From NCBI GenBank assembly GCA_050952125.1, contig JBMNKK010000003.1, positions 7,952 through 71,951 on the forward strand: a DNA stretch of 64,000 nucleotides. The letters run 5' to 3'. The number at the start of each line of letters is the position of its first letter. Positions within the stretch are counted from its first letter, which is position 1. Under the pieces are notes generated by a model. It searched no databases. It saw only the letters and a list, made by a program, of their open reading frames with translations, and was not told the DNA's origin. Positions 1-64,000 of the stretch are shown one piece after another. The translations under genes and the position numbers were made by a program. This stretch comes from Bacillota bacterium. GTDB taxonomy: Bacteria; Bacillota; Sulfobacillia; Fermentithermobacillales; Fermentithermobacillaceae.

Positions 1-150
1 CTGGCATCTACCTATGTTGTAGGAGTTGAGGTCGATAAGGTCGACGATGGCGCCCGCAGAGGTTGAACCTTCTTGGACCGCTCTTCCGCACGCCGCTGTG
101 AGCCCATCCTTGTTCGGGCTGCTTGTCATAACTGCGATCCTGTAACCCAT
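1..150 (-). CDS. Partial gene (5' end in window, continues past position 1): flavodoxin-fold NADPH-dependent FMN reductase / iron-sulfur flavoprotein-like protein. N-terminus reads MGYRIAVMTSSPNKDGLTAACGRAVQEGSTSAGAIVDLIDLNSYNIGRC.
   Basis: Reverse-complement translation starting at ATG (rc of 148-150) with GGAGGA RBS 7 nt upstream (plus 158-163). The MKIxVIxGSPRKDGNT-like N-terminal motif is typical of this family. Not in the ORF track because it is truncated by the window edge. Confidence 0.4.
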   Translation of the reverse strand, partial: MGYRIAVMTSSPNKDGLTAACGRAVQEGSTSAGAIVDLIDLNSYNIGRCQ

Positions 151-350
151 TGAGGATTCCTCCTTGCGTTTCGCTTTTTCCGCCGATAGAAGGCTCACTC
201 TCCGTTTCGGCACTCTGAGCGATTCTCCTCGTCATCAACCAGGTCCAGGGGTGACGATCTCTTACCTGATGCCACCGCCTCGACCAACTGACGGGAGGGA
301 CCGTTTTGGGGAGTGTCAACGCGTCGCCTGTAATGCTTTATGGTCACTCC

Positions 351-379
351 CAAAACCGAAGGGGGCCTTCACGGCCCCC
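351..379 (-). terminator. Rho-independent terminator after malic enzyme gene (GGGGGCC-ttcac-GGCCCCC stem followed by U-tract on minus strand).
   Basis: A 7-bp GC stem at 361-379 and a T-run on the minus strand (plus 351-359 AAAACCGAA), immediately 3' of the minus-strand stop at 427. Confidence 0.5.
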
Positions 380-426
380 TCTCAATTCCAGTGCTCGGAT
401 CCGGTATGACTTCCTATCCTGCTTTC

Positions 427-1629
427 TTACTTGTAGAACTCCTCCGGGTCGATCTCCGCCCTGGCAATGCCTGAATCTATAGCGGCCTTAGCGACCGCTT
501 TCGCGACGGCGGGGCCCACTCTTTTGTCGAAGGGGTCCACGATGATGTAGTCGGGCTTCAGTTCCGAGGGCGACACGAGTCCGGCGATGGCCTTTGCGGC
601 CGCCAGTTTCATCGCTTCGTTGATATCGCTCGCGCGCGCATCGAGAGCGCCCCGCAAGATGCCGGGGAAGGCTAGTACGTTGTTGACCTGGTTGGGATAG
701 TCCGAACGGCCGGTACCGACTACTCTGGCGCCTCCCGCGAGAGCATCCTCAGGGAAGATCTCGGGCACCGGGTTGGCCATGGCGATGACGATGGGATCCT
801 TACCCATCTTCTTGACCATCTCGGTAGTGATCGTGTTCGGGGCTGAGACTCCGATGAGGATATCCGCTCCCACCAGAGCATCCTCAATTGTGCCCTTGAG
901 GCTTCGCCTGTTTCCTCTCCTGGCGGTTTCTTCTTTGAAGGGGTTCATCCCGTCCGGCCTGCTGGCGTAGATAATCCCTCTGCTGTCGCAGACCAGGACC
1001 TCCTGGAATCCTACGTCGATGAGCAGATTGGCTGTTGCGATTCCTGCTGCGCCAGCCCCTGAGACCACTACTCTGGCCGACTCCGCGGTTTTGCCTACCA
1101 CCTTCAGCGCGTTCAAAAGCGCGGCGAGTACCACTACGGCGGTCCCGTGCTGATCGTCGTGGAATATGGGTATGGAGGTTTCCCTCTTGAGGCGCCGCTC
1201 GATCTCGAAACACTTGGGAGCTGCGATATCCTCCAGGTTCACTCCGCCCAACGTGGGTTCAATCCACTTTACGAACTGCACTATCTCGTCTACTTCCTTG
1301 GTCGCGATGCAGAGGGGGAAGGCGTCAACGTCCGCAAAGGCTTTGAAGAGGAGCGACTTACCCTCCATGACGGGTATCGCCCCGCCCGGACCGATATCTC
1401 CGAGCCCCAGCACGGCTGAGCCGTCTGACACCACGCCGATGAGGTTTCTCTTGAGCGTGTACTCATACGCTGCGTCAGGGTTCTTGGCTATCTCCATGCA
1501 GGCTTCCGCCACGCCGGGAGTGTAGGCCAACGAAAGGTCTTTTCTATCCCTGAGAGGCACTTTGCTCTTGACTTCGAGTTTTCCGTGGTTCTTACGGTGC
1601 AGTTCCAACGCTTCATCTCTAAGACTCAC
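427..1629 (-). CDS. NAD(P)-dependent malic enzyme (malate dehydrogenase, oxaloacetate-decarboxylating), about 400-aa two-domain type.
   Basis: Full-length match by eye to bacterial malic enzymes: AYTPGVA, VVSDGSAVLGLGDIGP and GAGAAGIA Rossmann motifs. Confidence 0.9.
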   Translation of the reverse strand: MSLRDEALELHRKNHGKLEVKSKVPLRDRKDLSLAYTPGVAEACMEIAKNPDAAYEYTLKRNLIGVVSDGSAVLGLGDIGPGGAIPVMEGKSLLFKAFADVDAFPLCIATKEVDEIVQFVKWIEPTLGGVNLEDIAAPKCFEIERRLKRETSIPIFHDDQHGTAVVVLAALLNALKVVGKTAESARVVVSGAGAAGIATANLLIDVGFQEVLVCDSRGIIYASRPDGMNPFKEETARRGNRRSLKGTIEDALVGADILIGVSAPNTITTEMVKKMGKDPIVIAMANPVPEIFPEDALAGGARVVGTGRSDYPNQVNNVLAFPGILRGALDARASDINEAMKLAAAKAIAGLVSPSELKPDYIIVDPFDKRVGPAVAKAVAKAAIDSGIARAEIDPEEFYK

Positions 1630-2222
1630 CGTGGATTCCCCCGTTCATAGATGTCGTTGCCTTTGACGTCGATCCCGACTATTGCCGGGAAGTTTTCGAT
1701 CTCCAGCCGGTATATCGCTTCCGGCCCGAGATCGGGGTAGGCGATGAGGTCGGCCTTCTTAACGGTTCCCGATAGGAGCGCTCCGGCGCCGCCGATCGTC
1801 ACGAAGTAAGGGGCGTTGTACTTGGCTATCGCCGACATGACTTCAGCGCTGCGGCGGCCCTTGCCAATGGCCCCGCCCAGTCCTGCCGCCATGAGTCGAG
1901 GTGCGTACGCGTCCATCCTAGTGCTTGTGGTGGGCCCCAATGACCCGATGACCTGCCCGGGAGCGGGCGGGCACGGGCCGGCATAGTAGATTACCTGGTT
2001 TTTCAGCTCAAGAGGCAGCGGGAGCCCCTTATCCAGCGCTTCAACGATCCTTCTGTGAGCCGCGTCTCTCGCTGTGTAGACCACGCCCGACAAGAGGACC
2101 CGGGTCCCCATCGGCAGCGTTCTTGCTGGGTCTGCTGCCCCATCAAAGGGTACGCGAACCGGGATAGCACCCTCCCAGAAAGAGTCTGTCTTAGCCACAG
2201 TCGGCCACCTCCTCGCCTTCAA
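1626..2222 (-). CDS. Class I fumarate hydratase / Fe-S hydro-lyase beta subunit (FumB/TtdB-like).
   Basis: Typical beta-subunit sequence of two-subunit class I fumarase/tartrate dehydratase. Overlaps the upstream alpha subunit by 32 nt and the downstream gene by 4 nt, consistent with operon coupling. Confidence 0.8.
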   Translation of the reverse strand: MKARRWPTVAKTDSFWEGAIPVRVPFDGAADPARTLPMGTRVLLSGVVYTARDAAHRRIVEALDKGLPLPLELKNQVIYYAGPCPPAPGQVIGSLGPTTSTRMDAYAPRLMAAGLGGAIGKGRRSAEVMSAIAKYNAPYFVTIGGAGALLSGTVKKADLIAYPDLGPEAIYRLEIENFPAIVGIDVKGNDIYERGNPR

Positions 2223-3063
2223 GGACTATAGAAGCCCGCCTCGCGGCGTGGCACTGCAAGTTGACGGCGCAAGGCAGCGCGCCAATGTGGGTGGGGTAGG
2301 TCTCGATGTGGACAGCGATGGCGGTCGTCGACCCGCCCAGTCCGGAGGGGCCGATCCCTAGTGCGTTCACTTCGCGTAGTAGGGTTTCTTCTAGTTCTGC
2401 GACTTTTGGATCGGGGTTAGGCGTTCCTACCGGCCGCAGCACTGCCTTCTTTGCGAGATACGCGGCGGTATCCATCATTCCGCCGACTCCTACCCCAACG
2501 ATCAAGGGCGGGCACGCGTTGGCGCCGCCCTTAGCCACGGCGTCTAGAACCATTCTCTTGACTCCTTCCACTCCTGCGGAAGGAGTGAGCATGTTCAGGA
2601 CGCTCATGTTTTCACTGCCGGTGCCTTTGGGGAACACGGTAATCGCCAGGTTCGACCCTGGAACGATCTCCACGTGGATTACCGGTGGAGTGTTGTCGCC
2701 AGTGTTCGACCTGTCGAACAGGGGGTCCTTGACGACTGATTTCCTAAGATAGCCTTCGACATAACCTTCCGCGACGCCCTTCGTGACGGCTTCACGAAGA
2801 TCGCCGCCCACAAGGTGCAGATCCTGGCCCAACTCTAGGAAGACATAGGTCACGCCTGTGTCTTGGCAGATCGGGATCTTCGTTTCCTTGGCGAGGTTGG
2901 CGTTCTTGACTATCGCCCCAAGGACTTCCTTGCCTAACGGGCTGTCCTCTGTCTCGCTTGCTTTCGCAAGAGCGGTCAAGACGTCGTCCGGGAGCCGGGT
3001 GCCGGCTTGGATACACAGATCCCTGACAGCTTTCCGGACTGAATCGACGCATAGAACCTTCAT
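2191..3063 (-). CDS. Class I fumarate hydratase / Fe-S hydro-lyase alpha subunit (FumA/TtdA-like).
   Basis: N-terminal catalytic-domain sequence of Fe-S hydro-lyases (CQDTG motif region). About 290 aa, paired with the adjacent beta subunit. Confidence 0.8.
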   Translation of the reverse strand: MKVLCVDSVRKAVRDLCIQAGTRLPDDVLTALAKASETEDSPLGKEVLGAIVKNANLAKETKIPICQDTGVTYVFLELGQDLHLVGGDLREAVTKGVAEGYVEGYLRKSVVKDPLFDRSNTGDNTPPVIHVEIVPGSNLAITVFPKGTGSENMSVLNMLTPSAGVEGVKRMVLDAVAKGGANACPPLIVGVGVGGMMDTAAYLAKKAVLRPVGTPNPDPKVAELEETLLREVNALGIGPSGLGGSTTAIAVHIETYPTHIGALPCAVNLQCHAARRASIVLEGEEVADCG

Positions 3064-3115
3064 ACAAGAGTCACCTGCTTCCTAGATATGTTTGGCGTGC
3101 GCGGCAACCGGCCGC

Positions 3116-4471
3116 TCACATTTCAAGCATCCGGAAGAGCAGTCCGGCATCTGAGGCATCCTCAATGCTAAAAGTCGCTTTGACGATGGCCTCGGTCTTC
3201 TCCGGACCCAGCCTGTTTCCTGCGAGATTCTGGAACTTGGCCACTAGATCCTCGCGAGCGAGCGGATTCTCCGGATCGCCCTTCCTAAAGAAGTTTTCCT
3301 GCGCGACAGACGTTCCGTTGTTCAGGAACACCTCAACTTTTGTCGGGCGGCACGAAGGGAAGCGCCGGTCATACTCCGGGTCTACAACGATCTCAACCTT
3401 GTTGGCCAGTTCACGGATTACCGGATTGGCGAGGGCCTCCGGTCCCAGGCTTTCGAAGTCGACCCTGCCTGAGACGAGTGCCGTCGCCAAGCAGAAGGGG
3501 GCGCTGAACATCGCTTCAAACGGCGTCGCGGGATTTGGATTCGCGATGAGTCCCAGCGCTTCCGTATAGGTGGAGAGCCTGATGGAGCGCACGTCTTCAG
3601 GAGATATCTTGTACTGTCCGGTGATCTTGAAAAGCGCGTCAATGGGTGAGTGGGTGTGCCCGCATGACGAGTGTACCTTGAAGTTGCTCTCCATGATCTT
3701 GTAGGACTCTCCCAAGCCTTTCGTTAGGGCGTCGATGTTCGGGCTTTTTGACGTGGCCGCGACGAAGCCCTTTTCTCCCTCGAATATGCGGTGCGGGCCT
3801 GTGAACCCTTTGTCCGCCAGGTAGGCCGCCAGCATTCCGTTTAAGGAGGCTTTAGCCGTATGCAGGACTTTGCTCATGGCTTTGTCGTCGAGGAACTGCC
3901 ACAGGCCTGAAGCCTGAGTCCCGGCCGTTCCCAGAGCGTCTGCTATCTTTTCGGCGTCAAGTCCCATGGCCCGTGCCGAAGCGGCCGCTGCCCCAAACGT
4001 GCCTGCCGTCGCTGTTGTGTGCCAAAAAGCGTAGTGTGACTTGCCCGTGGCTTCTCCCGTACGGAGAGCCACTTCGTAACCTGCAATGATGGACAGGAGC
4101 AACTCTCTGCCCGAAAGGTGCCTTTCTTGCGTCAACGCGGCGGCTGCAGGAATCGTGACTACGGCCCCGTGCATAATCGCTTTCTTATGGCCGTCGTCCA
4201 TCTCCGCCGCGTGGGAAAGGGCACCGTTGGCAAACCCGGCCCACAGAGGGGAAGATCCCCCTCTGTGGCCAACGACGGTCGACTCGCCTCCGGAATTCTG
4301 GCTGAGAGCGAAGTCAACCAGGATACCTGCTCCTTTGTTGTCTAGGCCCGCAACGGCGCAGCCGATCCAATCAAGCAGACACCACTTTGCCTTCTCAATG
4401 ACTTCGGCAGGCACTCTGTCGAAGTCAAGGTCGTGTATGAAAGCGGCCAGTTCTTCAGCTATTGGACGCAT
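3116..4471 (-). CDS. MmgE/PrpD family protein (2-methylcitrate dehydratase / cis-aconitate decarboxylase / iminodisuccinate-epimerase family).
   Basis: 451 aa with the family-typical N-terminal region (LDWIGCAVAG...), conserved HAAEMDD and SHYAFWH stretches. Confidence 0.8.
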   Translation of the reverse strand: MRPIAEELAAFIHDLDFDRVPAEVIEKAKWCLLDWIGCAVAGLDNKGAGILVDFALSQNSGGESTVVGHRGGSSPLWAGFANGALSHAAEMDDGHKKAIMHGAVVTIPAAAALTQERHLSGRELLLSIIAGYEVALRTGEATGKSHYAFWHTTATAGTFGAAAASARAMGLDAEKIADALGTAGTQASGLWQFLDDKAMSKVLHTAKASLNGMLAAYLADKGFTGPHRIFEGEKGFVAATSKSPNIDALTKGLGESYKIMESNFKVHSSCGHTHSPIDALFKITGQYKISPEDVRSIRLSTYTEALGLIANPNPATPFEAMFSAPFCLATALVSGRVDFESLGPEALANPVIRELANKVEIVVDPEYDRRFPSCRPTKVEVFLNNGTSVAQENFFRKGDPENPLAREDLVAKFQNLAGNRLGPEKTEAIVKATFSIEDASDAGLLFRMLEM

Positions 4472-5825
4472 TGGCCTTCTCCTCGCAAAGAGATGCCACT
4501 TTCAATGCCACTTCCTCGCACAATCCAAGGTAGTTTGCCGGATCCAGAGCCTTGTCGATTTCCTCAGCCGTCAGGAGCTCTTTGGTTCGCGGGTCGGCCA
4601 AGAGCGCATCCTTCAGGTAGATGTCGTTTTCGAATGCCTTCATAGACAGCTCGTAGACCAACTCGTGTGCGTGCTGCTTTCCAACTTTGTCGGCCAAAGT
4701 GAACATGACGCGTTCCGACAGGAGCAGGCCCTTTAGGATGTCGAGGTTCTTCCTCATCTTCTCGGGCTTCACTTTGAGATTGGCGACGAGATTCTTGCAG
4801 AATCGTACACAGCATCCGGCGTACTGGCAGGTTTCGGGGATGATCGCCCATTCTGTGCGCCACTGGGCGCCGTCGCGCTCATGCTCTTGCTCCATCACCT
4901 GGGTCATCACCGCGGCGTTTCCACGCACCATTTTGGCCATGCTCATAATGACCTCGCAGGTGCCCGGGTTCCGCTTGTGGGGCATTGTGCTGCTGCCCAC
5001 TTTGCCCTCGGTGAACGCCTCCTCGAGCTCGTCGACTTCTGTGGCCTGGAGGTTGAAGATCTCTTGCCCGATTCTGGCACAGGTAGAAGCGGTGAGGGCA
5101 AGTATGGACAGGAACTCAGCGAACCGGTCCCTTGCTGCATGCCAGCAGATAGCCGGTGTCCCAATCCCGAGCGAATCCATCACTTCTTTTTCTACGGCAC
5201 GTCCCAGGTCTCCAAACGAAGCGTAGGACCCAACCGCTCCGGTCATGTTTCCAACGAGGAGCCTGTCCTTGCTCTCTACTAGTCGATCGATGTTGCGCTG
5301 TACTTCATCTAGCCAAACGGCTGCCTTGAACCCGAAAGTAATTGGAAGAGCCTGTTGGCCATGGGTACGTCCGGCAACGGGCGTGTCCTTGTACTTGCGT
5401 ATTAGAGCGATAAGTTCCGTTCGCAGCCCTTCCAGATCTTTGAGGATAATCGCCCTCGCGTCCCTGAGCTGGAGAACCATCGCGGTGTCCCGGATGTCCT
5501 GGGTGGTGGCACCGTAGTGGATGTACTGGCCAAAGTCACCGTCGCAAGCCTTCTCGAGGGACCTTAGGAGAGGCACCAAACTGTGGCCGGTCTTCCTGAT
5601 CCCGGCCCGGACGTCCTCCATGTTGATATACTCGAACTTGGCCTTGCGGCAGATTTCCTCTGCGGCCTCATTTGGAATGATCCCCAGTTTGGCTTCTGCC
5701 TTGGCAAGAGCAGCCTCAACGTCTAGCAGCCTTTGAACGTTGGTTTTTTCATCCCATACTTCTCTCATGTCGTCCGTAGACACGACGTGCTGGAACAAGA
5801 ACGAGTCAATCATGTGCGAACCCAT
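4455..5825 (-). CDS. Fumarate-lyase (aspartase/fumarase class II) superfamily lyase, closest in appearance to adenylosuccinate lyase / 3-carboxy-cis,cis-muconate cycloisomerase.
   Basis: Signature GSSTMPHKRNP (GSSxMPxKxN). 456 aa. AGGAGG RBS (rc of 5833-5838) precedes the ATG at 5825. Confidence 0.8.
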   Translation of the reverse strand: MGSHMIDSFLFQHVVSTDDMREVWDEKTNVQRLLDVEAALAKAEAKLGIIPNEAAEEICRKAKFEYINMEDVRAGIRKTGHSLVPLLRSLEKACDGDFGQYIHYGATTQDIRDTAMVLQLRDARAIILKDLEGLRTELIALIRKYKDTPVAGRTHGQQALPITFGFKAAVWLDEVQRNIDRLVESKDRLLVGNMTGAVGSYASFGDLGRAVEKEVMDSLGIGTPAICWHAARDRFAEFLSILALTASTCARIGQEIFNLQATEVDELEEAFTEGKVGSSTMPHKRNPGTCEVIMSMAKMVRGNAAVMTQVMEQEHERDGAQWRTEWAIIPETCQYAGCCVRFCKNLVANLKVKPEKMRKNLDILKGLLLSERVMFTLADKVGKQHAHELVYELSMKAFENDIYLKDALLADPRTKELLTAEEIDKALDPANYLGLCEEVALKVASLCEEKANASNS

Positions 5826-5881
5826 GGGACCTTCCTCCTAAGTATGTTTTCTCGCCTTCGGCGTTCCCCACACAGTAAGTC

Positions 5882-5897
5882 AAGCAAACTTCATGCC
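5882..5897 (-). promoter_or_regulatory. Sigma-54 (-24/-12) promoter on the minus strand: TGGCAT-gaagt-TTGCT (rc of plus 5882-5897), about 57 nt upstream of the lyase ATG.
   Basis: Seen in sequence. Exact TGGCAY-N5-TTGCW spacing; an EBP gene lies immediately divergent. Confidence 0.55.
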
Positions 5898-6184
5898 ATT
5901 GGGCGCGTGTCCCATTTCTGAAACTCGCACCTTCCCGCACAGAGACCGTTGCTGTATGATGAAAGGTGTCGAATCAGCGCAGGTACGGCTGGAAGAACGG
6001 ATGGTGACCCCAAATTAAAGCGGAATCGGACAGGCTATGGGCCAGGCAGGCGCTTGAACTCGCATCAAAAGCCCTGCACAGAGATATTGGAGTTCTGGAC
6101 CCATCTTTTGATCTCATTTTTGGGACAGGCGCCTTTTCGCCCGACTCCGATACTTCGAAATGGCGTCGTGAGTGCCGGGAAGCA

Positions 6185-7726
6185 GTGAAGAGACATGCGG
6201 GAAAGGCGCGCTTTTCGTCTGAGATCTCGTTTGGTTCGGGCGGGAAGGTGGCGGTTGACCTCCTGGTTCAGCCCGGAGGCTCCATCGTGGTACTGGGGCC
6301 CGCTCCAGATGACGAACAGCACTCGAACGGCAACATGGCGACTATTCTGAGTCTGCTTGGAGAGGCCATCCTCAGACTCAGCACTGAAAATGAGCGCATC
6401 TCCTCCTTTGACGGTCCGGCGGTGATTCTGGAGAAGTCGCTGGACGAGATAGGGGCGGGGTTCATCTTCATAGACCAGGCGGGTCAAGTTCTGGCGAGGA
6501 GCCAGTGGCTTTCCAGCGCCATGCCCGAAGGCAAGACTCTGTACGATATGTTGGATCCAAAGAGCTTGTCGAAACTAGATTTCACTCGCATTTCACGCGC
6601 GACGATTCCCATCTCTCTCAATGGGAACCCGCAGCTCTGCGACGTATCTCTGCTCCCGTTTTCGCTTGCCGGCTCCAGGATCAAGTGGGTCGCGCTCATT
6701 AGGAGGCACGGAGTCCCTGCATCCGCACAGCCGGCCAGCACCGCAGCGACCGGCGCAGATGAGCCGGCACTGGTTGGCAGTTCCCAGGTGGCCCAACGGA
6801 TGAAAACTGAGCTCACCAAGGCGGCCTCAATCGACAGCACAGTATTGCTAACCGGGGAAACGGGGACGGGGAAGAGCCTTGCGGCTCGTTGGATCCACGC
6901 CCGGGGTGCCCGCCGAACAGGACCGTTTGTGGCTGTAAACTGCAGCGCACTCCCTCCGTCACTTATCGAGAGCGAGCTTTTCGGCTACGAAGAGGGGGCC
7001 TTCACGGGTGCAAAGCGAGGCGGGAAACCCGGCAAATTCGAGCTCGCCAACAAAGGGACCATCCTGCTCGATGAAGTAGGCGATCTCCCTTTGGAGATGC
7101 AAGGCAAGCTCTTGCAGGTTCTCGACCTGGGTGAGATCGATAGGATAGGCGGGCGCGAGCCCAAGAAGGTAAATGCCCGGGTTATTGCCGCCACCAACAA
7201 AGACCTATCCGCACAGGTAAAGGCCGGCGCTTTTCGAGCCGACCTCTTCTTCCGCCTTGGCGTCATCTCAATAGAGATACCGGCTCTGCGCGACCGGCTC
7301 GAAGACCTGCCCGACTTGGTGGCGCATTTCATCGAACACCTTGGACAAAAGACGGGAAGAACGGCCCTTAGCATATCGGATGAAGCCCTTGCCCTTCTCC
7401 AGGGATATTCTTGGCCCGGCAACATAAGGGAACTGGCCAATGCGGTGGAGTACGCAATGGTGTTCTGCGAATCTGACACAATAGAGCCTGAACACTTACC
7501 GCTCAGAGTGTCTGCTAACAATGCAATTGAGACAAGGCCCGTCTACAGCCTGGAAGAAGCCGAGCGCAGGGAGATCGCCAAATGTGTCGCCAGCTTTGGC
7601 CTTTCCGAGGAAGGTAAACGCAAGATAGCGGAGGCTCTAGGCGTATCCAGGAGCACAGTCTACAGGAAGCTCAATAAGTACGGGTTTACCGCTGCCCCCA
7701 AGGCGAGTAGGCGGTCTCATAATTGA
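6185..7726 (+). CDS. Sigma-54-dependent transcriptional activator (bacterial enhancer-binding protein): N-terminal sensory region of unknown type, central AAA+ domain, C-terminal Fis-type HTH.
   Basis: Walker A GETGTGKS, GAFTGA motif (EGAFTGA), ESELFG, and a C-terminal HTH (VSRSTVYRKL). The true start may be downstream (e.g. Met at about 6335), because the first 50 aa are atypical. Confidence 0.9.
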   Translation: MKRHAGKARFSSEISFGSGGKVAVDLLVQPGGSIVVLGPAPDDEQHSNGNMATILSLLGEAILRLSTENERISSFDGPAVILEKSLDEIGAGFIFIDQAGQVLARSQWLSSAMPEGKTLYDMLDPKSLSKLDFTRISRATIPISLNGNPQLCDVSLLPFSLAGSRIKWVALIRRHGVPASAQPASTAATGADEPALVGSSQVAQRMKTELTKAASIDSTVLLTGETGTGKSLAARWIHARGARRTGPFVAVNCSALPPSLIESELFGYEEGAFTGAKRGGKPGKFELANKGTILLDEVGDLPLEMQGKLLQVLDLGEIDRIGGREPKKVNARVIAATNKDLSAQVKAGAFRADLFFRLGVISIEIPALRDRLEDLPDLVAHFIEHLGQKTGRTALSISDEALALLQGYSWPGNIRELANAVEYAMVFCESDTIEPEHLPLRVSANNAIETRPVYSLEEAERREIAKCVASFGLSEEGKRKIAEALGVSRSTVYRKLNKYGFTAAPKASRRSHN

Positions 7727-7783
7727 TATCTCATGTCTCAAGCGTGAGACATGCAGACCACAACTCACTCATATTCTCCCGTC

Positions 7784-7804
7784 TCGTAGAACGCGTATCT
7801 ACGA
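7784..7804. promoter_or_regulatory. Inverted repeat TCGTAGA-N7-TCTACGA about 100 nt upstream of the plus-strand sigma-54 promoter; candidate enhancer (UAS) for the EBP.
   Basis: Perfect 7-bp arms seen in sequence. Placement is typical for EBP binding sites. Confidence 0.3.
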
Positions 7805-7887
7805 AACATGCATCGTTCGGCTCCTGATCCTATGTATTAGGCTCGCCAACGCTCCTCTCCAAATTTCCTATCCTCACGATTTCATCT

Positions 7888-7903
7888 CGGCACGCTTCTT
7901 GCT
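7888..7903 (+). promoter_or_regulatory. Sigma-54 (-24/-12) promoter cGGCACG-cttc-TTGCT upstream of the UxaA-type operon.
   Basis: Matches TGGCACG-N4-TTGCW in all positions except the first T. Followed by a GGGAGG RBS (7921-7926) and a GTG start at 7936. Confidence 0.6.
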
Positions 7904-7935
7904 ACATGAGAGGGCGAGAGGGGAGGTGTTCAATC

Positions 7936-8235
7936 GTGGCACATGCCATCGCGCTCAGCGAGAAGGACAACACGGCAACCGCTTTGAGCGATCTTCAAGC
8001 GGGCCTCAGGCCGGTCATTAATGGACCTACTCGATTCCAAGGGATCGAACTGAAAGATGAAATACCGTTTGGCCACAAGTTTGCTTTGGTACCCATCGGC
8101 CTCGGCGAGGAGGTCGTGAAGTACGGCGAGGTCATCGGTATAGCCAGCAAGAGTATCGATGCCGGCGAGTACGTTCACGTTCACAACGTTGTGAGCCGGC
8201 GGGGAAGAGGCGACTTGGAGGTCTCTGAAGCATGA
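7936..8235 (+). CDS. UxaA/GarD-family dehydratase N-terminal SAF-domain small subunit (about 100 aa). The ORF track calls it from 7906, but a GTG at 7936 with an RBS is more likely the start.
   Basis: VVKYGEVIGIASKSIDAGEYVHVHNV matches the SAF/altronate-dehydratase N-terminal motif (…G…IG.A…I..GE.VH.HN). Its stop overlaps the start of the large subunit (ATGA). Confidence 0.7.
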   Translation: MAHAIALSEKDNTATALSDLQAGLRPVINGPTRFQGIELKDEIPFGHKFALVPIGLGEEVVKYGEVIGIASKSIDAGEYVHVHNVVSRRGRGDLEVSEA

Positions 8236-9404
8236 TCCTGAGTGATAGATTCCTGGGGTACAAGAGAGAGAATGGCTCGATAGGGGTACGCAATTACGTA
8301 GGCGTCCTGGCATGCTCGGCGTGCGCTGTTCCTGCTGCAAGGCGCATATCCGAAGCGGTGAACGGCACGGCGTTGTTTACCCACAATCAGGGTTGCTGCG
8401 CGGCCGACGCCGACCTCGAAGCGACGAGGCGCACTCTGGTGTCACTTGCGCTCAATCCCAACCTCCATTCCGTCCTCTTCGTAGCCCTGGGTTGTGAGGG
8501 CCTGCCTGTTGAGCAGATCGTGGAAGAGACCTGCCTTGCCGGAAAGCATGCTGAACTAATAAGTGTAGAGAACTGCGGCGGCACGTCGCTCGCGGTTGCG
8601 CAGGGGACCTTCAGAGCCGAAGAGATGGTTGTCGAGGCATCACGTGCTGAGCGGTGCGAAGCAAGCCTCAGCGACCTGACTATCGGCATCAAATGCGGTG
8701 ACTCCGACGCGATCTCCGGTTTGGGCGCAAACCGCGTGGTGGGCCATGTAGTCGACTCTCTGGTTGCCAAGGGGTGCACTTGTCTTGTCACCGAGGTCAC
8801 AGAGCTCATCGGCGCTGAACACGTCCTGGCGCGCCGCGCAGTGGACGCTATCGTGTCGAGAAAGATCGTAGATGCTGTCGAGACTATGGAGCGGCGTCTC
8901 GCTGCCCACGGTGTCCATCCTCGGAGCGCGGGCGTATCGATCGCGGATGTGTCGGGCGGCCTTACCACAATCGAGGAGAAGTCGTTGGGCGCTCTGACAA
9001 AGACCGGCACCTGCCCTGTCTCAGGCGTGTATCCGTACGGCGAAAGAGTCACGGGTAAAGGACTCATGCTGATTGACGGACCCGGCCGTGAGCCTGAGGC
9101 TCTTACTGCGCTGGCAGCCGGCGGAGCCCACGTGATCCTTTTCACAACAGGTCATGGATCCCCTCAAGGGTTCCCGTTCGTCCCCGTCCTCAAGATCACG
9201 GGCAATCTGCGGAGCTACAAACGAGCCAAGAGCCACATAGATGTCTCGGTATGTGATGTCCTGGACGCCTGGCCCAACGTGGACGAAGCTGCGGCAGGCA
9301 TCGAGAGGGAAGTTATCGCGGTATCTTCCGGCAAGAGAACCCGCGCCGAAGTCACCGGATACTACGAATGCACTGACATATACACGACGGGACTCGTATT
9401 CTGA
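8232..9404 (+). CDS. UxaA family hydrolase, large (C-terminal-domain) subunit, paralogue 1.
   Basis: Characteristic FLGYKRENGSIGVRN start and a Cys-rich metal site (GCCAAD, GCEG). 390 aa. Confidence 0.8.
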   Translation: MILSDRFLGYKRENGSIGVRNYVGVLACSACAVPAARRISEAVNGTALFTHNQGCCAADADLEATRRTLVSLALNPNLHSVLFVALGCEGLPVEQIVEETCLAGKHAELISVENCGGTSLAVAQGTFRAEEMVVEASRAERCEASLSDLTIGIKCGDSDAISGLGANRVVGHVVDSLVAKGCTCLVTEVTELIGAEHVLARRAVDAIVSRKIVDAVETMERRLAAHGVHPRSAGVSIADVSGGLTTIEEKSLGALTKTGTCPVSGVYPYGERVTGKGLMLIDGPGREPEALTALAAGGAHVILFTTGHGSPQGFPFVPVLKITGNLRSYKRAKSHIDVSVCDVLDAWPNVDEAAAGIEREVIAVSSGKRTRAEVTGYYECTDIYTTGLVF

Positions 9405-9430
9405 GCAGTTTCGGAATCGGCAGTCGGACA

Positions 9431-10615
9431 ATGGGGGAAGAGGAATTGGCGGCCACACGGTTTTTAGGATATGCAAGACCAGACGGGTCGATAGGTGTCA
9501 GGAACTCGACCGCAGTCATGTCCGCGGTTATGTGTGCCAACGAGGTAACCGAGGACATTGCCAAAGGTATTGATGGAGCCATCGCTGTTGTCCACGGCCA
9601 TGGATGTTGCCAGCTGCCTCCCGACCTGGCACTTGTCCAGCGGACGCTCATAAACATCGGCAAGAACCCCAACATCGCCAACGTCATTTTGGTGTCTTTG
9701 GGCTGCGAGGGCGTAGACCCGGACGCCGTCGCCCAAGAACTCACCGCCGCTGGCAAGGCTGTGGAGGTGATTAGGATCCAGGAGGAAGGCGGCACTCTTC
9801 CTGCCACCGAGAGAGGGCGCCGCGTCTGCGAGAAGTGGAGGTCTCTGGCATCTAAAGTAGAGCGTGCCAGCTTTGACGCCACCGAACTCACGATAGGTAT
9901 CAAGTGTGGTTCGTCAGATACCACCTCAGGCCTAATCTGCAATCCATCCGTCGGCAGGCTGACGGACCGGTTCGTCGCCGAAGGCGGGACAGTGATCTTC
10001 GGCGAAACCACTGAGTTTATCGGAGCCGAGCACCTTTTGGCGCAGCGGGGATGCACGCCCGAAGTGAAGGCTGCGATACCAAAGATCGTCGCCGAGATGG
10101 AAGAGCGTTGCCTCACCATGAAGGTGGACATGCGTACAGGGCAGCCCACTCCGGGAAACATCAGGGGTGGCCTCACCACGATTGAGGAGAAGTCGCTGGG
10201 CGCGATATCGAAGTCGGGAACCGGCAAGATAAAAGGCGTCCTCGAGTACGGCGAACGCCCACAGTCTAAAGGCCTATTCATCATGGACAGCCCGGGAAGG
10301 GAACCTGAACTGCTCACCGGACTTGCGGCATCGGGCTGCTCCATAGTGCTCTTCACAACGGGGCGGGGTGCTCTGCAGGGTCATCCCGTCGTTCCTGTGA
10401 TCAAGATCACGGGCAACGAGCGCACCGCCCAACACCTCGCCAGTCACATGGATGTGGATGTCAGCGCGGCCCTGACAAGACACGCATCCCTGGACGAAAT
10501 GGCTGATCTCATATGGAGCAAGATCGTGGATGTTGCTTCGGGTACCCTCACCAAGGCCGAGATTCACGGTTGCGGACGATTCATGAACATCTATGTGAAA
10601 GGTCCCATTATCTAA
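9431..10615 (+). CDS. UxaA family hydrolase, large subunit, paralogue 2 (tandem duplicate of the previous gene).
   Basis: FLGYARPDGSIGVRN start, and GCEG, GIKCGSSD and TTIEEKSLGA blocks co-linear with paralogue 1. 394 aa. Confidence 0.8.
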   Translation: MGEEELAATRFLGYARPDGSIGVRNSTAVMSAVMCANEVTEDIAKGIDGAIAVVHGHGCCQLPPDLALVQRTLINIGKNPNIANVILVSLGCEGVDPDAVAQELTAAGKAVEVIRIQEEGGTLPATERGRRVCEKWRSLASKVERASFDATELTIGIKCGSSDTTSGLICNPSVGRLTDRFVAEGGTVIFGETTEFIGAEHLLAQRGCTPEVKAAIPKIVAEMEERCLTMKVDMRTGQPTPGNIRGGLTTIEEKSLGAISKSGTGKIKGVLEYGERPQSKGLFIMDSPGREPELLTGLAASGCSIVLFTTGRGALQGHPVVPVIKITGNERTAQHLASHMDVDVSAALTRHASLDEMADLIWSKIVDVASGTLTKAEIHGCGRFMNIYVKGPII

Positions 10616-10653
10616 AGGATCCGGAGAAACCACAATCAGGAGGATGAAAAGCA

Positions 10654-11622
10654 GTGTCTAGGAGATTGACTCTCAGAGTCGTAGCATGTTTCGTTCTACT
10701 TGCAGGCATCCTGCTCTCCGCATGTACTCCCAAAGAATCCGAGGCACCGGCGTACCCGTCAAAGGGTCTCGAATTCGTAGTACCCTTCGCCGCAGGCGGA
10801 GCAGTTGACCTGACCAGCCGTATACTCTGCACCGAAGTTGAGAAGACGCTCGGCCAGAAGTTCACCATTGCCAACAAACCCACAGGTGGAGCTGTGGAAG
10901 GCCTAAGCTACGTTGCCCGCGCCGCGGCCGACGGCTATACGCTCGGTGCCGCGACTTCGTCACTGGTCACCAACATCCTTACCAAGGACGTCGACTTCAC
11001 TCTCGATTCCTACGATCCTATCGCCATGTACTCTTTTGACCCCATGGTGTTTGTCGTCAACGCGGATTCTCCGTGGGAGAGTCTCGATGAAGTGGTTGAG
11101 GCCTCCAAGACCCAGTCGCTGGCTGCTTCCACTCCCGGCCTTGCCAACTCAAAGCACATCGCAGGTATGCTCTTCGAGCAGGAATCCGGAGCGAAATTCA
11201 CCTACGTGCATACCGGCGGAGCCAGTGAAGGCGTTCCCATGCTGGCCGGCGGGCACGTCCAGGTCGGTTGCTGGTCTTGGGGCGAGGTAAAAGCGATGGT
11301 AGACGCCGGCAAACTCCGGGTACTCGGTGTCATGTCAGAAGAGCGCGACGAGAGAATACCCGATGTCCCGACCTTCAAAGAGCAGGGATATGACCTGGTC
11401 TACGGCGCATGGCGTGGAATCGCGGCCCCCAAGGGACTGCCCGACGATGTCAAGGCGACGCTGACCAAAGCGTTTGGAGACGCTATCCAGAATCCTGACG
11501 TTGTGAAGCAGTTGAAGGATGCCGGCTTCCCGGTCCTTTACAAGGACGCTGAGGGCTTCTGGGATTTTGTCAAGGCTGACTACGACTACGTAAAGGCGAT
11601 CCTCGAGACGCTGGAGGACTAG
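10654..11622 (+). CDS. tctC: Tripartite tricarboxylate transporter substrate-binding lipoprotein TctC (Bug family).
   Basis: Signal peptide plus LLSAC lipobox. TctC-family sequence throughout (PGGAVD..., ...GTPGLANSKHIAG). Confidence 0.8.
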   Translation: MSRRLTLRVVACFVLLAGILLSACTPKESEAPAYPSKGLEFVVPFAAGGAVDLTSRILCTEVEKTLGQKFTIANKPTGGAVEGLSYVARAAADGYTLGAATSSLVTNILTKDVDFTLDSYDPIAMYSFDPMVFVVNADSPWESLDEVVEASKTQSLAASTPGLANSKHIAGMLFEQESGAKFTYVHTGGASEGVPMLAGGHVQVGCWSWGEVKAMVDAGKLRVLGVMSEERDERIPDVPTFKEQGYDLVYGAWRGIAAPKGLPDDVKATLTKAFGDAIQNPDVVKQLKDAGFPVLYKDAEGFWDFVKADYDYVKAILETLED

Positions 11623-11647
11623 GCAAGCCTAGTAGATAGCAAAGGAG

Positions 11648-12904
11648 ATGACGGGTGTGGCTCTACCGCGGCTCTTTCCTATACGGCAGAGGTTTGTCAA
11701 CAGGGCGCTGCCTGATGTGTCTAAGGCGACAGAAGAGGCTTTCCTGCGATCCCACGTGCTCGATGCACTCTTGCCCGGACAGTCGGTAGCGGTATGCGTG
11801 GGGAGCAGGGGAATCTCAAATCTAGCTGAGATAGTGAAGAAGACCGTCGACCTGGTCCGTGCCAGAGGAGCCACCCCCTTCATCGTACCCGCCATGGGCA
11901 GCCATGGCGGGGGCAACGCAGAAGGGCAGACGCATCTCCTCGATCACTACGGGATTTCCGAGGCGAGCATGGGATGCGCTGTAAAGGCCGATATGTCAAC
12001 CACAGAGGTCGGACGCAGTCCCGAAGGCATAAGAGCGTACGTATCTAACGAGGCTCTTAAGGCGGATCACATTATCGCAGTTAACCGAGTAAAACCGCAT
12101 ACCGAGTTCGAAGGCGCGATTGAGAGCGGCATTCTGAAGATGCTCTGCATTGGCCTGGGTAAGTTGGACGGTGCCCAGCATTACCACAGCATCGGGATGA
12201 GGCTTGGCTTCGAGCACACGTTGCGTACCGGAGGCAGGTTGGTGCTGGACAATGCACCGGTCCTGTGCGGGCTAGCTATTGTTGAGGACTCATACGATCA
12301 GACCGCCATCATCGAGGCGCTCCGTCCTGATGGCCTGGAAGCAAGAGAAGAAGAGTTGTTGAAACTAGCGAAAAGTTGGGTTCCTAAGCTGCCCTTTGAC
12401 GAGGCTGATGTCCTTATCGTGAACCAGATGGGCAAGGACGTCTCGGGGACCGGAATGGACACCAAGACCGTTGGGCGTATCATGAGCGTCTACGCGAAGG
12501 AGCCAAAGTCGCCCCGCATCACCAGAATAGCTGTTCTAGACGCAAGTGAAGGGAACGATGGAAACCTTCTCGGGATAGGGCTTGCGGATTTCACGACGGA
12601 AAGGCTCGTCTCCAAGATGGATCCCGCGAAGGTGCACCTGAATGCCACAGCGGCACTCACCCCGGAAAAGGCCCGCGTGCCAATGTGGTTTTCATCTGAT
12701 ATTGAGCTGTTCAAGACGTGTTTTGCCACGATAGCGCCTCTTGATCCTCTCGACCAGAAGGTGATGCGGATCCAGGATACCCGCCACCTTGAGGTAGTCT
12801 GGGTATCCGAAGCTTACCTTCCTGAGGTTAAGGGCAGACCGGATCTAGAGATAGCGGGTCCGGCCGAAGAAATGCGTTTTGACAATAACGGTCGTCTTAT
12901 CTGA
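11648..12904 (+). CDS. LarA-like / DUF2088 (lactate-racemase N-terminal-like) domain protein, inserted between tctC and tctB.
   Basis: About 420 aa with a layout reminiscent of LarA (AMGSHGG in place of the ATGTHR block, GLGKLDG...HYH). It lacks the D-x-T-R-P block of true LarA, so the functional call is tentative. Confidence 0.45.
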   Translation: MTGVALPRLFPIRQRFVNRALPDVSKATEEAFLRSHVLDALLPGQSVAVCVGSRGISNLAEIVKKTVDLVRARGATPFIVPAMGSHGGGNAEGQTHLLDHYGISEASMGCAVKADMSTTEVGRSPEGIRAYVSNEALKADHIIAVNRVKPHTEFEGAIESGILKMLCIGLGKLDGAQHYHSIGMRLGFEHTLRTGGRLVLDNAPVLCGLAIVEDSYDQTAIIEALRPDGLEAREEELLKLAKSWVPKLPFDEADVLIVNQMGKDVSGTGMDTKTVGRIMSVYAKEPKSPRITRIAVLDASEGNDGNLLGIGLADFTTERLVSKMDPAKVHLNATAALTPEKARVPMWFSSDIELFKTCFATIAPLDPLDQKVMRIQDTRHLEVVWVSEAYLPEVKGRPDLEIAGPAEEMRFDNNGRLI

Positions 12905-12907
12905 AAG

Positions 12908-13381
12908 GTGTTGATGAACGCGATGAAGATCACCCAGCTGGTGACAGGATTGGTCCTGCTCGCGCTGGTCGGGGTCATGTTCTTCACCACGACCAACATG
13001 AAGTACATGATCGGCGGAACACCGGGGCCAAGGTTCATGCCGTTGGTGCTCTCCGTTGCCTTATCGATACTCATCGTCATCTACTGGATTGAAGCCTATG
13101 CGGCCAGAAACGAAGAGCAGAAGTCGCCGTGGGACGTAAAGGCGCTCCCTAAGCCGCTGACCTTCCTCGCGATATGCATTGGACTGGTCATCCTTTGGAA
13201 CCCGTTGGGAGCTCTGCCCTCGGTGTTTCTGGCGGCTGTCGCGGAACTTAAGCTTCTGGAAAAGTGGACGTGGAAGCGCGCCCTCATGGTGTCGTTCATC
13301 ATGACCGTTTTCACCTGGGCGCTTTTTGGCAAGGCTCTCGCGATCCAGTTCCCCGCCGGCATATTGCGCGGGATCATATAG
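12908..13381 (+). CDS. tctB: Tripartite tricarboxylate transporter small membrane subunit TctB.
   Basis: 157-aa, 4-TM hydrophobic protein located between TctC and TctA. Confidence 0.65.
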   Translation: MLMNAMKITQLVTGLVLLALVGVMFFTTTNMKYMIGGTPGPRFMPLVLSVALSILIVIYWIEAYAARNEEQKSPWDVKALPKPLTFLAICIGLVILWNPLGALPSVFLAAVAELKLLEKWTWKRALMVSFIMTVFTWALFGKALAIQFPAGILRGII

Positions 13382-13396
13382 AGAGGATGAGGTGAA

Positions 13397-14899
13397 GTGG
13401 ACGTCTTAAGTCTACTGCTAAAGGGCTTCAGTGTCGCCTTAACCCCGCAGAACCTGCTTCTTTGCGCCGGCGGAGTTATCATGGGCACTCTCGTGGGAGC
13501 CCTTCCCGGAATCGGACCCACCGGCGCTGTGGCAATGCTGCTCCCGGCGACGTTCAAGATGCACCCAGCAGGCGCCCTGATCATGCTTGCCGGTATCTAC
13601 TACGGGACTCAGTACGGTGGAACGATCACATCGGTTCTGATGGGCGTGCCTGGAGAATCTGCGTCAGTCGTAACCGCGATGGACGGTTATCAGATGGCCA
13701 AGAAAGGGCGCGCGGGAGCCGCGCTGGGAATAGCCGCCATCGGTTCGTTTGTTGGCGGAACCCTAAGCGTATTGGGGCTAATGCTCGTCGGCCCCAAGCT
13801 CGCTTCGTTTGCCCTCATGTTCGGCCCTACCCAGTACTTTGCCTTAATGATGATGGCGTTCTCACTCGTCACGGCCTTCACGGGTAAGTCCACAACGAGA
13901 GGACTAATCTCGCTGGCCGTCGGAATCTTCCTATCGTTGGTGGGCCAGGATGTGATGACCGGGGCCGAGCGGTTCACCTTCGGACAGGTCGCGCTGATCG
14001 ATGGAATCAAGTTCCTTCCCGTCGGCGTCGGCATGTTCGGCTTGGCAGAGATACTTGAGGGGTTCGAGGAAGAGGAATCCTCTGACATGATTGAGGCCGA
14101 CCTGCACTGGAGGAAAGTGCTTCCCAGTAAGGCTGAGATGAAAGAGTGCGCGGGGCCGATTGCTCGCGGCACGCTCATAGGCTTCCTCTCGGGACTTCTC
14201 CCCGGTGTTGGAGCGACTATCTGCTCGTTCCTGTCGTACGGAGTTGAGCAGAGGATCTCGAAGAAACCGGAGGAGTTCGGAAAGGGTTCCCCGGCTGGGG
14301 TTGCGGCTCCTGAGACCGCCAACAACGCGTGCACCGGAGCGGCTTTTGTCCCGATGTTGAGCTTGGGTATTCCTGCGGGTGCGACTTCGGCCGTCCTTCT
14401 GGGAGCTCTCATCATGTTTGGCCTGCAGCCCGGGCCGCTTCTGTTCCAGCAGTCGCCTGACGTGGTCTGGGGCCTTATTGCCAGTATGTACATTGGCAAC
14501 GTGATGCTCGCTGTGATCAACGTGGCTTGTATCCCTGCTTTTGTGTGGATAATGGATAAGATCAAGAGTTACCTGTCCATCGTCGTACTGCTGCTGGCGA
14601 CGTTCGGCGTATACAGCTATCAGAACTCTATCGCCGACGTGTTCATAATGATCGTATTCGCGGTTGTCGGGTACCTGATGGGCAAGGTTGGAATCCCGAA
14701 GGCGCCTCTGGTCTTGGGCCTGCTGTTGGGCGGCATGGCTGAGTCAAGCCTCAGGCAAGCGCTTACGATCTCCCACGGTAGCCTTTCAATCTTCTTCGAG
14801 AGCCCCATAACCATGACTTTCCTCGCTCTCGCAGTCCTATCTTTGGGGGCGGGCCGGCTCACAAGGGGCGGAGGCAAGAAGAAGAAGGCCGAAGCGTAG
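13397..14899 (+). CDS. tctA: Tripartite tricarboxylate transporter permease TctA.
   Basis: 500 aa and polytopic; the duplicated TctA-family motif GVLPGIGPT / GLLPGVGAT is present. Confidence 0.9.
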   Translation: MDVLSLLLKGFSVALTPQNLLLCAGGVIMGTLVGALPGIGPTGAVAMLLPATFKMHPAGALIMLAGIYYGTQYGGTITSVLMGVPGESASVVTAMDGYQMAKKGRAGAALGIAAIGSFVGGTLSVLGLMLVGPKLASFALMFGPTQYFALMMMAFSLVTAFTGKSTTRGLISLAVGIFLSLVGQDVMTGAERFTFGQVALIDGIKFLPVGVGMFGLAEILEGFEEEESSDMIEADLHWRKVLPSKAEMKECAGPIARGTLIGFLSGLLPGVGATICSFLSYGVEQRISKKPEEFGKGSPAGVAAPETANNACTGAAFVPMLSLGIPAGATSAVLLGALIMFGLQPGPLLFQQSPDVVWGLIASMYIGNVMLAVINVACIPAFVWIMDKIKSYLSIVVLLLATFGVYSYQNSIADVFIMIVFAVVGYLMGKVGIPKAPLVLGLLLGGMAESSLRQALTISHGSLSIFFESPITMTFLALAVLSLGAGRLTRGGGKKKKAEA

Positions 14900-14911
14900 G
14901 GAGACTTGATG

Positions 14912-14936
14912 CGGAGCAGGGATATCCCTGCTCCGT
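14912..14936 (+). terminator. Possible weak terminator hairpin after tctA (CGGAGCAGG-gatat-CCTGCTCCG).
   Basis: 9-10 bp stem seen in sequence. The U-tract is poor, so this may be only an attenuating hairpin. Confidence 0.3.
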
Positions 14937-14973
14937 CAAAATCTGTAGGACTTTTCGTTCTGGGGGGCCACAC

Positions 14974-16239
14974 TTGCCAGTCAAAGCAATAGCCGCAACA
15001 ACATTTCTTGTTGCCTACGTACTCCTAATCCAGCACAAGGTGCGGCCACCTCTGGTGGTATGGAGCGGAGCAGCTCTGCTTCTTGCCCTCGGAGTGGTCA
15101 CGCCTCTCTCGGCTTTACAGAGCATCAACCTTAACGTCATTGGAATTGTCCTTGGAACCATGGTCCTTTCGGACCTGTTCATCCACTCCGGAGTCCCGGC
15201 GTATCTCGCGTCGGTGATGGTAACCCGGTCGGCCTCGGTCGGACAAGCCCTCCTGGCGGTGTGTATCCTGTCAGGCGTTGTTTCGGCTGCAGTTGACAAC
15301 GTGGCAACCGTGCTCATGATCGCTCCCATTGCTCTGGAGGTATCGCGTCAGCTCTGTGTTTCGCCCGTTCAGTTCCTTATAGGGATATCCGTATCGGCCA
15401 ACCTTCAGGGCGCAGGAACCATGATCGGGGACTCAACCTCCATACTGCTCGCCTCTGAAGCAGATATGACCTTCATGGACTTCTTCTGGATGGACGGCCG
15501 TCCAGGCATATTCTTCTCAGTCCAGCTGGCCGCTGTGGCAGCCTTTGTAGTTCTTCACCTGTTCTTCAGGAAGCATAAGGGGGCGTGCAGCCCGGTCCCA
15601 TGCCCGAGCGTCTCATCTTGGGTGCCTACTGTGCTCATGGTGGCCACGATGGTAACGATGGCGCTGTCGAGCTTCATTCCCGGGAGGCCCGACTGGACCG
15701 TGGGCGGCATCGCTATAGCCTATGGATTGGCGGGCCTTATCTGGAACTCGGCCGCGAAATACAAGGAAGGGAACCTGCTCAAGGACGTCGATTGGGAGAC
15801 AATCTTGCTGCTGGGCGGCCTGTTCGTCCTGATCGGGAGCCTCACGACCACCGGCCTTATCGACGACATCGCGAATCTCATCTCAACCTGGACCAGCGGC
15901 AAGGCTTTTCTAGCCTACAACATCATCGTGTGGATGTCGGTACTGCTCTCGGCGTTCGTGGACAATATCCCGTACACCATGGCTATGCTTCCTGTTGCCA
16001 AGATTCTGTCGGTAAGCATAGGGGCGTCTCCCAATCTGATGATGTTCGGACTCCTGCTCGGAACAACCCTAGGAGGGAACATCACACCCATCGGCGCGTC
16101 GGCCAACGTGGTCGCTGTATCTCTCCTTCGCAAGAACGGGCACGAGGTGTCATTCCCTGATTTCGCCCGCATTGGCTTGCCCTTTACTATCGCGGCAGTT
16201 GTGACCGGGTCTTTGCTCAACTGGGTTCTGTGGAGTTAA
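14974..16239 (+). CDS. ArsB/NhaD-superfamily (CitMHS-type) anion permease.
   Basis: 421 aa, about 12 TM, with duplicated family motifs (AAVDNVAT...; AFVDNIPYTMAM). Confidence 0.75.
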   Translation: MPVKAIAATTFLVAYVLLIQHKVRPPLVVWSGAALLLALGVVTPLSALQSINLNVIGIVLGTMVLSDLFIHSGVPAYLASVMVTRSASVGQALLAVCILSGVVSAAVDNVATVLMIAPIALEVSRQLCVSPVQFLIGISVSANLQGAGTMIGDSTSILLASEADMTFMDFFWMDGRPGIFFSVQLAAVAAFVVLHLFFRKHKGACSPVPCPSVSSWVPTVLMVATMVTMALSSFIPGRPDWTVGGIAIAYGLAGLIWNSAAKYKEGNLLKDVDWETILLLGGLFVLIGSLTTTGLIDDIANLISTWTSGKAFLAYNIIVWMSVLLSAFVDNIPYTMAMLPVAKILSVSIGASPNLMMFGLLLGTTLGGNITPIGASANVVAVSLLRKNGHEVSFPDFARIGLPFTIAAVVTGSLLNWVLWS

Positions 16240-17522
16240 TTGTCTAGGATTGGGACGATGTTCACGGCTTTGGGGAGGACGAGGATCCTGTTTGGCTTCT
16301 TCCTCTCCATCGCCATTCTTAGCGCCGATTCCAGGTCAGGTGCGCTTTCCAGCATCATTCTGGTGAGGAGTGCGGGGTCAAGCTCCCTGGTGACAATGAT
16401 TATCCTGCCCTTAGTGAGCGCCCTGGCGTAGTTGAAAGCTTTGTTGTTCCCGGCATTGAAGCCGGTCTCGGCAAACCGCTTCAGGATGTCTCTCGGGCTC
16501 TTGCCCTCGATCATCCAATCTTGGAATGTCTGGTTGCCGATGCCGTCAACGCACTCGGCGACGAGGATGAATGTGCAGTTGGAAGTTCCTAGGAGCTCGG
16601 CCACCGATAGGGCCTTTTGGGCCTGGTACAGGTCTCGGTCTCTGGGGTAACCGCCGGGGCTCGCGACAATGATGTCGGCGGGTTTGCCGATCTTGGTTTC
16701 GCTGACCTCGCGGCAGATGGCGACTCCCGCCGCGTGAGCCGCATCCAGCTCGCCGGCGACGAAAGCGATGTAGGCTTTACTAGGTGCCTGCACGGCGTTA
16801 ACGATGAACTTTACCGGAGCCAAGCGCGCCGCTTCGAGAGCGGTTTCGTGGAACGGGTTTCCTTCCATCCACCCCATGACGGGGTCATACGGGCGGATGG
16901 GGAAGGAGTGGTGCACGCGGAGGCATTCCAGGCCGGCGACGCCCGGCACGATGCTTTTCCGGCCGCCGCTGTACCCCGCAGACTGATGGGGAGCAATAAG
17001 GCCGGTGAGTATGCAGAACGTGCTCTCTGCTACCGCGCGGTTTATGCACACTGGGAGCCCGGACTTCGTCACTCCCAAAGTGACGAGAGAAGAAGTATCT
17101 CTGCAGTCGTGGGGCACCAAGCGGAACCTTTGGCAGTACTCGGAGCCAATGATCTGTTCCATCTCCGAGGCAGTCGGTTGGCGGTGACTGCCCGTGGCGA
17201 AGACGACGGTAACGTGGTCGTCGGGGACTCCGGCAGACTCAAGGCGCCGCACGAGTGCCTGCATAATCTCGATGTTGGGGCCCGGCCGGGTATGGTCATT
17301 TACAACTATAGATACCTTGTCTTTCGGAGAAACCAGGTTCTCCAGCCGGTCTGTACCTATGGGATTGTCCATGGCGTCCTCAAGAAGGTGAGGCGGAGGA
17401 GCCTTTGGGACATCCCGGCCATGATCGATTACGTCGACCGGAATGTCGTCTGGAACTTGAGCGGCCTCTTCAGATCTCCCGTAAGGGACGCGAATAGTAG
17501 GCATGGCGGGGCCCCCTTTCAA
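16236..17522 (-). CDS. larA: Nickel-pincer-nucleotide (NPN)-dependent 2-hydroxyacid racemase/epimerase, LarA family.
   Basis: All LarA hallmark blocks are present: D-H-T-R-P (NDHTRPGP), ATGSHR (His108 equivalent), PHDCRD, GGRK (NPN-tethering Lys) and RVHHSF. Confidence 0.85.
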   Translation of the reverse strand: MKGGPAMPTIRVPYGRSEEAAQVPDDIPVDVIDHGRDVPKAPPPHLLEDAMDNPIGTDRLENLVSPKDKVSIVVNDHTRPGPNIEIMQALVRRLESAGVPDDHVTVVFATGSHRQPTASEMEQIIGSEYCQRFRLVPHDCRDTSSLVTLGVTKSGLPVCINRAVAESTFCILTGLIAPHQSAGYSGGRKSIVPGVAGLECLRVHHSFPIRPYDPVMGWMEGNPFHETALEAARLAPVKFIVNAVQAPSKAYIAFVAGELDAAHAAGVAICREVSETKIGKPADIIVASPGGYPRDRDLYQAQKALSVAELLGTSNCTFILVAECVDGIGNQTFQDWMIEGKSPRDILKRFAETGFNAGNNKAFNYARALTKGRIIIVTRELDPALLTRMMLESAPDLESALRMAMERKKPNRILVLPKAVNIVPILDN

Positions 17523-17577
17523 CGTGATCGTAGCAACTACGGGCAGAAACGTATAATAGCGGGTTGTGATTGAACTG

Positions 17578-17592
17578 ATAAGATTCTGTTAT
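17578..17592. promoter_or_regulatory. LysR-type T-N11-A box with dyad symmetry (ATAAGA-ttc-TGTTAT) in the divergent larA/lysR intergenic region.
   Basis: Seen in sequence. The position between the divergent genes is classic for LTTR autoregulation/activation sites. Confidence 0.4.
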
Positions 17593-17599
17593 CGAGGCG

Positions 17600-18565
17600 G
17601 TGCAAGAGATGCAGCTACGAGACATCCAGTACGTTATAGCGGTGGCCGAGGCAAAGGGATTCTCTCGCGCAGCCGAGAGAATCCACATTAGTCAACCTGC
17701 TGTCAGCCAATCGATCCAGCGTCTCGAGGCCCGCTTGGGCGTCAAACTCTTTTACCGCGGGAGTAGCGGAGTATCCCTTACCCATGCGGGAGAGGTATTT
17801 GTCAAGCACGGAAAAGCCATAATCGCCGAGAGCGAGAGTCTCCTTCAGAGGATGGCGGAACTCAGGGAAGAGAGGGATCGTGAGCTCCGCGTGTCCGCCT
17901 CGCCGTTTTACCGGAAATGCTGGCTCGACAGAGTGCTGCCGGTGTTCTCTGAACGCCATCCCGATGTGCGCGTGAAAGTGGTCGAAGCGTTTTCGGATGA
18001 CCAGGAATCGATGCTGCAGAACGGCAAGGTTGACCTCATAGTCGTCCCTTACCTTCGCTCCATCCCGCGTGTGCACTTCCAGGAGCTGTTCTGGGATGAG
18101 ATAGCCCTCGCTGTCCCCGCCGAAAACCAGCTGAACCGCCTCCTGGAGCCGAAGAGGAAGTGTGGGCTTACTCCGGATGACCTGCGGCTGTTCTCCGGAG
18201 AAGATTTCGTCATGTACAAGGAAGGGCGCAGGATGCGCCAGAGGTCCATGGATCTCTGCCGGGAAGCCGGATTTGAGCCCAGAATTATCCTTGAAACCCA
18301 CAGCTGCGAGAGCATCAGTGAGGTCGTGCGAAGGGGTATGGGCATCGGGTTCTTGCCCATCTCCATACGGCTGCTCGGTCCGCCCGGCGAACAACCCGTA
18401 CTCTACCGGCTCCTAAGTTCGCTGGCCAAGAGATACGTGTCTATCGGGTATCTAGATGCCGGCCTCTCGAAGGCGGGCGAGCAGTTTGTGAGGACTGCCG
18501 CGGAGCTCTCCGAGACCTTTGGGGATGAGGCCGTTGCCTGGCCGGATAGCCCACAAGCGCCATAA
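17600..18565 (+). CDS. LysR family transcriptional regulator.
   Basis: N-terminal HTH (FSRAAERIHISQPAVSQSIQRLEARLGVKLF) plus a C-terminal substrate-binding domain. The start may be the Met at 17609. Confidence 0.9.
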   Translation: MQEMQLRDIQYVIAVAEAKGFSRAAERIHISQPAVSQSIQRLEARLGVKLFYRGSSGVSLTHAGEVFVKHGKAIIAESESLLQRMAELREERDRELRVSASPFYRKCWLDRVLPVFSERHPDVRVKVVEAFSDDQESMLQNGKVDLIVVPYLRSIPRVHFQELFWDEIALAVPAENQLNRLLEPKRKCGLTPDDLRLFSGEDFVMYKEGRRMRQRSMDLCREAGFEPRIILETHSCESISEVVRRGMGIGFLPISIRLLGPPGEQPVLYRLLSSLAKRYVSIGYLDAGLSKAGEQFVRTAAELSETFGDEAVAWPDSPQAP

Positions 18566-18633
18566 GCAAGTGTTATCCGCGTTTATACAGTACGGATATT
18601 TCACCCCGGAGGACGACAGGTGCTAGTCTTGGA

Positions 18634-20616
18634 TTGACGGAAATCGGAGGAACGGGGGATGTCTCTGTGGGTAAAGGCATAGCCGAGAAAATCCTGTCAA
18701 CTCACCTTGTGAGTGAAAGCTCGGACGGCAAAGACATAGTCCTTCACGTTGATAGCACACTGATCCACGATATGTCCGGTCCCCTTGCACTCATTGGCTT
18801 TGATGCTATGGGGATTGACGATATACAGGTCGATCTGCCGGTCGCATTCATCGATCACAACCTGGTTGGGATGGACTTCAGGAGCCCTGATGATCACCTG
18901 TTCGTGACCTCGGCAGCTAAGAAATACGGGATGATGCTCTCTTCGGCGGGGAACGGCGTCTGCCACAGCGTCTACTATCACCGCCTGGGCAGGCCGGGGA
19001 CGATCCTGGTTGGGGCGGATAGCCACAGCGCGACTGCCGGTGCCTTAGGCATGCTGGGGATCGGCCTCGGAGGCCTTGATGTCTCAGCGATCATGGGCGG
19101 CGAAGATCTCACGATCGCCAGGCCTCGCATAGTCAATGTCAACCTCACCGGCAGCCTTCGACCGGGTTCCTCCGCCAAAGACGTAGCCCTCGCCTTGCTG
19201 GGGCGCCTGGGAGTGAAGGGGTGCGTCGGGGCGATAGTGGAGTACACCGGCCCCGGCGTGAAGACGCTCTCTGTCCACGAGAGAGCCACCATAGCCAATA
19301 TGGGAGCGGAGATGGGCGCTACTACCTCAGTCTTCCCCTCGGACGATGTCGTGTACCGGTTCCTGAAGGCCCAGTCCCGAGAAGCGGATTTCGTCGAGAT
19401 CCTTCCCGAGCGCGACGCTGAATACAGCCGGACGCTCACGCTTGCCCTCGACTCCGTGAGGCCGATGGTGGCCGTTCCGCCCATGCCGGACCGGGCGGTT
19501 CCCGTCGATGAAGCAGGTGAGATTCCGGTCAATCAGGTTTACATCGGGAGCTGCGTGAACGGGTCCTACGTCGATATCGCGCGCGCGGCGCTAGTCCTGC
19601 ACGGCAGGCGTGTTCATCCTGACGTCACGCTCCTGGTTTCTCCGGGCAACCGGCAGGTGTTTCAGATGCTGTTGCGCGACGGTCACATCGCTACTTTGGT
19701 GGAGGCCGGAGCCCGTATCCTTGAGTGTGGGTGCGGTCCTTGCATTGGGCTCAGCCAGGCGCCGGCTTCCGGGAGCGTTACTGTGAGGACCACCAACAGG
19801 AACTATCCCGGGCGTTCCGGCACAAAGGATGCCGGCATCTACCTTACAGGCACCGAAACCGCGGCTGCGACGGCGGTGCTTGGATACTTGGCATCCGCGG
19901 ACAAGTTGATGGACGTGGCGCTGCTGGACACGGTTCGCGACCCAGAGGTCTACCCGGTTGACGACGCCCGGATCTATCGCTATGACCTGGAGCGGATTCC
20001 GACTCCGCTGCGTTGGGGCCCGAACCTCAAGCCCATGCCGTTGAAGGAGCTCCTCGAGACCGAGTGCTCGATGAGGGTGGTGCTTAAGGTTGGGGACGAT
20101 ACGACCACCGACGACATCCTTCCTCCGGGGCCTGAGGTGCTGGGCCTGCGTCCGAATATCCCCGAGCTTTCCAAGTACCTCTTCAGCCACATAGACCCGG
20201 GGTTTTACTCCAGGGCAAGGGAATACGGAAGCAGCGTTATCGTTGGCGGCGAGAACTACGGCCAGGGTTCCAGCCGCGAGCACGCGGCCATCGGCCCCAT
20301 GTATCTGGGCGTGAAGGCCGTGCTGGTGAAGTCTATCGCGAGGATCCACAGGAGCAACCTTATCAACTACGGCATAATGCCGCTCATCTTCGACGATCCG
20401 GGAGACTACGACCGGGTATCTCAAGGAGATCTGTTGGAGATGACGGACATCCCTCAGCAATTGGGACGCGACCAGGTAGTGATCCGCAACCGGACCACCG
20501 GGCGCGAGATAGTCGCCCGGGCTCACCTCTCGCCTAAGGAGCTGGAACTGGTCAAGGTGGGCGGATTGTTCCGCTACATCCGGAACAAACGGGAGGGGGC
20601 TGCCGGTAAGAGATGA
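18634..20616 (+). CDS. Aconitase-family hydratase (fused LeuC-like and LeuD-like domains, about 650 aa), paralogue 1. The likely true start is GTG 18667, by alignment with paralogue 2.
   Basis: Fe-S ligands (SHSATAG...; GSCVNGSY; ECGCGPCIG), a swivel-domain C-terminus and ENYGQGSSREHAA. Confidence 0.85.
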   Translation: MTEIGGTGDVSVGKGIAEKILSTHLVSESSDGKDIVLHVDSTLIHDMSGPLALIGFDAMGIDDIQVDLPVAFIDHNLVGMDFRSPDDHLFVTSAAKKYGMMLSSAGNGVCHSVYYHRLGRPGTILVGADSHSATAGALGMLGIGLGGLDVSAIMGGEDLTIARPRIVNVNLTGSLRPGSSAKDVALALLGRLGVKGCVGAIVEYTGPGVKTLSVHERATIANMGAEMGATTSVFPSDDVVYRFLKAQSREADFVEILPERDAEYSRTLTLALDSVRPMVAVPPMPDRAVPVDEAGEIPVNQVYIGSCVNGSYVDIARAALVLHGRRVHPDVTLLVSPGNRQVFQMLLRDGHIATLVEAGARILECGCGPCIGLSQAPASGSVTVRTTNRNYPGRSGTKDAGIYLTGTETAAATAVLGYLASADKLMDVALLDTVRDPEVYPVDDARIYRYDLERIPTPLRWGPNLKPMPLKELLETECSMRVVLKVGDDTTTDDILPPGPEVLGLRPNIPELSKYLFSHIDPGFYSRAREYGSSVIVGGENYGQGSSREHAAIGPMYLGVKAVLVKSIARIHRSNLINYGIMPLIFDDPGDYDRVSQGDLLEMTDIPQQLGRDQVVIRNRTTGREIVARAHLSPKELELVKVGGLFRYIRNKREGAAGKR

Positions 20617-22541
20617 ACCTGACGGAGAAGATCATCGCAGCCCATTTAGTTGACGGCTCGATGGAACCGGGTGCGGAGGTCGCGCTGAAGATAGATCAGA
20701 CGCTTACTCAAGACGCTCTCGGAACAGTGGCTTACCTGGCCTTTGAAACCATGGGCATCTCGCGCGTCAGGACGCGCCGCTCCGTGAGCTATATAGACCA
20801 CAACATGTTGTGTGTGGACAACAAGAACCCTGACGACCATGCCTACCTCCTCTCAGTCGCGAGGAAATACGGGATATACCTGTCCAGAGCCGGCAACGGC
20901 ATATGCCACTCTATCCACTGCGGCCGTTTTGCAGTCCCCGGCGAGACGCTGGCCGGGGGAGACAGCCATACTCCCTCATGCGGAGCGGTTGGGATGCTCG
21001 GTATCGGCGTTGGCGGGATGGATGTCGCTGCAGCAATGGCAGGGGAACCCCTGGTGATCCGCATGCCGGAGGTGGTGAACATCCGCCTGACCGGTGAGTT
21101 TCGGCCGGGGGTGAGCGCCAAGGACTTGGCGCTTACCATAGTCTCGACGCTTACGGTGAAGGGCGGCAACAACACTGTGCTGGAGTACAGCGGACCGGCA
21201 CTCCGGAACCTCTCAGTCCCGGAACGCTTTACAGTCGCGAATATGGGGGCCGAAACCGGCGCCACGAGTTCCATCTTCCCGGCAGATGAGCAAGTATATC
21301 GGTTCTTTCGGGCCCAGAATAGGGAGCACGACTATCGTCGCCTAGCCCCCGATGACGGCGCGTGTTATGGCCGTACGCTGGAGTTCGATTTGGCAGATAT
21401 TGAACCGGTCGTGGCCAGACCCTACCAGCCCGACAACGTGTGCCCGGTGAAGGATCTGGGGACTGTCAAGGTCGATCAAGTATTCATCGGGAGCTGCACT
21501 AACAGCTCCTATGCGGATCTCAAGACCGCGGCGGCTGTCCTGGACGGACACGTGGTTCCGGCGCACGTGAGCCTCGTGATTTCTCCAGGGACACTGCAAA
21601 ACTACCGGATGCTCGCGCGAGATGGGATACTTGACGTCTTCCTCCGCGCCGGGGCACGTATCCTTGAGTGCGGGTGCGGTCCGTGCGTGGGGATGGGGCA
21701 GGCCCCCATGACAGGCGGCGTGTCTGTGAGGACATCCAACCGTAACTTCAGAGGGCGCAGCGGCGCCGTCGATTCTCAGGTTTACCTGGCGAGTCCGGCT
21801 GTCGCGGCGGCCAGCGCTGTTGCGGGGTACATCTGCTCGGCAGATGCCGTAATAGACGTTTACAGGCTCGGCGGGATTCACGAGCCCGATGAGTATCCCG
21901 CGGACGACAACATGATCGTAGCTCCTGCTCCGGACGGGAGTTCTGTCGAGATAGTCCGCGGGCCAAACATCAAGCCTGTTCCGCTAGGTACTCCGATACC
22001 TGACACGCTATCGTGCAGCGTGGCCATCAAGGTTGGGGACAACGTATCAACCGATGAGATCGCTCCAACCGGCGCGGAGATCGGAGCCCTTAGGTCCAAC
22101 ATTCCCGCGTCCGCCAAGACGGTGTTCGCGAGGATCGATCCGAACTTCCATTCTAGGGCACTCTCGTACAAGAACAGCGTTATCGTCGCCGGAGAGAACT
22201 ACGGCCAAGGCTCAAGCCGGGAGCACGCGGCTCTGTTGCCGCAGTTTCTCGGAGTGAAGGTTGTCTTGGCGAAGTCCTTCTCGCGGATCCATCGGACCAA
22301 TCTCATAAACTGCGGGATACTCCCGCTGGTGTTTAAGTGTCCGGCAGACCTGGAGCATGTCGAACAGGGCGATCACCTGATAGTCCGCAGTGTTCTTGAG
22401 GGCATAGAGAGCGGATCGTTCCGCCTGGAAAATGCAACCCAGGGGAGAACCATCGACGCTGTGGGTGACTTCACTGCGAGAGAAAGAAGGCTCCTATTAG
22501 CAGGCGGCCTGCTGAATGCCATCAGGGGGAAGGCCGGCTGA
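20613..22541 (+). CDS. Aconitase-family hydratase (fused LeuC/LeuD-like), paralogue 2. Its start overlaps the stop of paralogue 1 (ATGA).
   Basis: Same architecture: GSCTNSSY, ECGCGPCVG and ENYGQGSSREHAA. Confidence 0.85.
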   Translation: MNLTEKIIAAHLVDGSMEPGAEVALKIDQTLTQDALGTVAYLAFETMGISRVRTRRSVSYIDHNMLCVDNKNPDDHAYLLSVARKYGIYLSRAGNGICHSIHCGRFAVPGETLAGGDSHTPSCGAVGMLGIGVGGMDVAAAMAGEPLVIRMPEVVNIRLTGEFRPGVSAKDLALTIVSTLTVKGGNNTVLEYSGPALRNLSVPERFTVANMGAETGATSSIFPADEQVYRFFRAQNREHDYRRLAPDDGACYGRTLEFDLADIEPVVARPYQPDNVCPVKDLGTVKVDQVFIGSCTNSSYADLKTAAAVLDGHVVPAHVSLVISPGTLQNYRMLARDGILDVFLRAGARILECGCGPCVGMGQAPMTGGVSVRTSNRNFRGRSGAVDSQVYLASPAVAAASAVAGYICSADAVIDVYRLGGIHEPDEYPADDNMIVAPAPDGSSVEIVRGPNIKPVPLGTPIPDTLSCSVAIKVGDNVSTDEIAPTGAEIGALRSNIPASAKTVFARIDPNFHSRALSYKNSVIVAGENYGQGSSREHAALLPQFLGVKVVLAKSFSRIHRTNLINCGILPLVFKCPADLEHVEQGDHLIVRSVLEGIESGSFRLENATQGRTIDAVGDFTARERRLLLAGGLLNAIRGKAG

Positions 22542-22580
22542 GGGGTGGGTTTAGCTGAAGGGTGGGGCGCTGACGCCCGG

Positions 22581-22624
22581 GCCGGGGGATGCCACCGCGG
22601 AGTGGTGAGCCGGGGGATGCCACC
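22581..22624. repeat. Direct repeat GCCGGGGGATGCCACC x2 (spacing 28 bp).
   Basis: Seen in sequence. Confidence 0.7.
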
Positions 22625-22649
22625 TTGATGCGGCGGTTTGGGCGCGGTA

Positions 22650-22755
22650 ACCAAGTGCCCAGCGTATCCGGCCAAACTTGCGGTGGATGTCCCGGATTTG
22701 TGTACGTGGCGACCAAGTGACCAGCATATCCGCCCAAACTGTCGTGGATGTCCCC
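22650..22755. repeat. Two copies of a roughly 44-bp unit (ACCAAGTGMCCAGCRTATCCGSCCAAACTKKCGTGGATGTCCC) separated by 18 bp.
   Basis: Seen in sequence. Confidence 0.7.
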
Positions 22756-23046
22756 ACCGGTGCATAGATCAGGGCAGGACATCCCCGCTGGTGCATATTT
22801 CCCGGGGAACCTTTCCGTCGGTGCATATTTCCCGCGAAACATCCCCACGGGCGCACACGTCCCAGCGAAACATCCCCACGGGTGCATACGTCCCGCAAAA
22901 CGCCCTCATGGGTGCAGACGCCGCGTGGATATACCCGCGAGTGCGCACGCCGCGTGGCCACCCTCGCCGGTGAACGGGCCGTGCGAATACCCCTCCGGCG
23001 CACAAAGCCCGCGGAACACTCCCACTGGCGGGCTTGCGATATCCGA
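22750..23046. repeat. About 10 contiguous degenerate copies of a roughly 30-bp unit (core ...CCCC-N3-GGTGCAYAYGTCCCGCGAA...). No spacers, so not CRISPR-like.
   Basis: Seen in sequence. The period is 29-31 bp with a conserved GTGCA core; the overlapping six-frame ORFs here show protein-level periodicity and are artefacts of the repeat. Confidence 0.7.
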
Positions 23047-23150
23047 TGTACAAAGGTGAGTGGGGAAGGGGCGCGCAGAGCGGAGTTCAGGGGAGAGAGA
23101 AGTGTAACCTATGCTGGGCAGTCAACCCGTGTTTGAGCTGTTTGAGTGGC

Positions 23151-23249
23151 GCGTCACTGCCTGCCAACCGGTGTTTTGGTGAGGCGCCACTGTCTGCCAA
23201 CCGGCGTTTCGGTGATGTGCCACTGTCTGCCAACCGGTGTTTGGGTCAC
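23151..23249. repeat. Three tandem 33-bp direct repeats (GYGYCACTGYCTGCCAACCGGYGTTTBGGTSAN) located 115-215 bp upstream of the XRE-family gene.
   Basis: Seen in sequence. Each unit contains the near-palindrome CCAACCGGTGTTTGG. Confidence 0.75.
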
Positions 23250-23364
23250 GCGCATGTTCTTTTCAACTGATGCTCGGGCTGGCCGCAACCGGAAGTTGCT
23301 AGGATGCCGGAAAGGCTTGTGCTAGTTTCGGAGAGAAATCACCCGGCATTAGGAGGTTACTCAC

Positions 23365-24243
23365 ATGATTAATATGGAGAGAACTGGGGCGAGGATCTCG
23401 GGGCTTCGTAAGGCTCGTGGCATGACTCAAGCCGAGTTGGCGGCTAGACTGATGGTGTCTCCTCAGGCTGTCTCCAAGTGGGAGACCGGGCAGTCGCTTC
23501 CCGATTCAGGGCAGCTTCTTGCGATATCTGAGTTATTCGGAGTGACCATCAACAGCATTCTGACGGGCGAGGTGCAGGTTGGAGAGCCCGTTCAAGCTCC
23601 AGCCCCAACCACTCCTCCGCGTTCCGATGCACCTTCCGATTCATCTTTCAATCCATCTTCCGATTCATCCTCCCCTGGAGATGAGGAGAGGACTGATGAG
23701 TCGGCCTCTGAATCCTCAACGCTCCGGACGATCATCGGCTTGGCGCCCTTCATTGATAGTGACACCCTCGGACAGCTGCTCGAGGACTGCGATTGGAGCG
23801 GCGCTACCGTCGGCCACCTGGAATCGGTGGCTGCGTTCCTATCCAGCGATGTGGTCGATCGGCTGCTGGATCGAGTACCTCATCCGTCTGCGTCCGAAGT
23901 CTTCAAATTGGCGCCCTTCCTTGGGGCGTCCAAGCTTTCGTCGCTGGTGGAGGGTATGGAAGAGGAGATCACGCTGGAGCAGCTACGGCGAGTTGCCGCA
24001 TTCCTTGTTCCTGAAGTGTGTTCGCGTCTATTCGAGAGACTACTGAATGAGCCCGGCGATCACAGTTTTGAGGCGTTGGCATCCTTCGCACCCTTCATTA
24101 CCACTGAAGCATTGGAGGCCTTGATTCGCGCCTTCCCGCCGCCCAACCTTGAGGCTCTTAGGAGAGTGGCTCCCTTTCTTGATGAAGAGGAAGTCGGTCG
24201 CTTGCTTCGCGGGCTGCTGAAGCGGGATACGGATAGAAGATAG
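23365..24243 (+). CDS. XRE-family (Cro/C1-type HTH) DNA-binding protein with a low-complexity Pro/Ser linker and six C-terminal tandem repeats of about 27 aa (consensus L-R-R-V-A-P/A-F-L-x7-L-L).
   Basis: N-terminal HTH_3 motif (LRKARGMTQAELAARLMVSPQAVSKWETGQSLP). Internal repeats seen directly (LAPFIDSD..., VAAFLSSD..., LAPFLGAS..., VAAFLVPE..., APFITTE..., VAPFLDEE...). Confidence 0.7.
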   Translation: MINMERTGARISGLRKARGMTQAELAARLMVSPQAVSKWETGQSLPDSGQLLAISELFGVTINSILTGEVQVGEPVQAPAPTTPPRSDAPSDSSFNPSSDSSSPGDEERTDESASESSTLRTIIGLAPFIDSDTLGQLLEDCDWSGATVGHLESVAAFLSSDVVDRLLDRVPHPSASEVFKLAPFLGASKLSSLVEGMEEEITLEQLRRVAAFLVPEVCSRLFERLLNEPGDHSFEALASFAPFITTEALEALIRAFPPPNLEALRRVAPFLDEEEVGRLLRGLLKRDTDRR

Positions 24244-24451
24244 CAGATAGCAGTGTACAGCCTGCTCTAGCCGATGCAAGCAGGTTCGGGCCTTTGCGAA
24301 TGAGCCGAAATGCGTGCACGGATGCACAGGTTATCGAAACCCCCTCATTAGCCATGGCTACGGAAGATCCTCGGCGGCGACCTTGCGAGGGTTAGTCCAT
24401 GCAGAAGCTTCCAACGGCAGCGCGACACTTGGCAAAGCCACATGGAATATG

Positions 24452-25312
24452 GTATATTTTGGAATAATGGTGGAGGTGGATGTCGTAGATTGGATGACAG
24501 ATCTGGTTGAGAGAGAGCTATCCCTTGACAGCGGACTCTCGCCTTCCGAGAAAGGTCTTTACATAGCGATAAAGACTCTTCGCCCTAATTCGCTTGTCGA
24601 ACTGGCTCGCCATGCGGGCCTCTCGCATTCATCGGTTTCACGGGCGTGTGCCGGCCTCGCGAGCAGAGGGTGGGTCAGGATTGAGGTGTCTAGCCGGGGA
24701 AAATGTGTGTCGGTTGCGGTTCCAGAAGTTGTGCAGGCAAGGCAGGCTGAACTGCTCAGAGAGATCTACTCCATGCAGCCGTACAAGGGTGAGTTCCTGC
24801 TCAAGGTATTGTTGGATGCATTTGTGCTCAGCCGCAAGTATGTGGAGAACGCCAGGCCTAGGTGGCTGATAAACCCTACCACAGGCGAATCGATGGAGGT
24901 AGATCGCCTGTACCTGCCGGAAGATGATGACCCTTTTGACTGCGGTAACGGTGGATTCGGCGACCCTCGCACGGCTACTGGGAAAGGCAACTCGCGCATG
25001 GCTAGCGGGGAAGGCGACTCCTACGGCTTCGAGTTTCACGGCCCACAGCACTTTGGACCTACAAAGGCCTATCCTGATGTTGAGGAGTTCAGGAAGACAC
25101 AGGCCAGGGATCTGATGAAGAAGGCGATATGCGCCGACAACGGAGTTAGGCTGGTGGTGGTCACCTACAAGGAGCTATCGCCGAAGGGGATTTTGAAGCG
25201 TATTCCGAAGACACTTGCTACGTGCCAGACGGCTGACCTTCGCGGCAGGTATCTGACTACGGTAGGCGAGCTATGCGCCAATTACCGAGCCAATGCCCGA
25301 GACCTTTGGTAG
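24452..25312 (+). CDS. Winged-helix (MarR/IclR-like HTH) protein with a C-terminal DUF559 / Vsr-like (PD-(D/E)xK endonuclease fold) domain. The ORF track begins it at 24314; the start is uncertain.
   Basis: HTH: VELARHAGLSHSSVSRACAGLASRGWV. C-terminus: FEFHGPQHF...RDLMKKAICADNGVRLVVV, which resembles the DUF559 motif E-[FV]-D-G-x-x-H...R-D-x(6)-L-x3-G-[WV]-x-V-x-R. Confidence 0.45.
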   Translation, partial: VYFGIMVEVDVVDWMTDLVERELSLDSGLSPSEKGLYIAIKTLRPNSLVELARHAGLSHSSVSRACAGLASRGWVRIEVSSRGKCVSVAVPEVVQARQAELLREIYSMQPYKGEFLLKVLLDAFVLSRKYVENARPRWLINPTTGESMEVDRLYLPEDDDPFDCGNGGFGDPRTATGKGNSRMASGEGDSYGFEFHGPQHFGPTKAYPDVEEFRKTQARDLMKKAICADNGVRLVVVTYKELSPKGILKRIPKTLATCQTADLRGRYLTTVGELCANYRANARDLW

Positions 25313-25367
25313 GAGTCCAATGCCTCTGGCCATAGGCAGCGAGTCTTGATATCAGTGAGGTAACCCA

Positions 25368-26381
25368 ATGGGCGGACCAGTACCGGACAATCTCAATGAA
25401 CCGAAACGTGCTGCGCGCCGAGCGCTAGCAGACTATATAGGGGTCAAGCCTGGCCCTTCTGGCTCCAGAGTGTGGGTCTTCACCGATCAGGGGCGAAGGT
25501 GGTTCGCCGATTGCCTGGCCGAAGCGGCTCTTGAGCTTAGGTGCAGGGCATGGGTCACCTGCCTTGCGGGAGACTTCTTTTCGGCAGAGGACCTGGGCCC
25601 GGTAAAGCGGATGCTTGCGCTGCTTGGACCTGACGACGTCGTCGTGTCGGCGTTTTCAGACTACTCGATGGGGAGGATCCCCTTTTCCGCGGTGTTCCCG
25701 AATTTCCGGTCACCCGAGGGTTTCCGCGGCAAATCCGCCGCCATTCGCGCTCACTATCCGGACGACGCTCTGGTGCAGCATCTACTTACGCCGCCCGACT
25801 CTGTGGATGCCGTAGCTGCCCGCTATCTGGCGCTGAGCAACGCGGGCCGGGTGCGGGTTACATCCGGGGGAGGCACCGACTTTGAGTGCGAGATCGGCAA
25901 GGCGATCCTGTTGCCTTACAAGGTTGGCAGCGGTGAGCGCCACGCTTTCTTGCCGCCCGCGGAAGTAGCCTTCGGTATCACCGCAGGAACCGCCCGTGGG
26001 CTGCTGATTGCCGATATCACGGCCAGTGACATCGTGATCGGCGGCAAGACGGTTGCGCGGTTGGGCCTTGTGGATGAACCCATTCGCGTGGAGATGAGCG
26101 AGGGCCGAATAAGCTCGATTTCCGGCGGTAGAACTGCGGAAACGTTGCGAGACTGGCTAGAGAGGCTGGGGCCTGAGAGCCGCTTGGCAGTTGAGTTGGG
26201 ATTTGGGTTGTCTGAAGGAGTGCCGACAGGGTCAGGCTCGGCCGATGAATGCCTGCAAGGCACGTTCCACGTTGGCTTCGGAGATGACTCGTTCTTCAAC
26301 AAATTGAACAAGGCCCCGGTGCATCTCGACCTCATTTGCCGGGGGCCGCGGGTCACGCGGATCGCCGTACCACGGCTATAG
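25368..26381 (+). CDS. Peptidase M29 (aminopeptidase T / thermophilic metalloprotease)-like protein.
   Basis: VRVTSGGGTDFECEIG, ELGFGLSEG and FHVGFGDD...VHLDLI resemble the M29 blocks (GTDLtf, EfGiGtN, HiAlG...H.D). At 337 aa it is short for the family. Confidence 0.45.
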   Translation: MGGPVPDNLNEPKRAARRALADYIGVKPGPSGSRVWVFTDQGRRWFADCLAEAALELRCRAWVTCLAGDFFSAEDLGPVKRMLALLGPDDVVVSAFSDYSMGRIPFSAVFPNFRSPEGFRGKSAAIRAHYPDDALVQHLLTPPDSVDAVAARYLALSNAGRVRVTSGGGTDFECEIGKAILLPYKVGSGERHAFLPPAEVAFGITAGTARGLLIADITASDIVIGGKTVARLGLVDEPIRVEMSEGRISSISGGRTAETLRDWLERLGPESRLAVELGFGLSEGVPTGSGSADECLQGTFHVGFGDDSFFNKLNKAPVHLDLICRGPRVTRIAVPRL

Positions 26382-26441
26382 TCTGCTGAACACGACGAAC
26401 GGGAGCCCCAGATCACGCGGATTGCCGGCACCTAGCCGTAT
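26341..26441. repeat. Tandem duplication (about 41 bp, period 60 bp) of the 3' end of the M29-like gene: the last 13 codons are repeated downstream of the stop.
   Basis: GGGgGCCgCgGgTCACGCGGATcGCCG... at 26341-26381 versus GGGaGCCcCaGaTCACGCGGATtGCCG... at 26401-26441. Confidence 0.5.
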
Positions 26442-26506
26442 CACTCCACGCTGAGTTTCTCAATCGCCTCAAAAGCTCGCAGGAGTAACCGCACACCGGC
26501 AGAGAA

Positions 26507-28189
26507 ATGTTCAGAGGAGTGCGCGGAAGACCTATCGGAAGTGAGGAGGAGTATGGGTTGTTCAATACGACTACCTGTGTCGAGAGACCGGAAAACGAGA
26601 AGGTCTTGAGCTATGGCCCGGGAAGCCCGGAAAGAAGGGCGGTAAAAGCCTCTATAGAGACGATGACGGCTTCCACCATTGAAATCCCTCTCATTATCGG
26701 AGGCAAAGAGATCCGAACCGGCAAGACCGCCACCAGTGTGATGCCACACAAGCACGGCCATGTGCTCGCCACCTACCATCTCGCCGGAGAGGAGCACGTG
26801 CAAGCGGCCATAAAGAGTGCTTTGGAAGCCAAGCGAGATTGGGAAAACACGCCGTGGGAACACCGCGTGTCGGTCTTTAGGAAGGCGTCCGAGATCTTGG
26901 CCGGACCTTGGCGGCCTATGCTGAACGCCGCCACCATGTTGGGACAGAGCAAGACGGTGCACCAGGCGGAAATTGATTCAGCATGCGAACTGGTCGACTT
27001 CTTCAGGTTTAACTGCCACTACGCGTCTGAGATCTACGGCGAACAGCCCGCTTCGACCAGGGATGCACGGAACTCGCTTGACTACCGCCCGTTGGAGGGC
27101 TTTGTGTTCGCCGTCACTCCCTTTAACTTCACGGCTATTGCCGGCAACCTGGCTTCAGCCCCCGCCCTGATGGGCAATACGGTGGTGTGGAAGCCGGCAT
27201 CGTCGGCCGTTTACTCTGCGTATTATCTGATGCGGCTGTACAAGGCCGCGGGACTACCCGACGGAGTGATCAACTTTGTTCCCGGTCCGGGCAAAGTTGT
27301 GGGTGACGTGGTGATGGCACGTCGGGATCTTGCCGGCGTTCACTTCACAGGCTCAACCGATACTTTCCGGACACTCTGGTCCATGGCGGGCAATAACCTT
27401 GCCAATTACAGAAGTTACCCGCGTCTCGTTGGAGAGACAGGGGGTAAGGATTTCGTGTTCGCCCATCCCTCGGCCGACTCTCAGGCTCTCGCGGTCGCCC
27501 TGGTCCGCGGAGCTTTTGAGTACCAAGGGCAGAAGTGCTCGGCCGCATCTCGTGCGTACATCCCCGCCAGCTTGTGGCCCACGCTGAGAACCGCCATGTT
27601 GGAGATGATTTCCGAGATAAAGGTGGGCGACGTCAGCGACTTCACGAACTTCATGAGCGCGGTTATCGACAAGTCTTCGTTTACTAACATCCGGAAATAC
27701 CTTGACTATGCCGCTAAGGCTCCGGATGCGGAGATAATCTGCGGAGGCAAGTGTGATGATTCCGTAGGATACTTCGTGCAGCCCACCGTGATACTGACCA
27801 AGAATCCGCACTTCAAGACTATGGAGGAAGAGATCTTCGGCCCTGTCCTCACCGTCTACGTCTACGAGGACGGCCAGCTGGACGAAACCCTCCTCCTGTG
27901 TGACAACACATCGCCGTACGGCCTCACAGGCGCGATATTCGCCCAGGATCGTTCGGCGATTGTAAAGATGGAGCGCGCGCTCCGGCACGCCGCCGGCAAC
28001 TTCTACATCAACGACAAGCCTACAGGCGCCGTTGTGGGACAGCAGCCGTTCGGAGGGGCAAGGGCTTCCGGAACCAACGACAAAGCGGGCAGCAAGTTGA
28101 ACCTGTTACGCTGGGTGAGCCCGCGAACCGTGAAGGAGGCCTTTAACCCGCCGGTCGACTACCGTTATCCGCATATGCTCGAGCCGTAG
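26507..28189 (+). CDS. L-glutamate gamma-semialdehyde (1-pyrroline-5-carboxylate) dehydrogenase, ALDH4-type.
   Basis: Aldehyde-dehydrogenase superfamily with the P5CDH-typical N-terminal extension. Catalytic Cys region GQKCSAASR and Glu region FGETGGKDF. The exact start is uncertain. Confidence 0.85.
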   Translation: MFRGVRGRPIGSEEEYGLFNTTTCVERPENEKVLSYGPGSPERRAVKASIETMTASTIEIPLIIGGKEIRTGKTATSVMPHKHGHVLATYHLAGEEHVQAAIKSALEAKRDWENTPWEHRVSVFRKASEILAGPWRPMLNAATMLGQSKTVHQAEIDSACELVDFFRFNCHYASEIYGEQPASTRDARNSLDYRPLEGFVFAVTPFNFTAIAGNLASAPALMGNTVVWKPASSAVYSAYYLMRLYKAAGLPDGVINFVPGPGKVVGDVVMARRDLAGVHFTGSTDTFRTLWSMAGNNLANYRSYPRLVGETGGKDFVFAHPSADSQALAVALVRGAFEYQGQKCSAASRAYIPASLWPTLRTAMLEMISEIKVGDVSDFTNFMSAVIDKSSFTNIRKYLDYAAKAPDAEIICGGKCDDSVGYFVQPTVILTKNPHFKTMEEEIFGPVLTVYVYEDGQLDETLLLCDNTSPYGLTGAIFAQDRSAIVKMERALRHAAGNFYINDKPTGAVVGQQPFGGARASGTNDKAGSKLNLLRWVSPRTVKEAFNPPVDYRYPHMLEP

Positions 28190-28246
28190 GGGGCCGTGGA
28201 TCTATGCGTGATTAGGTGGCCGCAGATGGTCAAGGAGCTGTAGGCA

Positions 28247-28759
28247 TTGAGGAACTTGTTCCTTACAGGCAGGTCAGGAGTTGGGAAGACGACTGCGATA
28301 TTCCGGGCACTCCGAACGAGTGGCCTGGATTACGGAGGCTTTGTCGTGAAGCGCAGGATCGAGCGCTCTCGCAGGACTTCCATGGAGATAATCGACTTGT
28401 CTTCAGGGATGAAAGCGAGCATCGCGTCGTTTAGCCCTTTCGGCAAGGTCGCTCCTATTCCGACATCATTCGTCACCGTTGGAGTGCCCGCCATTGCCTC
28501 TGCGCTGCGAGATAAGCAGTTGGTCGTCATGGATGAGCTTGGGAGGTTCGAACTGGGCGCTCCCGAGTTCATGCAAGAGGTTTTCCGGGCTTTAGATTCA
28601 CCTACTCCGGTTGTGGGCGTACTGAAGGCGGAGTCCAATCCGTTCCTCGATTCGGTCCGGGCGCGGCCCGATGTTACCGTGATACCTGTCAGCGAGGAGA
28701 GCCGCGAGTACGCTTATGCGCTGCTTGTGAAGTTTTTTCTCCTGCAGGACCGGCAGTAG
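28247..28759 (+). CDS. THEP1/MJ1559-type P-loop nucleoside-triphosphatase.
   Basis: Walker A GRSGVGKTT and Walker B VVMDELG. About 170 aa. Confidence 0.65.
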   Translation: MRNLFLTGRSGVGKTTAIFRALRTSGLDYGGFVVKRRIERSRRTSMEIIDLSSGMKASIASFSPFGKVAPIPTSFVTVGVPAIASALRDKQLVVMDELGRFELGAPEFMQEVFRALDSPTPVVGVLKAESNPFLDSVRARPDVTVIPVSEESREYAYALLVKFFLLQDRQ

Positions 28760-29147
28760 GACAGACTATCAGTTCGAGTTTTTCCGACAGTTACGTCTAT
28801 TGTCTCCGGCGGGCAATGTGCTATGCTTGTCTTGGTCAGTGACTGACTTACAAACTCCGAATCTGCAGGTCCTAAGGCGACAGGCTATGGACTGCAGGCG
28901 GTAGGGTTATGTTGGAAACGACATGATCTCCCATTGTGGAAAGGAGTAACATAGGCTTCGATACAGAACACGCTCAGTAGGACGAGCTGTCTGTCCATTT
29001 GCGTTCCGCAAATCGGTGAGCAGGCAGGCAACCCTTGACCTCTACTGAGTTTGCTTTGATTTGCGCCTACACCGCCTTGAACTCCAATCCACATAGGAAC
29101 CGTGACGCTAGAGCCATGGAAGAACCAGATGTGGGGAGGAAGAACCG

Positions 29148-30188
29148 TTGAAGATTCAGAGGAAGCTCATGGGCTTTGTTGTGTTGTGCGCGATGCTGGC
29201 GGTGTTCCTCGCAGGTTGCGCCGAAACACCTGAGCCCCCCCCTGAAGAGATCAGTACGATTACTGTAGTCGACCACCTGGGTAGGACTGTGGAACTCCAA
29301 AAGCCTGCCGAGCGGGTCATCGGAACTCATAACCCCAGCATGAACATGGTAGTCGTGTTGGATGGAGGCGGTTCCCGGATCGCCGGTTTCGGCAACAAAG
29401 ACATGGCCTATGGACTGTACGATTTGGTTGCGCCGGAGATCAACGAGGTTACGCAGATCGGCAAAGGCAAGAACATAAACATGGAAACCGTGATGACGGT
29501 TTCGCCTGACCTCGTGGTGATGCCTGTCAGGTTTAAGGATCAGATAGAGAATTTCACGGAGATTGGTGTACCCTGTATTGCCCTTGACGTGGAGAAGTTC
29601 GACTCCATCAAAGACGCCCTTTCCTTGATCGGAAAGGCAATGGGAGAGACTGAGCGAGCCGAGGCAATCATCGGTTTCTATGACTCGGTCATCGAGAAAG
29701 TCACCGGTCTCGCCGCGAAGGCCAGCGAGAAGCCCTCTGTCATTATGCTCTCGGGCAGCTCCAATACTGCCGTGAGTACCGACGCGATGCTCCAGAACCT
29801 GCTTATCGAGACTGCCGGAGGCGTCAATGTTACCGCCGGTTTCCAGCCGGACGAGCTCTGGACGGACGTGGACATCGAGCAGATCATCGCTTGGAATCCT
29901 GACGTCATCTACATCCCCACTTACGCGGATTACACTGTGGACGACATCTTGAATGACCCGCAGTGGGCGACTATTTCAGCCGTGAAGAACAAGAGGGTCC
30001 ATAAGTTCCCATCGGCGCTCGAGCCGTGGGATTACCCGGTAGCCGCCTCTTCTTTGGGGCTCTGCTGGACTCTTCATAACCTGCACCCAGACCTGTACAC
30101 TATGGACGATCTGATGCAGGACGTAGACGAATACTATGAACTGGTGTACGGGCAGACGTTCAGCCCGGCTCAACTTGGGCTCGATTAA
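29148..30188 (+). CDS. ABC transporter periplasmic/lipoprotein substrate-binding protein, class III (FecB/BtuF-like; iron-siderophore or cobalamin type).
   Basis: Lipobox LAGC and class III SBP sequence features. Confidence 0.8.
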   Translation: MKIQRKLMGFVVLCAMLAVFLAGCAETPEPPPEEISTITVVDHLGRTVELQKPAERVIGTHNPSMNMVVVLDGGGSRIAGFGNKDMAYGLYDLVAPEINEVTQIGKGKNINMETVMTVSPDLVVMPVRFKDQIENFTEIGVPCIALDVEKFDSIKDALSLIGKAMGETERAEAIIGFYDSVIEKVTGLAAKASEKPSVIMLSGSSNTAVSTDAMLQNLLIETAGGVNVTAGFQPDELWTDVDIEQIIAWNPDVIYIPTYADYTVDDILNDPQWATISAVKNKRVHKFPSALEPWDYPVAASSLGLCWTLHNLHPDLYTMDDLMQDVDEYYELVYGQTFSPAQLGLD

Positions 30189-30225
30189 CGGGGGCCTGCC
30201 GGGAGGCGAGCGTCATCGAGCGCTC

Positions 30226-31209
30226 ATGACCGGTCTGGCGTTGGCGCTCGCGGCTTCATGCCTGATTGCCCTCAGCATGGGGCGCTACAGCGTCAACCCT
30301 GCCGACGTGTTGCGGGTTCTTAGGGAAACCCTCACCGGTTCCCCGCCTTTGGATGAGGGTATGCAAACCGTTCTGTTTGCCATTCGAGTACCGAGAGCCG
30401 TCGCAGCCATGTTCGTTGGCGCCGCTTTGTCACTTTCCGGAGCGGTATACCAGGGGGTTTTCAAGAACCCCCTGGTTTCGCCGGACCTCTTGGGAGTATC
30501 GTCGGGCGCGTGTGTCGGCGCGGCTACAGCGATCCTCCTCGGAGGAGGCATGGCTATGACGCAGATTTCGGCGTTCGCCTTCGGGATGCTGGCAGTCGGC
30601 CTGAGCGTAGGTATCACCCGGATGCTCCGAAACGAGACAAACATGGCACTGGTTCTCGCGGGGATTATCACCGGAGGGCTTATGTCCTCGATTCTCGGCA
30701 TCCTGAAGTACGTGGCCGATCCTGAGACCGAACTCGCTGAGATCGTCTTCTGGCAGATGGGTAGCCTCGAGTCCGTCAGGCGGCCGCACCTCTTGGCCGT
30801 TTCTCCCATTTTCGTTGCATGCGGAGCGGTTCTGATCGCTTTGAGCTGGCGGATCAACATCCTGTCCTTTGGCGAGGAAGAGGCCAAGTCACTGGGTATG
30901 AACGTCCGCCTGTACCGCGGAGCGGCCATAGCCTGCTCCAGCCTGCTTACGGCGAGTGCGGTAAGCATAAGCGGCACCATAGGGTGGATTGGGCTGGTAA
31001 TCCCTCACTTCGGGCGCTTGGTTGGAGGCTCCGACAACACCAGATTGCTGCCGGTCACGATACTGCTCGGAAGCCTCTTCATGCTGGTTGTTGATACCGT
31101 CTCCAGAGCCGCGACATCTGTTGAGATTCCGCTGAGCATCCTTACGGGCCTCATCGGAGCCCCGTTCTATGCTTGGCTGCTCTGGAAGCAAAGGGTGAGT
31201 GCGCTCTGA
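30226..31209 (+). CDS. FecCD-family ABC permease (iron-chelate/cobalamin importer). The start is uncertain: the ORF track opens at 30136, overlapping the SBP gene.
   Basis: Polytopic protein with FecCD/BtuC signature regions. Confidence 0.8.
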   Translation: MTGLALALAASCLIALSMGRYSVNPADVLRVLRETLTGSPPLDEGMQTVLFAIRVPRAVAAMFVGAALSLSGAVYQGVFKNPLVSPDLLGVSSGACVGAATAILLGGGMAMTQISAFAFGMLAVGLSVGITRMLRNETNMALVLAGIITGGLMSSILGILKYVADPETELAEIVFWQMGSLESVRRPHLLAVSPIFVACGAVLIALSWRINILSFGEEEAKSLGMNVRLYRGAAIACSSLLTASAVSISGTIGWIGLVIPHFGRLVGGSDNTRLLPVTILLGSLFMLVVDTVSRAATSVEIPLSILTGLIGAPFYAWLLWKQRVSAL

Positions 31210-31994
31210 CTATCTCAGTGAAAGACCTGAGCTTCACATATCCAAACGGCAGGCGTGTTTTTCAGGACCTCACGTTCGAGATCTCCGAAGGCCGCGTTTT
31301 GTGCGTTTTGGGGCCCAACGGAGCCGGGAAGTCCACTCTCTTAGGGTGCATTGCTCGCCTTCTCACACCCTCAGCGGGCGATGTTCTGATTGACGGGAAG
31401 AGCTGCCGCACCATGCCTCAACAGGAGATCGCGCGGTCTATCGGATTCGTCCCCCAGAACATCGTGACGTCGTTTGATTACAGTGTCCTGGATTATGTCG
31501 TCACCGGCTGCGCGCCGAGAATGGGCGTCTTCCAGAGGCCGAAGTCTTCTGAGTACGCGATCGCTCGCGAGGCCGTAGCCGCGATGGGTCTAGAGCACCT
31601 CGCTGAGAAGTCGATCATGCGGATCAGCAGCGGCGAGCGTCAGCAATGCGCGATTGCCCGCGTCTTGGCCCAGAGGCCAAGGTTCATCCTGCTCGATGAG
31701 CCGACCGCACACCTCGATGTTGGGAATCAGGTCAGGGTGTTGAACACGATGGCGCGCCTTGCCGAGGACGGCTACGGAGTGGTGATGAGCACCCACAACC
31801 CGGACCACGCTCTCATGCTCGGTGATCAAATTGCAGCCATAGACCGGCAGGGTCACTTCACCTTTGGGGTGACGGCGGACGTTATCAACGACGGCTTCTT
31901 GTCGGCCCTGTACGGCACCGGACTACGCATTGTTGACTTGGCTCCGGTAGGGCGGAAGGTCTGTGTTGCTCAAGGAATTCGCAGGAAGGGATGA
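31173..31994 (+). CDS. ABC transporter ATP-binding protein (FepC/BtuD-like).
   Basis: Walker A GPNGAGKST, ABC signature SGGERQQ and Walker B ILLDEP. Confidence 0.85.
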   Translation: MAALEAKGECALTISVKDLSFTYPNGRRVFQDLTFEISEGRVLCVLGPNGAGKSTLLGCIARLLTPSAGDVLIDGKSCRTMPQQEIARSIGFVPQNIVTSFDYSVLDYVVTGCAPRMGVFQRPKSSEYAIAREAVAAMGLEHLAEKSIMRISSGERQQCAIARVLAQRPRFILLDEPTAHLDVGNQVRVLNTMARLAEDGYGVVMSTHNPDHALMLGDQIAAIDRQGHFTFGVTADVINDGFLSALYGTGLRIVDLAPVGRKVCVAQGIRRKG

Positions 31995-32000
31995 TTTCCC

Positions 32001-32783
32001 GTGTTGATAGAGACCGTTATGAGGGCTGCAGAGCCTTATCTCCGCGGGCGGACGATTAGAGATGCCGTGATAGGGATTTCGTTGGTCGCCGTAGAGCTGG
32101 ATAACGGCCATATCGGCGTATCGTACGTCCTACGGGAAGACCTGGAGGCAGGCTGCTCGATCTTTCCCTACGGGAGAGAGATTGTAGGGCGTGAGGCGGT
32201 AGATATCGCGGAGTGGGCAATATCGGGAGGAGATAGCCTGCAGAGAGGTATCGGGATCGCGTCGCTTTCGGCGGCCTCGCGGGCCCAGTCGCTCGATGAC
32301 TGCGACTCACCTGAACGCCCGTTCGGCATGACCCTGCGAAAGACCGACCGGGTCGGCATGATAGGGCTGATCGCGCCCGTCGAAAAAATGCTCCGTCCGC
32401 GCGTCAACGATATCTTTGTTTTCGACAAGGGCATATCTCTGCTTGGGGGCGATGATTCCAGTATCATGCCGATGGAAGCCCAGAGAGAAACGCTTCCGAC
32501 CTGTGACATCGTGATAGTCAGCGGAACCACCATGATAAACGGCTCCATCGACGGCATCCTCGGTATGTGCAGCGGAGCGAGGGAGATAGTGATGATAGGT
32601 GCCTCGACTCCGATGTTTCCGTCCGCCTTCGAGGGGAGCGGGGTTACCGTCTTGGCAGGGTCATGGTGGAAGAGCGAGAACAAAGCGGACATCTTCAGGA
32701 ATATCACGCTAGCGTGCGGGATCTCGGCGCTCGGTGACTATGCCATCAAGAAGTCGGTGAGAGTGACGAGCTATTCGCCGTAG
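32001..32783 (+). CDS. DUF4213/DUF364 (Rossmann-like, putative metal-chelation) domain protein.
   Basis: 260 aa, with domain order and conserved blocks typical of the family that commonly accompanies FecB-like ABC importers. Confidence 0.55.
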   Translation: MLIETVMRAAEPYLRGRTIRDAVIGISLVAVELDNGHIGVSYVLREDLEAGCSIFPYGREIVGREAVDIAEWAISGGDSLQRGIGIASLSAASRAQSLDDCDSPERPFGMTLRKTDRVGMIGLIAPVEKMLRPRVNDIFVFDKGISLLGGDDSSIMPMEAQRETLPTCDIVIVSGTTMINGSIDGILGMCSGAREIVMIGASTPMFPSAFEGSGVTVLAGSWWKSENKADIFRNITLACGISALGDYAIKKSVRVTSYSP

Positions 32784-34270
32784 ATCTCCTTGTACGTTTC
32801 GTTGGCCGAGCGCTTTGTCGCCTCACTAGCAAAGGCCTGCACCTTCTTGCTGGCCTTGTTCTGGTTGATGAGAGTACCTGCTCCGCCAACGCATCCTCCC
32901 GGGCATGCCATCCCCTCAAGGATGTACTTGTCTCGCTTGCCCATTTTGGCTTGAAGCAGCAGCCGCCTGCAATCCGCCAGGTTTTCGGCCCTATCGGCCT
33001 TGATCTCTAGCTTGGGATGTTTCTCCTTGATAACATGGGCAACTGCAGCAAGTACCCCGCTGCTGACCGCAAAGCCGCGCCCGTCTGCAGAAGCCTCGTC
33101 AGTGATGTCAGAGCAATCGATCGTCTCCAGATCGATGTTTCTCGCGGCAAACATCGCCGCGACCTCCTCGTAGGTGAGCACGTAATCGACCCATCCTGCC
33201 ATTCCCGGTTCGGCAACTTCTTGCTTCTTGGCTGAACACGGCCCAATAAAGGCGATCATGCTGTCAGGATGGCTGCTGCGCACCAGTTTTGCCGTCTCGA
33301 TCATTGGGGATCTTGAGTCCGACACGCAGTCTGCCTGATCGCCGAGTTCTCGCTTGGCAAACTTGGACCAGGCGGGGCAGCATGACGTCGCAAGAAACGG
33401 CCGGTCGCCTTCCAGTACCTCCTGAATGAACTCGTTACTCTCCAATACAGCTGTGATGTCGGCTCCCAGAGCGACTTCCTGGACGTCGGCAAAGCCGAGT
33501 GCCTTCAGGCCGGCAACCACCTGCCTATACCCAACCTTATCGCCGAACTGGCCGGCGAACGAAGGCGCTATGATGGCGCAGACCTTTCGATTCTTCATCA
33601 TCTGAACGACCTGATAGATCTCGGTTTTGTCCACGATGGCGCCAAACGGGCAGCTCACCATGCACATCCCGCAGGCTACGCACCTCTGGGACACGATCCT
33701 GGCCTTATTGGTTTCCGGATCCTTCGTGAAGGCGTTTGTCCCGCACGCCGCCACGCAGGGCCTCTCGTTTCTGACGATCGACCCGAAAGGGCAGGCGTCG
33801 TAACATCTTCCGCATTTGATGCACTTGGTTTGGTCGATGAAACTGTGCCCGTTCTGCATCGAAGCGGCATTCACCGGGCAGACGGAGATGCACGGGTGGG
33901 CCAGGCAGCCCCGGCATGAGTTGGTCACGAAGAAGGACTTCTCCTGGCACGCTTCACACGCGGCGGGGATGACGCGCAGAGCCTGGGAAGGGATCTTGTG
34001 TTCTTTTAGCAACTGCAGGTCGAAGTCCTCGCTGAAGCCGTTAAGCTGGTCAATGGACCACAGGTCCAGTCCCAGGGCCAGGCGTACTCTTTCGGCGACG
34101 ATCTCGCGCTCCCTGGCGACCGAGTCCCTGTAGGTTGGGCGGTCCCCTTCGATGATTATGTGGGGAATGTTTCTTATCTGATCGCTCGTCCAGTCGTCAT
34201 AAGCAGCCGAAGTCACAGCTTTGAAGACCTCGTGCCGCAGGAAGTTTATGGGTGTGTCCGAGTAGCGCAT
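32771..34270 (-). CDS. [FeFe]-hydrogenase (HydA-type catalytic subunit) with a poly-ferredoxin-like Cys-rich region and an unusual roughly 100-aa Cys-free N-terminal extension. The true start is ATG 34270 (MRYSDTP...), not 34312.
   Basis: H-cluster motifs L1 TSCCPAW, L2 GPCSAKK and L3 EGMACPGGCVGG, plus multiple CxxCxxCxxxCP motifs. AGGAGG RBS 7 nt upstream of the ATG at 34270 (rc). Confidence 0.8.
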   Translation of the reverse strand: MRYSDTPINFLRHEVFKAVTSAAYDDWTSDQIRNIPHIIIEGDRPTYRDSVAREREIVAERVRLALGLDLWSIDQLNGFSEDFDLQLLKEHKIPSQALRVIPAACEACQEKSFFVTNSCRGCLAHPCISVCPVNAASMQNGHSFIDQTKCIKCGRCYDACPFGSIVRNERPCVAACGTNAFTKDPETNKARIVSQRCVACGMCMVSCPFGAIVDKTEIYQVVQMMKNRKVCAIIAPSFAGQFGDKVGYRQVVAGLKALGFADVQEVALGADITAVLESNEFIQEVLEGDRPFLATSCCPAWSKFAKRELGDQADCVSDSRSPMIETAKLVRSSHPDSMIAFIGPCSAKKQEVAEPGMAGWVDYVLTYEEVAAMFAARNIDLETIDCSDITDEASADGRGFAVSSGVLAAVAHVIKEKHPKLEIKADRAENLADCRRLLLQAKMGKRDKYILEGMACPGGCVGGAGTLINQNKASKKVQAFASEATKRSANETYKEIYGE

Positions 34271-34303
34271 AACAAAACCTCCTTCTGGCTGAGCAAACAA
34301 CAT

Positions 34304-34343
34304 CAGTACCATACATTAGTACCATACAACAGTATACCAGTAG
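34304..34343. repeat. Direct repeats AGTACCATACA x2 plus a related ACAGTATACCAGT in the 5' leader/promoter region of the hydrogenase gene.
   Basis: Seen in sequence, immediately upstream (minus-strand sense) of the hydrogenase start. Confidence 0.35.
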
Positions 34344-34543
34344 CCGTGTGAGGGTGGAGGGGCCGTGATCGCGGTTACCCGCGGCAGGAACCCCACAGCG
34401 TAGATCGAAGTCACAAATATAGTGAAGATTGGGACGGTTTTGCTGTATGGAGACCTGCCGGCCGGCACGTGATCTGGAGACTTCGCGCGGAAATACGCGA
34501 TCTTGCGGCTGTTCCAATATGACTACAGGAAGGGGGTACCGCG

Positions 34544-35359
34544 GTGCCAAGAAAACTCGGCGTTTTGGCGTTTTCGGTTTTTCTGCTTCTGGCATCATTC
34601 GCGGCCAGGTGGTACGGCACGGGAGGGACTGACGAGCGCCTTCAGATTGCAGACCCAAGGGTTGTCGCAACCCTCGACTACCTGTCTAGGCAAAGCGCGA
34701 GCAAAGATATATTGTCGGATGGAACCGTCATCCAGGCTTGGGCATCGGGCGCTGACGGCGGATACGATGTGAACATTGCTCTGGATGCGAAAGGCACCTT
34801 GTGGCTGGCATGGGTCCGGTTCGACGCGGGCGACTCTCCGGTGTCGAGCGGCTTCCGCTTGTGGAGCGGAATGCTCTTTCCAAATCTCCTACGGAACCTG
34901 TCCATCGTCTTTTTCGCGCTGTGGATACTGGCTGAGTTCGTCGCTCCACACATAATCGGGGTCAAGTGTCCGGATTGCCCCCCGAACCTGGTCTTTCCTC
35001 CTCTCACGGAAGCACACGAAGTCACAGTCTACCCGGGAGGATTCACCTCGGATGGTAACGACCTTAGGGAGATTGTCAGGAGGGACTACATCTGCCCTCG
35101 CTGCGGATATCGCAAAATCACTTACTATCTCGTAATGCCGCACTCAGGTCACTTCAAGACCGGACTCCTGCGGCGGTGGACGGGAGTGGGCCAGCTGCTC
35201 AACCCAAAGGAACTTGATTGGTACGACCGGGTGCTCAACAAGAATCTTGCCGATCGCGAAGCCGCCATGGGTTTGCGGTTTCCTACCTACGATGAATGGA
35301 AGCGGTTTTACGACGAACTCAAGGCGTCAGAAAGAGAGGAACGGAATAGACGAGGGTAG
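34544..35359 (+). CDS. Hypothetical membrane protein with a Cys4 zinc-ribbon (CPDCPP...CPRCGYR).
   Basis: N-terminal TM/signal, a second TM, and CxxC-N40-CxxC. No recognisable family. Confidence 0.4.
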   Translation: MPRKLGVLAFSVFLLLASFAARWYGTGGTDERLQIADPRVVATLDYLSRQSASKDILSDGTVIQAWASGADGGYDVNIALDAKGTLWLAWVRFDAGDSPVSSGFRLWSGMLFPNLLRNLSIVFFALWILAEFVAPHIIGVKCPDCPPNLVFPPLTEAHEVTVYPGGFTSDGNDLREIVRRDYICPRCGYRKITYYLVMPHSGHFKTGLLRRWTGVGQLLNPKELDWYDRVLNKNLADREAAMGLRFPTYDEWKRFYDELKASEREERNRRG

Positions 35360-35448
35360 GCGACAGAAAGCCGCGGCCCGTGGAATTCCAGTCAGCCCGC
35401 GTGCTCCCTTTGTGAGGGGCCGGGCGGCGCTAGCCGCCGCCCGTTAAT

Positions 35449-36195
35449 TTAGTCTGTCGTGTCGCTGCGCAATACCGCGTCCAGCATCTCTACCGCTTTG
35501 TCTCCTTCTTCTGTCCCCTCGGCTGCCGCCATAGCCCTTAGCTTCTCGATTTCCGGCTTCAACTGCTCCCTCAGAGCTGCCGTATGCTCTTCCCTGATGA
35601 CTTTCAGGTATGCCCTCTCGGCCTTACTCAGTTTCAGGACGTCTTCCGGCAGGGGAAGGAGGTCCGGTATCTCCAGAACGTCTTCGCCGTCGCATTTCGA
35701 CTGGGATACCAGGCCTAAATCGATCAGCAGCTGGATGAGTCCCCGCAAGGTTTTCTTGTACGGCTTTCCGTACTCTGCGGCGAAGCGGCGCTCGACGTCT
35801 TCCTTCGCGCAAGCCTGCCTGGGATCCGGCTTGTAGTTCTTACCCTCTGTGTGCCACGTTGACAGCCATTCCCACATTTCTTTGCCTTTGCAGCCGGACC
35901 ACCAGAGGATGACTATCGACGTGAAGGTCATCCCCGCCTCGGGGGGAAGGTGCCTGTGCCACCCCAGAGAAAGCAGTTGCCTCACCTGGGGCAGCGCTGT
36001 CCACATTGCCGCGGTTCTCTCTTCTTCGCTCGTTGAAATCACCTCGTAAGGCACATTCGGCCAAGAATTGGAAATTCCTGCCATAGTTCCTAGAGAATTG
36101 TCAATTCCAGGCAGGAATCGTTCGACAGGATTTTCACCGCGACTCGAGTACTGCTCGGCCCGCTCGACTTCATCCATGCCAAGGTCAACGGGCAT
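35449..36195 (-). CDS. Hypothetical protein (248 aa), no recognisable domain.
   Basis: Long ORF with a plausible codon pattern; acidic C-terminal coiled-coil-like region. Confidence 0.35.
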   Translation of the reverse strand: MPVDLGMDEVERAEQYSSRGENPVERFLPGIDNSLGTMAGISNSWPNVPYEVISTSEEERTAAMWTALPQVRQLLSLGWHRHLPPEAGMTFTSIVILWWSGCKGKEMWEWLSTWHTEGKNYKPDPRQACAKEDVERRFAAEYGKPYKKTLRGLIQLLIDLGLVSQSKCDGEDVLEIPDLLPLPEDVLKLSKAERAYLKVIREEHTAALREQLKPEIEKLRAMAAAEGTEEGDKAVEMLDAVLRSDTTD

Positions 36196-36274
36196 CGGCG
36201 CAACTTAGCTCTAAAATGGAAAAGGTAGCCGCTCAGGCAGCCGAGAATGATAGTGGACAGGCGTTAAGGAGGTT

Positions 36275-37525
36275 ATGATCGTGACCGGACCGGTGTACCG
36301 ATTCATCGGAACCGAGCATCTGGAAGAGGCCGCTCGCATCTACAGCGACGTCTATGTCTACAGACTCGAAGATTCTCGCCGGCATGCGCAGAGAGACCTG
36401 GAGGACAAAGGTGTTAAGCTGGCCGCCGCGTTTGACGACGGCCGGTTGGCGTCCATATTGCAGATAGTCGATTACTCCATCTACCTCAATTCAGACCGGA
36501 TTGCCATGGGCGGAATCGCCGGGATCGCCACCCATGCCGAGGATCGCCGTAAGCACCTCGTCGAGGGGCTGCTCAAGATGGCGCTGGGGCACATGCGAGA
36601 AAGGGGTATGTACACCTCGGCTCTCTACCCGTTCTCACGCGCTTTCTACCGGAAATACGGATGGGAGCATGTTTGCGATGCTCTGAGTCTGAAAGCCAAG
36701 GTCGCGGATCTACACGTTCTGCGAAAAGGGGTCGAGGCCGCGGGAACCGCCAGGTGCGGGTTCCAGAGAGTGAGCGTGGACGGTGCCGGAGAGCCTGGCC
36801 TCGGGGCGCTGCGGCAGATCTACACTTCATACTACTCCGGGTACAACTGCGCCGTCGCAAGGGGCGATCTCGAATGGGAGAGGTTCAGCCGCAACATCGA
36901 GAGATCCATCGCGTCAGGCACCAACAACTACGTCTATCTTGGGGTGCGAAGCGGAACTCCGGTCTCTTACATAGCCTACACCTTCCAGAAGAACCCGGAC
37001 GACACGCGCAGTATGAGGATCAGGGAGGCAGCGGCGGCCGATGGCGCGGCGTGGGGTGACTTGCTTGGGTTCATTGCCCGACATGACGCACAGGCTGTGG
37101 AAGTCACCGGCATTGTCCCGGCTGATTCGCCGGTTCGCGTTCTCTTGGCAGAGCCGGGGAGAATGGAGATTGTCCCGCACCTCATGTTCCGTATCGTGGA
37201 TGTGTCCGGCTTCTTTGGCGCCATCCGGACAAAAGACGAGGTAAGCGGGTTCTTCACGATGCGGGTTCATGACCGGACATGCGAATGGAATGACAAGGTG
37301 TTCGCCGTATCGGTGGACGGAGGTAGGGCTTCGGCATCTCCCGCGCTCCTCAGCGATGCAGATATCACGCTGGATATATCCGCGCTGTCTCAGATTGCCT
37401 CCGGCTATATGCCTGCAGCTTCGTCGGCACGAGCCGGCCTTTTGCAGGTATCTGACGCGCGGGCAGTGAGCATGCTGCAGGAGATATTCCCGGCGAGGGC
37501 TACTTTCTGCGCCGACTACTTCTAG
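36275..37525 (+). CDS. GNAT-family acetyltransferase, Eis-like (GNAT plus C-terminal SCP2-like fold).
   Basis: About 415 aa. Overall similarity to Eis-type enhanced-intracellular-survival acetyltransferases (GGIAGIATHAEDRRKHL acetyl-CoA site). Confidence 0.6.
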   Translation: MIVTGPVYRFIGTEHLEEAARIYSDVYVYRLEDSRRHAQRDLEDKGVKLAAAFDDGRLASILQIVDYSIYLNSDRIAMGGIAGIATHAEDRRKHLVEGLLKMALGHMRERGMYTSALYPFSRAFYRKYGWEHVCDALSLKAKVADLHVLRKGVEAAGTARCGFQRVSVDGAGEPGLGALRQIYTSYYSGYNCAVARGDLEWERFSRNIERSIASGTNNYVYLGVRSGTPVSYIAYTFQKNPDDTRSMRIREAAAADGAAWGDLLGFIARHDAQAVEVTGIVPADSPVRVLLAEPGRMEIVPHLMFRIVDVSGFFGAIRTKDEVSGFFTMRVHDRTCEWNDKVFAVSVDGGRASASPALLSDADITLDISALSQIASGYMPAASSARAGLLQVSDARAVSMLQEIFPARATFCADYF

Positions 37526-37555
37526 GACAGCGCACTACTCTGAGAGGTGTACCGG

Positions 37556-38521
37556 ATGAAAGTATACGTCACAAGGCGGCTTCCTGAAGAAGCGCTTAGA
37601 GTCTTGGGGGCCGGATTCGAGGTCGCGATGTGGGACAGGGAAGATGAGCCCGTTCCGAGGGATGTGCTTCTCCGCGAGGTTTCTTCGGCCCATGGCCTCC
37701 TCAGCCTGCTCACAGAGCGGGTCGACGAGGAACTCCTGGCGCATGCCCCAAACCTGAAGATTGTGGCAAACATGGCCGTGGGCTTTGACAACATAGACGT
37801 TGAGGCGTGCACAAAGCGAGGCATAGTGGTAACCAACACGCCCGACGTGCTCACCGAAGCTACGGCCGACCTGGCATTCGCCCTTCTCTTGGCAGCCGCC
37901 CGCAGGTTGATTGAGGCTGAGAGGGTGCTTCAGGAGGGGCGATGGAAGTCTTGGTCGCCCATGTTCCTGACGGGCCAGCAGGTTTTCGGTTCTACTCTCG
38001 GAATCATCGGAATGGGGAGGATCGGCCGGGCGGTCGCCGAGAGAGCAAAGGGCTTCTCAATGGACGTGCTGTACTACTCACGAAGCCGCGACGAAGAAGC
38101 AGAGGGCGAGACGGGTGCTCAGTACGTGCCTCTGGAGAGACTTTTAAGCCGTTCAGATTTCATCTCGATCCACCTGCCGCTTACACCTGAGACCAGGCAC
38201 TTTATCTCGGCTCGCGAGATGGCTCTGATGAAGCCCACGGCTGTGCTCATCAACACGTCGAGAGGCGCGGTTATCGACGAAGCGGCGCTTATCGACGCCC
38301 TTCGCGCCGGAAGCATTTGGGCCGCCGGCCTCGATGTGTTCGAGAAGGAGCCGCTGCCTCCGGATAGCCCGCTGAGGGCAATGGACAACGTGGTCTTGCT
38401 GCCCCATATAGGCAGCGCGACCATCAAGACCCGGACCGAAATGGCGGTGCTGGCTGCGAAAAACCTCGCGACCTATCTGACGAAAGGCAGCGCGATAACC
38501 CCGGTGAACGCGGCTAAGTGA
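37556..38521 (+). CDS. D-isomer-specific 2-hydroxyacid dehydrogenase (glyoxylate/hydroxypyruvate reductase-like).
   Basis: NAD-binding site GIIGMGRIGRAVA and catalytic R/E/H (IHLPLT, HIGSAT). The ORF track starts at 37547; MKVYVTRR at 37556 is more typical. Confidence 0.85.
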   Translation: MKVYVTRRLPEEALRVLGAGFEVAMWDREDEPVPRDVLLREVSSAHGLLSLLTERVDEELLAHAPNLKIVANMAVGFDNIDVEACTKRGIVVTNTPDVLTEATADLAFALLLAAARRLIEAERVLQEGRWKSWSPMFLTGQQVFGSTLGIIGMGRIGRAVAERAKGFSMDVLYYSRSRDEEAEGETGAQYVPLERLLSRSDFISIHLPLTPETRHFISAREMALMKPTAVLINTSRGAVIDEAALIDALRAGSIWAAGLDVFEKEPLPPDSPLRAMDNVVLLPHIGSATIKTRTEMAVLAAKNLATYLTKGSAITPVNAAK

Positions 38522-38579
38522 CTCCGTAAGTCACTAATGAGGACGGTAAACATATTATGTCTCACAAAGGAGGCATGAT

Positions 38580-38927
38580 GTGGCTATGACCGTCAACAGT
38601 CTATCGGTGGCGATGTGGGTTTTCCTGGCCTTCGCCGTGGAGCGTCTTGTGGAAATCGTCGTGAAAGCAATCCCCCCGCTGCACCGGCTAAGGATTATGG
38701 GAATTGAGGTCCCGTTCCTCTTGGCGTTTGTGTTTTCCCTGCTCACGGCTGTTGGGGCCGGCCTGGATTTCTTCGGCGTCTTCAACATCCCGTTTACTCT
38801 GCCGGTTGTGGGCTACGTCTTTTCGGCGCTTGTCATGACCGGAGGATCCAACCTGATACACGACCTGGTGAGTTGGGTCACAAATGGCAAGAAGCTGAGC
38901 GCGGCGAGGTTGCCTAGGGCGATGTAG
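38580..38927 (+). CDS. Small hypothetical membrane protein (3 predicted TM, 115 aa).
   Basis: Hydrophobic ORF with an AAAGGAGG RBS 12 nt upstream of the GTG at 38580. Confidence 0.35.
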   Translation: MAMTVNSLSVAMWVFLAFAVERLVEIVVKAIPPLHRLRIMGIEVPFLLAFVFSLLTAVGAGLDFFGVFNIPFTLPVVGYVFSALVMTGGSNLIHDLVSWVTNGKKLSAARLPRAM

Positions 38928-39069
38928 GGGCCGTCTGCAGGTAAGATCTGTATCGACTTTGCATCCGGCCCCCTTATTCCACGCGCCCTGGAGAGTCAGG
39001 GGACAAGCGGCGCACACCGTATTGCCTGGAATTTCCCCGAGAACGGCACAGGAATACTAGTTTTCGGGG

Positions 39070-39975
39070 GTGCAGCCACTGAACGTCTTCTCAGTAGCGT
39101 CAGCCAGATCTCCTGATTCGATACGGCTCATGCTCGGACGCGAGACGCGGACCTGGGCTGACAAAGGCGTGAAGATCTCCGTGCGCGAGTCGCGCAAGGG
39201 GGATCTCTCGGTTTTCCACTGCGAGATCCCTATCTCACGTGACGCTCTTGGGTCGGAAGTGCTCAAAGAGGTCAAGCACAGGGTCGCCAACGAGCTGTCT
39301 CACATTATCATCGACGATTACGAAAAACTCCTCGTCAACAGGTTGATTGATGAGAACTACACCTACTTGTCCGACAGAGACAGAACCATCATCAAACGCA
39401 AAGTGAGTGAGACCCTCAACGGGAAGGCGGGCCAAGCATCCGACCTCACTGACGGGGTGGAGAGGAGCAGGCGAAAGAGCCGGGTTTGGGCGAAGCTTGC
39501 CGAGTACTTGGAGAGAGAGAACGAGATCGTGCTGGAAGGCTTCATCACGTTTAGGCTCAAGGAATACCTTGGAGACCTGTTTGATATAGTTGAGGAAACC
39601 GCCGAGGACTACCTTACCGAGAGGGAATACCGGGAGTTTCTCCGCTTGCTGAGACACTTTATGAGCAGGCAGAAGAACCCCGCTCCCGAGGTGAACGTGA
39701 TCCGGAACGGGAACCGCTACGCGCTATTGGATGACAAGCGGAAGCCTGTCGAAGGCGAAGTCGGCAGGTTCCTGGCCAAACCGCCCGATGGAATAGACCT
39801 CGGAGTTGACGACCTCATAGTGAGCGCGGTTGTCACCCTTGCCCCCGAGAGAGTGATCTGGCACGGTTCGAAAGAAGATTCACCCTGCTTTGACCTCATA
39901 AACGACCTGTTTGGAGACAAAGTCATTTTCTGCTCGGGATGTGCACTTGATCAGCTAACCCCGCTAGGAGTATAA
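39070..39975 (+). CDS. ytxC: Putative sporulation protein YtxC-like.
   Basis: About 300 aa, located immediately upstream of the thrS T-box, as ytxC is in Bacillus subtilis. General YtxC-family appearance (acidic, EY/DYL repeats). Confidence 0.5.
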   Translation: MQPLNVFSVASARSPDSIRLMLGRETRTWADKGVKISVRESRKGDLSVFHCEIPISRDALGSEVLKEVKHRVANELSHIIIDDYEKLLVNRLIDENYTYLSDRDRTIIKRKVSETLNGKAGQASDLTDGVERSRRKSRVWAKLAEYLERENEIVLEGFITFRLKEYLGDLFDIVEETAEDYLTEREYREFLRLLRHFMSRQKNPAPEVNVIRNGNRYALLDDKRKPVEGEVGRFLAKPPDGIDLGVDDLIVSAVVTLAPERVIWHGSKEDSPCFDLINDLFGDKVIFCSGCALDQLTPLGV

Positions 39976-40009
39976 TCCTTCAAACTCATAACTACAGGCT
40001 GTGAAGAGG

Positions 40010-40256
40010 AACGTACCGTTTTCTGCCGCTATAAGAGAAGGGTGGCCAGGGGCTGAAAGCCTCCTCGGCGGATACGGGAAACACCACCTCGGAGCCTCCG
40101 GCGGATTCCGGGAACCGGATAACGCCGGCGACAACCGGACGCGATACAGTCCGGAGAGGGCTCGCGCTCTGTACCGTTAGGACCGGCGCCGGCTGAACAA
40201 GGGTGGAACCGCGGAACCCCGCCCCTTTCTGGGACGGGGTTTCTTGTTTTTCGTTG
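40010..40256 (+). promoter_or_regulatory. T-box riboswitch leader of thrS: conserved T-box AACAAGGGTGGAACCGCGG (40196-40214) followed by a terminator (40216-40256, CCCCGCCC...GGGACGGGG + UUUCUUGUUUUU).
   Basis: Matches the T-box consensus AAnnnGGGTGGnACCGCG, with an intrinsic terminator overlapping the antiterminator. Sits between the upstream gene and thrS, as in Firmicutes. Confidence 0.75.
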
Positions 40257-40298
40257 TTGATGTGTTCTTGGGCTTACAATTCGAGGAGGAGATAGGCG

Positions 40299-42254
40299 AT
40301 GGCGGAAAAGGGATACGAAGTGAAGTGGGAAGACAAGGCCTGTTCTTTGGAACCCGGCAGCACGTTCTTGGATGTGAAGAAGTCATTCGGATGGAAGAAC
40401 GACGTACTGATGGTTGGAGAAGGGCACGAGGTGAGGGAACTTAGGGCAAAGGTGGCCGGAAGCTGTTCCGTCGCACCTCTGACCTTCGACGACGAGCGAG
40501 CCAGGTGGGCTCTTCGCCACACGGCCGCGCACATTTTGGCGCAGGCCGTAAAGCGGATGTATCCTGAGGTCAAGCTTGCCATCGGTCCTGCCATTGAAGA
40601 CGGCTTCTACTATGACTTCGACATGAAGACTCCGTTCAAGCCCGAAGATCTGGAGAAGATCGAGGCGGAGATGAAGAAGATCGTTTCTGAAAACCTGCCT
40701 GTCGTCCGCGAGGAAGTTGACCGAGAGACGGCGCGGAAGATTTTCCGGGATCAGGAGGAGCCTTACAAAGAGGAACTTCTCGAGGAATTGCCGGAAGGCG
40801 AGGCCATCTCTCTGTACCGGCAGGGGGAGTTCGTCGACCTCTGCGCGGGACCTCACGTCGCTTCCACGGGTATGGTCAAGGCGTTCAAACTGCTTAGCGT
40901 TGCCGGGGCCTATTGGCGCGGCGATGAGAAACTTCCCATGCTTCAGAGGATCTACGGGACCGCCTTCGTGAATCAAGACGATCTCAAGGCGCACCTAGAC
41001 CGGCTGGAGGAGATCAAGAAGCGCGACCACCGGCGGCTTGCCAAGGAACTGGACCTCTTCAGCATTCAGGAAGAAGGAGGCCCCGGGCTGGTTTATTGGC
41101 ACGCCAAGGGAGCCCTCATCCGCGAACTGATCGAGGATTTCTGGAAGGACGAGCACAGGAAGAGGGGATACGACATCGTCTACTCCCCGCATATAGCCAA
41201 ACTCGAGCTCTGGAAGACATCCGGGCATTGGAACTGGTACAAGGAAAGCATGTACTCACCCATGGCGATCGAGGAAGTGGAGTACCTCTTGAAGCCGATG
41301 AACTGCCCGTTCCACATCCTCATGTTCAAGAACGACACGAGGAGCTACCGTGACCTACCGATGCGGATGGGCGAGCTCGGCACGGTTTACCGCTTTGAGA
41401 GGTCCGGAGTCTTGCACGGGGCTCTCCGCGTCCGCGGTTTTACGCAGGACGATGCCCACCTCTTCTGCACGCCGGAACAGCTGGAGGAGGAGATTGTGGG
41501 CGTGCTCGACCTTACCCAATACATGCTCAAGATATTTGGGTACAGTGAGTACCACTGCATGCTCTCGGTTCGCGATCCTGAAAACAAAGGCAAGTACGCG
41601 GGCGATGACGAGATTTGGGAGATGGGGGAGGCGGCGCTGGCCGCTGCACTCAAGCGAAAGAACCTGGAGTACAAGATCGACCCCGGCGAGGCCAAGTTTT
41701 ACGGCCCGGCAATAGACATCAAGATCAAGGACGCATTGGGCAGGCTGTGGCAGGGGCCCACCATCCAGGCAGACTTCAACCTTCCCGAAAGGTTCGATAT
41801 CAGTTACATCGGCGAGGACGGAGCGAAGCACAGGCCGGTCATGATCCATAGAACCGTGCTCGGCAGCATGGAGAGGTTCGTTGCCGGGCTGGTGGAGCAC
41901 TATGCGGGGGCGTTTCCGCTCTGGCTTTCTCCCACGCAGGTCTCCGTGATACCCGTTTCAGAGAAGCAGGCGGACTACGCCAGGAAGGTGTCATCGCAGC
42001 TTGAGGAACACGGGTTTAGGGTTGACTGCGATCTCGGTTCCGAGAAGATGGGGTACAAGATAAGGCAGGCCCAGATGCAGAAGGTGCCTTATATGCTGGT
42101 GGTGGGTGGCAGAGAAGCCGAAAGCGGCACTGTCTCGGTGCGCCACCGCGCCCTTGGGGACCTGGGATCCTTTGCGCTGGATGAGTTCATCCAAAAAGCA
42201 GGAGAGGAAGCGCGTACCAAAGCATTGGAGCCGGCATTCTCTAAGGGGCAGTAA
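40299..42254 (+). CDS. thrS: Threonine--tRNA ligase.
   Basis: TGS/N-terminal editing domains, class II core (HRDLK-like motifs) and anticodon-binding domain. 651 aa. Confidence 0.95.
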   Translation: MAEKGYEVKWEDKACSLEPGSTFLDVKKSFGWKNDVLMVGEGHEVRELRAKVAGSCSVAPLTFDDERARWALRHTAAHILAQAVKRMYPEVKLAIGPAIEDGFYYDFDMKTPFKPEDLEKIEAEMKKIVSENLPVVREEVDRETARKIFRDQEEPYKEELLEELPEGEAISLYRQGEFVDLCAGPHVASTGMVKAFKLLSVAGAYWRGDEKLPMLQRIYGTAFVNQDDLKAHLDRLEEIKKRDHRRLAKELDLFSIQEEGGPGLVYWHAKGALIRELIEDFWKDEHRKRGYDIVYSPHIAKLELWKTSGHWNWYKESMYSPMAIEEVEYLLKPMNCPFHILMFKNDTRSYRDLPMRMGELGTVYRFERSGVLHGALRVRGFTQDDAHLFCTPEQLEEEIVGVLDLTQYMLKIFGYSEYHCMLSVRDPENKGKYAGDDEIWEMGEAALAAALKRKNLEYKIDPGEAKFYGPAIDIKIKDALGRLWQGPTIQADFNLPERFDISYIGEDGAKHRPVMIHRTVLGSMERFVAGLVEHYAGAFPLWLSPTQVSVIPVSEKQADYARKVSSQLEEHGFRVDCDLGSEKMGYKIRQAQMQKVPYMLVVGGREAESGTVSVRHRALGDLGSFALDEFIQKAGEEARTKALEPAFSKGQ

Positions 42255-42286
42255 AGTCGTTAGCGAGGGCGTAGTTGCCTACTGCT

Positions 42287-42315
42287 TTGACATTTTCTCA
42301 TGGTGAGTATAGTAT
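42287..42315 (+). promoter_or_regulatory. Sigma-A-type promoter for the infC-rpmI-rplT operon (TTGACA 42287-42292; -10 TATAGT 42308-42313 or TAGTAT 42310-42315), followed by a structured leader of about 180 nt with an attenuator-like hairpin (42437-42470).
   Basis: Hexamers seen in sequence. The leader contains several GC hairpins and a GGGCGGGTG...CACCCGCCC-UUUAAUAUU hairpin before the infC RBS. Confidence 0.4.
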
Positions 42316-42496
42316 GTTGAACTGTGGCAGCGTGCTCTAGGCACGCCAACAATGAAGCAGAAGCCATCCGCTTCTCACCTTACGGCTCTTTGAGCCGGTA
42401 AGGTTCACAGATAGAGGTCTATCGCTTAATTTGGCGACTTCTGTGGGCGGGTGGTTCACCCGCCCTTTAATATTGCGGAGGGCAGAGAGGAGGTAG

Positions 42497-43066
42497 ATAC
42501 GTATCGCACAGGACCAGAGGGTAAACGAACAGATCCGAGTTAGGGAAGTAAGGCTGGTTTCTCAGGAGGGCGAGCAGCTCGGGATTGTGCCCACACACGA
42601 GGCTTTGAGAATCGCTCGTGATAGGGGCCTAGACCTTGTTGAGGTAGCCGCCCAGGCGCGCCCCCCGGTATGCCGCATAATGGACTACTCGAGGTGGAAG
42701 TACGAGCAAGCAAAGCGCGCTAAAGAGGCCAGAAAGAAGCAGAAGACCCAGGACGTCAAGGAAGTCAAGATGAGGCCGACCATCGACCAGCACGATTTTG
42801 AGGTGCGGGTCAGATCGGCAGAGAAGTTCCTTCGTGAAGGTGACAAGGTAAAGGCGACCATCATGTTCAGGGGCAGGGAAATGGCCCACCTTGAGAACGG
42901 CCAGAGAGTGCTTGAGAGGCTTCTCGAGAGAGTCAAGGATATGTGCCTTGTCGAACGGGCTCCGAAGATAGAAGGACGCAACATGACGATGGTATTGTCG
43001 CCGCGACCTCAGAGCCCGGCCGCGCCGGCGTCCAAACCGGCCGACAAAGCTCCGGAACAACAATGA
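42497..43066 (+). CDS. infC: Translation initiation factor IF-3. It starts at a non-AUG codon: AUA at 42497, or AUC at 42503, after an in-frame TAG. The ORF track shows only the region from Met 42587.
   Basis: Upstream in-frame translation IAQDQRVNEQIRVREVRLVSQEGEQLGIVPTHEAL is the canonical IF-3 N-domain. GAGAGGAGG RBS at 42486-42493. Confidence 0.85.
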   Translation: MRIAQDQRVNEQIRVREVRLVSQEGEQLGIVPTHEALRIARDRGLDLVEVAAQARPPVCRIMDYSRWKYEQAKRAKEARKKQKTQDVKEVKMRPTIDQHDFEVRVRSAEKFLREGDKVKATIMFRGREMAHLENGQRVLERLLERVKDMCLVERAPKIEGRNMTMVLSPRPQSPAAPASKPADKAPEQQ

Positions 43067-43090
43067 GGCGCCAAAGGGAGATGTTCCACC

Positions 43091-43294
43091 GTGGCTAAGA
43101 ACAAGATGAAGACACACAGCGGGGCGAAGAAGCGCTTTTTCGTGACCGGCACCGGCAAAATCCGGCACTATCACTCAGGTCACAGCCACAGGCTGCAAGG
43201 CAAAGATGCTGCAAGGCGGCGCCGCCTGAAGAAGGACTCCGGTATCACGGAGGTTCACGAGAAAAGAATCCGGACCCTCATTCCCTACAAGTAA
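43091..43294 (+). CDS. rpmI: 50S ribosomal protein L35.
   Basis: MAKNKMKTHSGAKKRF... is basic and about 65 aa. Confidence 0.9.
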   Translation: MAKNKMKTHSGAKKRFFVTGTGKIRHYHSGHSHRLQGKDAARRRRLKKDSGITEVHEKRIRTLIPYK

Positions 43295-43353
43295 GGGCGG
43301 GAGTGCAGGGTTTTAGGACTCATACAGCGTTTTTAGAAAGAGGGTAACGTAAG

Positions 43354-43713
43354 ATGCCTCGCGTTAAGACCGGCACAATCAACAAGCAAAAGCACAAGAA
43401 GATACTGAAGCTCGCCAAGGGTTATTGGGGCAAGCGTTCCAAGTCGTTCCGCATGGCAAACGAGGCGGTTATGAAGGCTCTTCACTACGCCAGAAGGCAC
43501 AGGCGCGAGAAGAAGAGAGAGTTCAGAAGCCTCTGGATAGCCAGGATCAACGCGGCCGCCAGGTTGAACGGTATGAACTACAGCACCTTGGTCAGCGGAC
43601 TCAAGAAAGCAGGCGTCCAGATCAACAGGCAGATGCTTGCCGACCTCGCCGTGACCGACGAGAAGGCTTTTAGCGATCTGGTCGAAGTGGCTAAGGCGCA
43701 GGCCGCCCGATAG
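43354..43713 (+). CDS. rplT: 50S ribosomal protein L20.
   Basis: [29 protein letters not shown]... is a canonical L20. Confidence 0.95.
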
Positions 43714-43719
43714 CATCTT

Positions 43720-44532
43720 ATGGCGCACGAGGTTCCCTGGAGGTTCATCAAGGGCCTTTCGTCCAAGAAGGAAAGGGAAAAGGCGGGCATGACGGTTGCC
43801 GAGGGCCCGCCCTCAGTCTTTTCCGCGTTGGAGTCGGGCGTTCAGGTTGAGTATCTGGTAATGTCCGAGTCATTCTCTAATTCGCCGGGAGGACTTTCCG
43901 TCGGGCGCATTGTTGAGTCGGGCAGGAAACCGCGTGAGGTCTTTAAGGTTCCGGATGCATTGTTCGAGCGAATGTCCGACACCCGCACTCCTCAGGGAGT
44001 GCTGTGTGTTGTGCCCGTCCCGATGCGCTTTCCGGAAGGTTCCCTTAGGAGCCCTTGGGAAGAGCCGCTGGAGGTAATCGGAGTTGACATCCAGGATCCG
44101 GGGAACGCGGGTACCCTTATTAGGGCTGCATCAGCGGTAGGGGCTTCGCGTGTCGTCTTCGCCGGGAAAAGCGTCGACCCGTTCTCACCGAAGTGCATCC
44201 GTTCCTCTGCGGGAACGATTTTCGCGGTCCCGGTTACCACAGCCGGGCAGCAGCTGGATCCGGCGCGTTTTGTTGCGGATCTCGCTAAAGCAGGTCTTTC
44301 CATCTATAAGACTGTCCCGAGCGGAGGGATTTTTCCCTGGGAAGCCGACTTCACGCTCCCGTGCGCGATTGTGGTCGGGAATGAGGCCCAGGGTTTGCAG
44401 CAGGAAATTGTTGACGGACCGGGTCGCGGGATCTCCATCCCGATGCCCGGAGGTACGGAGTCTCTCAACGTCGCCGTGGCTTCGGGTATGGTGCTCTACG
44501 AGGCGCTTAGGCAGAGAATCGGACGAGCGTAA
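43720..44532 (+). CDS. TrmH/SpoU-family RNA 2'-O-methyltransferase.
   Basis: SPOUT motifs (DPGNAGTLIRAA...; IVVGNEAQGL). Confidence 0.8.
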   Translation: MAHEVPWRFIKGLSSKKEREKAGMTVAEGPPSVFSALESGVQVEYLVMSESFSNSPGGLSVGRIVESGRKPREVFKVPDALFERMSDTRTPQGVLCVVPVPMRFPEGSLRSPWEEPLEVIGVDIQDPGNAGTLIRAASAVGASRVVFAGKSVDPFSPKCIRSSAGTIFAVPVTTAGQQLDPARFVADLAKAGLSIYKTVPSGGIFPWEADFTLPCAIVVGNEAQGLQQEIVDGPGRGISIPMPGGTESLNVAVASGMVLYEALRQRIGRA

Positions 44533-44534
44533 CC

Positions 44535-44563
44535 TTTGTTGACCCAGCGCTGCATGGTATAAT
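44535..44563 (+). promoter_or_regulatory. Promoter with an extended -10 (TGgTATAAT, 44555-44563) and a weak -35 (TTTGTT / TTGACC region).
   Basis: Seen in sequence. It lies about 200 nt upstream of where the pheS T-box stem I appears to begin. Confidence 0.4.
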
Positions 44564-44759
44564 ACCCGAAAGGAAACCGGAAGCGGGGGTAGCCATGCGA
44601 CTTTCACAGGCGTTCTGGTCTTTCTTTGAGAGAACCGGTTCGGTGGTTGCGTACCTGCTTTACTGCCATTACTCAAGGCTTGAAGTAATTAGTGGGCAAG
44701 AGCAGGTGCAGTAAGGTTTGGTTTATTTTTGAAGCGCCTTGGCGCGCCTAGAAGCTTCA

Positions 44760-45035
44760 CAGTCATATCAGGCGATGAGGGAGAACGTGGGCGGAGGGTA
44801 GCGAACAGAGAGGGGAACAGCTGCGTGAGGGCTTCCAGTGCTCTCCGTAAAGCTGCTGAGAGTTCCCTGCGTGAGGGCCGCTGGAATTCGCTCCGTAGCC
44901 TCCGGGCTGAGATGTAAGTAGGTCCGGCGTTACCTTCGCGATAAGAAGGCTCAGAGGGGGCCGGTTGACCCGGTCAAGCCTGGTGGTACCGCGGAAGCAA
45001 GAGCTTTCGTCCATTGGACGAGAGCTCTTTTTTGT
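44760..45035 (+). promoter_or_regulatory. T-box riboswitch leader of pheST: stem I with GA/K-turn-like start (GCGAUGAGGGAGAAC), candidate specifier region containing UUC, T-box AGCCTGGTGGTACCGCGG (44976-44994) and terminator (44999-45032, AAGAGCUUUCGUCC...GGACGAGAGCUCUU + UUUUUU).
   Basis: Matches the T-box consensus with a downstream intrinsic terminator. pheST is T-box regulated in Firmicutes. Confidence 0.75.
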
Positions 45036-45095
45036 TGCCTTTAGACCTCTTGAAAGGGGGAAGCGGGGCACGGGTGAAGACGCCCTGCGTGAGTT

Positions 45096-46130
45096 ATGGA
45101 AAACCAAGTGGAACTTTTGAGGGACAGAGCCAAAGAGGAGATTGGGAAAGCGTCCACGTTGCCCGAGCTTGAGGCTGCCAGGCTCAAGTATCTCGGCAAG
45201 AAGGGCGAGCTGACTTCATTGCTTAAGGCAGTTGGGTCTCTGCCCAAGGAGGAAAGGCCGGTTTTCGGGGCGCGCGTGAACACGTTGCGTCAAGACATTG
45301 AGCGCGAACTGCAGGAGAAGGCCTGCCTTCTGGAGCAAGAGGCGATTGAGGAGAAGATCCGCCGGGAAGCCGTGGACGTGACATTGCCCGGGAATCCCGT
45401 ACCGGCAGGAGGATTGCACCCGCTAACCAGGGCGCTGAGAGACATCCTTCAGGTTTTCTACGGCATGGGATTCACCGTGTATGAGAGCCGCGAAGCCGAG
45501 ACTGACGAGATGAACTTCGTGCGCTTGAACATCGCGCCCGGACACCCCGCGCGAGACGCTCAAGACACTCTCTATTTGACCGACACTACTGTCCTGCGCA
45601 CCCACACGTCGCCGGGGCAGATCAGGGGGATGCTCGAGCTAGACGGGCGGCTACCGGTGAGGTTCGTGGTGCCCGGCCGCGTATACCGGCGAGACCCCTT
45701 CGACGCTTCACATAGTCCTGTGTTTCACCAAGTAGAAGGCCTGGTGATCGACAAGCACATCACCTTCGAACACCTAAAAGGCTGCTTTCTGCAGTTCGCC
45801 AAGGGATTCTTCGGCTCCGACACCCAGATCCGCCTCCGGCCGAGCTACTTTCCGTTCACCGAGCCTTCAGCCGAGATCGACGTGTCGTGCACGATCTGCA
45901 GAGGTAGCGGGTGCCAGGTGTGCGGCGGGACCGGCTGGCTTGAACTCTCGGGAGCCGGCATGGTGCACCCCAACGTGATACGGAACGGCGGCTACGATCC
46001 GGACGAGGTCACCGGCTTCGCCTTCGGGTTTGGCCTGGACAGGGCGGCGATGCTGAAGTGGGGCATAGATGACTTAAGGGTGCTGTTCGATAACGATATG
46101 CGGTTCCTGACCCAGTTCAGGGGCTTGTAG
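45096..46130 (+). CDS. pheS: Phenylalanine--tRNA ligase alpha subunit.
   Basis: Class II core motifs. 344 aa. Confidence 0.95.
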   Translation: MENQVELLRDRAKEEIGKASTLPELEAARLKYLGKKGELTSLLKAVGSLPKEERPVFGARVNTLRQDIERELQEKACLLEQEAIEEKIRREAVDVTLPGNPVPAGGLHPLTRALRDILQVFYGMGFTVYESREAETDEMNFVRLNIAPGHPARDAQDTLYLTDTTVLRTHTSPGQIRGMLELDGRLPVRFVVPGRVYRRDPFDASHSPVFHQVEGLVIDKHITFEHLKGCFLQFAKGFFGSDTQIRLRPSYFPFTEPSAEIDVSCTICRGSGCQVCGGTGWLELSGAGMVHPNVIRNGGYDPDEVTGFAFGFGLDRAAMLKWGIDDLRVLFDNDMRFLTQFRGL

Positions 46131-46142
46131 GGGGCGTGAACG

Positions 46143-48593
46143 ATGAAAGTGCCGTGGAAGTGGCTTAACGACTATATAGACCTGCCTTGGGCTCCGGAGG
46201 AGGCGTGTGAGAGGTTCACGCAGGCCGGGGTGAAAGTGGAGGAGTTGAGATGTGAGAAGCTCGACCTTTCAGGTGTCGTCTCGGCTCTGGTAGAGGATGT
46301 GGGTACCCACCCCCAAAGGCCTAACCTCAAAGTGGGGACGTTGAACACGGGGAGAGGCAGGTTCACCGTAGTGAGCGGAGCTCCCGGACTGGTTAAGGGC
46401 AATATCGTGCTCCTTGCCGTGCCCGGATCGCTCATACCGGGAGGAACTGAAATAGGGGCGAGAGACTTCGCGGGGGTGGAGTCGCAAGGTATGGTAGTGT
46501 GCTCCAACGAGGTCCTTGCAGGCGCTCCTCACCGGCCGGAAGAGGATATCGTGATCTTGCCGCCTGGCACTCCTTTGGGCGTTCCGGCCCAGGAACTGCT
46601 TCAACTGGATGATTGGGTCATCGACTTCGAACTGACGGTGAACTTCTCCCACTGCCTGTCTATGCTTGGCATCGCCCTTGAGGCGTCCGCGATCTCGGGC
46701 AACCCTGTGAGGCTGCCCAAACTGCTCGAGAGGTGGGATTGGGCAGGCCCCAACGGCAGCAGGCCTCCTGAGGACGATCCCCGGGAAGAGGGCGAGTGGA
46801 AGATCGACCTGCCTGACACAGACCTTTGTCCTCGATACGTAGGCAAAGTAGTCCGGAACCTCCGGTTCGGCTACTCGCCGATTGAGGTGGAAAGGCGCCT
46901 AATGTTGGCAGGGATGAGGCCGATCAGTGCCTTGGTTGACGCGACCAACTACGTGATGCTCGAGACCGGGCAACCCCTGCACGCATTCGACGCGGATAAA
47001 CTCTCTGGCAAGACCATCTCGGCCCGCCGTTCCAGAAAAGGCGAGTCCATCTTAACCCTTGACGGAGAAGAGAGGCCATTGGCAGAGGGCACGCTGGTCA
47101 TTGCTGACGCTGAAGGCCCTGTTGCCGTAGCCGGCGTTATGGGCGGTGCCCGCACCGAGGTATCGTCCGAGACCAAGAACGTCCTTCTAGAGTCTGCGTT
47201 CTTCGCGCCCATTCCGACTAGGGTTACTTCGAAGAACCTCAAGCTCCGCACCGAGGCGGCGCTCCGTTTCGAGAAGACCGTCGATCCTACGGCGCAGGCT
47301 GCCGTTATTGAACGAGCGGCGGAGTTCCTTACAAGCGTCGCCGGCGGCACCTCCGAAAAGGGCCGCTCCGACAAGAACCTCATACCGCAAAGCGCCAAGA
47401 CGGTCGCGTTTTCGACGCGGGCCGTGAAGCGCACACTTGGCGACCGCGTCAGTGCCGCTGACTGCAAGAGAGTGTTTGCGGCGCTCCGTTTCGGCGTCCA
47501 GCCGGCCGATGGAGGCGGAGAGCACGAAGTTGTGCGTGTAACGGTGCCTCCTCGCCGCGTTGACATCGCGGAGGAGATCGATCTCGTTGAAGAGGTGGCT
47601 AGGCACTACGGCTATCACAATTTCGAAGGTAAGCCGCTTACCCCCGCAGTGCCGGGAGGACCGCCCAACAGGCAATACGTGTGGGCAGACAAGTTGAGAG
47701 ACTTCCTTGTATCCCTGGGCGGGTATGAGGTAGTCACGACTTCTCTCTTGGCGCCCGAAGACCTGGCTAACCTCGGTTGGGATGCTTCCGACAGGAGAGG
47801 TACCGGCGTCCCGCTGCAAGAACCGTTGTCGTCGAGCGAGTCTATCCTGAGGACCAGCCTGCTCCCAGGCCTCTTGAGAGTCATCTCCCGGAACCAGAGC
47901 ATAAGGCAGCCCGGAGGCCTGTTCTGGGAGATTGGAACCGTGTTTTTCCCGTCCGGCGAGGAATTGCCCCATGAGGCTTCTCAACTTGCTCTCGCGTCAT
48001 ACGGCACACTGTATGAAGGCAATTGGGCCGGGGAAGGGGCAGAGGCGTCTTTCTTCCGGCTTAAGGGAACTGTCGAGGGACTCCTTAGCCGTATGGGGAT
48101 AGACGCGGACTTCTTGCCGGGATCGTCTATGCCGTTTCACCCCGGGAAGTCGGCCAGGGTGACTGCAGGGCACTCTATGGTGGGGGAGATCGGTGAGGTG
48201 CACCCTGAGGTGCTGCGGGCTCTTGGGCTCTCCGGACCCTGCGTGATCGCGTGGTTCGCCATGGACGGGCTCATGTCTTGCGCCAGAGAGGTCCGCTACC
48301 GCCCGATTTCCAGGTTCATGCCCGTTGAGCGGGACATTGCCGTGGTAGTTGGCGAGAAAACCCCCGCCGCGGACGTCATCCGTGTGGTTAAGGAGACGGC
48401 GAGGGATCTCGAACGGGTGACCTTGTTCGACGTCTACGACAAGCCTCCGGTGCCCGCCGGCAAGAAAAGCCTCGCGCTGCGCCTTGTGTACCAGCCGAGA
48501 GAGCGGACTCTGACCGAAGATGAGCTGTCGGCCGACCGCAACAGGATCGTAGAGGCGCTGGCCGCAAAGATAGGCGGAGACATCCGCCTGTAG
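46143..48593 (+). CDS. pheT: Phenylalanine--tRNA ligase beta subunit.
   Basis: 816 aa with B3/B4, tRNA-binding and FDX-ACB domains. Confidence 0.95.
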   Translation: MKVPWKWLNDYIDLPWAPEEACERFTQAGVKVEELRCEKLDLSGVVSALVEDVGTHPQRPNLKVGTLNTGRGRFTVVSGAPGLVKGNIVLLAVPGSLIPGGTEIGARDFAGVESQGMVVCSNEVLAGAPHRPEEDIVILPPGTPLGVPAQELLQLDDWVIDFELTVNFSHCLSMLGIALEASAISGNPVRLPKLLERWDWAGPNGSRPPEDDPREEGEWKIDLPDTDLCPRYVGKVVRNLRFGYSPIEVERRLMLAGMRPISALVDATNYVMLETGQPLHAFDADKLSGKTISARRSRKGESILTLDGEERPLAEGTLVIADAEGPVAVAGVMGGARTEVSSETKNVLLESAFFAPIPTRVTSKNLKLRTEAALRFEKTVDPTAQAAVIERAAEFLTSVAGGTSEKGRSDKNLIPQSAKTVAFSTRAVKRTLGDRVSAADCKRVFAALRFGVQPADGGGEHEVVRVTVPPRRVDIAEEIDLVEEVARHYGYHNFEGKPLTPAVPGGPPNRQYVWADKLRDFLVSLGGYEVVTTSLLAPEDLANLGWDASDRRGTGVPLQEPLSSSESILRTSLLPGLLRVISRNQSIRQPGGLFWEIGTVFFPSGEELPHEASQLALASYGTLYEGNWAGEGAEASFFRLKGTVEGLLSRMGIDADFLPGSSMPFHPGKSARVTAGHSMVGEIGEVHPEVLRALGLSGPCVIAWFAMDGLMSCAREVRYRPISRFMPVERDIAVVVGEKTPAADVIRVVKETARDLERVTLFDVYDKPPVPAGKKSLALRLVYQPRERTLTEDELSADRNRIVEALAAKIGGDIRL

Positions 48594-48616
48594 AAACGAG
48601 AGAGTAGGAGGTTGGC

Positions 48617-50344
48617 ATGAATAAGAGAGAAGTCGCGCACGTCTTGCGGGTGATGGGAAAGCTCCTCGCTGTCAAGGGTGAGGAGGCATTCAAGGTCCGG
48701 TCCTACGAACGGGCAGCCGACAGCATCATGGCGGGAGACTACGACCTAGCCGGCATGGCCAAGGCCGGAAGGCTCCTGGAGATCCCCAACATAGGCCGGA
48801 ACCTTGAGCCCAAAGTCCGCGAACTGATTCTCACGGGGCGCTCGTCTTTCCTTGAGCGCCTTACGGAAGAGATCCCTGCCGGGATCCTTGACCTTCTGAA
48901 CGTGCCCGGAATCGGTGCCAGGACCGCGCGGCTTCTCTATGATTCCCTCGGTGTGAAGGACCTTGCGAGCCTCAGAGCAGCCATTTCTGAGCATAAGGTT
49001 CAAGCTCTGCCCGGCCTCGGCAAGAAACGTGAAGAACTGATGGCCAAGGGACTGGACGAGATCGAGAAGTACGCGGGAAGGATAAACCTCGGCCTAGTGC
49101 TGCCTCTCTTGGACAGCCTGGTCCTTACCTTAAGCGAACTCGGCATACGCTCGGCGGTTGCCGGAGAGGCGCGCCGCTTTGAGGAGACCGTAGGCAGGCT
49201 TGACCTTGTGATGGAGTGCCGCGACCATGAGTCTCCGGGTGACCTCATAGTGCGTTCCGGCCTGGTACTCGAGGACATGAAAGCCGCTCTACAAGAGGCG
49301 TGGGATCCCCAAAGCAAGGCGTTTGTGCTTCGTACTTCCTTCGGCGTACCGCTTTGGGTGCATGTTGCCTCACACGAGGATTTCGCTGTTCGCCTCATGT
49401 ACGCGACGGGTCCCGAGTCTTATCTGCGGTTCATGGAGAAAAGAGCCGGAGAACGCGGGTACAGGCTTGACGCAGGCGGGCTGTTCAAAGGAGACGAACG
49501 CCTGGAGCTCGAAGGCGAGGCGGAGATCCATGATTTCCTGGACATGGACGACGTGCCTCCTGAAGTCCGGCATCGCCCGGAAATGGCGCAGGCAGCGGCG
49601 GTCCGCTCTCTTCCGCAGCTGGTGAGCGTATCTGACCTTAGAGGCGACCTGCATGTACATACTACGTGGTCCGACGGGGTAGCGAGTGTGGAGGCTATGG
49701 TGCAGAAAGCCGCCGGTCTCGGGCACTCCTACATCGCCATCACCGACCATGCCACTCCGATCAAGATGATAAGGGGCATCACAGCCGAGCGCCTCGATGA
49801 CCTGATCGCCGAGGTGAGGAGGGTAGCCGCAGCCTACCCCCGGATACGGGTGCTGGCAGGAATTGAGGTGGACATCCTTAAGGACGGCAAGCTTTACCTT
49901 TCTGACGAGTGCCTTCAGAAACTCGACCTCGTGATAGCATCGGTGCACCAGGATCTTGGCGATTCCAGAGGCGACCTCTTGCGGCGGCTGACGGAAGCGG
50001 CAAGAAACCCCCACGTGGACGTCATCGGGCATCCGACGGGGCGGCTGATAGGCAGGAGGCCGGGAGTCAAGACGGGACTCATGCCGCTTTTCGAAGCTGC
50101 CTCCAAACACGGTACGGTCCTTGAGATAAGCTCGTCTTCCGAGCGGCTGGATCTGCCGGAACCTCTTGTGCGTGATGCTCTTCGGCTTGGCTGTCTTTTC
50201 AGCGTGTCTACGGATGCCCATAGCCCCGAAGGCCTGGAATCTCTCTCACTGGGTGTAAACGCCTCTGCGAGGCGCGCGGGCCTGCCGCCTCAGGCAGTCG
50301 TCAACACCTCCCCCGATCCTCTATCACGGCTCAAGGGATCATAA
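48617..50344 (+). CDS. polX: DNA polymerase/3'-5' exonuclease PolX (Pol X core plus C-terminal PHP domain).
   Basis: N-terminal HhH/PolX region and a C-terminal PHP (HVHTTWSDG...). Synteny pheT-polX-mutS2 as in Bacillus. Confidence 0.9.
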   Translation: MNKREVAHVLRVMGKLLAVKGEEAFKVRSYERAADSIMAGDYDLAGMAKAGRLLEIPNIGRNLEPKVRELILTGRSSFLERLTEEIPAGILDLLNVPGIGARTARLLYDSLGVKDLASLRAAISEHKVQALPGLGKKREELMAKGLDEIEKYAGRINLGLVLPLLDSLVLTLSELGIRSAVAGEARRFEETVGRLDLVMECRDHESPGDLIVRSGLVLEDMKAALQEAWDPQSKAFVLRTSFGVPLWVHVASHEDFAVRLMYATGPESYLRFMEKRAGERGYRLDAGGLFKGDERLELEGEAEIHDFLDMDDVPPEVRHRPEMAQAAAVRSLPQLVSVSDLRGDLHVHTTWSDGVASVEAMVQKAAGLGHSYIAITDHATPIKMIRGITAERLDDLIAEVRRVAAAYPRIRVLAGIEVDILKDGKLYLSDECLQKLDLVIASVHQDLGDSRGDLLRRLTEAARNPHVDVIGHPTGRLIGRRPGVKTGLMPLFEAASKHGTVLEISSSSERLDLPEPLVRDALRLGCLFSVSTDAHSPEGLESLSLGVNASARRAGLPPQAVVNTSPDPLSRLKGS

Positions 50345-50385
50345 AGCATTTACCTATCACATATCCTTCGAGAGAAACGGAGCCG

Positions 50386-51348
50386 TTGAAGGGGATAGAG
50401 GTGCGAGCTCAAAACCTTCTCAGAAGGGCGGTCTTGCTGCTGGTTATTGCCCTGCTGCCTCTCTTCGCCGGGGCAACCGAACCGCCGAAAAACCCTGAGT
50501 TCGTAATGAAAGACGAGCCTACCGAGCCGCTTGTCCCATCCGATATTCCTGTCCGCAGAAATGATGTCTACGACCTCAAGGTGCGACTCCAACAACTGGG
50601 CCTCTACAAGGGACCGATTGATGACGTATACGACGAGACGGCTGTGAGCGCCGTCAAGGAGTTCCAGAAGAGCTACTGGCTTACCCCTAACGGCGTCGTG
50701 GAAAAGGCGACATGGAGGGCCCTGGGCCACGGCGTGCCGCGGCCGGTAGCTCAGGCCGAACTACCGCCGCCCGAAGGCGAAATGGAGTTGGTGGTAGATA
50801 CCGAGACGCTTACCCTGACTGTTCTCGTCAACGGTGCTGTGTGGAAGACCTACCCTGTGGCGGCAGGTAAGTGGACAGACCTTACGCCTGTCGGCGAGTG
50901 GAGGATCATCGATAAGGGCTACAAGGTTGGCGGCCCGTTCGGGTCGAGGTGGATGGCCCTCAACGTCCCGTGGGGGAACTACGGCATCCACGGCACCGAC
51001 AGGCCGTGGTCCATAGGGTCCTATGCCAGCGCGGGTTGTGTCCGCATGTTCGATGAGGACGTGGAGGAATTGTACGACCTGGTTGAGATAGGCACCAAGG
51101 TCAAGATCAAGGGATACCGCCCGAGCCTCAACTTCGAACGCCACTTCGGTTATGGCTCAGAAGGGCCTGAGGTAGTGGTCATACAGGAGGGGCTGCGGCA
51201 GTTCGGGTTCGATGCCGGATTGTGCGACGGCATCTTCGGCGAGAGAACCCAGGCAATGGCCGAAGAGATGGCTTTCGTCTTCGGCCTTGGGCCGAGCCAA
51301 AGCGCGATACGGGACCTTATCACGCTAATGGGACTGAGAGGGAGATGA
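50386..51348 (+). CDS. L,D-transpeptidase (YkuD domain) with peptidoglycan-binding domains.
   Basis: Signal peptide, PG_binding_1-like repeats and a catalytic HG...SAGCVRM motif. Confidence 0.85.
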   Translation: MKGIEVRAQNLLRRAVLLLVIALLPLFAGATEPPKNPEFVMKDEPTEPLVPSDIPVRRNDVYDLKVRLQQLGLYKGPIDDVYDETAVSAVKEFQKSYWLTPNGVVEKATWRALGHGVPRPVAQAELPPPEGEMELVVDTETLTLTVLVNGAVWKTYPVAAGKWTDLTPVGEWRIIDKGYKVGGPFGSRWMALNVPWGNYGIHGTDRPWSIGSYASAGCVRMFDEDVEELYDLVEIGTKVKIKGYRPSLNFERHFGYGSEGPEVVVIQEGLRQFGFDAGLCDGIFGERTQAMAEEMAFVFGLGPSQSAIRDLITLMGLRGR

Positions 51349-51349
51349 C

Positions 51350-52492
51350 ATGAAAAAGCGCCTTCAAGCCATAGCCGTGCCGGCTCTGTGTGTTTTGCTT
51401 TTTCTGTCCGCGGCGTCATGTTCGGCACCGCGATCGCCGCAGAAGCTCGATGTTGGCGAGACGAAACTTATCGCGTGGGATGCCCTTCAGCCCGACTTCC
51501 CGGGTTCACCCGATTACGAAGCCGACGTATCAAAGATCATTGAGGAGTTCAGCCGCGAGACAGGAGTAGCGGTTGAACTAAAGTGGGCCGAGAGGAGCGA
51601 GGCGCTGGCGGTATTGGTCGGGACGGCAGACGCCGATACGAGGCCGCACCTCATGTTCTCGTCTGAATGGCCCGTGATCGCCGACGTCGTCGCCGATATC
51701 TCCGGAGAACTGGAAAGAGACACCTTCATTGACCCTGCCATCACCTATTGGAGTAGGGATGAGCAGGTCTTCGGGATACCCGCTTACATCCAGTGGATCG
51801 GTACGGCCGCACGCACTTTGCCTGTCGGTGACGGGACTACGGCGTACTGGGTTGACTCGCCCGCATTTCTGAGAGCTGCCCTGGACAGAGGAGAAGCGGG
51901 CTGGAACGAGGAGACCTTGCTTGAGTACGCCCAGTGGGTGAAAGGCAAGTACGGCAGGTTCCGCGATGACCCCTTGTTGGCTTGGCAACAGGGAGCCGTT
52001 GACGCTCTTTACCCCGTCACACCCTACCTCTTCAAGTGGCTCAAGACTTCGGCTCAGGGCACCGAGGCTGAGATCTCGGTTGTCCCCGCTTCCTCTCCTT
52101 TTGGGAGTGACTCATTCTACTACACTGTGCCTGCCTACTTGGTCCTTGCCGAGAATGCTCCCGAAAAGGCGGCGGCCGTCGAGCTCGGCAAGCGCCTTTC
52201 GGCCAACCTGGGCAGGTGGGCAGCAAGGACACTCGGATGCGTACCGGCAAGCGTTATAGACGTGCCCATCTTCAATCTGGACAGCGGCTTCGAATACGAG
52301 GAACGCCAGGTTATCTGGGAATCGGTGAGCCCCGGTCTCCTGACAGCCCCGGATGCCCAAGACTTCATCCGGACGTCATCCATAGCCGGCGTCCTTCTAC
52401 CGACACTAGAAGACTTCCTGCGCGGTGAGGTCAGTTCCGAGAGCCTGGAGGAGAGCATCCGTTCCGCCTGCTTGAGGCATACTAGACCGTAA
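51350..52492 (+). CDS. Hypothetical lipoprotein (possibly solute-binding-protein-like).
   Basis: Signal peptide plus lipobox LSAASC. No clear family. Confidence 0.45.
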   Translation: MKKRLQAIAVPALCVLLFLSAASCSAPRSPQKLDVGETKLIAWDALQPDFPGSPDYEADVSKIIEEFSRETGVAVELKWAERSEALAVLVGTADADTRPHLMFSSEWPVIADVVADISGELERDTFIDPAITYWSRDEQVFGIPAYIQWIGTAARTLPVGDGTTAYWVDSPAFLRAALDRGEAGWNEETLLEYAQWVKGKYGRFRDDPLLAWQQGAVDALYPVTPYLFKWLKTSAQGTEAEISVVPASSPFGSDSFYYTVPAYLVLAENAPEKAAAVELGKRLSANLGRWAARTLGCVPASVIDVPIFNLDSGFEYEERQVIWESVSPGLLTAPDAQDFIRTSSIAGVLLPTLEDFLRGEVSSESLEESIRSACLRHTRP

Positions 52493-52521
52493 ACGATCAC
52501 CAACCTCACCGGGGGCGAAGC

Positions 52522-53148
52522 TTGTTGCAGGCATTTCTCATTGAAGTTAGAGGGCTCGTTTTGCGTTCACTTCTGATGTTCTTCTTGACCCTCGCAGCGG
52601 TAAGGATTTCGGGAAAACGGTCGGTTGGCCAGCTGGCGCCGTTTGACCTGACCCTGATTATCATGATGGGTTCAGTTGCCGCATTGCCGCTGGAAGACGA
52701 GGAGATCAGCATCTGGGCGGGAATTGTGCCGATTGTGGTTCTCGCATTACTCGAATACCTGCTTAGCATGATCACCGTGCGGTGGCGGAACGTCGAAAAG
52801 GTGACCCAGGGCCAGTCGACTCCGATAGTGCTGAACGGGCAAATCCTGTATGACAACCTAAAGCGCGAAAGAGTCTCTGAGGCTGACCTCCACATTGTTC
52901 TGAGGCAGGCGGGCGCCGAACGAATCGAGGACATCGCTCTGGCCGTGCTTGAACCTACCGGCCAATGCTCGGTGATCAAGAAAAAGGAATCCCAACCGAT
53001 AACGGTGAGAGACGTTGACCTTCTAACATTGTCGAGGTTGGATACCATCCGGTCGCAAGTCGCGGGCCGCAATAGAGAATGGGTTAGGGACATATTCGAC
53101 AAGGTGCCTCAAAGGAGTTTGTTCCAAAGAAACAGAAATCCAACCTAG
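52522..53148 (+). CDS. DUF421 (YetF/YdfS-like) membrane protein.
   Basis: FDLTLIIMMG and IVLRQAG blocks typical of DUF421. Confidence 0.65.
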   Translation: MLQAFLIEVRGLVLRSLLMFFLTLAAVRISGKRSVGQLAPFDLTLIIMMGSVAALPLEDEEISIWAGIVPIVVLALLEYLLSMITVRWRNVEKVTQGQSTPIVLNGQILYDNLKRERVSEADLHIVLRQAGAERIEDIALAVLEPTGQCSVIKKKESQPITVRDVDLLTLSRLDTIRSQVAGRNREWVRDIFDKVPQRSLFQRNRNPT

Positions 53149-53190
53149 CAGCAAACCGAATCCAACCAAACGGGAAGAGGGGGACCTTCC

Positions 53191-53760
53191 GTGCGTCCGG
53201 AGTGGAGGGCAAGAGCCCTGGATTTCGAATCATATCTAGCCAAGGCCGACATGAATGTCCCGACAATGAGGGAGAATTTCCGGGACACGCGGATTCCCGA
53301 CGGCGACCGTGCCTACTTTGACGATCTCTCCGGGAGGCTTTCGCCCGGGCAAGTGACCGTATTGGCGCTGTCGGAGTCGTGGTGCGGCGATTGCGTGGAA
53401 AACCTGCCGGTCATCGCAAAGGTGGCTTCTCTGTACCCTTTCATGGATCTGCTCATCTTCCCAAGAGACATCAACCTGGATATCATGGACGAGTATTTGA
53501 CCGATGGAAAAAGGACCATCCCCGTATTCGTTTTCTATGACGAGTCCGGCGAGGAGATCGGCCGGTTCGTTGAGCGGCCCCCTGCAGCGCATGAGTTCAT
53601 AAGAGCCAGAAAGGAAGCCTTGGCGGGCCTCCCGGACGAAGAGCAGAAGAAGGGGATTTACAAAGCCAGGATCGACCTCAGGAAGCTCTACAAAGAGGGC
53701 TTAAGGGACGACACTATCGGCATGATCAGGGAGATTTTGGAGAAACGGTATGGATCCTAA
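53191..53760 (+). CDS. Thioredoxin-fold family protein.
   Basis: SWCGDC active-site-like motif in a thioredoxin-like context. Confidence 0.5.
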   Translation: MRPEWRARALDFESYLAKADMNVPTMRENFRDTRIPDGDRAYFDDLSGRLSPGQVTVLALSESWCGDCVENLPVIAKVASLYPFMDLLIFPRDINLDIMDEYLTDGKRTIPVFVFYDESGEEIGRFVERPPAAHEFIRARKEALAGLPDEEQKKGIYKARIDLRKLYKEGLRDDTIGMIREILEKRYGS

Positions 53761-56131
53761 GACGCTTGAACTTCTGGACTTTCGGAGAGTCCAGGAGATG
53801 CTGGCTAAGGAAGCGGATACGGTTTTAGGGCGTGAGCGGGCATTTGCGGCGGTCCCCGTATCGGCCAAAGAAGCCAGGGCTGAGCAGCGGCTTGGCCGGG
53901 AACTCATGGAGGTCCTATCAAAAGGCGCGTCGCCGGGCCTACAGGGGGCGAGCGATGTCCGCGGAAGGGTTGAGATGGCCGCGCAGGGCATCGTGCTCCA
54001 GGGAACGGACCTGTACAAGATCTCGATCACGCTCTCTGTGATGGAGGCCCTGTCTCGATGGCTGGACCACATTCCCGCCGGCCTCTCCGGGCTTCTTGGA
54101 GTGAAGGCGAGGCTCCCGTTCCTCCCGGAGTTAAGGTCGAATCTCACCGAGACCGTGGACGTGGACGGAACCATTAAGGATAGCGCCAGCCCCGAATTGC
54201 GGACAATCCGCCGCTCGCTGAGCGATTTCCAAGATCGCATAAGGCGTAGGGCAGAGGAACTTGTCAGGCGAAAGGACATCTCTCAGTACCTGCAGGAGTC
54301 AATTGTCTCGCTGCGCGACGGTCGTTATGTGCTTCCTGTTAAGCAGGAACACGCTTCCAAGGTAAGCGGCCTTGTGCATGACCAGTCAGGTTCGGGGCAG
54401 ACTCTTTTCATCGAGCCGGCCGAGCTCGTGGAAATGGGAAATCAGCTGAGGCGCCTCCAACTTAAGGAGCGCGACGAGATCGACAGGATTCTGGTTGAGG
54501 TGTCGCGCCAGGTTGGAGATTCGGCGGGACCCATTACCTCCGGGTGTGAGGCGTTGGCCGACTTTGACTTCGGCCTCGCCAAGGCAAGGCTGGCGTTTCG
54601 CTGGAAGGGATCGTTCCCGACTCTGAGCGAAGAGCATGTGCTCAGGTTGGTTGAGGCGTGGCACCCCATGCTGACCGGGACCCCGGTGCCCTTGGATATC
54701 CACTTGTCGGAGGATGACACGCGCACAGTGGTGATTACCGGACCAAACATGGGCGGCAAGACAGTTGCCTTGAAGACTTGCGGGCTTCTCACCGCCATGG
54801 CTCTTTCAGGGTTTCCGTGCCCTTGCAGGGAGAAGTCTGTTGTCGGTGAGATATCGGACGTGCTGTCTGACATCGGTGACGAGCAGTCCATCGAGGAGAA
54901 CCTCAGCACGTTTTCGGCGCACATATCCAACGTGGTCCGCATCCTCAAGAACGCAGGTCCCGGGAAGCTCATACTGATCGACGAGTTGGGCGCCGGCACC
55001 GACCCGCAAGAAGGTGCCGCTCTGGCTCTGGCCATCGTAAGGCGCTTGAACGATTCAGGGGCGCTCTCGATCATCACCAGCCACTTCAGCGAACTCAAGG
55101 TTGCCGCCCAGGAGACCCCCGGTATGCGAAATGCCTCTGTGGAGTGGGACGCGGTCAACATGCTTCCAACGTACCGGCTGGTAATCGGGCGCCCGGGCAG
55201 GTCAAATGCTTTCCTCGTCGCCAAGAGGCTCGGCCTTCCTCAAGATGTCCTGGACGAAGCCAAGATGAACATGCAGCAGGAACTGCTGAATCTTGACGAG
55301 GTCATAGAGGACATGGAGAAGTCGGCTCAGAGGGTGAGGGAGGACGCCGAGGCGGCCGCGGCCGATAGGCGAAGGGCCGCAGAACTCAGGCGCGAGTGGG
55401 AAGAGAAGACGAAGGATCTTGAGGCAAAAAGGAAAGAAGCTCTGAGTCAAGCCAAGAGGGAAGCGGCGGCTCTAGTTTCGAGAGCTCGAGTTGAGCTGGA
55501 GAAAGCGGTTAAGGAATTCAGAGATTGGGACAAGCGGGGAAGAGCCGAGTACTCGGAGGCAGTTAGAGATATGCGTGACCGGCTCCGGGCCGCGCGGGAC
55601 GAGCTTGGGCACGAAGAAGAGGAAGTACTCGAGGGGCTGCCGGTTATGCCGGAAGACGCGGTGCCCGGCACTCCGGTTGCCGTGGCGGGCTTCCGGGAGC
55701 CCGGCGTCATAGTGGAGCCTCCGGATGCTGACAGGACCGCCGTGGTTAGGATCGGAGCCTTCTCGATGCGGATAAAGATCGAGGACTTGCGCCATGTCAA
55801 AGGCCAGGCGGGGGGAGACAAGCGAGGCGATGACAAAGCCGCTCGCGAGAGCCGCTCAGGGATGACGGTTCTGAAGGCCCAGGAAGTCTCGTATGAGATT
55901 GACCTCCGCGGCATGACCGGAGAAGAAGCGATCGACGCCCTCGACAAATACTTCGACGACGCCCTGTTGGCCGGGCTCTCTCAGGTCAGGATAATACACG
56001 GAAAGGGAACGGGCGCGCTGCGCAAGGCGGTCACGGCATACCTGAAGTCCCATCCTCGCATCTCGGAGTCGCGCCTGGGCGAGACAGGCGAAGGAGGATC
56101 CGGAGTCACCGTCGCAAAGTTCAAGCCCTGA
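53750..56131 (+). CDS. mutS2: Endonuclease MutS2 (MutS domain plus C-terminal Smr).
   Basis: Walker A GPNMGGKT and a C-terminal Smr domain (IDLRGM...IIHGKGTGALR). Confidence 0.95.
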   Translation: MDPKTLELLDFRRVQEMLAKEADTVLGRERAFAAVPVSAKEARAEQRLGRELMEVLSKGASPGLQGASDVRGRVEMAAQGIVLQGTDLYKISITLSVMEALSRWLDHIPAGLSGLLGVKARLPFLPELRSNLTETVDVDGTIKDSASPELRTIRRSLSDFQDRIRRRAEELVRRKDISQYLQESIVSLRDGRYVLPVKQEHASKVSGLVHDQSGSGQTLFIEPAELVEMGNQLRRLQLKERDEIDRILVEVSRQVGDSAGPITSGCEALADFDFGLAKARLAFRWKGSFPTLSEEHVLRLVEAWHPMLTGTPVPLDIHLSEDDTRTVVITGPNMGGKTVALKTCGLLTAMALSGFPCPCREKSVVGEISDVLSDIGDEQSIEENLSTFSAHISNVVRILKNAGPGKLILIDELGAGTDPQEGAALALAIVRRLNDSGALSIITSHFSELKVAAQETPGMRNASVEWDAVNMLPTYRLVIGRPGRSNAFLVAKRLGLPQDVLDEAKMNMQQELLNLDEVIEDMEKSAQRVREDAEAAAADRRRAAELRREWEEKTKDLEAKRKEALSQAKREAAALVSRARVELEKAVKEFRDWDKRGRAEYSEAVRDMRDRLRAARDELGHEEEEVLEGLPVMPEDAVPGTPVAVAGFREPGVIVEPPDADRTAVVRIGAFSMRIKIEDLRHVKGQAGGDKRGDDKAARESRSGMTVLKAQEVSYEIDLRGMTGEEAIDALDKYFDDALLAGLSQVRIIHGKGTGALRKAVTAYLKSHPRISESRLGETGEGGSGVTVAKFKP

Positions 56132-56153
56132 GCTCGTGAGTCGCTCAGGGCTT
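56123..56153. terminator. Perfect 11-bp inverted repeat (AAGCCCTGAGC-N9-GCTCAGGGCTT) between convergent mutS2 and PBP genes; candidate bidirectional terminator.
   Basis: Seen in sequence. The U-tracts are weak on both strands. Confidence 0.4.
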
Positions 56154-56197
56154 CATCGGTCTTGTCAAATGCACCACCGGCCAGGCGCCGGGCGGCT

Positions 56198-58237
56198 TTA
56201 CCAGTGTCCCAGTCCGTGCGAACAGATCCCGGTGGGGGTTTGGCCCTTAACGAAGTACTCGGTATACACGGTTTCGGCAGGGCAGAACGGTCCCGGCAGG
56301 AGCCCTGTATCTTTGCATATCTTGAGGGCCGATATCCCGGCAGGCACCTCGAAGGAACCCGTCTCATCTTTGGCGATCTCCTTCATCATCCTGCCCCAGA
56401 TGAGCGCCGGGTAGCTTCCGCCGGTTATCTTCCACTGCTTCATCGTCTTGCCCTGGTCAAATCCCATCCACACTATGCCGACCGTAGACGGGGTGTAACC
56501 TGAGAACCAGGCATCTTTCCAGTCACTGGTCGTGCCGGTTTTTCCCGCGGCCGGCTTGCCTATGTTAGCCGCCGATCCCGTGCCGTGGTTGACCACTCCC
56601 TGAAGCATGCTGGTCATGAGGAAGGCCGTTTCCTCGGAAATCGCCAGCGCGCGCTTGGTCGTATTCTCTTCCAGCACCGTGCCGTTCTTGTCTTCAACCC
56701 TGAGGATCGTTATGGGATCGACGCGGATACCGCGATTGGCCAGCGTTCCGTAGGCGACTGCCATCTCAAGAGGTGACACACCGTAGGTTAGCCCGCCCAT
56801 CGCCAGCGATCTTGTGTAGTCGTTGCGCCCGTCGGGTGTCCTGTCCTTCACCAGCGACGTGATTCCCATCCTCTCGGCGGTTTCCACGCTTTTCTCTATG
56901 CCGACCATATCCTGAACCTTGGCTGCTATGACGTTCAGCGACTCCTGCACGGCATAACGGATGGTCACCGGCACACCTGAAAATGTGCCGCTGTAGTTCT
57001 GGGGCGAGAATTCCTCTCCCGTGACTGGGTCGACCCACGTGACGGGCGTGTCCTCTACGAGAGTAATCGGAGTGATGCCTGACTCCAACGCGGGAACGTA
57101 GACGGCAAGCGGCTTGAACGCTGAGCCCGGCTGCCGCTTTGTATCTACGGCTCTATTCCAGGCTAGCATGCCTTCGTGCTTGCGCCCTCCAACCATAGCC
57201 AGTACGTGTCCGGTATCGGCATCCATGACCACTGCAGCGGCCTGCATGCTTTCCTGATCCACGTACGGGAAATCTTTATCCAGAGTGTCGCTTATGGCTT
57301 TTTCCATCGCTCGCTGCGCTTCAGGGCTGTACGATGTGTACACCCTGAGCCCGCCCCCGTACACCATCTCCGACGGGTACTTGGACAGGAGCTGCTTCAG
57401 CACGTAGTCGAGGAAATACGCGCCTTCGCTGCTCGACTCCGCGTCCCGCGGGATCGTTTCCAGCGGCCTCTGTTTGTACTCTTTGGCCTCTTCGGCCGTT
57501 ATGAACTCGAACTTAGCCATCAGGTCGAGTACCAGATTGCGCCTTGAAAGGCCGCCCTCCGGGTTGTCCGCCGGATCGTAGAGATAGGGTCCGTTGATGA
57601 TGCCTGCGAGGAACGCGGCCTCGTCAACCGTGACATCCCTTATAGACTTGCCGAAGAAGGCTCTCGCCGCCGCTTCGGGCCCGTATGTCCCGCGGCCGTA
57701 GGGGATGTAGTTTACATACATCTCCAGGATCTCGTTCTTTGTGTATTTCCTCTCCAACATAAGGGCAACCATGGCATCCTGGATCTTGCGGAGCCAGGTC
57801 TGAGAGTCGGTGAGGAACGCTTTCTTGGCTAGCTGCTGTGTGATCGTGCTGCCGCCTTGGATGTTCTCGTCCTCGTCTTTCGTGAGATTGTGGAAGAGCG
57901 CTCTCGCAATTGCCCTCAAGTCAACCCCGATATGGCTGTAGAACCGGTCGTCTTCCACGGATAAAACCGCATTCTTGAAGTGTTGGGGCAGTTCGTCAAA
58001 CGGGACCACTACCCGGTTCTCGGTGGAGTGGAGCTCGTGCCACAATTGGCCGTTTCTGTCATAGACAAATGAAGTCTCCGATGGTTTAGGCTCAAGGTTG
58101 GAAAGTGCCGGCAGGCTTTCTCGGGCTTCTTTTACCAGGTATAGGGCAAATCCGCCTCCTGCCAGGGCCACGACCAGGATGGTATATAGAAATATGTCTA
58201 GCCAAGGTATTCTTCTCTTAGATTTCCTCTTAGCCAT
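56198..58237 (-). CDS. Class A penicillin-binding protein (PBP1A-type bifunctional glycosyltransferase/transpeptidase).
   Basis: N-terminal TM, GT51 motifs (EDDRFYSH, GGSTITQQ) and transpeptidase motifs (SAFK, SLN, KTG). Confidence 0.9.
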   Translation of the reverse strand: MAKRKSKRRIPWLDIFLYTILVVALAGGGFALYLVKEARESLPALSNLEPKPSETSFVYDRNGQLWHELHSTENRVVVPFDELPQHFKNAVLSVEDDRFYSHIGVDLRAIARALFHNLTKDEDENIQGGSTITQQLAKKAFLTDSQTWLRKIQDAMVALMLERKYTKNEILEMYVNYIPYGRGTYGPEAAARAFFGKSIRDVTVDEAAFLAGIINGPYLYDPADNPEGGLSRRNLVLDLMAKFEFITAEEAKEYKQRPLETIPRDAESSSEGAYFLDYVLKQLLSKYPSEMVYGGGLRVYTSYSPEAQRAMEKAISDTLDKDFPYVDQESMQAAAVVMDADTGHVLAMVGGRKHEGMLAWNRAVDTKRQPGSAFKPLAVYVPALESGITPITLVEDTPVTWVDPVTGEEFSPQNYSGTFSGVPVTIRYAVQESLNVIAAKVQDMVGIEKSVETAERMGITSLVKDRTPDGRNDYTRSLAMGGLTYGVSPLEMAVAYGTLANRGIRVDPITILRVEDKNGTVLEENTTKRALAISEETAFLMTSMLQGVVNHGTGSAANIGKPAAGKTGTTSDWKDAWFSGYTPSTVGIVWMGFDQGKTMKQWKITGGSYPALIWGRMMKEIAKDETGSFEVPAGISALKICKDTGLLPGPFCPAETVYTEYFVKGQTPTGICSHGLGHW

Positions 58238-58432
58238 TTCGCGTACCCCCAGGGGGTTGATGTTTGGTGCTCATACTAAGGTAGACGTCCATTCGGCGCT
58301 GTTCGGTCCCACTATTATAACATCTTCTGAACCGCTCTTTGCTGCTCCTGTCGGTACGGCGCCTGTGCCGGTAACGCAGCGTACAGCGCAGCTTGGGTTG
58401 GCGCGGCCACCATAGTCCTCGCAGGCTTTAAG

Positions 58433-58441
58433 TGATATAAT
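58433..58441 (+). promoter_or_regulatory. Extended -10 promoter element TGaTATAAT about 35 nt upstream of tyrS.
   Basis: Seen in sequence. AGGAGG RBS at 58459-58464 and a TTG start at 58474. Confidence 0.4.
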
Positions 58442-58473
58442 TCCTGGAAAACGTGGCGTAGGAGGAACTCCCC

Positions 58474-59704
58474 TTGGAAAACCTTGAGGCGCGAAGACAA
58501 GTCGAAATTCTCGCTGACCGGGCTGAGACCCTGGTTACCAAGGAGGATCTCTACGAGAAGATCAAGCGCTCCCTTGAGACCAAGACCCCGATGAAGGTCA
58601 AACTCGGCGTGGACCCCAGCGCTCCCGACCTGCACCTTGGGCATGTTGTCGTCATGAAGAAACTCAGAGAGTTCCAGGAACTGGGGCATGAGATCTACTT
58701 CATAATCGGAGACTTCACGGCGATGATAGGAGACCCCAGCGGGAGGTCGACAACGCGAAAGCAGCTTTCCATAGAGGAGGTCAGGGCAAACGCGGAGACT
58801 TATCGCCAGCAGGCCACTCTAATCCTCGATCCGGAAAAGACGCACACCGTGTTCAACAGCTCCTGGCTGACTCCTATGAACTTTGTGGATGTGATACGCC
58901 TCGGGTCGAAATTCACAGTTGCGAGAATGCTGGAGCGCGACGATTTTCAGAAGAGGTACCAAAAGGGATATCCAATCGGTGTCCACGAGTTCATGTATCC
59001 TTTGGCCCAGGCCTACGATTCCGTGGCTATCGAGGCTGACGTAGAGCTGGGCGGCACCGATCAGACTTTCAACTTGCTGGTAGGCAGAAGCATTCAGCCT
59101 GAGTTCGGGCAGAAGCCCCAAGTTTGCCTTACGCTGCCGATTCTAGTCGGCCTGGATGGGGTCCAGAAAATGTCCAAGAGCCTGGGCAACTACGTGGCAG
59201 TGAAAGATGAGCCCAAGGACATGTTTGGGAAACTCATGTCTATCCCCGACGCTCAAATGGGCACTTACTACAGGCTTGTGCTTACGGAGAGCGAAGATTG
59301 GGTGAAATCGTTCCAGCGTGACCTGGATACCGGTAAGCTGCACCCAATGGATGCCAAGATGGACTCTGGCCGGCCGGATTGTGGAGGAGTTCCACGGCGC
59401 GACGGCAGCGGCTGAGGCAAAGGCCGAGTTTCTGCGCGTATTCCGCCAGAGAGAGATCCCGAGCGAGGTCGATGAGGTGCGCCTGGAGGATGCGAAGCAG
59501 GGTGAAGAGATTGGCCTGGCTCGCCTCGTTTCGTCGTGCGGGCTTGCCAGCTCGTCCTCCGAGGCAAGGCGCCTGGTGAAGAGCGGGGCTGTCAAGGTTG
59601 ACGGGGTGAAGATTGACACCGAGTCCGCTACCGTGACATTGAAGGACATGATGCTTCTCCAAGTGGGGAAGCGGCGCATCTGCAGGGTCAGGGTAGGTAA
59701 GTAG
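58474..59704 (+). CDS. tyrS: Tyrosine--tRNA ligase, reading frame interrupted by an apparent single-base indel at about 59358-59375. The catalytic/anticodon part is in frame 1 and the S4 domain in the +1 frame (ORF 59318-59704).
   Basis: HIGH (DLHLGH) and KMSKS motifs in frame 1. ...LAGRIVEEFHG... and the S4 domain continue seamlessly only after a -1 nt correction near AAGATGGACTCTGGCCGGCCGG. Confidence 0.85.
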
Positions 59705-59749
59705 CCGGATCGGGCCGGACGAACATAGCGCAGAACCTAATTGCATATA

Positions 59750-59787
59750 ATGAGGAGCTCTTTCCAGGGGGAGGGCTCCTCATTTTT
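59750..59787 (+). terminator. Rho-independent terminator after tyrS (AUGAGGAGC...GCUCCUCAU + UUUUU).
   Basis: 9-bp stem and T-run seen in sequence. Confidence 0.55.
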
Positions 59788-59799
59788 CGCAGGAGAAGG

Positions 59800-60444
59800 T
59801 TGCGCACCGCCAATGCCGGTCTACGCCCCGGCGTCAAGCTCGGGCTTTTCTTGGTTTTGGCCTTGATGCTGCTACTTTGGATTCTCCTGGTTGCCGAGCG
59901 GTCGATCGTCCCTACTCTCGTAGCTATCGCCGAGTCTGAAGTGGACCGGATCGCCAACGAGGTACTCGTAGATACGATCAACGAGCACCTGACATCGCTG
60001 CTCAGGGGTAAAGTTTTGCTGGAGTTCGAGACGGGACCGACAGGCGACCTTCTGTACGTGCGCACCAATACCGCTGACTTAAGCAGGATCCAGGCAGAGG
60101 CTCTCGAGGTGCTGCAGAAAGCAGTTGACAACCTTGACGAGTTCACCATTAGGGTGCCGCTCGGCCAGACACTCGGCTCCAAGCTGTTCGCGCCGGTTGG
60201 CCCGCGCATCCCTATCCGGGTCGTTCCTTACGGATCCGTTCGCGCTCACATCATCGATTCGTTCGATGTAACCGGGATTAACCAGACACGCTACAACATC
60301 TCGCTCCGCGCGACTTGCTCGGTGCGAGTGATCATCCCTCTCTTGTCGGCCCGGACGGAAACGGTTACCGACATCCCCCTTACCACGGTTCTCATCCCCG
60401 GGAAAGTGCCTGATACCTATCTCACACTGCCTCCGGCGCAGTAA
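59800..60444 (+). CDS. yunB: Sporulation protein YunB.
   Basis: N-terminal TM followed by YunB-family sequence. TTG start with AGGAGAAGG RBS. Confidence 0.65.
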   Translation: MRTANAGLRPGVKLGLFLVLALMLLLWILLVAERSIVPTLVAIAESEVDRIANEVLVDTINEHLTSLLRGKVLLEFETGPTGDLLYVRTNTADLSRIQAEALEVLQKAVDNLDEFTIRVPLGQTLGSKLFAPVGPRIPIRVVPYGSVRAHIIDSFDVTGINQTRYNISLRATCSVRVIIPLLSARTETVTDIPLTTVLIPGKVPDTYLTLPPAQ

Positions 60445-60463
60445 AGGAGAGCGGAATCCTTTT

Positions 60464-61249
60464 ATGTGTTGGTATAATGAGCCGACAGGACATATTGGGA
60501 GGGTGATCGCCGTGGAAAAAGCAGACCTTTCCGTCAGGGTGGAGCGGTTGGTCCGGTGGATGAGGGATAGGGCCTCCGAAGCTAACGCAAAAGGCGGAGT
60601 CTTCGGAGTTTCCGGCGGCCTGGATTCCGCCCTGGTCTTGGCGCTCGCCAAGAAAGCCTGGGGTGATAGCTGCTTGGGGCTGATCTTGCCTTGCCATTCC
60701 TTGCGTGAGGATGTAGACGACGCGCTGGAACTTGTCCGGATGTTTGACTGCCCGCACCGCGTTATCGACCTCGGCCCTACATACGAGGCTTTGGTATCAT
60801 CGTTCGGCGCCGGGCCGGAAGGGCCGGTGAGCGCATTGGCGCTGGCGAACATCAAACCCCGGCTGAGGATGATCTCCCTCTACTACCACGCCAATCTTAT
60901 GAACTACCTCGTGGTAGGCTCCAGCAACCGCGACGAGATCTACGTGGGATACTCGACCAAGTACGGCGACGGTGGCGTGGACATTCAGCCCCTTGCTTCC
61001 ATGACGAAAGGTGAAGTGAGGGAGATGTCTTCGTACCTCGGGGTCCCGCGGAGAATAGTCGAGAGAGTACCTTCGGCCGGGCTATGGCCAGGACAGACCG
61101 ACGAGCAGGAGATGGGGATTTCGTACGAGGACCTTGACGCTTACCTCTTGGGACGGCCCGTACCGGAGGACGTCAAGGGAAAAATCCTGCGGCGACACAG
61201 GAACTCCGAGCACAAGAGGAGAATGCCTCCGTCCCCGGACTTCGTTTAG
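60464..61249 (+). CDS. nadE: NH3-dependent NAD+ synthetase.
   Basis: PP-loop SGGLDS; about 260 aa. Confidence 0.9.
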   Translation: MCWYNEPTGHIGRVIAVEKADLSVRVERLVRWMRDRASEANAKGGVFGVSGGLDSALVLALAKKAWGDSCLGLILPCHSLREDVDDALELVRMFDCPHRVIDLGPTYEALVSSFGAGPEGPVSALALANIKPRLRMISLYYHANLMNYLVVGSSNRDEIYVGYSTKYGDGGVDIQPLASMTKGEVREMSSYLGVPRRIVERVPSAGLWPGQTDEQEMGISYEDLDAYLLGRPVPEDVKGKILRRHRNSEHKRRMPPSPDFV

Positions 61250-61260
61250 GAGGGTTCACG

Positions 61261-62007
61261 ATGGCAGGACATTCAAAATGGGCAACCATTAAGAGGCATA
61301 AGGCCAAGATGGACGCGGCCAGATCAAACGTTATCTCAAAAGCGCTTAAGGACGTCATGTTGGCGGCTCGCCACGGGGGAGGGAACCCTGACGGCAACTT
61401 CCGCCTGAAGGTGGCCATTGAGAAAGCCAGAGCGGCAAACGTTTCCGTCGACAGCATCAACCGGGCGATCAAGCGAGGTACCGGCGAGGGCGGCGACGGG
61501 GCAGCGGTTGAGGAGCTTACCTATGAGGGCTACGGGCCGGGCGGCACCGCGGTTCTCGTGGAAGCGGCCACCGATAACCGGAACAGGACCGCCGGCGAGG
61601 TACGGTTCATCTTCTCGAAGCACGGAGGCAAACTGGCCGAGATAGGAGCCGTCTCGTATCTGTTTGAGGATAAGGGCGTCATCGTCATTGAAAAGGGCGA
61701 TCTATCCGAAGATGACGTGCTTGAACTGGGCATAGATGCAGGCGCGGAAGATGTCAAAACTGAAGACGACGCGTACGTGGTCTACACGACTCCTTCAGAG
61801 CTCGACTCCGTTAGGCAGCAGATCGAGAAAGCCCCGGGAGTGAAGATCACTTCCGCGGAAGTGGATAAGCTGCCTATGACCACGGTGTCGGTTGAGGGAG
61901 AAGACGCTGAAAAGGTAATCCGGCTGTTGGACGCTCTGGATGATCACGACGACGTCACCAAAGTCTATTCCAACTTCGATATGCCCGAAGAGGATTCAGG
62001 CTCATAA
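61261..62007 (+). CDS. yebC: YebC/PmpR-family DNA-binding transcriptional regulator.
   Basis: MAGHSKWATIKRHKA... is a canonical N-terminus. Confidence 0.9.
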   Translation: MAGHSKWATIKRHKAKMDAARSNVISKALKDVMLAARHGGGNPDGNFRLKVAIEKARAANVSVDSINRAIKRGTGEGGDGAAVEELTYEGYGPGGTAVLVEAATDNRNRTAGEVRFIFSKHGGKLAEIGAVSYLFEDKGVIVIEKGDLSEDDVLELGIDAGAEDVKTEDDAYVVYTTPSELDSVRQQIEKAPGVKITSAEVDKLPMTTVSVEGEDAEKVIRLLDALDDHDDVTKVYSNFDMPEEDSGS

Positions 62008-62066
62008 GGCGCGGCGAATAACCCCTCACTTACCAGGAAACACTATGTTTCCTGGAGTGATAGAGA

Positions 62067-62675
62067 TTGGCAAGACCACCGGGGAGCGTCTACAGAAAGC
62101 TGGTTACGGCGCTTCTGATCCTGTGCGGGGCGGCCAGTTCGGTCATCATCGGGAGCATGCTCCATAGGGACGGTCGCCTCAACATCCCGTTCTTCGCCGG
62201 AGCTGCGGGAGCCGTGAAACCTCCCGTTCGAGTGATCTACGTGACCGAGTTCCTTGACTGCGGCGACGAACTCCGGGAAACCGAAAGCATATCCCCTGAC
62301 GACTTACCCGTTCTTCTCGAAACCCTATCGCCTGACTGGACCGTAGCCAAGAATACCGAAGGTGAAGTCCGCCTTTGGCGCGGGGTCCCGGGATACTGCG
62401 GGACACACCACCGTCAAAGGTTAATAGCTCTGTATAGGGGCCACATCTGCGTCTTCCGGGGGCGAGAGAAGAACCCCGATTTCATCGTGCAGGAGCACCA
62501 CGACATACGTGAAGTCGACCTCTTTCCCGCAGACAGGGAGTACCTCAAGAATGGCAAGGTGATCGATGTAGACGCGCCCGCGCCGGAAGGAGCGCCCGGG
62601 CTGCCCGACGATCAAGTAGATGACTGGTTCCGCGAGCGCCTGAAGAGAGAGTTGGAAGGGATAACGCTGGACTAG
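62067..62675 (+). CDS. Hypothetical secreted/membrane-anchored protein, possibly BofC-like (forespore checkpoint factor).
   Basis: N-terminal TM. The motif ...IALYRGHICVFRG... resembles the Y-x-G-x-I-A-V-F-x-G motif of BofC C-terminal domains. Located next to ruvCAB, as bofC is next to ruvA in B. subtilis. Confidence 0.3.
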   Translation: MARPPGSVYRKLVTALLILCGAASSVIIGSMLHRDGRLNIPFFAGAAGAVKPPVRVIYVTEFLDCGDELRETESISPDDLPVLLETLSPDWTVAKNTEGEVRLWRGVPGYCGTHHRQRLIALYRGHICVFRGREKNPDFIVQEHHDIREVDLFPADREYLKNGKVIDVDAPAPEGAPGLPDDQVDDWFRERLKRELEGITLD

Positions 62676-62686
62676 GTCGAAGTCGT

Positions 62687-63207
62687 GCGCGGGGGTAATA
62701 ACCGCGCGTATCCTTGGAATCGATCCCGGCACCGAGCGAACCGGCTGGGGAGTTGTGGAATCTAGAGGACACGACTTCACCGCTCTCGACTACGGGTGCA
62801 TCATAACGAAGAAGGAAGACGGCCTCCCGGCGAGGCTTTTGTCTATTTGGGAGCATCTGAACTCCATAATTGAGAAGCACGCTCCCGAGGTTATCGCAGT
62901 TGAGGAGCTTTTCTTCGCGAAGAACGCCACCTCGGCCATTCACGTGGGGCACGGGAGGGGCATCTGTCTTCTGTCAGCCGCCACTCACGGATTGCCGGTG
63001 GAGGAGGTCACTCCCCTCCAGGTCAAATCTTCCGTCGTCGGCTACGGAAACGCCACTAAAGCGCAGGTCGGCACAATGGTCCAGAGGATACTCGGCCTTG
63101 CCAAAATCCCTAGGCCCGACGATACGTGCGATGCCCTTGCCATCGCGATCACTGCATGCACCAAGAGATCCTTTAGTGCTCGCTTAATCAAGGGGAGAGA
63201 GACATGA
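62687..63207 (+). CDS. ruvC: Crossover junction endodeoxyribonuclease RuvC. The ORF track starts at 62756; the conserved ILGIDPG N-terminus lies upstream, so the start is GTG 62687 or a nearby non-AUG codon.
   Basis: Upstream in-frame translation ...ARILGIDPGTERTGWGVVES is the canonical RuvC N-terminus. The frame is open back to TAG 62675-62677. Confidence 0.8.
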
Positions 63208-63800
63208 TATCTCAGCTTACAGGCACTTTGGTCGACCGAGGCAAGGACACCCTGGTTATTGAGACCGGCGGGATAGGTTTTGAGGTCTACGTCACGGAAG
63301 AGCTTTCCGGCGCCTTTTCCCTGCACGATAGGGTTCACCTCTTCACCAGGCTAATCGTCAGGGAAGACGCCTGGAGCCTTTACGGATTCCGCACCCGGGA
63401 GGAAAGGGCTTGCTTCGATCTTCTGCAGACCGTAAGAGGAGTCGGCGCAAGAGTGGCGTTGGCTGTGCTTTCCAGGATGGCTCCCCAGGATTTCTACAGG
63501 GCAGTCATCTCTTCGGACGAGCGCTATCTCACCTCAATACCGGGAGTGGGCAAGAAGACGGCGGCACGGATCATACTGGAACTCCGGGACAAGATAGGGC
63601 TGGGGCAGAAGGAAGAGGCTCTCGCCAAGTCCTCAAAGATTGCCAGAGATGCCAAGGAGGAAGCTCTTGAGGCTCTACTCGCGTTAGGATACACCTGGCA
63701 GGAAGCCCGGGATGCTTTGGCGAACGTTAGTTTGGACGACCCTAAGACCGATTTGGAGACCGTGTTGAGGGAGGCCCTGAGAAGACTTGCCCGAGTCTAG
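63204..63800 (+). CDS. ruvA: Holliday junction branch-migration complex subunit RuvA.
   Basis: [10 protein letters not shown]... is a canonical N-terminus. 198 aa. Confidence 0.95.
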
Positions 63801-64000
63801 AGACCTCATATCCAAGGAGAAGCAGTTTGAGGACGAGCTGGACGAAGAGTCGCTGCGTCCCAGATACCTGCCTGACTACATAGGGCAGGAGATAGTGAAA
63901 GACAACCTTAACGTGTTCATAGAAGCCGCACGCCAGCGCGGCGATGCTCTTGACCATATCCTCCTTTCCGGCCCCCCGGGATTGGGAAAGACCACTCTCG
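63787..64000 (+). CDS. ruvB: Holliday junction DNA helicase RuvB (partial, continues beyond the window). Probable TTG start at 63787 overlapping the ruvA stop.
   Basis: ...[50 protein letters not shown] contains the Walker A and the RuvB N-terminal region. Confidence 0.85.

Follow-up and report, generated by a model that had tools for sequence, protein, structure and literature searches.

Two families of dispersed bacterial repeats are the closest described relatives of the element reported here. Most MIRUs (mycobacterial interspersed repetitive units) lie between genes, and their transcription is believed to occur as part of operons (PMC3635867); the BrickBuilt elements of Porphyromonas gingivalis have a 23-nt tandem core without spacers, with a leader and a tail, in 19 intergenic copies (PMC4596501). 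Further points of comparison are the tripartite Cro/CI-type operators of lambda (OR/OL), the sopC centromere of the F plasmid and plasmid iterons, and the RNAs of the CsrB/RsmZ kind, of which CsrB and CsrC carry 13–22 GGA triplets (PMC6546359).

In the window, by which we mean the whole 64-kb stretch of DNA analysed here, positions 22542–23364 form a non-coding gap with an aconitase-family gene on its left and an XRE-family regulator gene on its right. A preliminary description had singled out this gap as an island packed with repeats, and Tandem Repeats Finder (TRF), repeat finding and autocorrelation (z = 6–9) bear this out. It contains several tandem-repeat families, none of which occurs elsewhere in the 64 kb, and the repeats far exceed chance: their unit patterns are expected 0–0.1 times in shuffled sequence and are absent from the rest of the window. 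Autocorrelation reaches z = 8 at lag 62 in 22643–22770, z = 6 at lags 31, 61 and 91 in 22740–23050, and z = 9 at lag 33 in 23120–23260; as had been pointed out, the periods are close to three helical turns. The island had been treated as a single object, and it instead comprises two separate repeat systems. We give about an even chance to the full reading that follows from this, in which two unrelated repeat systems, together with debris of local duplications, make up the island, one system being the XRE control region and the other a dispersed 30/31-nt element that would provide phased recognition sites.

The left border is the second aconitase-family gene (20613..22541, + strand, 642 aa, Pfam Aconitase and Aconitase_C), whose product is identical to a protein named aconitate hydratase in a Bacillota MAG; domain scans of the island's neighbours identify aconitase, LysR, XRE, TrmB-like, NicX and Aldedh genes. 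Gene callers find no gene at the island's position in 11 further contigs that carry the same locus, no reading frame survives the intermixing of 30- and 31-nt units, and the only matches of a 103-aa ORF at 22748–23059 are spurious ORFs produced by other arrays and low-complexity proteins that are unrelated to it, so the island is, as far as can be told, non-coding. The earlier view of its ORFs as repeat artefacts is thereby upheld. A protein-coding repeat, or the pseudogene of one, was rejected because the period is not kept to a multiple of three and there is no true homologous protein.

Short G-rich local duplications begin the island (22537..22624, + strand), and repeat finding resolves them into GCTGA(G/A)GGGTGGG twice with 17-nt spacing and GCCGGGGGATGCCACC twice with 28-nt spacing. 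The short pair reported previously is thus present, as an exact 16-mer at 22581 and 22609, and it is only weakly above chance when taken alone, as 2 of 100 shuffles also give two matches. Next comes a 62-nt unit in two copies (22643..22766, + strand) that had been described as a unit of roughly 44 bp; the copies at 22643–22704 and 22705–22766 share a 36-nt core at 83% identity and a further 23-nt stretch at 78%. Each copy consists of a flank module of about 45 nt, ACCAAGTG.CCAGC.TATCCG.CCAAAC...GGATG, followed by the first unit of the 30-nt type, which forms the 3′ end of the 62-nt unit.

The 30/31-nt array itself has six clear units (22752..22933, + strand), which are detected by TRF, by repeat finding and by nhmmer (E = 1e-7 to 6e-5), and four decayed ones (22934..23050, + strand), for which nhmmer gives hits at 22932, 22960, 22991 and 23018 with E-values of 0.45–8.3. 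The profile was built from six units; its clear matches span 22750–22929 (E ≤ 6e-5), and it shows the units decaying towards the array edge. TRF places the array at 22820–22920, and repeat finding traces 30–31-nt families across 22746–23038, with copies in the decayed part at 22992 and 23008. The earlier count of about ten units therefore holds, as six clear and four weak. All units abut in direct orientation and are 60–90% alike, with the consensus CCCCAC.GG.GCA.A..T.CCGCG.AAC.T on the + strand (...TGC.CC.G.GGGGA..T on the − strand). A core of about 22 nt, A-N2-T-N-TGC-N-C-N2-G-N-GGGGA-N2-T on the minus strand, is kept in every unit and is followed by a variable spacer of 8–9 nt. Beyond the array lies a unique spacer (23051..23121, no strand assigned) that contains no repeats; the segment 23050–23140 has no periodicity and no match in the other loci.

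The right-hand 250 nt of the island are the control region of the XRE-family helix-turn-helix regulator gene (23365..24243, + strand, 292 aa; Pfam HTH_3, E = 1.3e-16). The 33-bp units of the preliminary description are recovered here by TRF as 3.5 copies at 23139–23253 (score 146), within a block at 23122..23253 (+ strand) in which every unit has an operator-like near-palindrome, CAAC-N5-(G/T)TT(G/T/C). Four such sites are present, at 23123 (CAACCCGTGTTTG), 23165 (CAACCGGTGTTTT), 23198 (CAACCGGCGTTTC) and 23231 (CAACCGGTGTTTG), all on the + strand; those at 23123 and 23231 have at most one mismatch to CAAC-N5-GTTG, and two of the four have two mismatches to the palindrome. The putative primary operator, CAACCGGAAGTTG (23286..23298, + strand), is the sole perfect CAAC-N5-GTTG in the 64-kb window. 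Perfect sites number two on contig L011 (20.9 kb), two on L014 and one on L015, and in these contigs as in the window they are found only upstream of XRE orthologues, where they align with CAACCGGAAGTTG; at the four orthologous loci the palindrome lies about 77–88 nt 5′ of the start codon.

The XRE orthologues are 47–68% identical in protein sequence, and the final ~120 nt 5′ of the start codon can be aligned across five upstream regions, one from the window and four from other contigs, among which two share a single orthologue. The genes upstream differ in all five. Invariant columns in the alignment are CAAC...GTTGCTAG...TGTG.TAG.TT.C and GGAGG, the latter within a ribosome-binding site that reads AGGAGG in the window (23351..23356, + strand). 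A promoter-like block, GTTGCTAGG ... TGTG-C-TAGTTT (23295..23328, + strand), has columns that are invariant in all five regions, and TGTG-C-TAGTTT may be the extended −10 element of a putative promoter. Because the TTGCTA and TAGTTT hexamers are 21 nt apart, and a consensus scanner finds no canonical sigma-70 site, we infer this promoter rather than read it directly.

A conserved palindrome beside a promoter is typical of autoregulated regulators of the XRE/Cro-CI type, and the 33-nt units together with the proximal site present this arrangement. The XRE protein is the presumed binder of the CAAC-N5-GTTG sites, putatively as a dimer on the palindrome. As each 33-nt unit has a near-copy of the palindrome, the operator appears to have been multiplied by tandem duplication, which would have added four operator near-copies spaced three helical turns apart. 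Such spacing would allow the protein to bind cooperatively along one face of the DNA and so to tighten its own regulation. The region resembles lambda OR/OL in having several putative palindromic operators before the regulator's own gene, one of them by the presumed promoter, with a spacing that would permit cooperative dimer binding and a motif conserved upstream of orthologues. It differs in that the extra operators stem from a recent, species-specific 33-nt tandem duplication, in having no divergent partner gene, and in the long C-terminal repeat domain of the XRE protein. The link to the adjacent XRE gene that had been suggested for the island thus holds for the 33-nt units with their CAAC-N5-GTTG sites, and it does not extend to the array of ~30-nt units, which recurs at four other loci beside unrelated genes and is absent beside the XRE orthologues on other contigs.

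These four loci (L030/L044, L053, L062 and L064) carry arrays homologous to that of the window. The arrays of L030/L044 and L053 were found with a two-unit pattern scan of metagenomes combined with the HMM, and L062 and L064 were reached through two spurious array-derived ORFs, in a protein search with the ORF that runs across the window array. It was the single-frame window ORF, run against a representative library, that succeeded; an artificial 890-aa query, in which the translations of three arrays in all six frames were joined, was aimed at spurious ORFs of other arrays and gave no hit. Matches between arrays reach 85 nt at 85% identity (blastn, E = 1.6e-15) and 90 nt at 81% (E = 1.6e-8). 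The arrays have unrelated genes as neighbours (aconitase/XRE; DUF2703/DUF4932-like; SBP_bac_5; DegV/APH; NMT1-SBP/GT4), and the orientation of the arrays relative to them is variable, five loci being too few for any rule of orientation or position. The contigs that carry arrays match the window in tetranucleotide signature (r = 0.89–0.95; an unrelated contig of equal GC content gives 0.26). The family occurs at a single locus in the 64-kb window, and ~100 kb of related contigs contain no array beyond those through which the contigs were retrieved. Many other, unrelated intergenic tandem repeats are present in related contigs of the lineage.

The 30/31-nt element is a previously undescribed, dispersed tandem-repeat family of an uncultured biogas-reactor Bacillota group and, in kind, a further case of interspersed minisatellite-like elements, with five independent loci on contigs that share a signature and do not necessarily belong to one genome. 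The preliminary description had allowed that its units might prove to be dispersed genome-wide as a generic REP-type repeat. The same units do occur at other intergenic sites; with that of the window, the loci observed number five, not hundreds, and the units are not REP-type palindromes. REP/BIME elements were rejected, as the units repeat in direct tandem orientation, column shuffles give a unit hairpin just as good, and folding of the island gives z = 0.1 and 1.3. The likeness to MIRUs lies in tandem arrays of a common unit at several intergenic loci beside unrelated genes, some copies of which (L030, L064) are probably inside operon transcripts; our loci are, for this comparison, on same-signature contigs rather than necessarily in one genome. 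In contrast to MIRUs, the units are shorter (30–31 nt) and highly diverged within an array (~57% mean identity), and small ORFs coupled to flanking genes are not apparent. MIRU loci also vary in copy number, which is why they are used for typing, whereas in the 11 further metagenome copies of our locus, which contain one single-base deletion and two SNPs, the number of units is unchanged and the copy-number variation between strains of a VNTR is not seen.

Conservation within the unit depends strongly on position, deviations from the unit consensus being very uneven by column (χ2 = 152.6, df 31, p = 5e-18). Units have a mean identity of 0.575 to others of their own array and of 0.567 to those of other arrays, and the best match of most units is a unit of another array. 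Between the orthologous arrays L030 and L044, 8.6% of sites differ, an estimate resting on 15 differences; third codon positions in the flanking genes differ at 14%. The phased protein-binding array that had been proposed fits this conservation pattern best, and phased recognition sites are our best reading of the 30/31-nt units. We envisage the left and middle part of the island (~22643–23050) as one instance of a non-coding element that is dispersed and confined to the lineage, a head-to-tail 30/31-nt array that here has a flank module of ~45 nt ahead of it. Such an array would form a row of recognition sites, one per about three helical turns, for a single sequence-specific factor, and could act as a multi-site landing pad either on DNA or on RNA of the GGGGA strand. 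The five loci have no regulator gene regularly close to the array, and the factor would be encoded elsewhere. The conserved core is not palindromic, nor does it consist of directly repeated half-sites. Readings of the unit as an ECF-sigma-type promoter (GAAAC-N17-CGTC), a sigma-54 promoter, a DnaA box, a LexA box or a RacA-type motif were dropped by eye, because the best-conserved positions fall where these models expect none or the spacing is wrong.

The main competitor is that the arrays are neutral debris of a lineage prone to slippage and unequal recombination, in which the 30-nt family would be a selfish or hitch-hiking, functionless sequence copied by some process. The many unrelated tandem repeats in the intergenic DNA of related contigs make a purely mutational, function-free origin possible; the mosaic of three families at L064, the decay of units towards the array edge and the inconsistent neighbours and orientations point the same way, as does the L030 locus. 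There the array lies 71 nt upstream of a same-strand gene, in the GGGGA orientation, and would seem placed to act in cis. The gene encodes a widespread DUF4932-like protein, and orthologues with 67–69% identity lack the array and have hardly any intergenic space, so a cis element of this gene was rejected. However, neutral decay sits poorly with conservation this specific to position, with identity between arrays equal to that within them, with a divergence of orthologous arrays below that of third codon positions, and with a copy number stable through the 11 further copies of the locus. We therefore regard functionless debris as possible but not probable.

It is also possible that the arrays belong to a non-autonomous element, mobile now or in the past, that has a minisatellite inside it, and in which array and flank modules were inserted together in the manner of BrickBuilt. 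The arrays sit in unrelated intergenic sites and share multi-unit stretches of 85–90 nt, and the ~45-nt flank module of the window recurs at L064 (6232–6276), directly before the array there (30 of 40 positions identical; score 20, where shuffled sequence gives 10.3 ± 1.7). The L064 island is likewise a mosaic of three repeat families, and at 6100–6185 it has a G-rich short-repeat block analogous to 22537..22624, in the same relative position. In general anatomy the element is like BrickBuilt (PMC4596501): a spacerless tandem core, intergenic, multi-copy and restricted to a species or lineage, with flanking modules that are not repeated. Yet the element lacks the inverted-repeat ends of BrickBuilt, with the left flank scoring only 9–12 against the reverse complement of the right, which is the null level; its flank module is found at just two of the five loci, being absent from L030, L053 and L062; and its units are far more degenerate. 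Despite the shared stretches, the order of units shows no significant collinearity from array to array, no transposase gene is nearby, and plasmid and phage collections have no match. A mobile origin is accordingly, in our judgement, unlikely.

The arrays might instead give rise to a non-coding RNA, a structured RNA having been among the earlier suggestions for the island. They would then be transcribed from the minus (GGGGA) strand into a GGA-rich row of short hairpins, each array being a multi-site decoy that titrates CsrA or another RNA-binding regulator, as CsrB and RsmZ do, or a cis-acting platform that stabilises or regulates the adjoining mRNA. The strands are indeed asymmetric: consensus folding gives −56.8 kcal/mol on the GGGGA strand and −8.5 on the opposite one, and single-sequence z-scores are −1.7 and −2.2 against −0.2 and −0.8, which lends a structured RNA weak support. 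The GGGGA strand has 10–12 GGA triplets per ~190–300 nt against 2–5 on the other strand, a density of about one per 17–25 nt that, with the repeated potential for short hairpins, recalls CsrB/RsmZ. This strand is also co-directional with the downstream gene at four of the five loci, and a terminator-like hairpin directly follows the L064 array on it. Against an RNA, pairing in the unit hairpin (78%) equals that in column shuffles (77%), which leaves no covariation, and the whole island folds no better than shuffles on either strand (z = 0.1 and 1.3). The GGA triplets, which in CsrB/RsmZ-type RNAs are exposed in hairpin loops or single strands, are here predicted to be mostly paired and are not preferentially unpaired (0.25–0.27, against 0.29–0.33 overall). 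A consensus scan of the window gives no promoter or terminator on the GGGGA strand, in contrast to an RNA gene of the CsrB/RsmZ kind, Rfam gives no match in the island at gathering thresholds or at E ≤ 10, and tblastn finds no csrA in the sequence examined. A CsrB-like sponge is thus poorly supported, and we consider such a non-coding RNA from the GGGGA strand improbable. If real, the arrays would represent the first RNAs of the sponge type in Bacillota; the only antagonist of CsrA known there so far is FliW, and in Bacillus it is this protein, not an sRNA, that counters CsrA.

Two further classes of repeat show some resemblance to the arrays. A decayed or CRISPR-derived array would have a repeat plus spacer, which a 30–31-nt unit with the 61/62-nt periods seen in the window and at L062 brings to mind, and the minus-strand core GCGCC.G.GGGGAT presumably resembles the core of type I-E repeats, which we take as a lead only. 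But the units abut without unique spacers, are just 60–90% alike and lack the I-E stem CCCCGC/GCGGGG; Rfam CRISPR-DR families give no match even at E ≤ 10, and the window has no repeat-spacer array elsewhere, nor do the scanned neighbours have a cas domain. The preliminary description had already argued against a CRISPR array from the missing spacers, and we agree, regarding a CRISPR-derived origin as close to refuted and very improbable.

A plasmid or phage iteron, a centromere-like array, or the RNA antitoxin array of a type III toxin–antitoxin system is just as hard to credit. Like sopC and iterons, the arrays are head-to-tail direct repeats with a short binding motif each, as expected of a phased nucleoprotein array, and each repeat contains small palindromes (CACCGGTG, TTCCCGCGGAA), as in sopC-type centromeres; the placement of the L030 array ahead of its gene would suit an antitoxin or iteron. 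However, the window array is chromosomal and lies by metabolic genes, with no partition or replication gene adjacent; Pfam, NCBIfam and PADLOC detect no rep, par or toxin domain in the neighbours, and blastn finds no similarity in 72,556 plasmids and 50,697 phage records. The DUF4932-like orthologues without an array tell against an antitoxin role at L030, and the window array is followed by no gene on the GGGGA strand. A ToxI-like array was also rejected for want of a ToxN/AbiQ-type domain in the flanking genes and for its variable orientation to the downstream gene. A pattern scan of viral contigs for the units returned only collagen-like coding repeats.

Whatever their role, the 30/31-nt arrays yield long artefactual ORFs, two of which are already in protein collections as 'proteins'. 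The XRE part would be a clean, small example of a tandem duplication that multiplies an operator and so may change the cooperativity of autoregulation. If the arrays are just neutral minisatellites, their interest is confined to genome-evolution bookkeeping. If they are phased sites for one factor, they would represent an unrecognised regulatory or chromosome-organising system in a poorly known, uncultured Bacillota lineage related to Candidatus Fermentithermobacillaceae, and the conserved 22-nt core would be a direct bait for finding the putative factor.

The non-coding gap at 22542-23364, between an aconitase-family gene (20613-22541, plus strand) and an XRE-family HTH gene (23365-24243, plus strand), is dense in repeats as the preliminary description had proposed: Tandem Repeats Finder, a further repeat search, autocorrelation and an HMM all recover arrays within it. 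Tandem Repeats Finder detects two arrays, one of 30/31-nt units and one with 3.5 copies of a 33-nt unit, and the further search adds a 62-nt unit (22643-22766), an exact 16-mer and a 13-mer, each present twice. The first of these had been described as a duplicated 44-bp unit; the repetition holds, with a true unit length of 62 nt. Periodicity is significant, with autocorrelation peaks at lags of 31, 61 and 91 (z about 6), 33 (z = 9) and 62 (z = 8). A six-unit HMM finds six clear units at 22750-22929 and four weak matches (E 0.45-8.3) that extend the 30-nt array to about 23046. The unit patterns occur nowhere else in the 64 kb, and shuffled sequence gives about zero. No genes are called in the gap on 11 further contigs carrying the locus, and every reading frame is broken by the mixture of 30- and 31-nt units; a coding repeat, which also has no true homologues, was rejected, in keeping with the earlier view that ORFs here are repeat artefacts. 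We conclude that the island is a composite of the XRE control region and one array of a dispersed family, with local duplications around the array. It is preceded by a tricarboxylate-type cluster (about 13600-22541; 1-9177 of the matching contig L001) encoding TctB/TctA, a CitMHS transporter, LarA-like and LysR proteins and two tandem aconitase-family proteins, and followed by genes for XRE, a TrmB/MarR-like regulator, a NicX-like protein and an aldehyde dehydrogenase.

Arrays homologous to the 30/31-nt array do occur at other loci, although the family is known from five loci and not hundreds. Scanning metagenome DNA with a pattern of two adjacent unit cores, in a collection that left out samples carrying the window locus, gave 36 stretches, mostly collagen-like coding repeats or unrelated repeats; the true arrays lie on the mutually orthologous contigs L030 and L044 and on L053. 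When the ORF spanning the window array was compared with 1.8 billion representative proteins, two spurious array-derived entries were returned (P0240 and P0241), which led to two additional arrays on their source contigs, L062/L063 and L064/L065. These public "hypothetical proteins" are mere translations of non-coding arrays, an annotation artefact that nonetheless helped in locating more of the arrays. While the window array lies between the aconitase and XRE genes, the others sit between DUF2703 and DUF4932-like genes (L030), about 500 nt upstream of an SBP_bac_5 gene (L053), between divergent DegV and APH-kinase genes (L062), and between genes for an NMT1-type binding protein and a GT4 glycosyltransferase (L064). 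The downstream gene is co-oriented with the CCCCAC (plus) strand of the unit in two loci and with the GGGGA (minus) strand in four, and no array lies beside orthologues (67-69% identity) of the L030 downstream gene. Tetranucleotide signatures of the array contigs correlate with that of the window at r = 0.89-0.95, whereas an unrelated contig matched in GC content reaches 0.26. The array belongs to a new, dispersed, lineage-restricted family of interspersed tandem repeats. The core CCCC-N3-GGYGCAYA also appears in 27-32-nt tandem or palindromic repeats of unrelated contigs chosen by the search pattern itself (L050, L035/L046, L027, L042, L020/L021/L028/L040), where the unit HMM gives no match apart from a marginal one on L021 (E = 1.2). 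The unit core CCCCACAGGTGCACA is likewise found on phage contigs L018, L019 and L047, within coding repeats for collagen-like Gly-X-Y sequence (encoding ...GPTGAQG...), a source of false positives for DNA pattern searches using the motif.

Several known kinds of repeat were considered and set aside. The earlier statement that this is not a CRISPR array stands, as the degenerate units have no spacers, there is no CRISPR-DR match and the neighbours scanned include no cas genes; REP/BIME elements do not fit non-palindromic direct repeats. An iteron-like nature, suggested previously, was rejected together with centromere repeats and type III antitoxins: rep, par and toxin genes are absent from the neighbours scanned, and the array resembles nothing in plasmid or phage collections. 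Among known repeats, MIRU-type interspersed minisatellites (PMC3635867) and the MITE-borne minisatellite BrickBuilt (PMC4596501) come nearest; the 30/31-nt family differs from both in that its copy number is stable, its units are highly diverged around a sharply conserved core, and inverted ends are lacking. Window proteins have identical counterparts in an uncultured Bacillota MAG, and a "Candidatus Fermentithermobacillaceae" entry belongs to the ThrRS cluster. In several metagenome samples (public sequencing-run assemblies and JGI metagenomes) the window locus recurs base for base, and 11 further copies show two SNPs and one single-base deletion with copy number unchanged; the array is therefore not a hypervariable VNTR.

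Mean unit identity is nearly the same within arrays (0.575) as between them (0.567), the best match of most units is a unit in another array, and collinear unit order between arrays is not significant. Conservation over 21 independent units is strongly position-specific (chi2 = 152.6, df 31, p = 5e-18), with near-invariant minus-strand positions A-N2-T-N-TGC-N-C-N2-G-N-GGGGA-N2-T followed by 8-9 variable positions. The orthologous L030 and L044 arrays differ at 8.6% of sites, compared with 14% at third codon positions of flanking genes, a comparison that rests on 15 differences. Together, these patterns point to a recognition motif that has probably been maintained, rather than to recent slippage or free decay. 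Our account as a whole, most likely with each array forming a phased row of putative binding sites for one factor, is one to which we give about even chances; its main rival, that the arrays are neutral debris, is less likely.

The arrays might act at the RNA rather than the DNA level, one candidate form being a CsrB-like sponge. The GGGGA strand has the lower consensus fold energy (-56.8 versus -8.5 kcal/mol) and single-sequence fold z-scores (-1.7 and -2.2 versus -0.2 and -0.8), A·C mismatches on one strand are G·U pairs on the other, and each array carries 10-12 GGA triplets on the GGGGA strand, where CsrB/CsrC have 13-22 GGA motifs (PMC6546359). However, pairing in the proposed unit hairpin (78%) barely exceeds that in column shuffles (77%), the triplets show no preference for the unpaired state, folding of the island as a whole is no different from that of its shuffles, and searches found no promoter or terminator in the window and no Rfam match in the island; the Bacillus CsrA antagonist is FliW, not an sRNA (PMC6546359). 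On this evidence, we rate the sponge unlikely and retain both a DNA and an RNA level of action as candidates. Elsewhere in the window, on the plus strand, are a molybdenum/tungsten cofactor riboswitch (28843-28962; scoring 64 bits where the gathering threshold is 36), upstream of periplasmic-binding-protein/FecCD ABC transporter genes called on L001, and a ribosomal protein L20 leader (42349-42477; 61 bits) flanked by thrS (40299-42254) and the L20 gene (43354-43713), which fits a Bacillota origin.

Between arrays, blastn aligns 85-90-nt stretches at 81-85% identity. A flank module of about 45 nt precedes the array in both the window and L064, and in the window it is duplicated inside the 62-nt unit. 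The L064 island (5923-6630, about 700 nt) is also a mosaic laid out as in the window, with three repeat families: G-rich 15/16-nt repeats (6100-6185), the flank module with the 30/31-nt array (6232-6460), and a 14-nt unit present eight times (6523-6637). On its minus strand, a terminator-like hairpin (6257-6243) comes immediately after the array when this is read in the GGGGA orientation. Other, unrelated tandem repeats occur in related contigs at L062 6363-6465 (25 nt x 4.1, 96% identity; the one checked to be intergenic) and L011 12606-12674 and 13502-13578, which, with the L064 island, suggests a lineage prone to tandem duplication.

The right-hand part of the window island is the control region of XRE. 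Orthologues of this regulator (47-68% identity; L011, L014 and L015/L016) have entirely different upstream genes, short gaps of 150-250 nt and no adjacent 30-nt array, yet about 120 nt immediately before the start codon can be aligned. Conserved there are CAAC-N5-GTTG palindromes, GTTGCTAGG, GGAGG and TGTG-N-TAG-N-TTC, which we read as a putative extended -10, all promoter assignments being made by eye. In the window, L011, L014 and L015, perfect CAAC-N5-GTTG is confined to XRE upstream regions (window 23286; L011 9891 and 9913; L014 1097 and 1151; L015 1406). Each 33-nt unit carries CAAC-N5-(G/T)TT(G/T/C) (23123, 23165, 23198 and 23231), so that in all five well-formed sites lie at intervals of 33-55 bp, with a weak sixth at 23264. 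The 292-residue protein is unusually built: residues 8-69 form an N-terminal HTH, a 12-nt tandem repeat (23622-23673) encodes part of a Pro/Ser-rich linker, and about 170 C-terminal residues form six repeats of about 28 aa with an APF(L/I)....L..LL signature and no Pfam family match. The operator footprint is well supported, and we conclude that the operator was multiplied by a species-specific 33-nt tandem duplication. We infer that XRE binds these sites and may thereby regulate its own gene cooperatively.

Follow-up and report, generated by a model that had tools for sequence, protein, structure and literature searches.

Regulator gene and domain architecture

The locus consists of a gene for an XRE-type regulator with a repetitive C-terminal domain, preceded by an 823-bp intergenic spacer that holds several tandem repeats and, closer to the gene, a set of predicted operator sites. 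It was examined within a 64-kb window (the whole stretch of DNA that was analyzed). The coding part comprises the following features:

23365..24243, forward strand: XRE-LAPF regulator gene (292 aa, ATG start, stop codon 24241-24243, from the ORF listing)
23365..23574, forward strand: N-terminal Cro/C1-type HTH domain, residues 1-70, with the recognition-helix motif SPQAVSKWETGQ
23575..23700, forward strand: disordered acidic Pro/Ser/Asp/Glu-rich linker, residues 71-112, delimited by pLDDT and composition
23622-23673: 12-bp microsatellite inside the linker (Tandem Repeats Finder, period 12, 4.3 copies)
23701..24240, forward strand: C-terminal alpha-solenoid with six "LAPF" repeats, residues 113-292

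The open reading frame 23365-24243 is a real gene, whose product is a Cro/C1-type regulator with a fused helical-repeat domain. The Shine-Dalgarno sequence AGGAGG lies 8 nt 5' of the ATG, relatives with 35-68% identity open with MINM or MIDM at the position of the regulator's start, and a 100%-identical protein is present in JGI and Logan metagenomes. A preliminary description of this DNA, made from the letters alone, had proposed that a classical Cro/C1 HTH is coupled to a Pro/Ser-rich linker, and both parts were borne out, the first by a Pfam match to HTH_3 (PF01381) on residues 14-62 (E 1.3e-16, 60.8 bits vs. a cut-off of 23) and the second by the composition of residues 71-112 (69% P/S/T/D/E, pI 4.05). 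The full-length protein was modeled with AlphaFold2 on a 24-sequence family alignment, and the HTH domain was predicted with a pLDDT of 94-98 as a five-helix lambda-repressor-like fold (helices at residues 4-17, 22-29, 33-40, 48-58, and 62-67). Foldseek superimposed it on the P22 C2 repressor with an rmsd of 1.0 Å and a TM score of 0.88-0.91, and the same repressor was the top match when PDB sequences were searched with a profile (E 8e-12). Seven residues of the recognition helix (Q34, A35, V36, S37, W39, E40, and G42) are invariant throughout the 24-sequence alignment, which is consistent with a single conserved operator for the family. The linker, in which pLDDT falls below 50 at residues 72-100 and 105-111, differs in length and sequence from homolog to homolog.

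LAPF repeats and predicted solenoid fold

When the repeats were placed in register with a regular expression, six of them were found, as previously described, starting at residues 123, 152, 179, 207, 238, and 265, with periods of 29, 27, 28, 31, and 27 aa where about 27 aa had been given before. Each contains the core L-x-x-(L/V)-A-(P/A)-F-(L/I) and, after it, a second amphipathic helix. AlphaFold2 modeled the domain as twelve helices forming six helix pairs, i.e., an alpha-solenoid, with high confidence both in the full-length model (pLDDT ~96) and in a domain-only model (pLDDT 92.8, pTM 0.79), and the repeat region is thus predicted to be folded and not disordered low-complexity sequence.

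The repeat type had not been recognized in the preliminary description, and it is indeed absent from Pfam, NCBIfam, and the PDB. Neither Pfam nor NCBIfam matched the C-terminal 180 residues of the regulator, Pfam placed no family on the solenoid domain in any of the 14 family members scanned, a PDB profile search with the solenoid sequence returned nothing meaningful, and Foldseek against the PDB with the solenoid alone as query gave no match at E ≤ 1e-3, the best TM scores being 0.4-0.5, to generic solenoids. Matches to TPR_ATM, HEAT_ECM29, and MgtE_N in the regulator and its homologs were sub-threshold and inconsistent, and these identities were rejected. Membership in the HEAT, ARM, TPR, PPR, PUF, mTERF, or Sel1 groups was likewise discarded, as it had neither a profile match nor a close structural match. 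No publication describing an XRE regulator with the LAPF repeat turned up in a full-text literature search. The solenoid is acidic in the 14 family members (pI ~4.7, net charge -6 to -21), which speaks against a solenoid that binds nucleic acids in the manner of TALE, PUF, or AlkD.

An HTH followed by C-terminal helical repeats is also the architecture of RRNPP-like quorum-sensing receptors (PlcR/ComR/Rgg/PrgX type), and the regulator could be read as one of them, with its repeats binding an imported peptide that switches DNA binding. The top Foldseek matches of the full-length model were in fact PlcR, ComR, Rgg2, and PrgX (E 3e-4 to 1e-2), but these alignments had TM scores of only 0.20-0.27 with an rmsd of 14-20 Å, and no RRNPP protein was among the 50 matches listed for the solenoid alone. 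Moreover, no TPR family was detected in the regulator or in the 14 domain sequences scanned, the repeats are 27-31 and not 34 aa long, a 40-residue disordered linker is atypical for such receptors, and no cognate peptide gene, conserved adjacent small ORF, or conserved neighbor was seen among the ORFs compared, which were those above a very short length. We consider it improbable that the regulator is an RRNPP-like receptor.

Distribution of the LAPF domain

The homolog search showed that the repeat region is far from unique. Full-length homologs of the same architecture showed between ~25% and 68% identity, the highest value belonging to a Bacillota MAG, and were found in Paenibacillus, Bacillus, Priestia, Lysinibacillus, Sutcliffiella, Virgibacillus, Alicyclobacillus, and many Clostridia MAGs; they hold up to eight strictly matching LAPF repeats, with 29 aa as the commonest period. 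An exhaustive profile search with the solenoid only recovered 2,048 clusters at 50% identity, 1,004 of them at E ≤ 1e-10. An N-terminal XRE HTH was present in 131 of the 150 best matches, while the others in this set were fragments, one M56 protein of the BlaR1 type that carries nine C-terminal LAPF repeats of 31 aa, and about 10 giant STAND NTPases (NB-ARC, AAA_16/NPHP3_N), whose LAP(H/Y)L repeats measure 30 to 36 aa or more. That STAND and M56 proteins have similar repeats suggests a reusable interaction or sensor module.

Conserved predicted operator upstream of the regulator genes

Two predicted operator sites lie between the 33-bp array and the regulator gene:

23286..23298, unstranded: O1, predicted proximal operator, CAACCGGAAGTTG, 79 nt before the ATG
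23264..23276, unstranded: O2, predicted operator, CAACTGATGCTCG, 22 bp upstream of O1

The genes for the relatives P0002 (68% identity), P0003 (56%), and P0004 (47%) are located in unrelated gene neighborhoods, and their upstream regions align with the window over ~150 nt. No exact CAAC-N5-GTTG other than O1 occurs in the 64-kb window. In the related loci L001, L003, and L004, the block CAAC-N5-GTTGCTAG is found without change at -77 to -88, and in the upstream regions of the window's relatives the O1 palindrome is directly followed by CTAG. The left half-site of O2 is conserved and its right half degenerate, and it aligns with TCAAC-N5-GTTGA-type sites (TCAAC-N5-GnTnG) located 22-23 bp from O1 in the same three loci. 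A third site, O3, is found 31-33 bp beyond O2 in the window, L001, and L003.

The same palindrome recurs in a set of 37 family loci from Bacilli and Clostridia that are more distant than L001, L003, and L004. A site with at most one mismatch lies at -160 to -50 in 34 of these, and exact CAAC-N5-GTTG occurs 23 times in the 4,070 nt of this interval vs. 12 times in 198,654 nt elsewhere, which corresponds to a 94-fold enrichment upstream of the family genes (Poisson P ~3e-37). Measured from the start codon, the proximal sites of the family loci concentrate at -88 to -96; the sites give the extended consensus aTTCAAC-N5-GTTGAwa, and their mutual spacings gather in two groups, 22-26 and 31-34 bp, equal to two and three helical turns. 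There is thus strong comparative support for the predicted operator core being the 13-bp palindrome CAAC-N5-GTTG and not the 33-bp unit. Of the operator array suggested in the preliminary description, the idea of an operator upstream of the gene gained support from the enrichment, but the predicted core is shorter than had been thought and the best site lies outside the three repeats. As regards other targets, the 64-kb window contains no second exact operator, and its remaining one-mismatch sites either fall within genes or have poor half-sites.

The 33-bp array and the neighboring repeats

Upstream of O2, the palindrome is repeated in degenerate form within a tandem array:

23139..23253, unstranded: 33-bp tandem array, 3.5 copies, 112-226 nt before the ATG
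23165-23177, 23198-23210, and 23231-23243: O3-type sites in the array, CAAC-N5-TTTT, CAAC-N5-TTTC, and CAAC-N5-TTTG, respectively
23123..23135: outermost partial copy, CAACCCGTGTTTG, differing from the palindrome at one position, with the first full copy 42 bp downstream

Tandem Repeats Finder described the array by a period of 33 bp, 3.5 copies, and 81% matches with no indels, and a separate repeat search placed three full copies at exact 33-nt spacing. The three direct repeats reported earlier were therefore recovered, with the array at 112-226 nt before the start codon instead of 115-215. The near-palindrome that had been assigned to each copy needs to be qualified. Its core CTGCCAACCGGTGTTT occurs four times in the window at ≤ 3 mismatches vs. 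0.45 expected, all four in the array region, but the exact CCAACCGGTGTTTGG is found only in the third copy, copy 1 having an extra T and copy 2 two substitutions, and the outermost partial copy has to be added as a fourth.

The third unit, CAACCGGTGTTTG (23231-23243), aligns with O3 of L001 and L003, and the related loci have no tandem repeat at the array position; the array can therefore be read as a lineage-specific amplification of the distal operator. Its 33-bp period matches the interval of 31-33 bp that ancestrally separates O3 from O2. On the evidence of these alignments, the array is a lineage-specific, in-phase tandem amplification of the predicted operator O3. The six site centers are at ~23129, 23171, 23204, 23237, 23270, and 23292, with spacings of 42, 33, 33, 33, and 22 bp, all of which are near whole helical turns except the outermost 42 bp, so that all sites but the outermost one would face roughly the same side of the helix.

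The spacer holds further repeats that are farther from the gene and form a repeat island:

22760-23030: 30-bp unit, ~9 decayed copies
~22640-22760: 61-bp unit, two copies
22581-22624: 28-bp duplication

This island had been considered part of a self-contained regulatory module, which is contradicted by its lack of sequence relationship to the 33-bp unit and by its absence from the related loci. A common origin of the 30-bp and 33-bp units was discarded, their alignment score being no better than that of shuffled sequence.

These observations bear on whether the amplified sites have any role. It is conceivable that autoregulation proceeds via O1, O2, and one O3, while the 33-bp array is the product of neutral replication slippage without regulatory role. 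The related loci do without an array, the right half-sites are degenerate, two of the three full copies having two mismatches there, and the 823-bp intergenic region also carries the unrelated 28-, 61-, and 30-bp tandem repeats. Five strain-level contigs span the region, and they differ within the 823-bp spacer by two SNPs and a change in the copy number of the unrelated 28-bp unit; together with the unrelated tandem repeats, this variation between strains indicates a spacer that is prone to duplication. On the other hand, the CAAC half-site has been kept in every array unit, the period reproduces the ancestral O3-O2 spacing with the sites roughly in helical phase, and all five spanning contigs have 3.5 copies, although their genomes are nearly identical. 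Two other assemblies begin within the array, 190 nt before the gene; we attribute this to the assembly breaking at the repeat. Autoregulation with a neutral array is a plausible reading, if not the one that we would expect to hold; on the narrower question of whether the amplified units are functional or the result of neutral slippage, the arguments are evenly poised.

Putative promoter and probable autoregulation

The interval between O1 and the start codon contains the following elements:

23296..23356, forward strand: putative promoter and leader, with the -35-like TTGCTA at 23296-23301 and the Shine-Dalgarno AGGAGG at 23351-23356
23318-23328, forward strand: conserved block TGTGCTAG(T/G)TT, within the putative promoter

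The right half of O1 overlaps the -35-like hexamer TTGCTA and shares its TTG. The block GTTGCTAGGA...TGTG(C/T/A)TAG(T/G)TTC is conserved in four related loci, and relatives from the Bacilli have the arrangement GTTGATAG-N15/16-(A/G)TG(C/T)TA, in which the right half-site runs into TTGATA. The conserved TG(C/T)TA block follows 17-18 nt after GTTGATAG or GTTGCTAG, and the equivalents of these Bacilli elements in the window are TTGCTA and TGTGCTAG. From this conservation we infer an operator-overlapping -35 element combined with a weak, TG-extended -10 element. A scan for consensus sigma-70 promoters called no canonical promoter upstream of the regulator gene.

We consider it probable that the protein is a stand-alone XRE/Cro-C1 factor which regulates its own promoter through CAAC-N5-GTTG sites, with the array sites as auxiliary operators and the solenoid in an oligomerizing or sensing role. 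According to this model, the HTH would bind the 13-bp palindrome as a dimer, and occupancy of O1 would compete with RNA polymerase, resulting in negative autoregulation. O2 and the O3-type sites would act as auxiliary operators that raise local occupancy, and several dimers may bind cooperatively at the in-phase sites, the flexible linker of ~40 residues allowing solenoid contacts to bridge neighboring dimers. The solenoid itself would provide dimerization or higher-order contacts, a surface for a protein or small ligand that modulates DNA binding, or both. Oligomerization and/or sensing is suggested by the acidity of the domain, by the repeats in sensor position of STAND and M56 proteins, and by analogy with RRNPP regulators and cI.

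The same arrangement could also serve activation, i.e., class II or lambda-PRM-like positive autoregulation of the regulator's own promoter. O1 would be centered ~40 nt upstream of the presumed transcription start, and class II activators, like lambda cI at PRM, also act from an operator centered near -40; the -10-like element (TGCTAG, TAGTTT) is a weak one, and the negative result of the sigma-70 scan is what would be expected of an activator-dependent promoter. Against this, the TTG of the right half-site also belongs to a fairly good -35 element (TTGATA in Bacilli, TTGCTA in the window), where the regulator would compete with sigma region 4, and small XRE regulators with promoter-overlapping sites are mostly repressors. 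Activation is accordingly possible but rather doubtful, and repression is favored since half-site and -35 element share bases; negative autoregulation is what we would expect at this promoter.

Genomic context

The flanking genes are metabolic (aconitase-family, NicX, and aldehyde dehydrogenase). ORF clustering over 39 loci revealed no universal partner gene; a divergent htpG is common to one clade only (seven Clostridia MAGs), and the genes that follow the regulator in L003, L006, L001, and the window are mutually unrelated. The window has a GC content of ~58% and contains a Firmicutes-type L20 leader (Rfam).

The resemblance of the HTH to phage repressors, and the PADLOC and NCBIfam matches to RmrA, RstR, and antitoxin models, could mean that the gene encodes a repressor of a prophage, a plasmid, or a toxin-antitoxin system, or else the upstream repeats might form a structured or small RNA. 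The PADLOC and NCBIfam matches are confined to the HTH, and PADLOC gave no defense-system match beyond it. Searching 50,697 phage and 72,556 plasmid records with the solenoid (tblastn) returned nothing, and no partner toxin gene is conserved beside members of the regulator family; given also the metabolic neighbors, identity as a prophage immunity repressor or antitoxin was rejected. For the RNA alternative, Rfam had nothing in the array region, and the folding z-scores of the array (-0.31 and +0.78 for the two strands) were no better than for shuffled sequence, giving no sign of a structured RNA at the array. Each of these readings of the locus is very improbable.

Implications

The protein belongs to an ordinary regulator class that carries a repeat domain undescribed in Pfam, NCBIfam, and the PDB, and nothing known about XRE regulators is overturned. 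A large group of unannotated Bacillota "helix-turn-helix domain-containing proteins" gains an architecture (HTH, disordered linker, and solenoid of 29-aa LAPF repeats) together with a cognate operator that can be tested, TTCAAC-N5-GTTGAA, located ~90 nt before the start codon. This operator allows regulons to be predicted in complete genomes of cultivable relatives (Paenibacillus, Heyndrickxia, Niallia), the LAPF repeat could be registered as a new domain family, and the array offers a natural example of a predicted operator amplified in phase through tandem duplication.

More speculatively, the LAPF solenoid may be a reusable sensing module of Bacillota, a non-TPR counterpart of RRNPP domains in more than 1,000 XRE regulators that would also serve as sensor arm in STAND and BlaR1 proteins. 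This broader view is unlikely as it stands, but were it true, the binding of a peptide, protein, or metabolite would switch operator binding, and the TTCAAC-N5-GTTGAA box would mark a regulon that may include the divergent htpG in one Clostridia clade.

Comparison with known systems

Like the regulator, the RRNPP proteins PlcR, ComR, Rgg, and PrgX come from Bacillota and combine an N-terminal XRE HTH with all-helical C-terminal repeats. They have TPRs, whereas the repeats described here have a different length, no TPR match in Pfam, a structural similarity of TM ~0.2, and a long disordered linker before them. Judging from the models, the likeness is one of architectural analogy and not of membership.

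The alpha-alpha solenoids of the HEAT, ARM, PUF, and PPR groups also consist of stacked helix-turn-helix pairs, and the best solenoid matches found by Foldseek were weak ones of this general kind (a Toxoplasma mitoribosomal repeat protein with TMq 0.49, Pumilio with 0.48, and PP2A-A HEAT with 0.41-0.43). The LAPF signature L-x-x-L-A-P-F-L is distinct from theirs and matches no sequence family, and unlike in RNA- or DNA-binding solenoids the net charge is acidic. Closer in sequence are the C-terminal arms of STAND NTPases (NB-ARC, AAA_16) and BlaR1-type M56 proteins, where the solenoid profile matches LAP(F/H/Y)(L/M) repeats of 31-32 aa. These proteins differ from the LAPF regulators in lacking an HTH and in having longer repeats with extra conserved positions, and the likeness is one of sequence profile.

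The closest solved relatives of the regulator's HTH are the P22 C2 and 434 repressors, and P22 C2, 434 cI, and lambda cI share its five-helix HTH_3 fold. The parallel with phage Cro/C1 repressors appears to extend to the DNA, since these likewise use palindromic operators with half-sites one helical turn apart, likewise have several operators at approximately whole-turn spacing upstream of their own gene, and likewise have one operator abutting or overlapping the -35 element. Unlike the phage repressors, the regulator is encoded by a chromosomal gene without prophage context, its predicted operator has the sequence CAAC-N5-GTTG, cooperativity is here a proposal, and in place of a LexA/S24-like or small dimerization domain it carries an acidic alpha-solenoid of 180 residues.

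Operator-like sites and gene neighbourhood in related loci

In the Bacilli relatives of the 292-aa XRE-family regulator, a second conserved palindrome, ACAGnGCGCnCTGT, was located downstream of the -10-like element and ahead of the ribosome-binding site, approximately 30–45 nt before the start codon (loci L007, L008, L010–L012, L015, L017, L019, L023, and L024). This palindrome is not found in the lineage of the window, and it could constitute a second operator, either for the family regulator itself or for a different one. An exact copy of CAAC-N5-GTTG, the predicted operator of the family, was encountered ~107 nt before the start of a shorter XRE gene in locus L040 (1541–2151), which encodes 167 aa with the recognition helix SPQAVSKWEN and is placed just 5' of the family member. 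This operator may therefore be shared by HTH proteins of a wider 'QAVSKWE' subfamily. In one clade of Clostridia MAGs (L026, L029, L032, L035, L039, L042, and L044), htpG (Hsp90) is divergently transcribed from the family member, with a CAAC/CTAC-N5-GTTG site within the intergenic region common to both genes, an arrangement that may hint at the regulon or may merely represent shared synteny.

Genes and RNA elements around the regulator

The following features were annotated in the window:

18634–22541, immediately upstream: two aconitase-family genes (660 and 642 aa) that follow one another and overlap
24383–25312, forward strand: downstream gene encoding a 309-aa protein
28843–28962: Moco (molybdenum cofactor) riboswitch (64 bits, exceeding the Rfam gathering threshold)
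42349–42477: ribosomal protein L20 leader (61 bits, exceeding the Rfam gathering threshold)

Together with the NicX-like and aldehyde dehydrogenase genes present 3' of the regulator, the aconitase-family genes look like a catabolic cluster flanking it. The 309-aa protein, which had no match in NCBIfam and whose gene is not conserved beside the regulator in the related loci, contains a weakly matching TrmB/MarR-like winged helix, and its C-terminal half, which bears the motif FEFHGPQHF, is uncharacterised.

Tandem repeats and strain-level variation of the upstream spacer

The 823-bp spacer 5' of the regulator gene is crowded with further tandem repeats (window 22560–23040), which are unrelated to the 33-bp unit of the array closer to the gene and are not present in the related loci:

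22581–22624: 28-bp duplication
approximately 22640–22760: 61-bp unit, two copies
22760–23030: 30-bp unit GGTGCATACGTCCCGCGAAACATCCCCACG, about nine decayed copies

When otherwise near-identical strains were compared (L087, L089, and L091 vs. L090), the copy number of the 28-bp unit (22581–22608) differed, giving an intergenic region of 795 bp in some and 823 bp in others, and strain SNPs were observed at window positions 22908 and 23160. Two assemblies (L088 and L092) begin 190 nt 5' of the regulator gene, within the 33-bp array, which we take to mean that the assembly broke off at the repeat.

Linker microsatellite and LAPF-like repeats in other proteins

The linker-coding region of the regulator gene harbours one more repeat:

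23622–23673: 12-bp microsatellite TTCCGATCCATC, 4.3 copies

It generates the Ser/Asp/Pro low-complexity tract of the linker, which differs in both length and sequence among homologues. Repeats similar to the C-terminal LAPF repeats of the regulator were also found in other proteins (P0127, P0160, P0164, and P0200), in arms that Pfam does not cover: a BlaR1-type M56 protein and giant NB-ARC and AAA_16 STAND NTPases have C-terminal arms made up of LAP(F/H/Y)(L/M) repeats of 31–32 aa.
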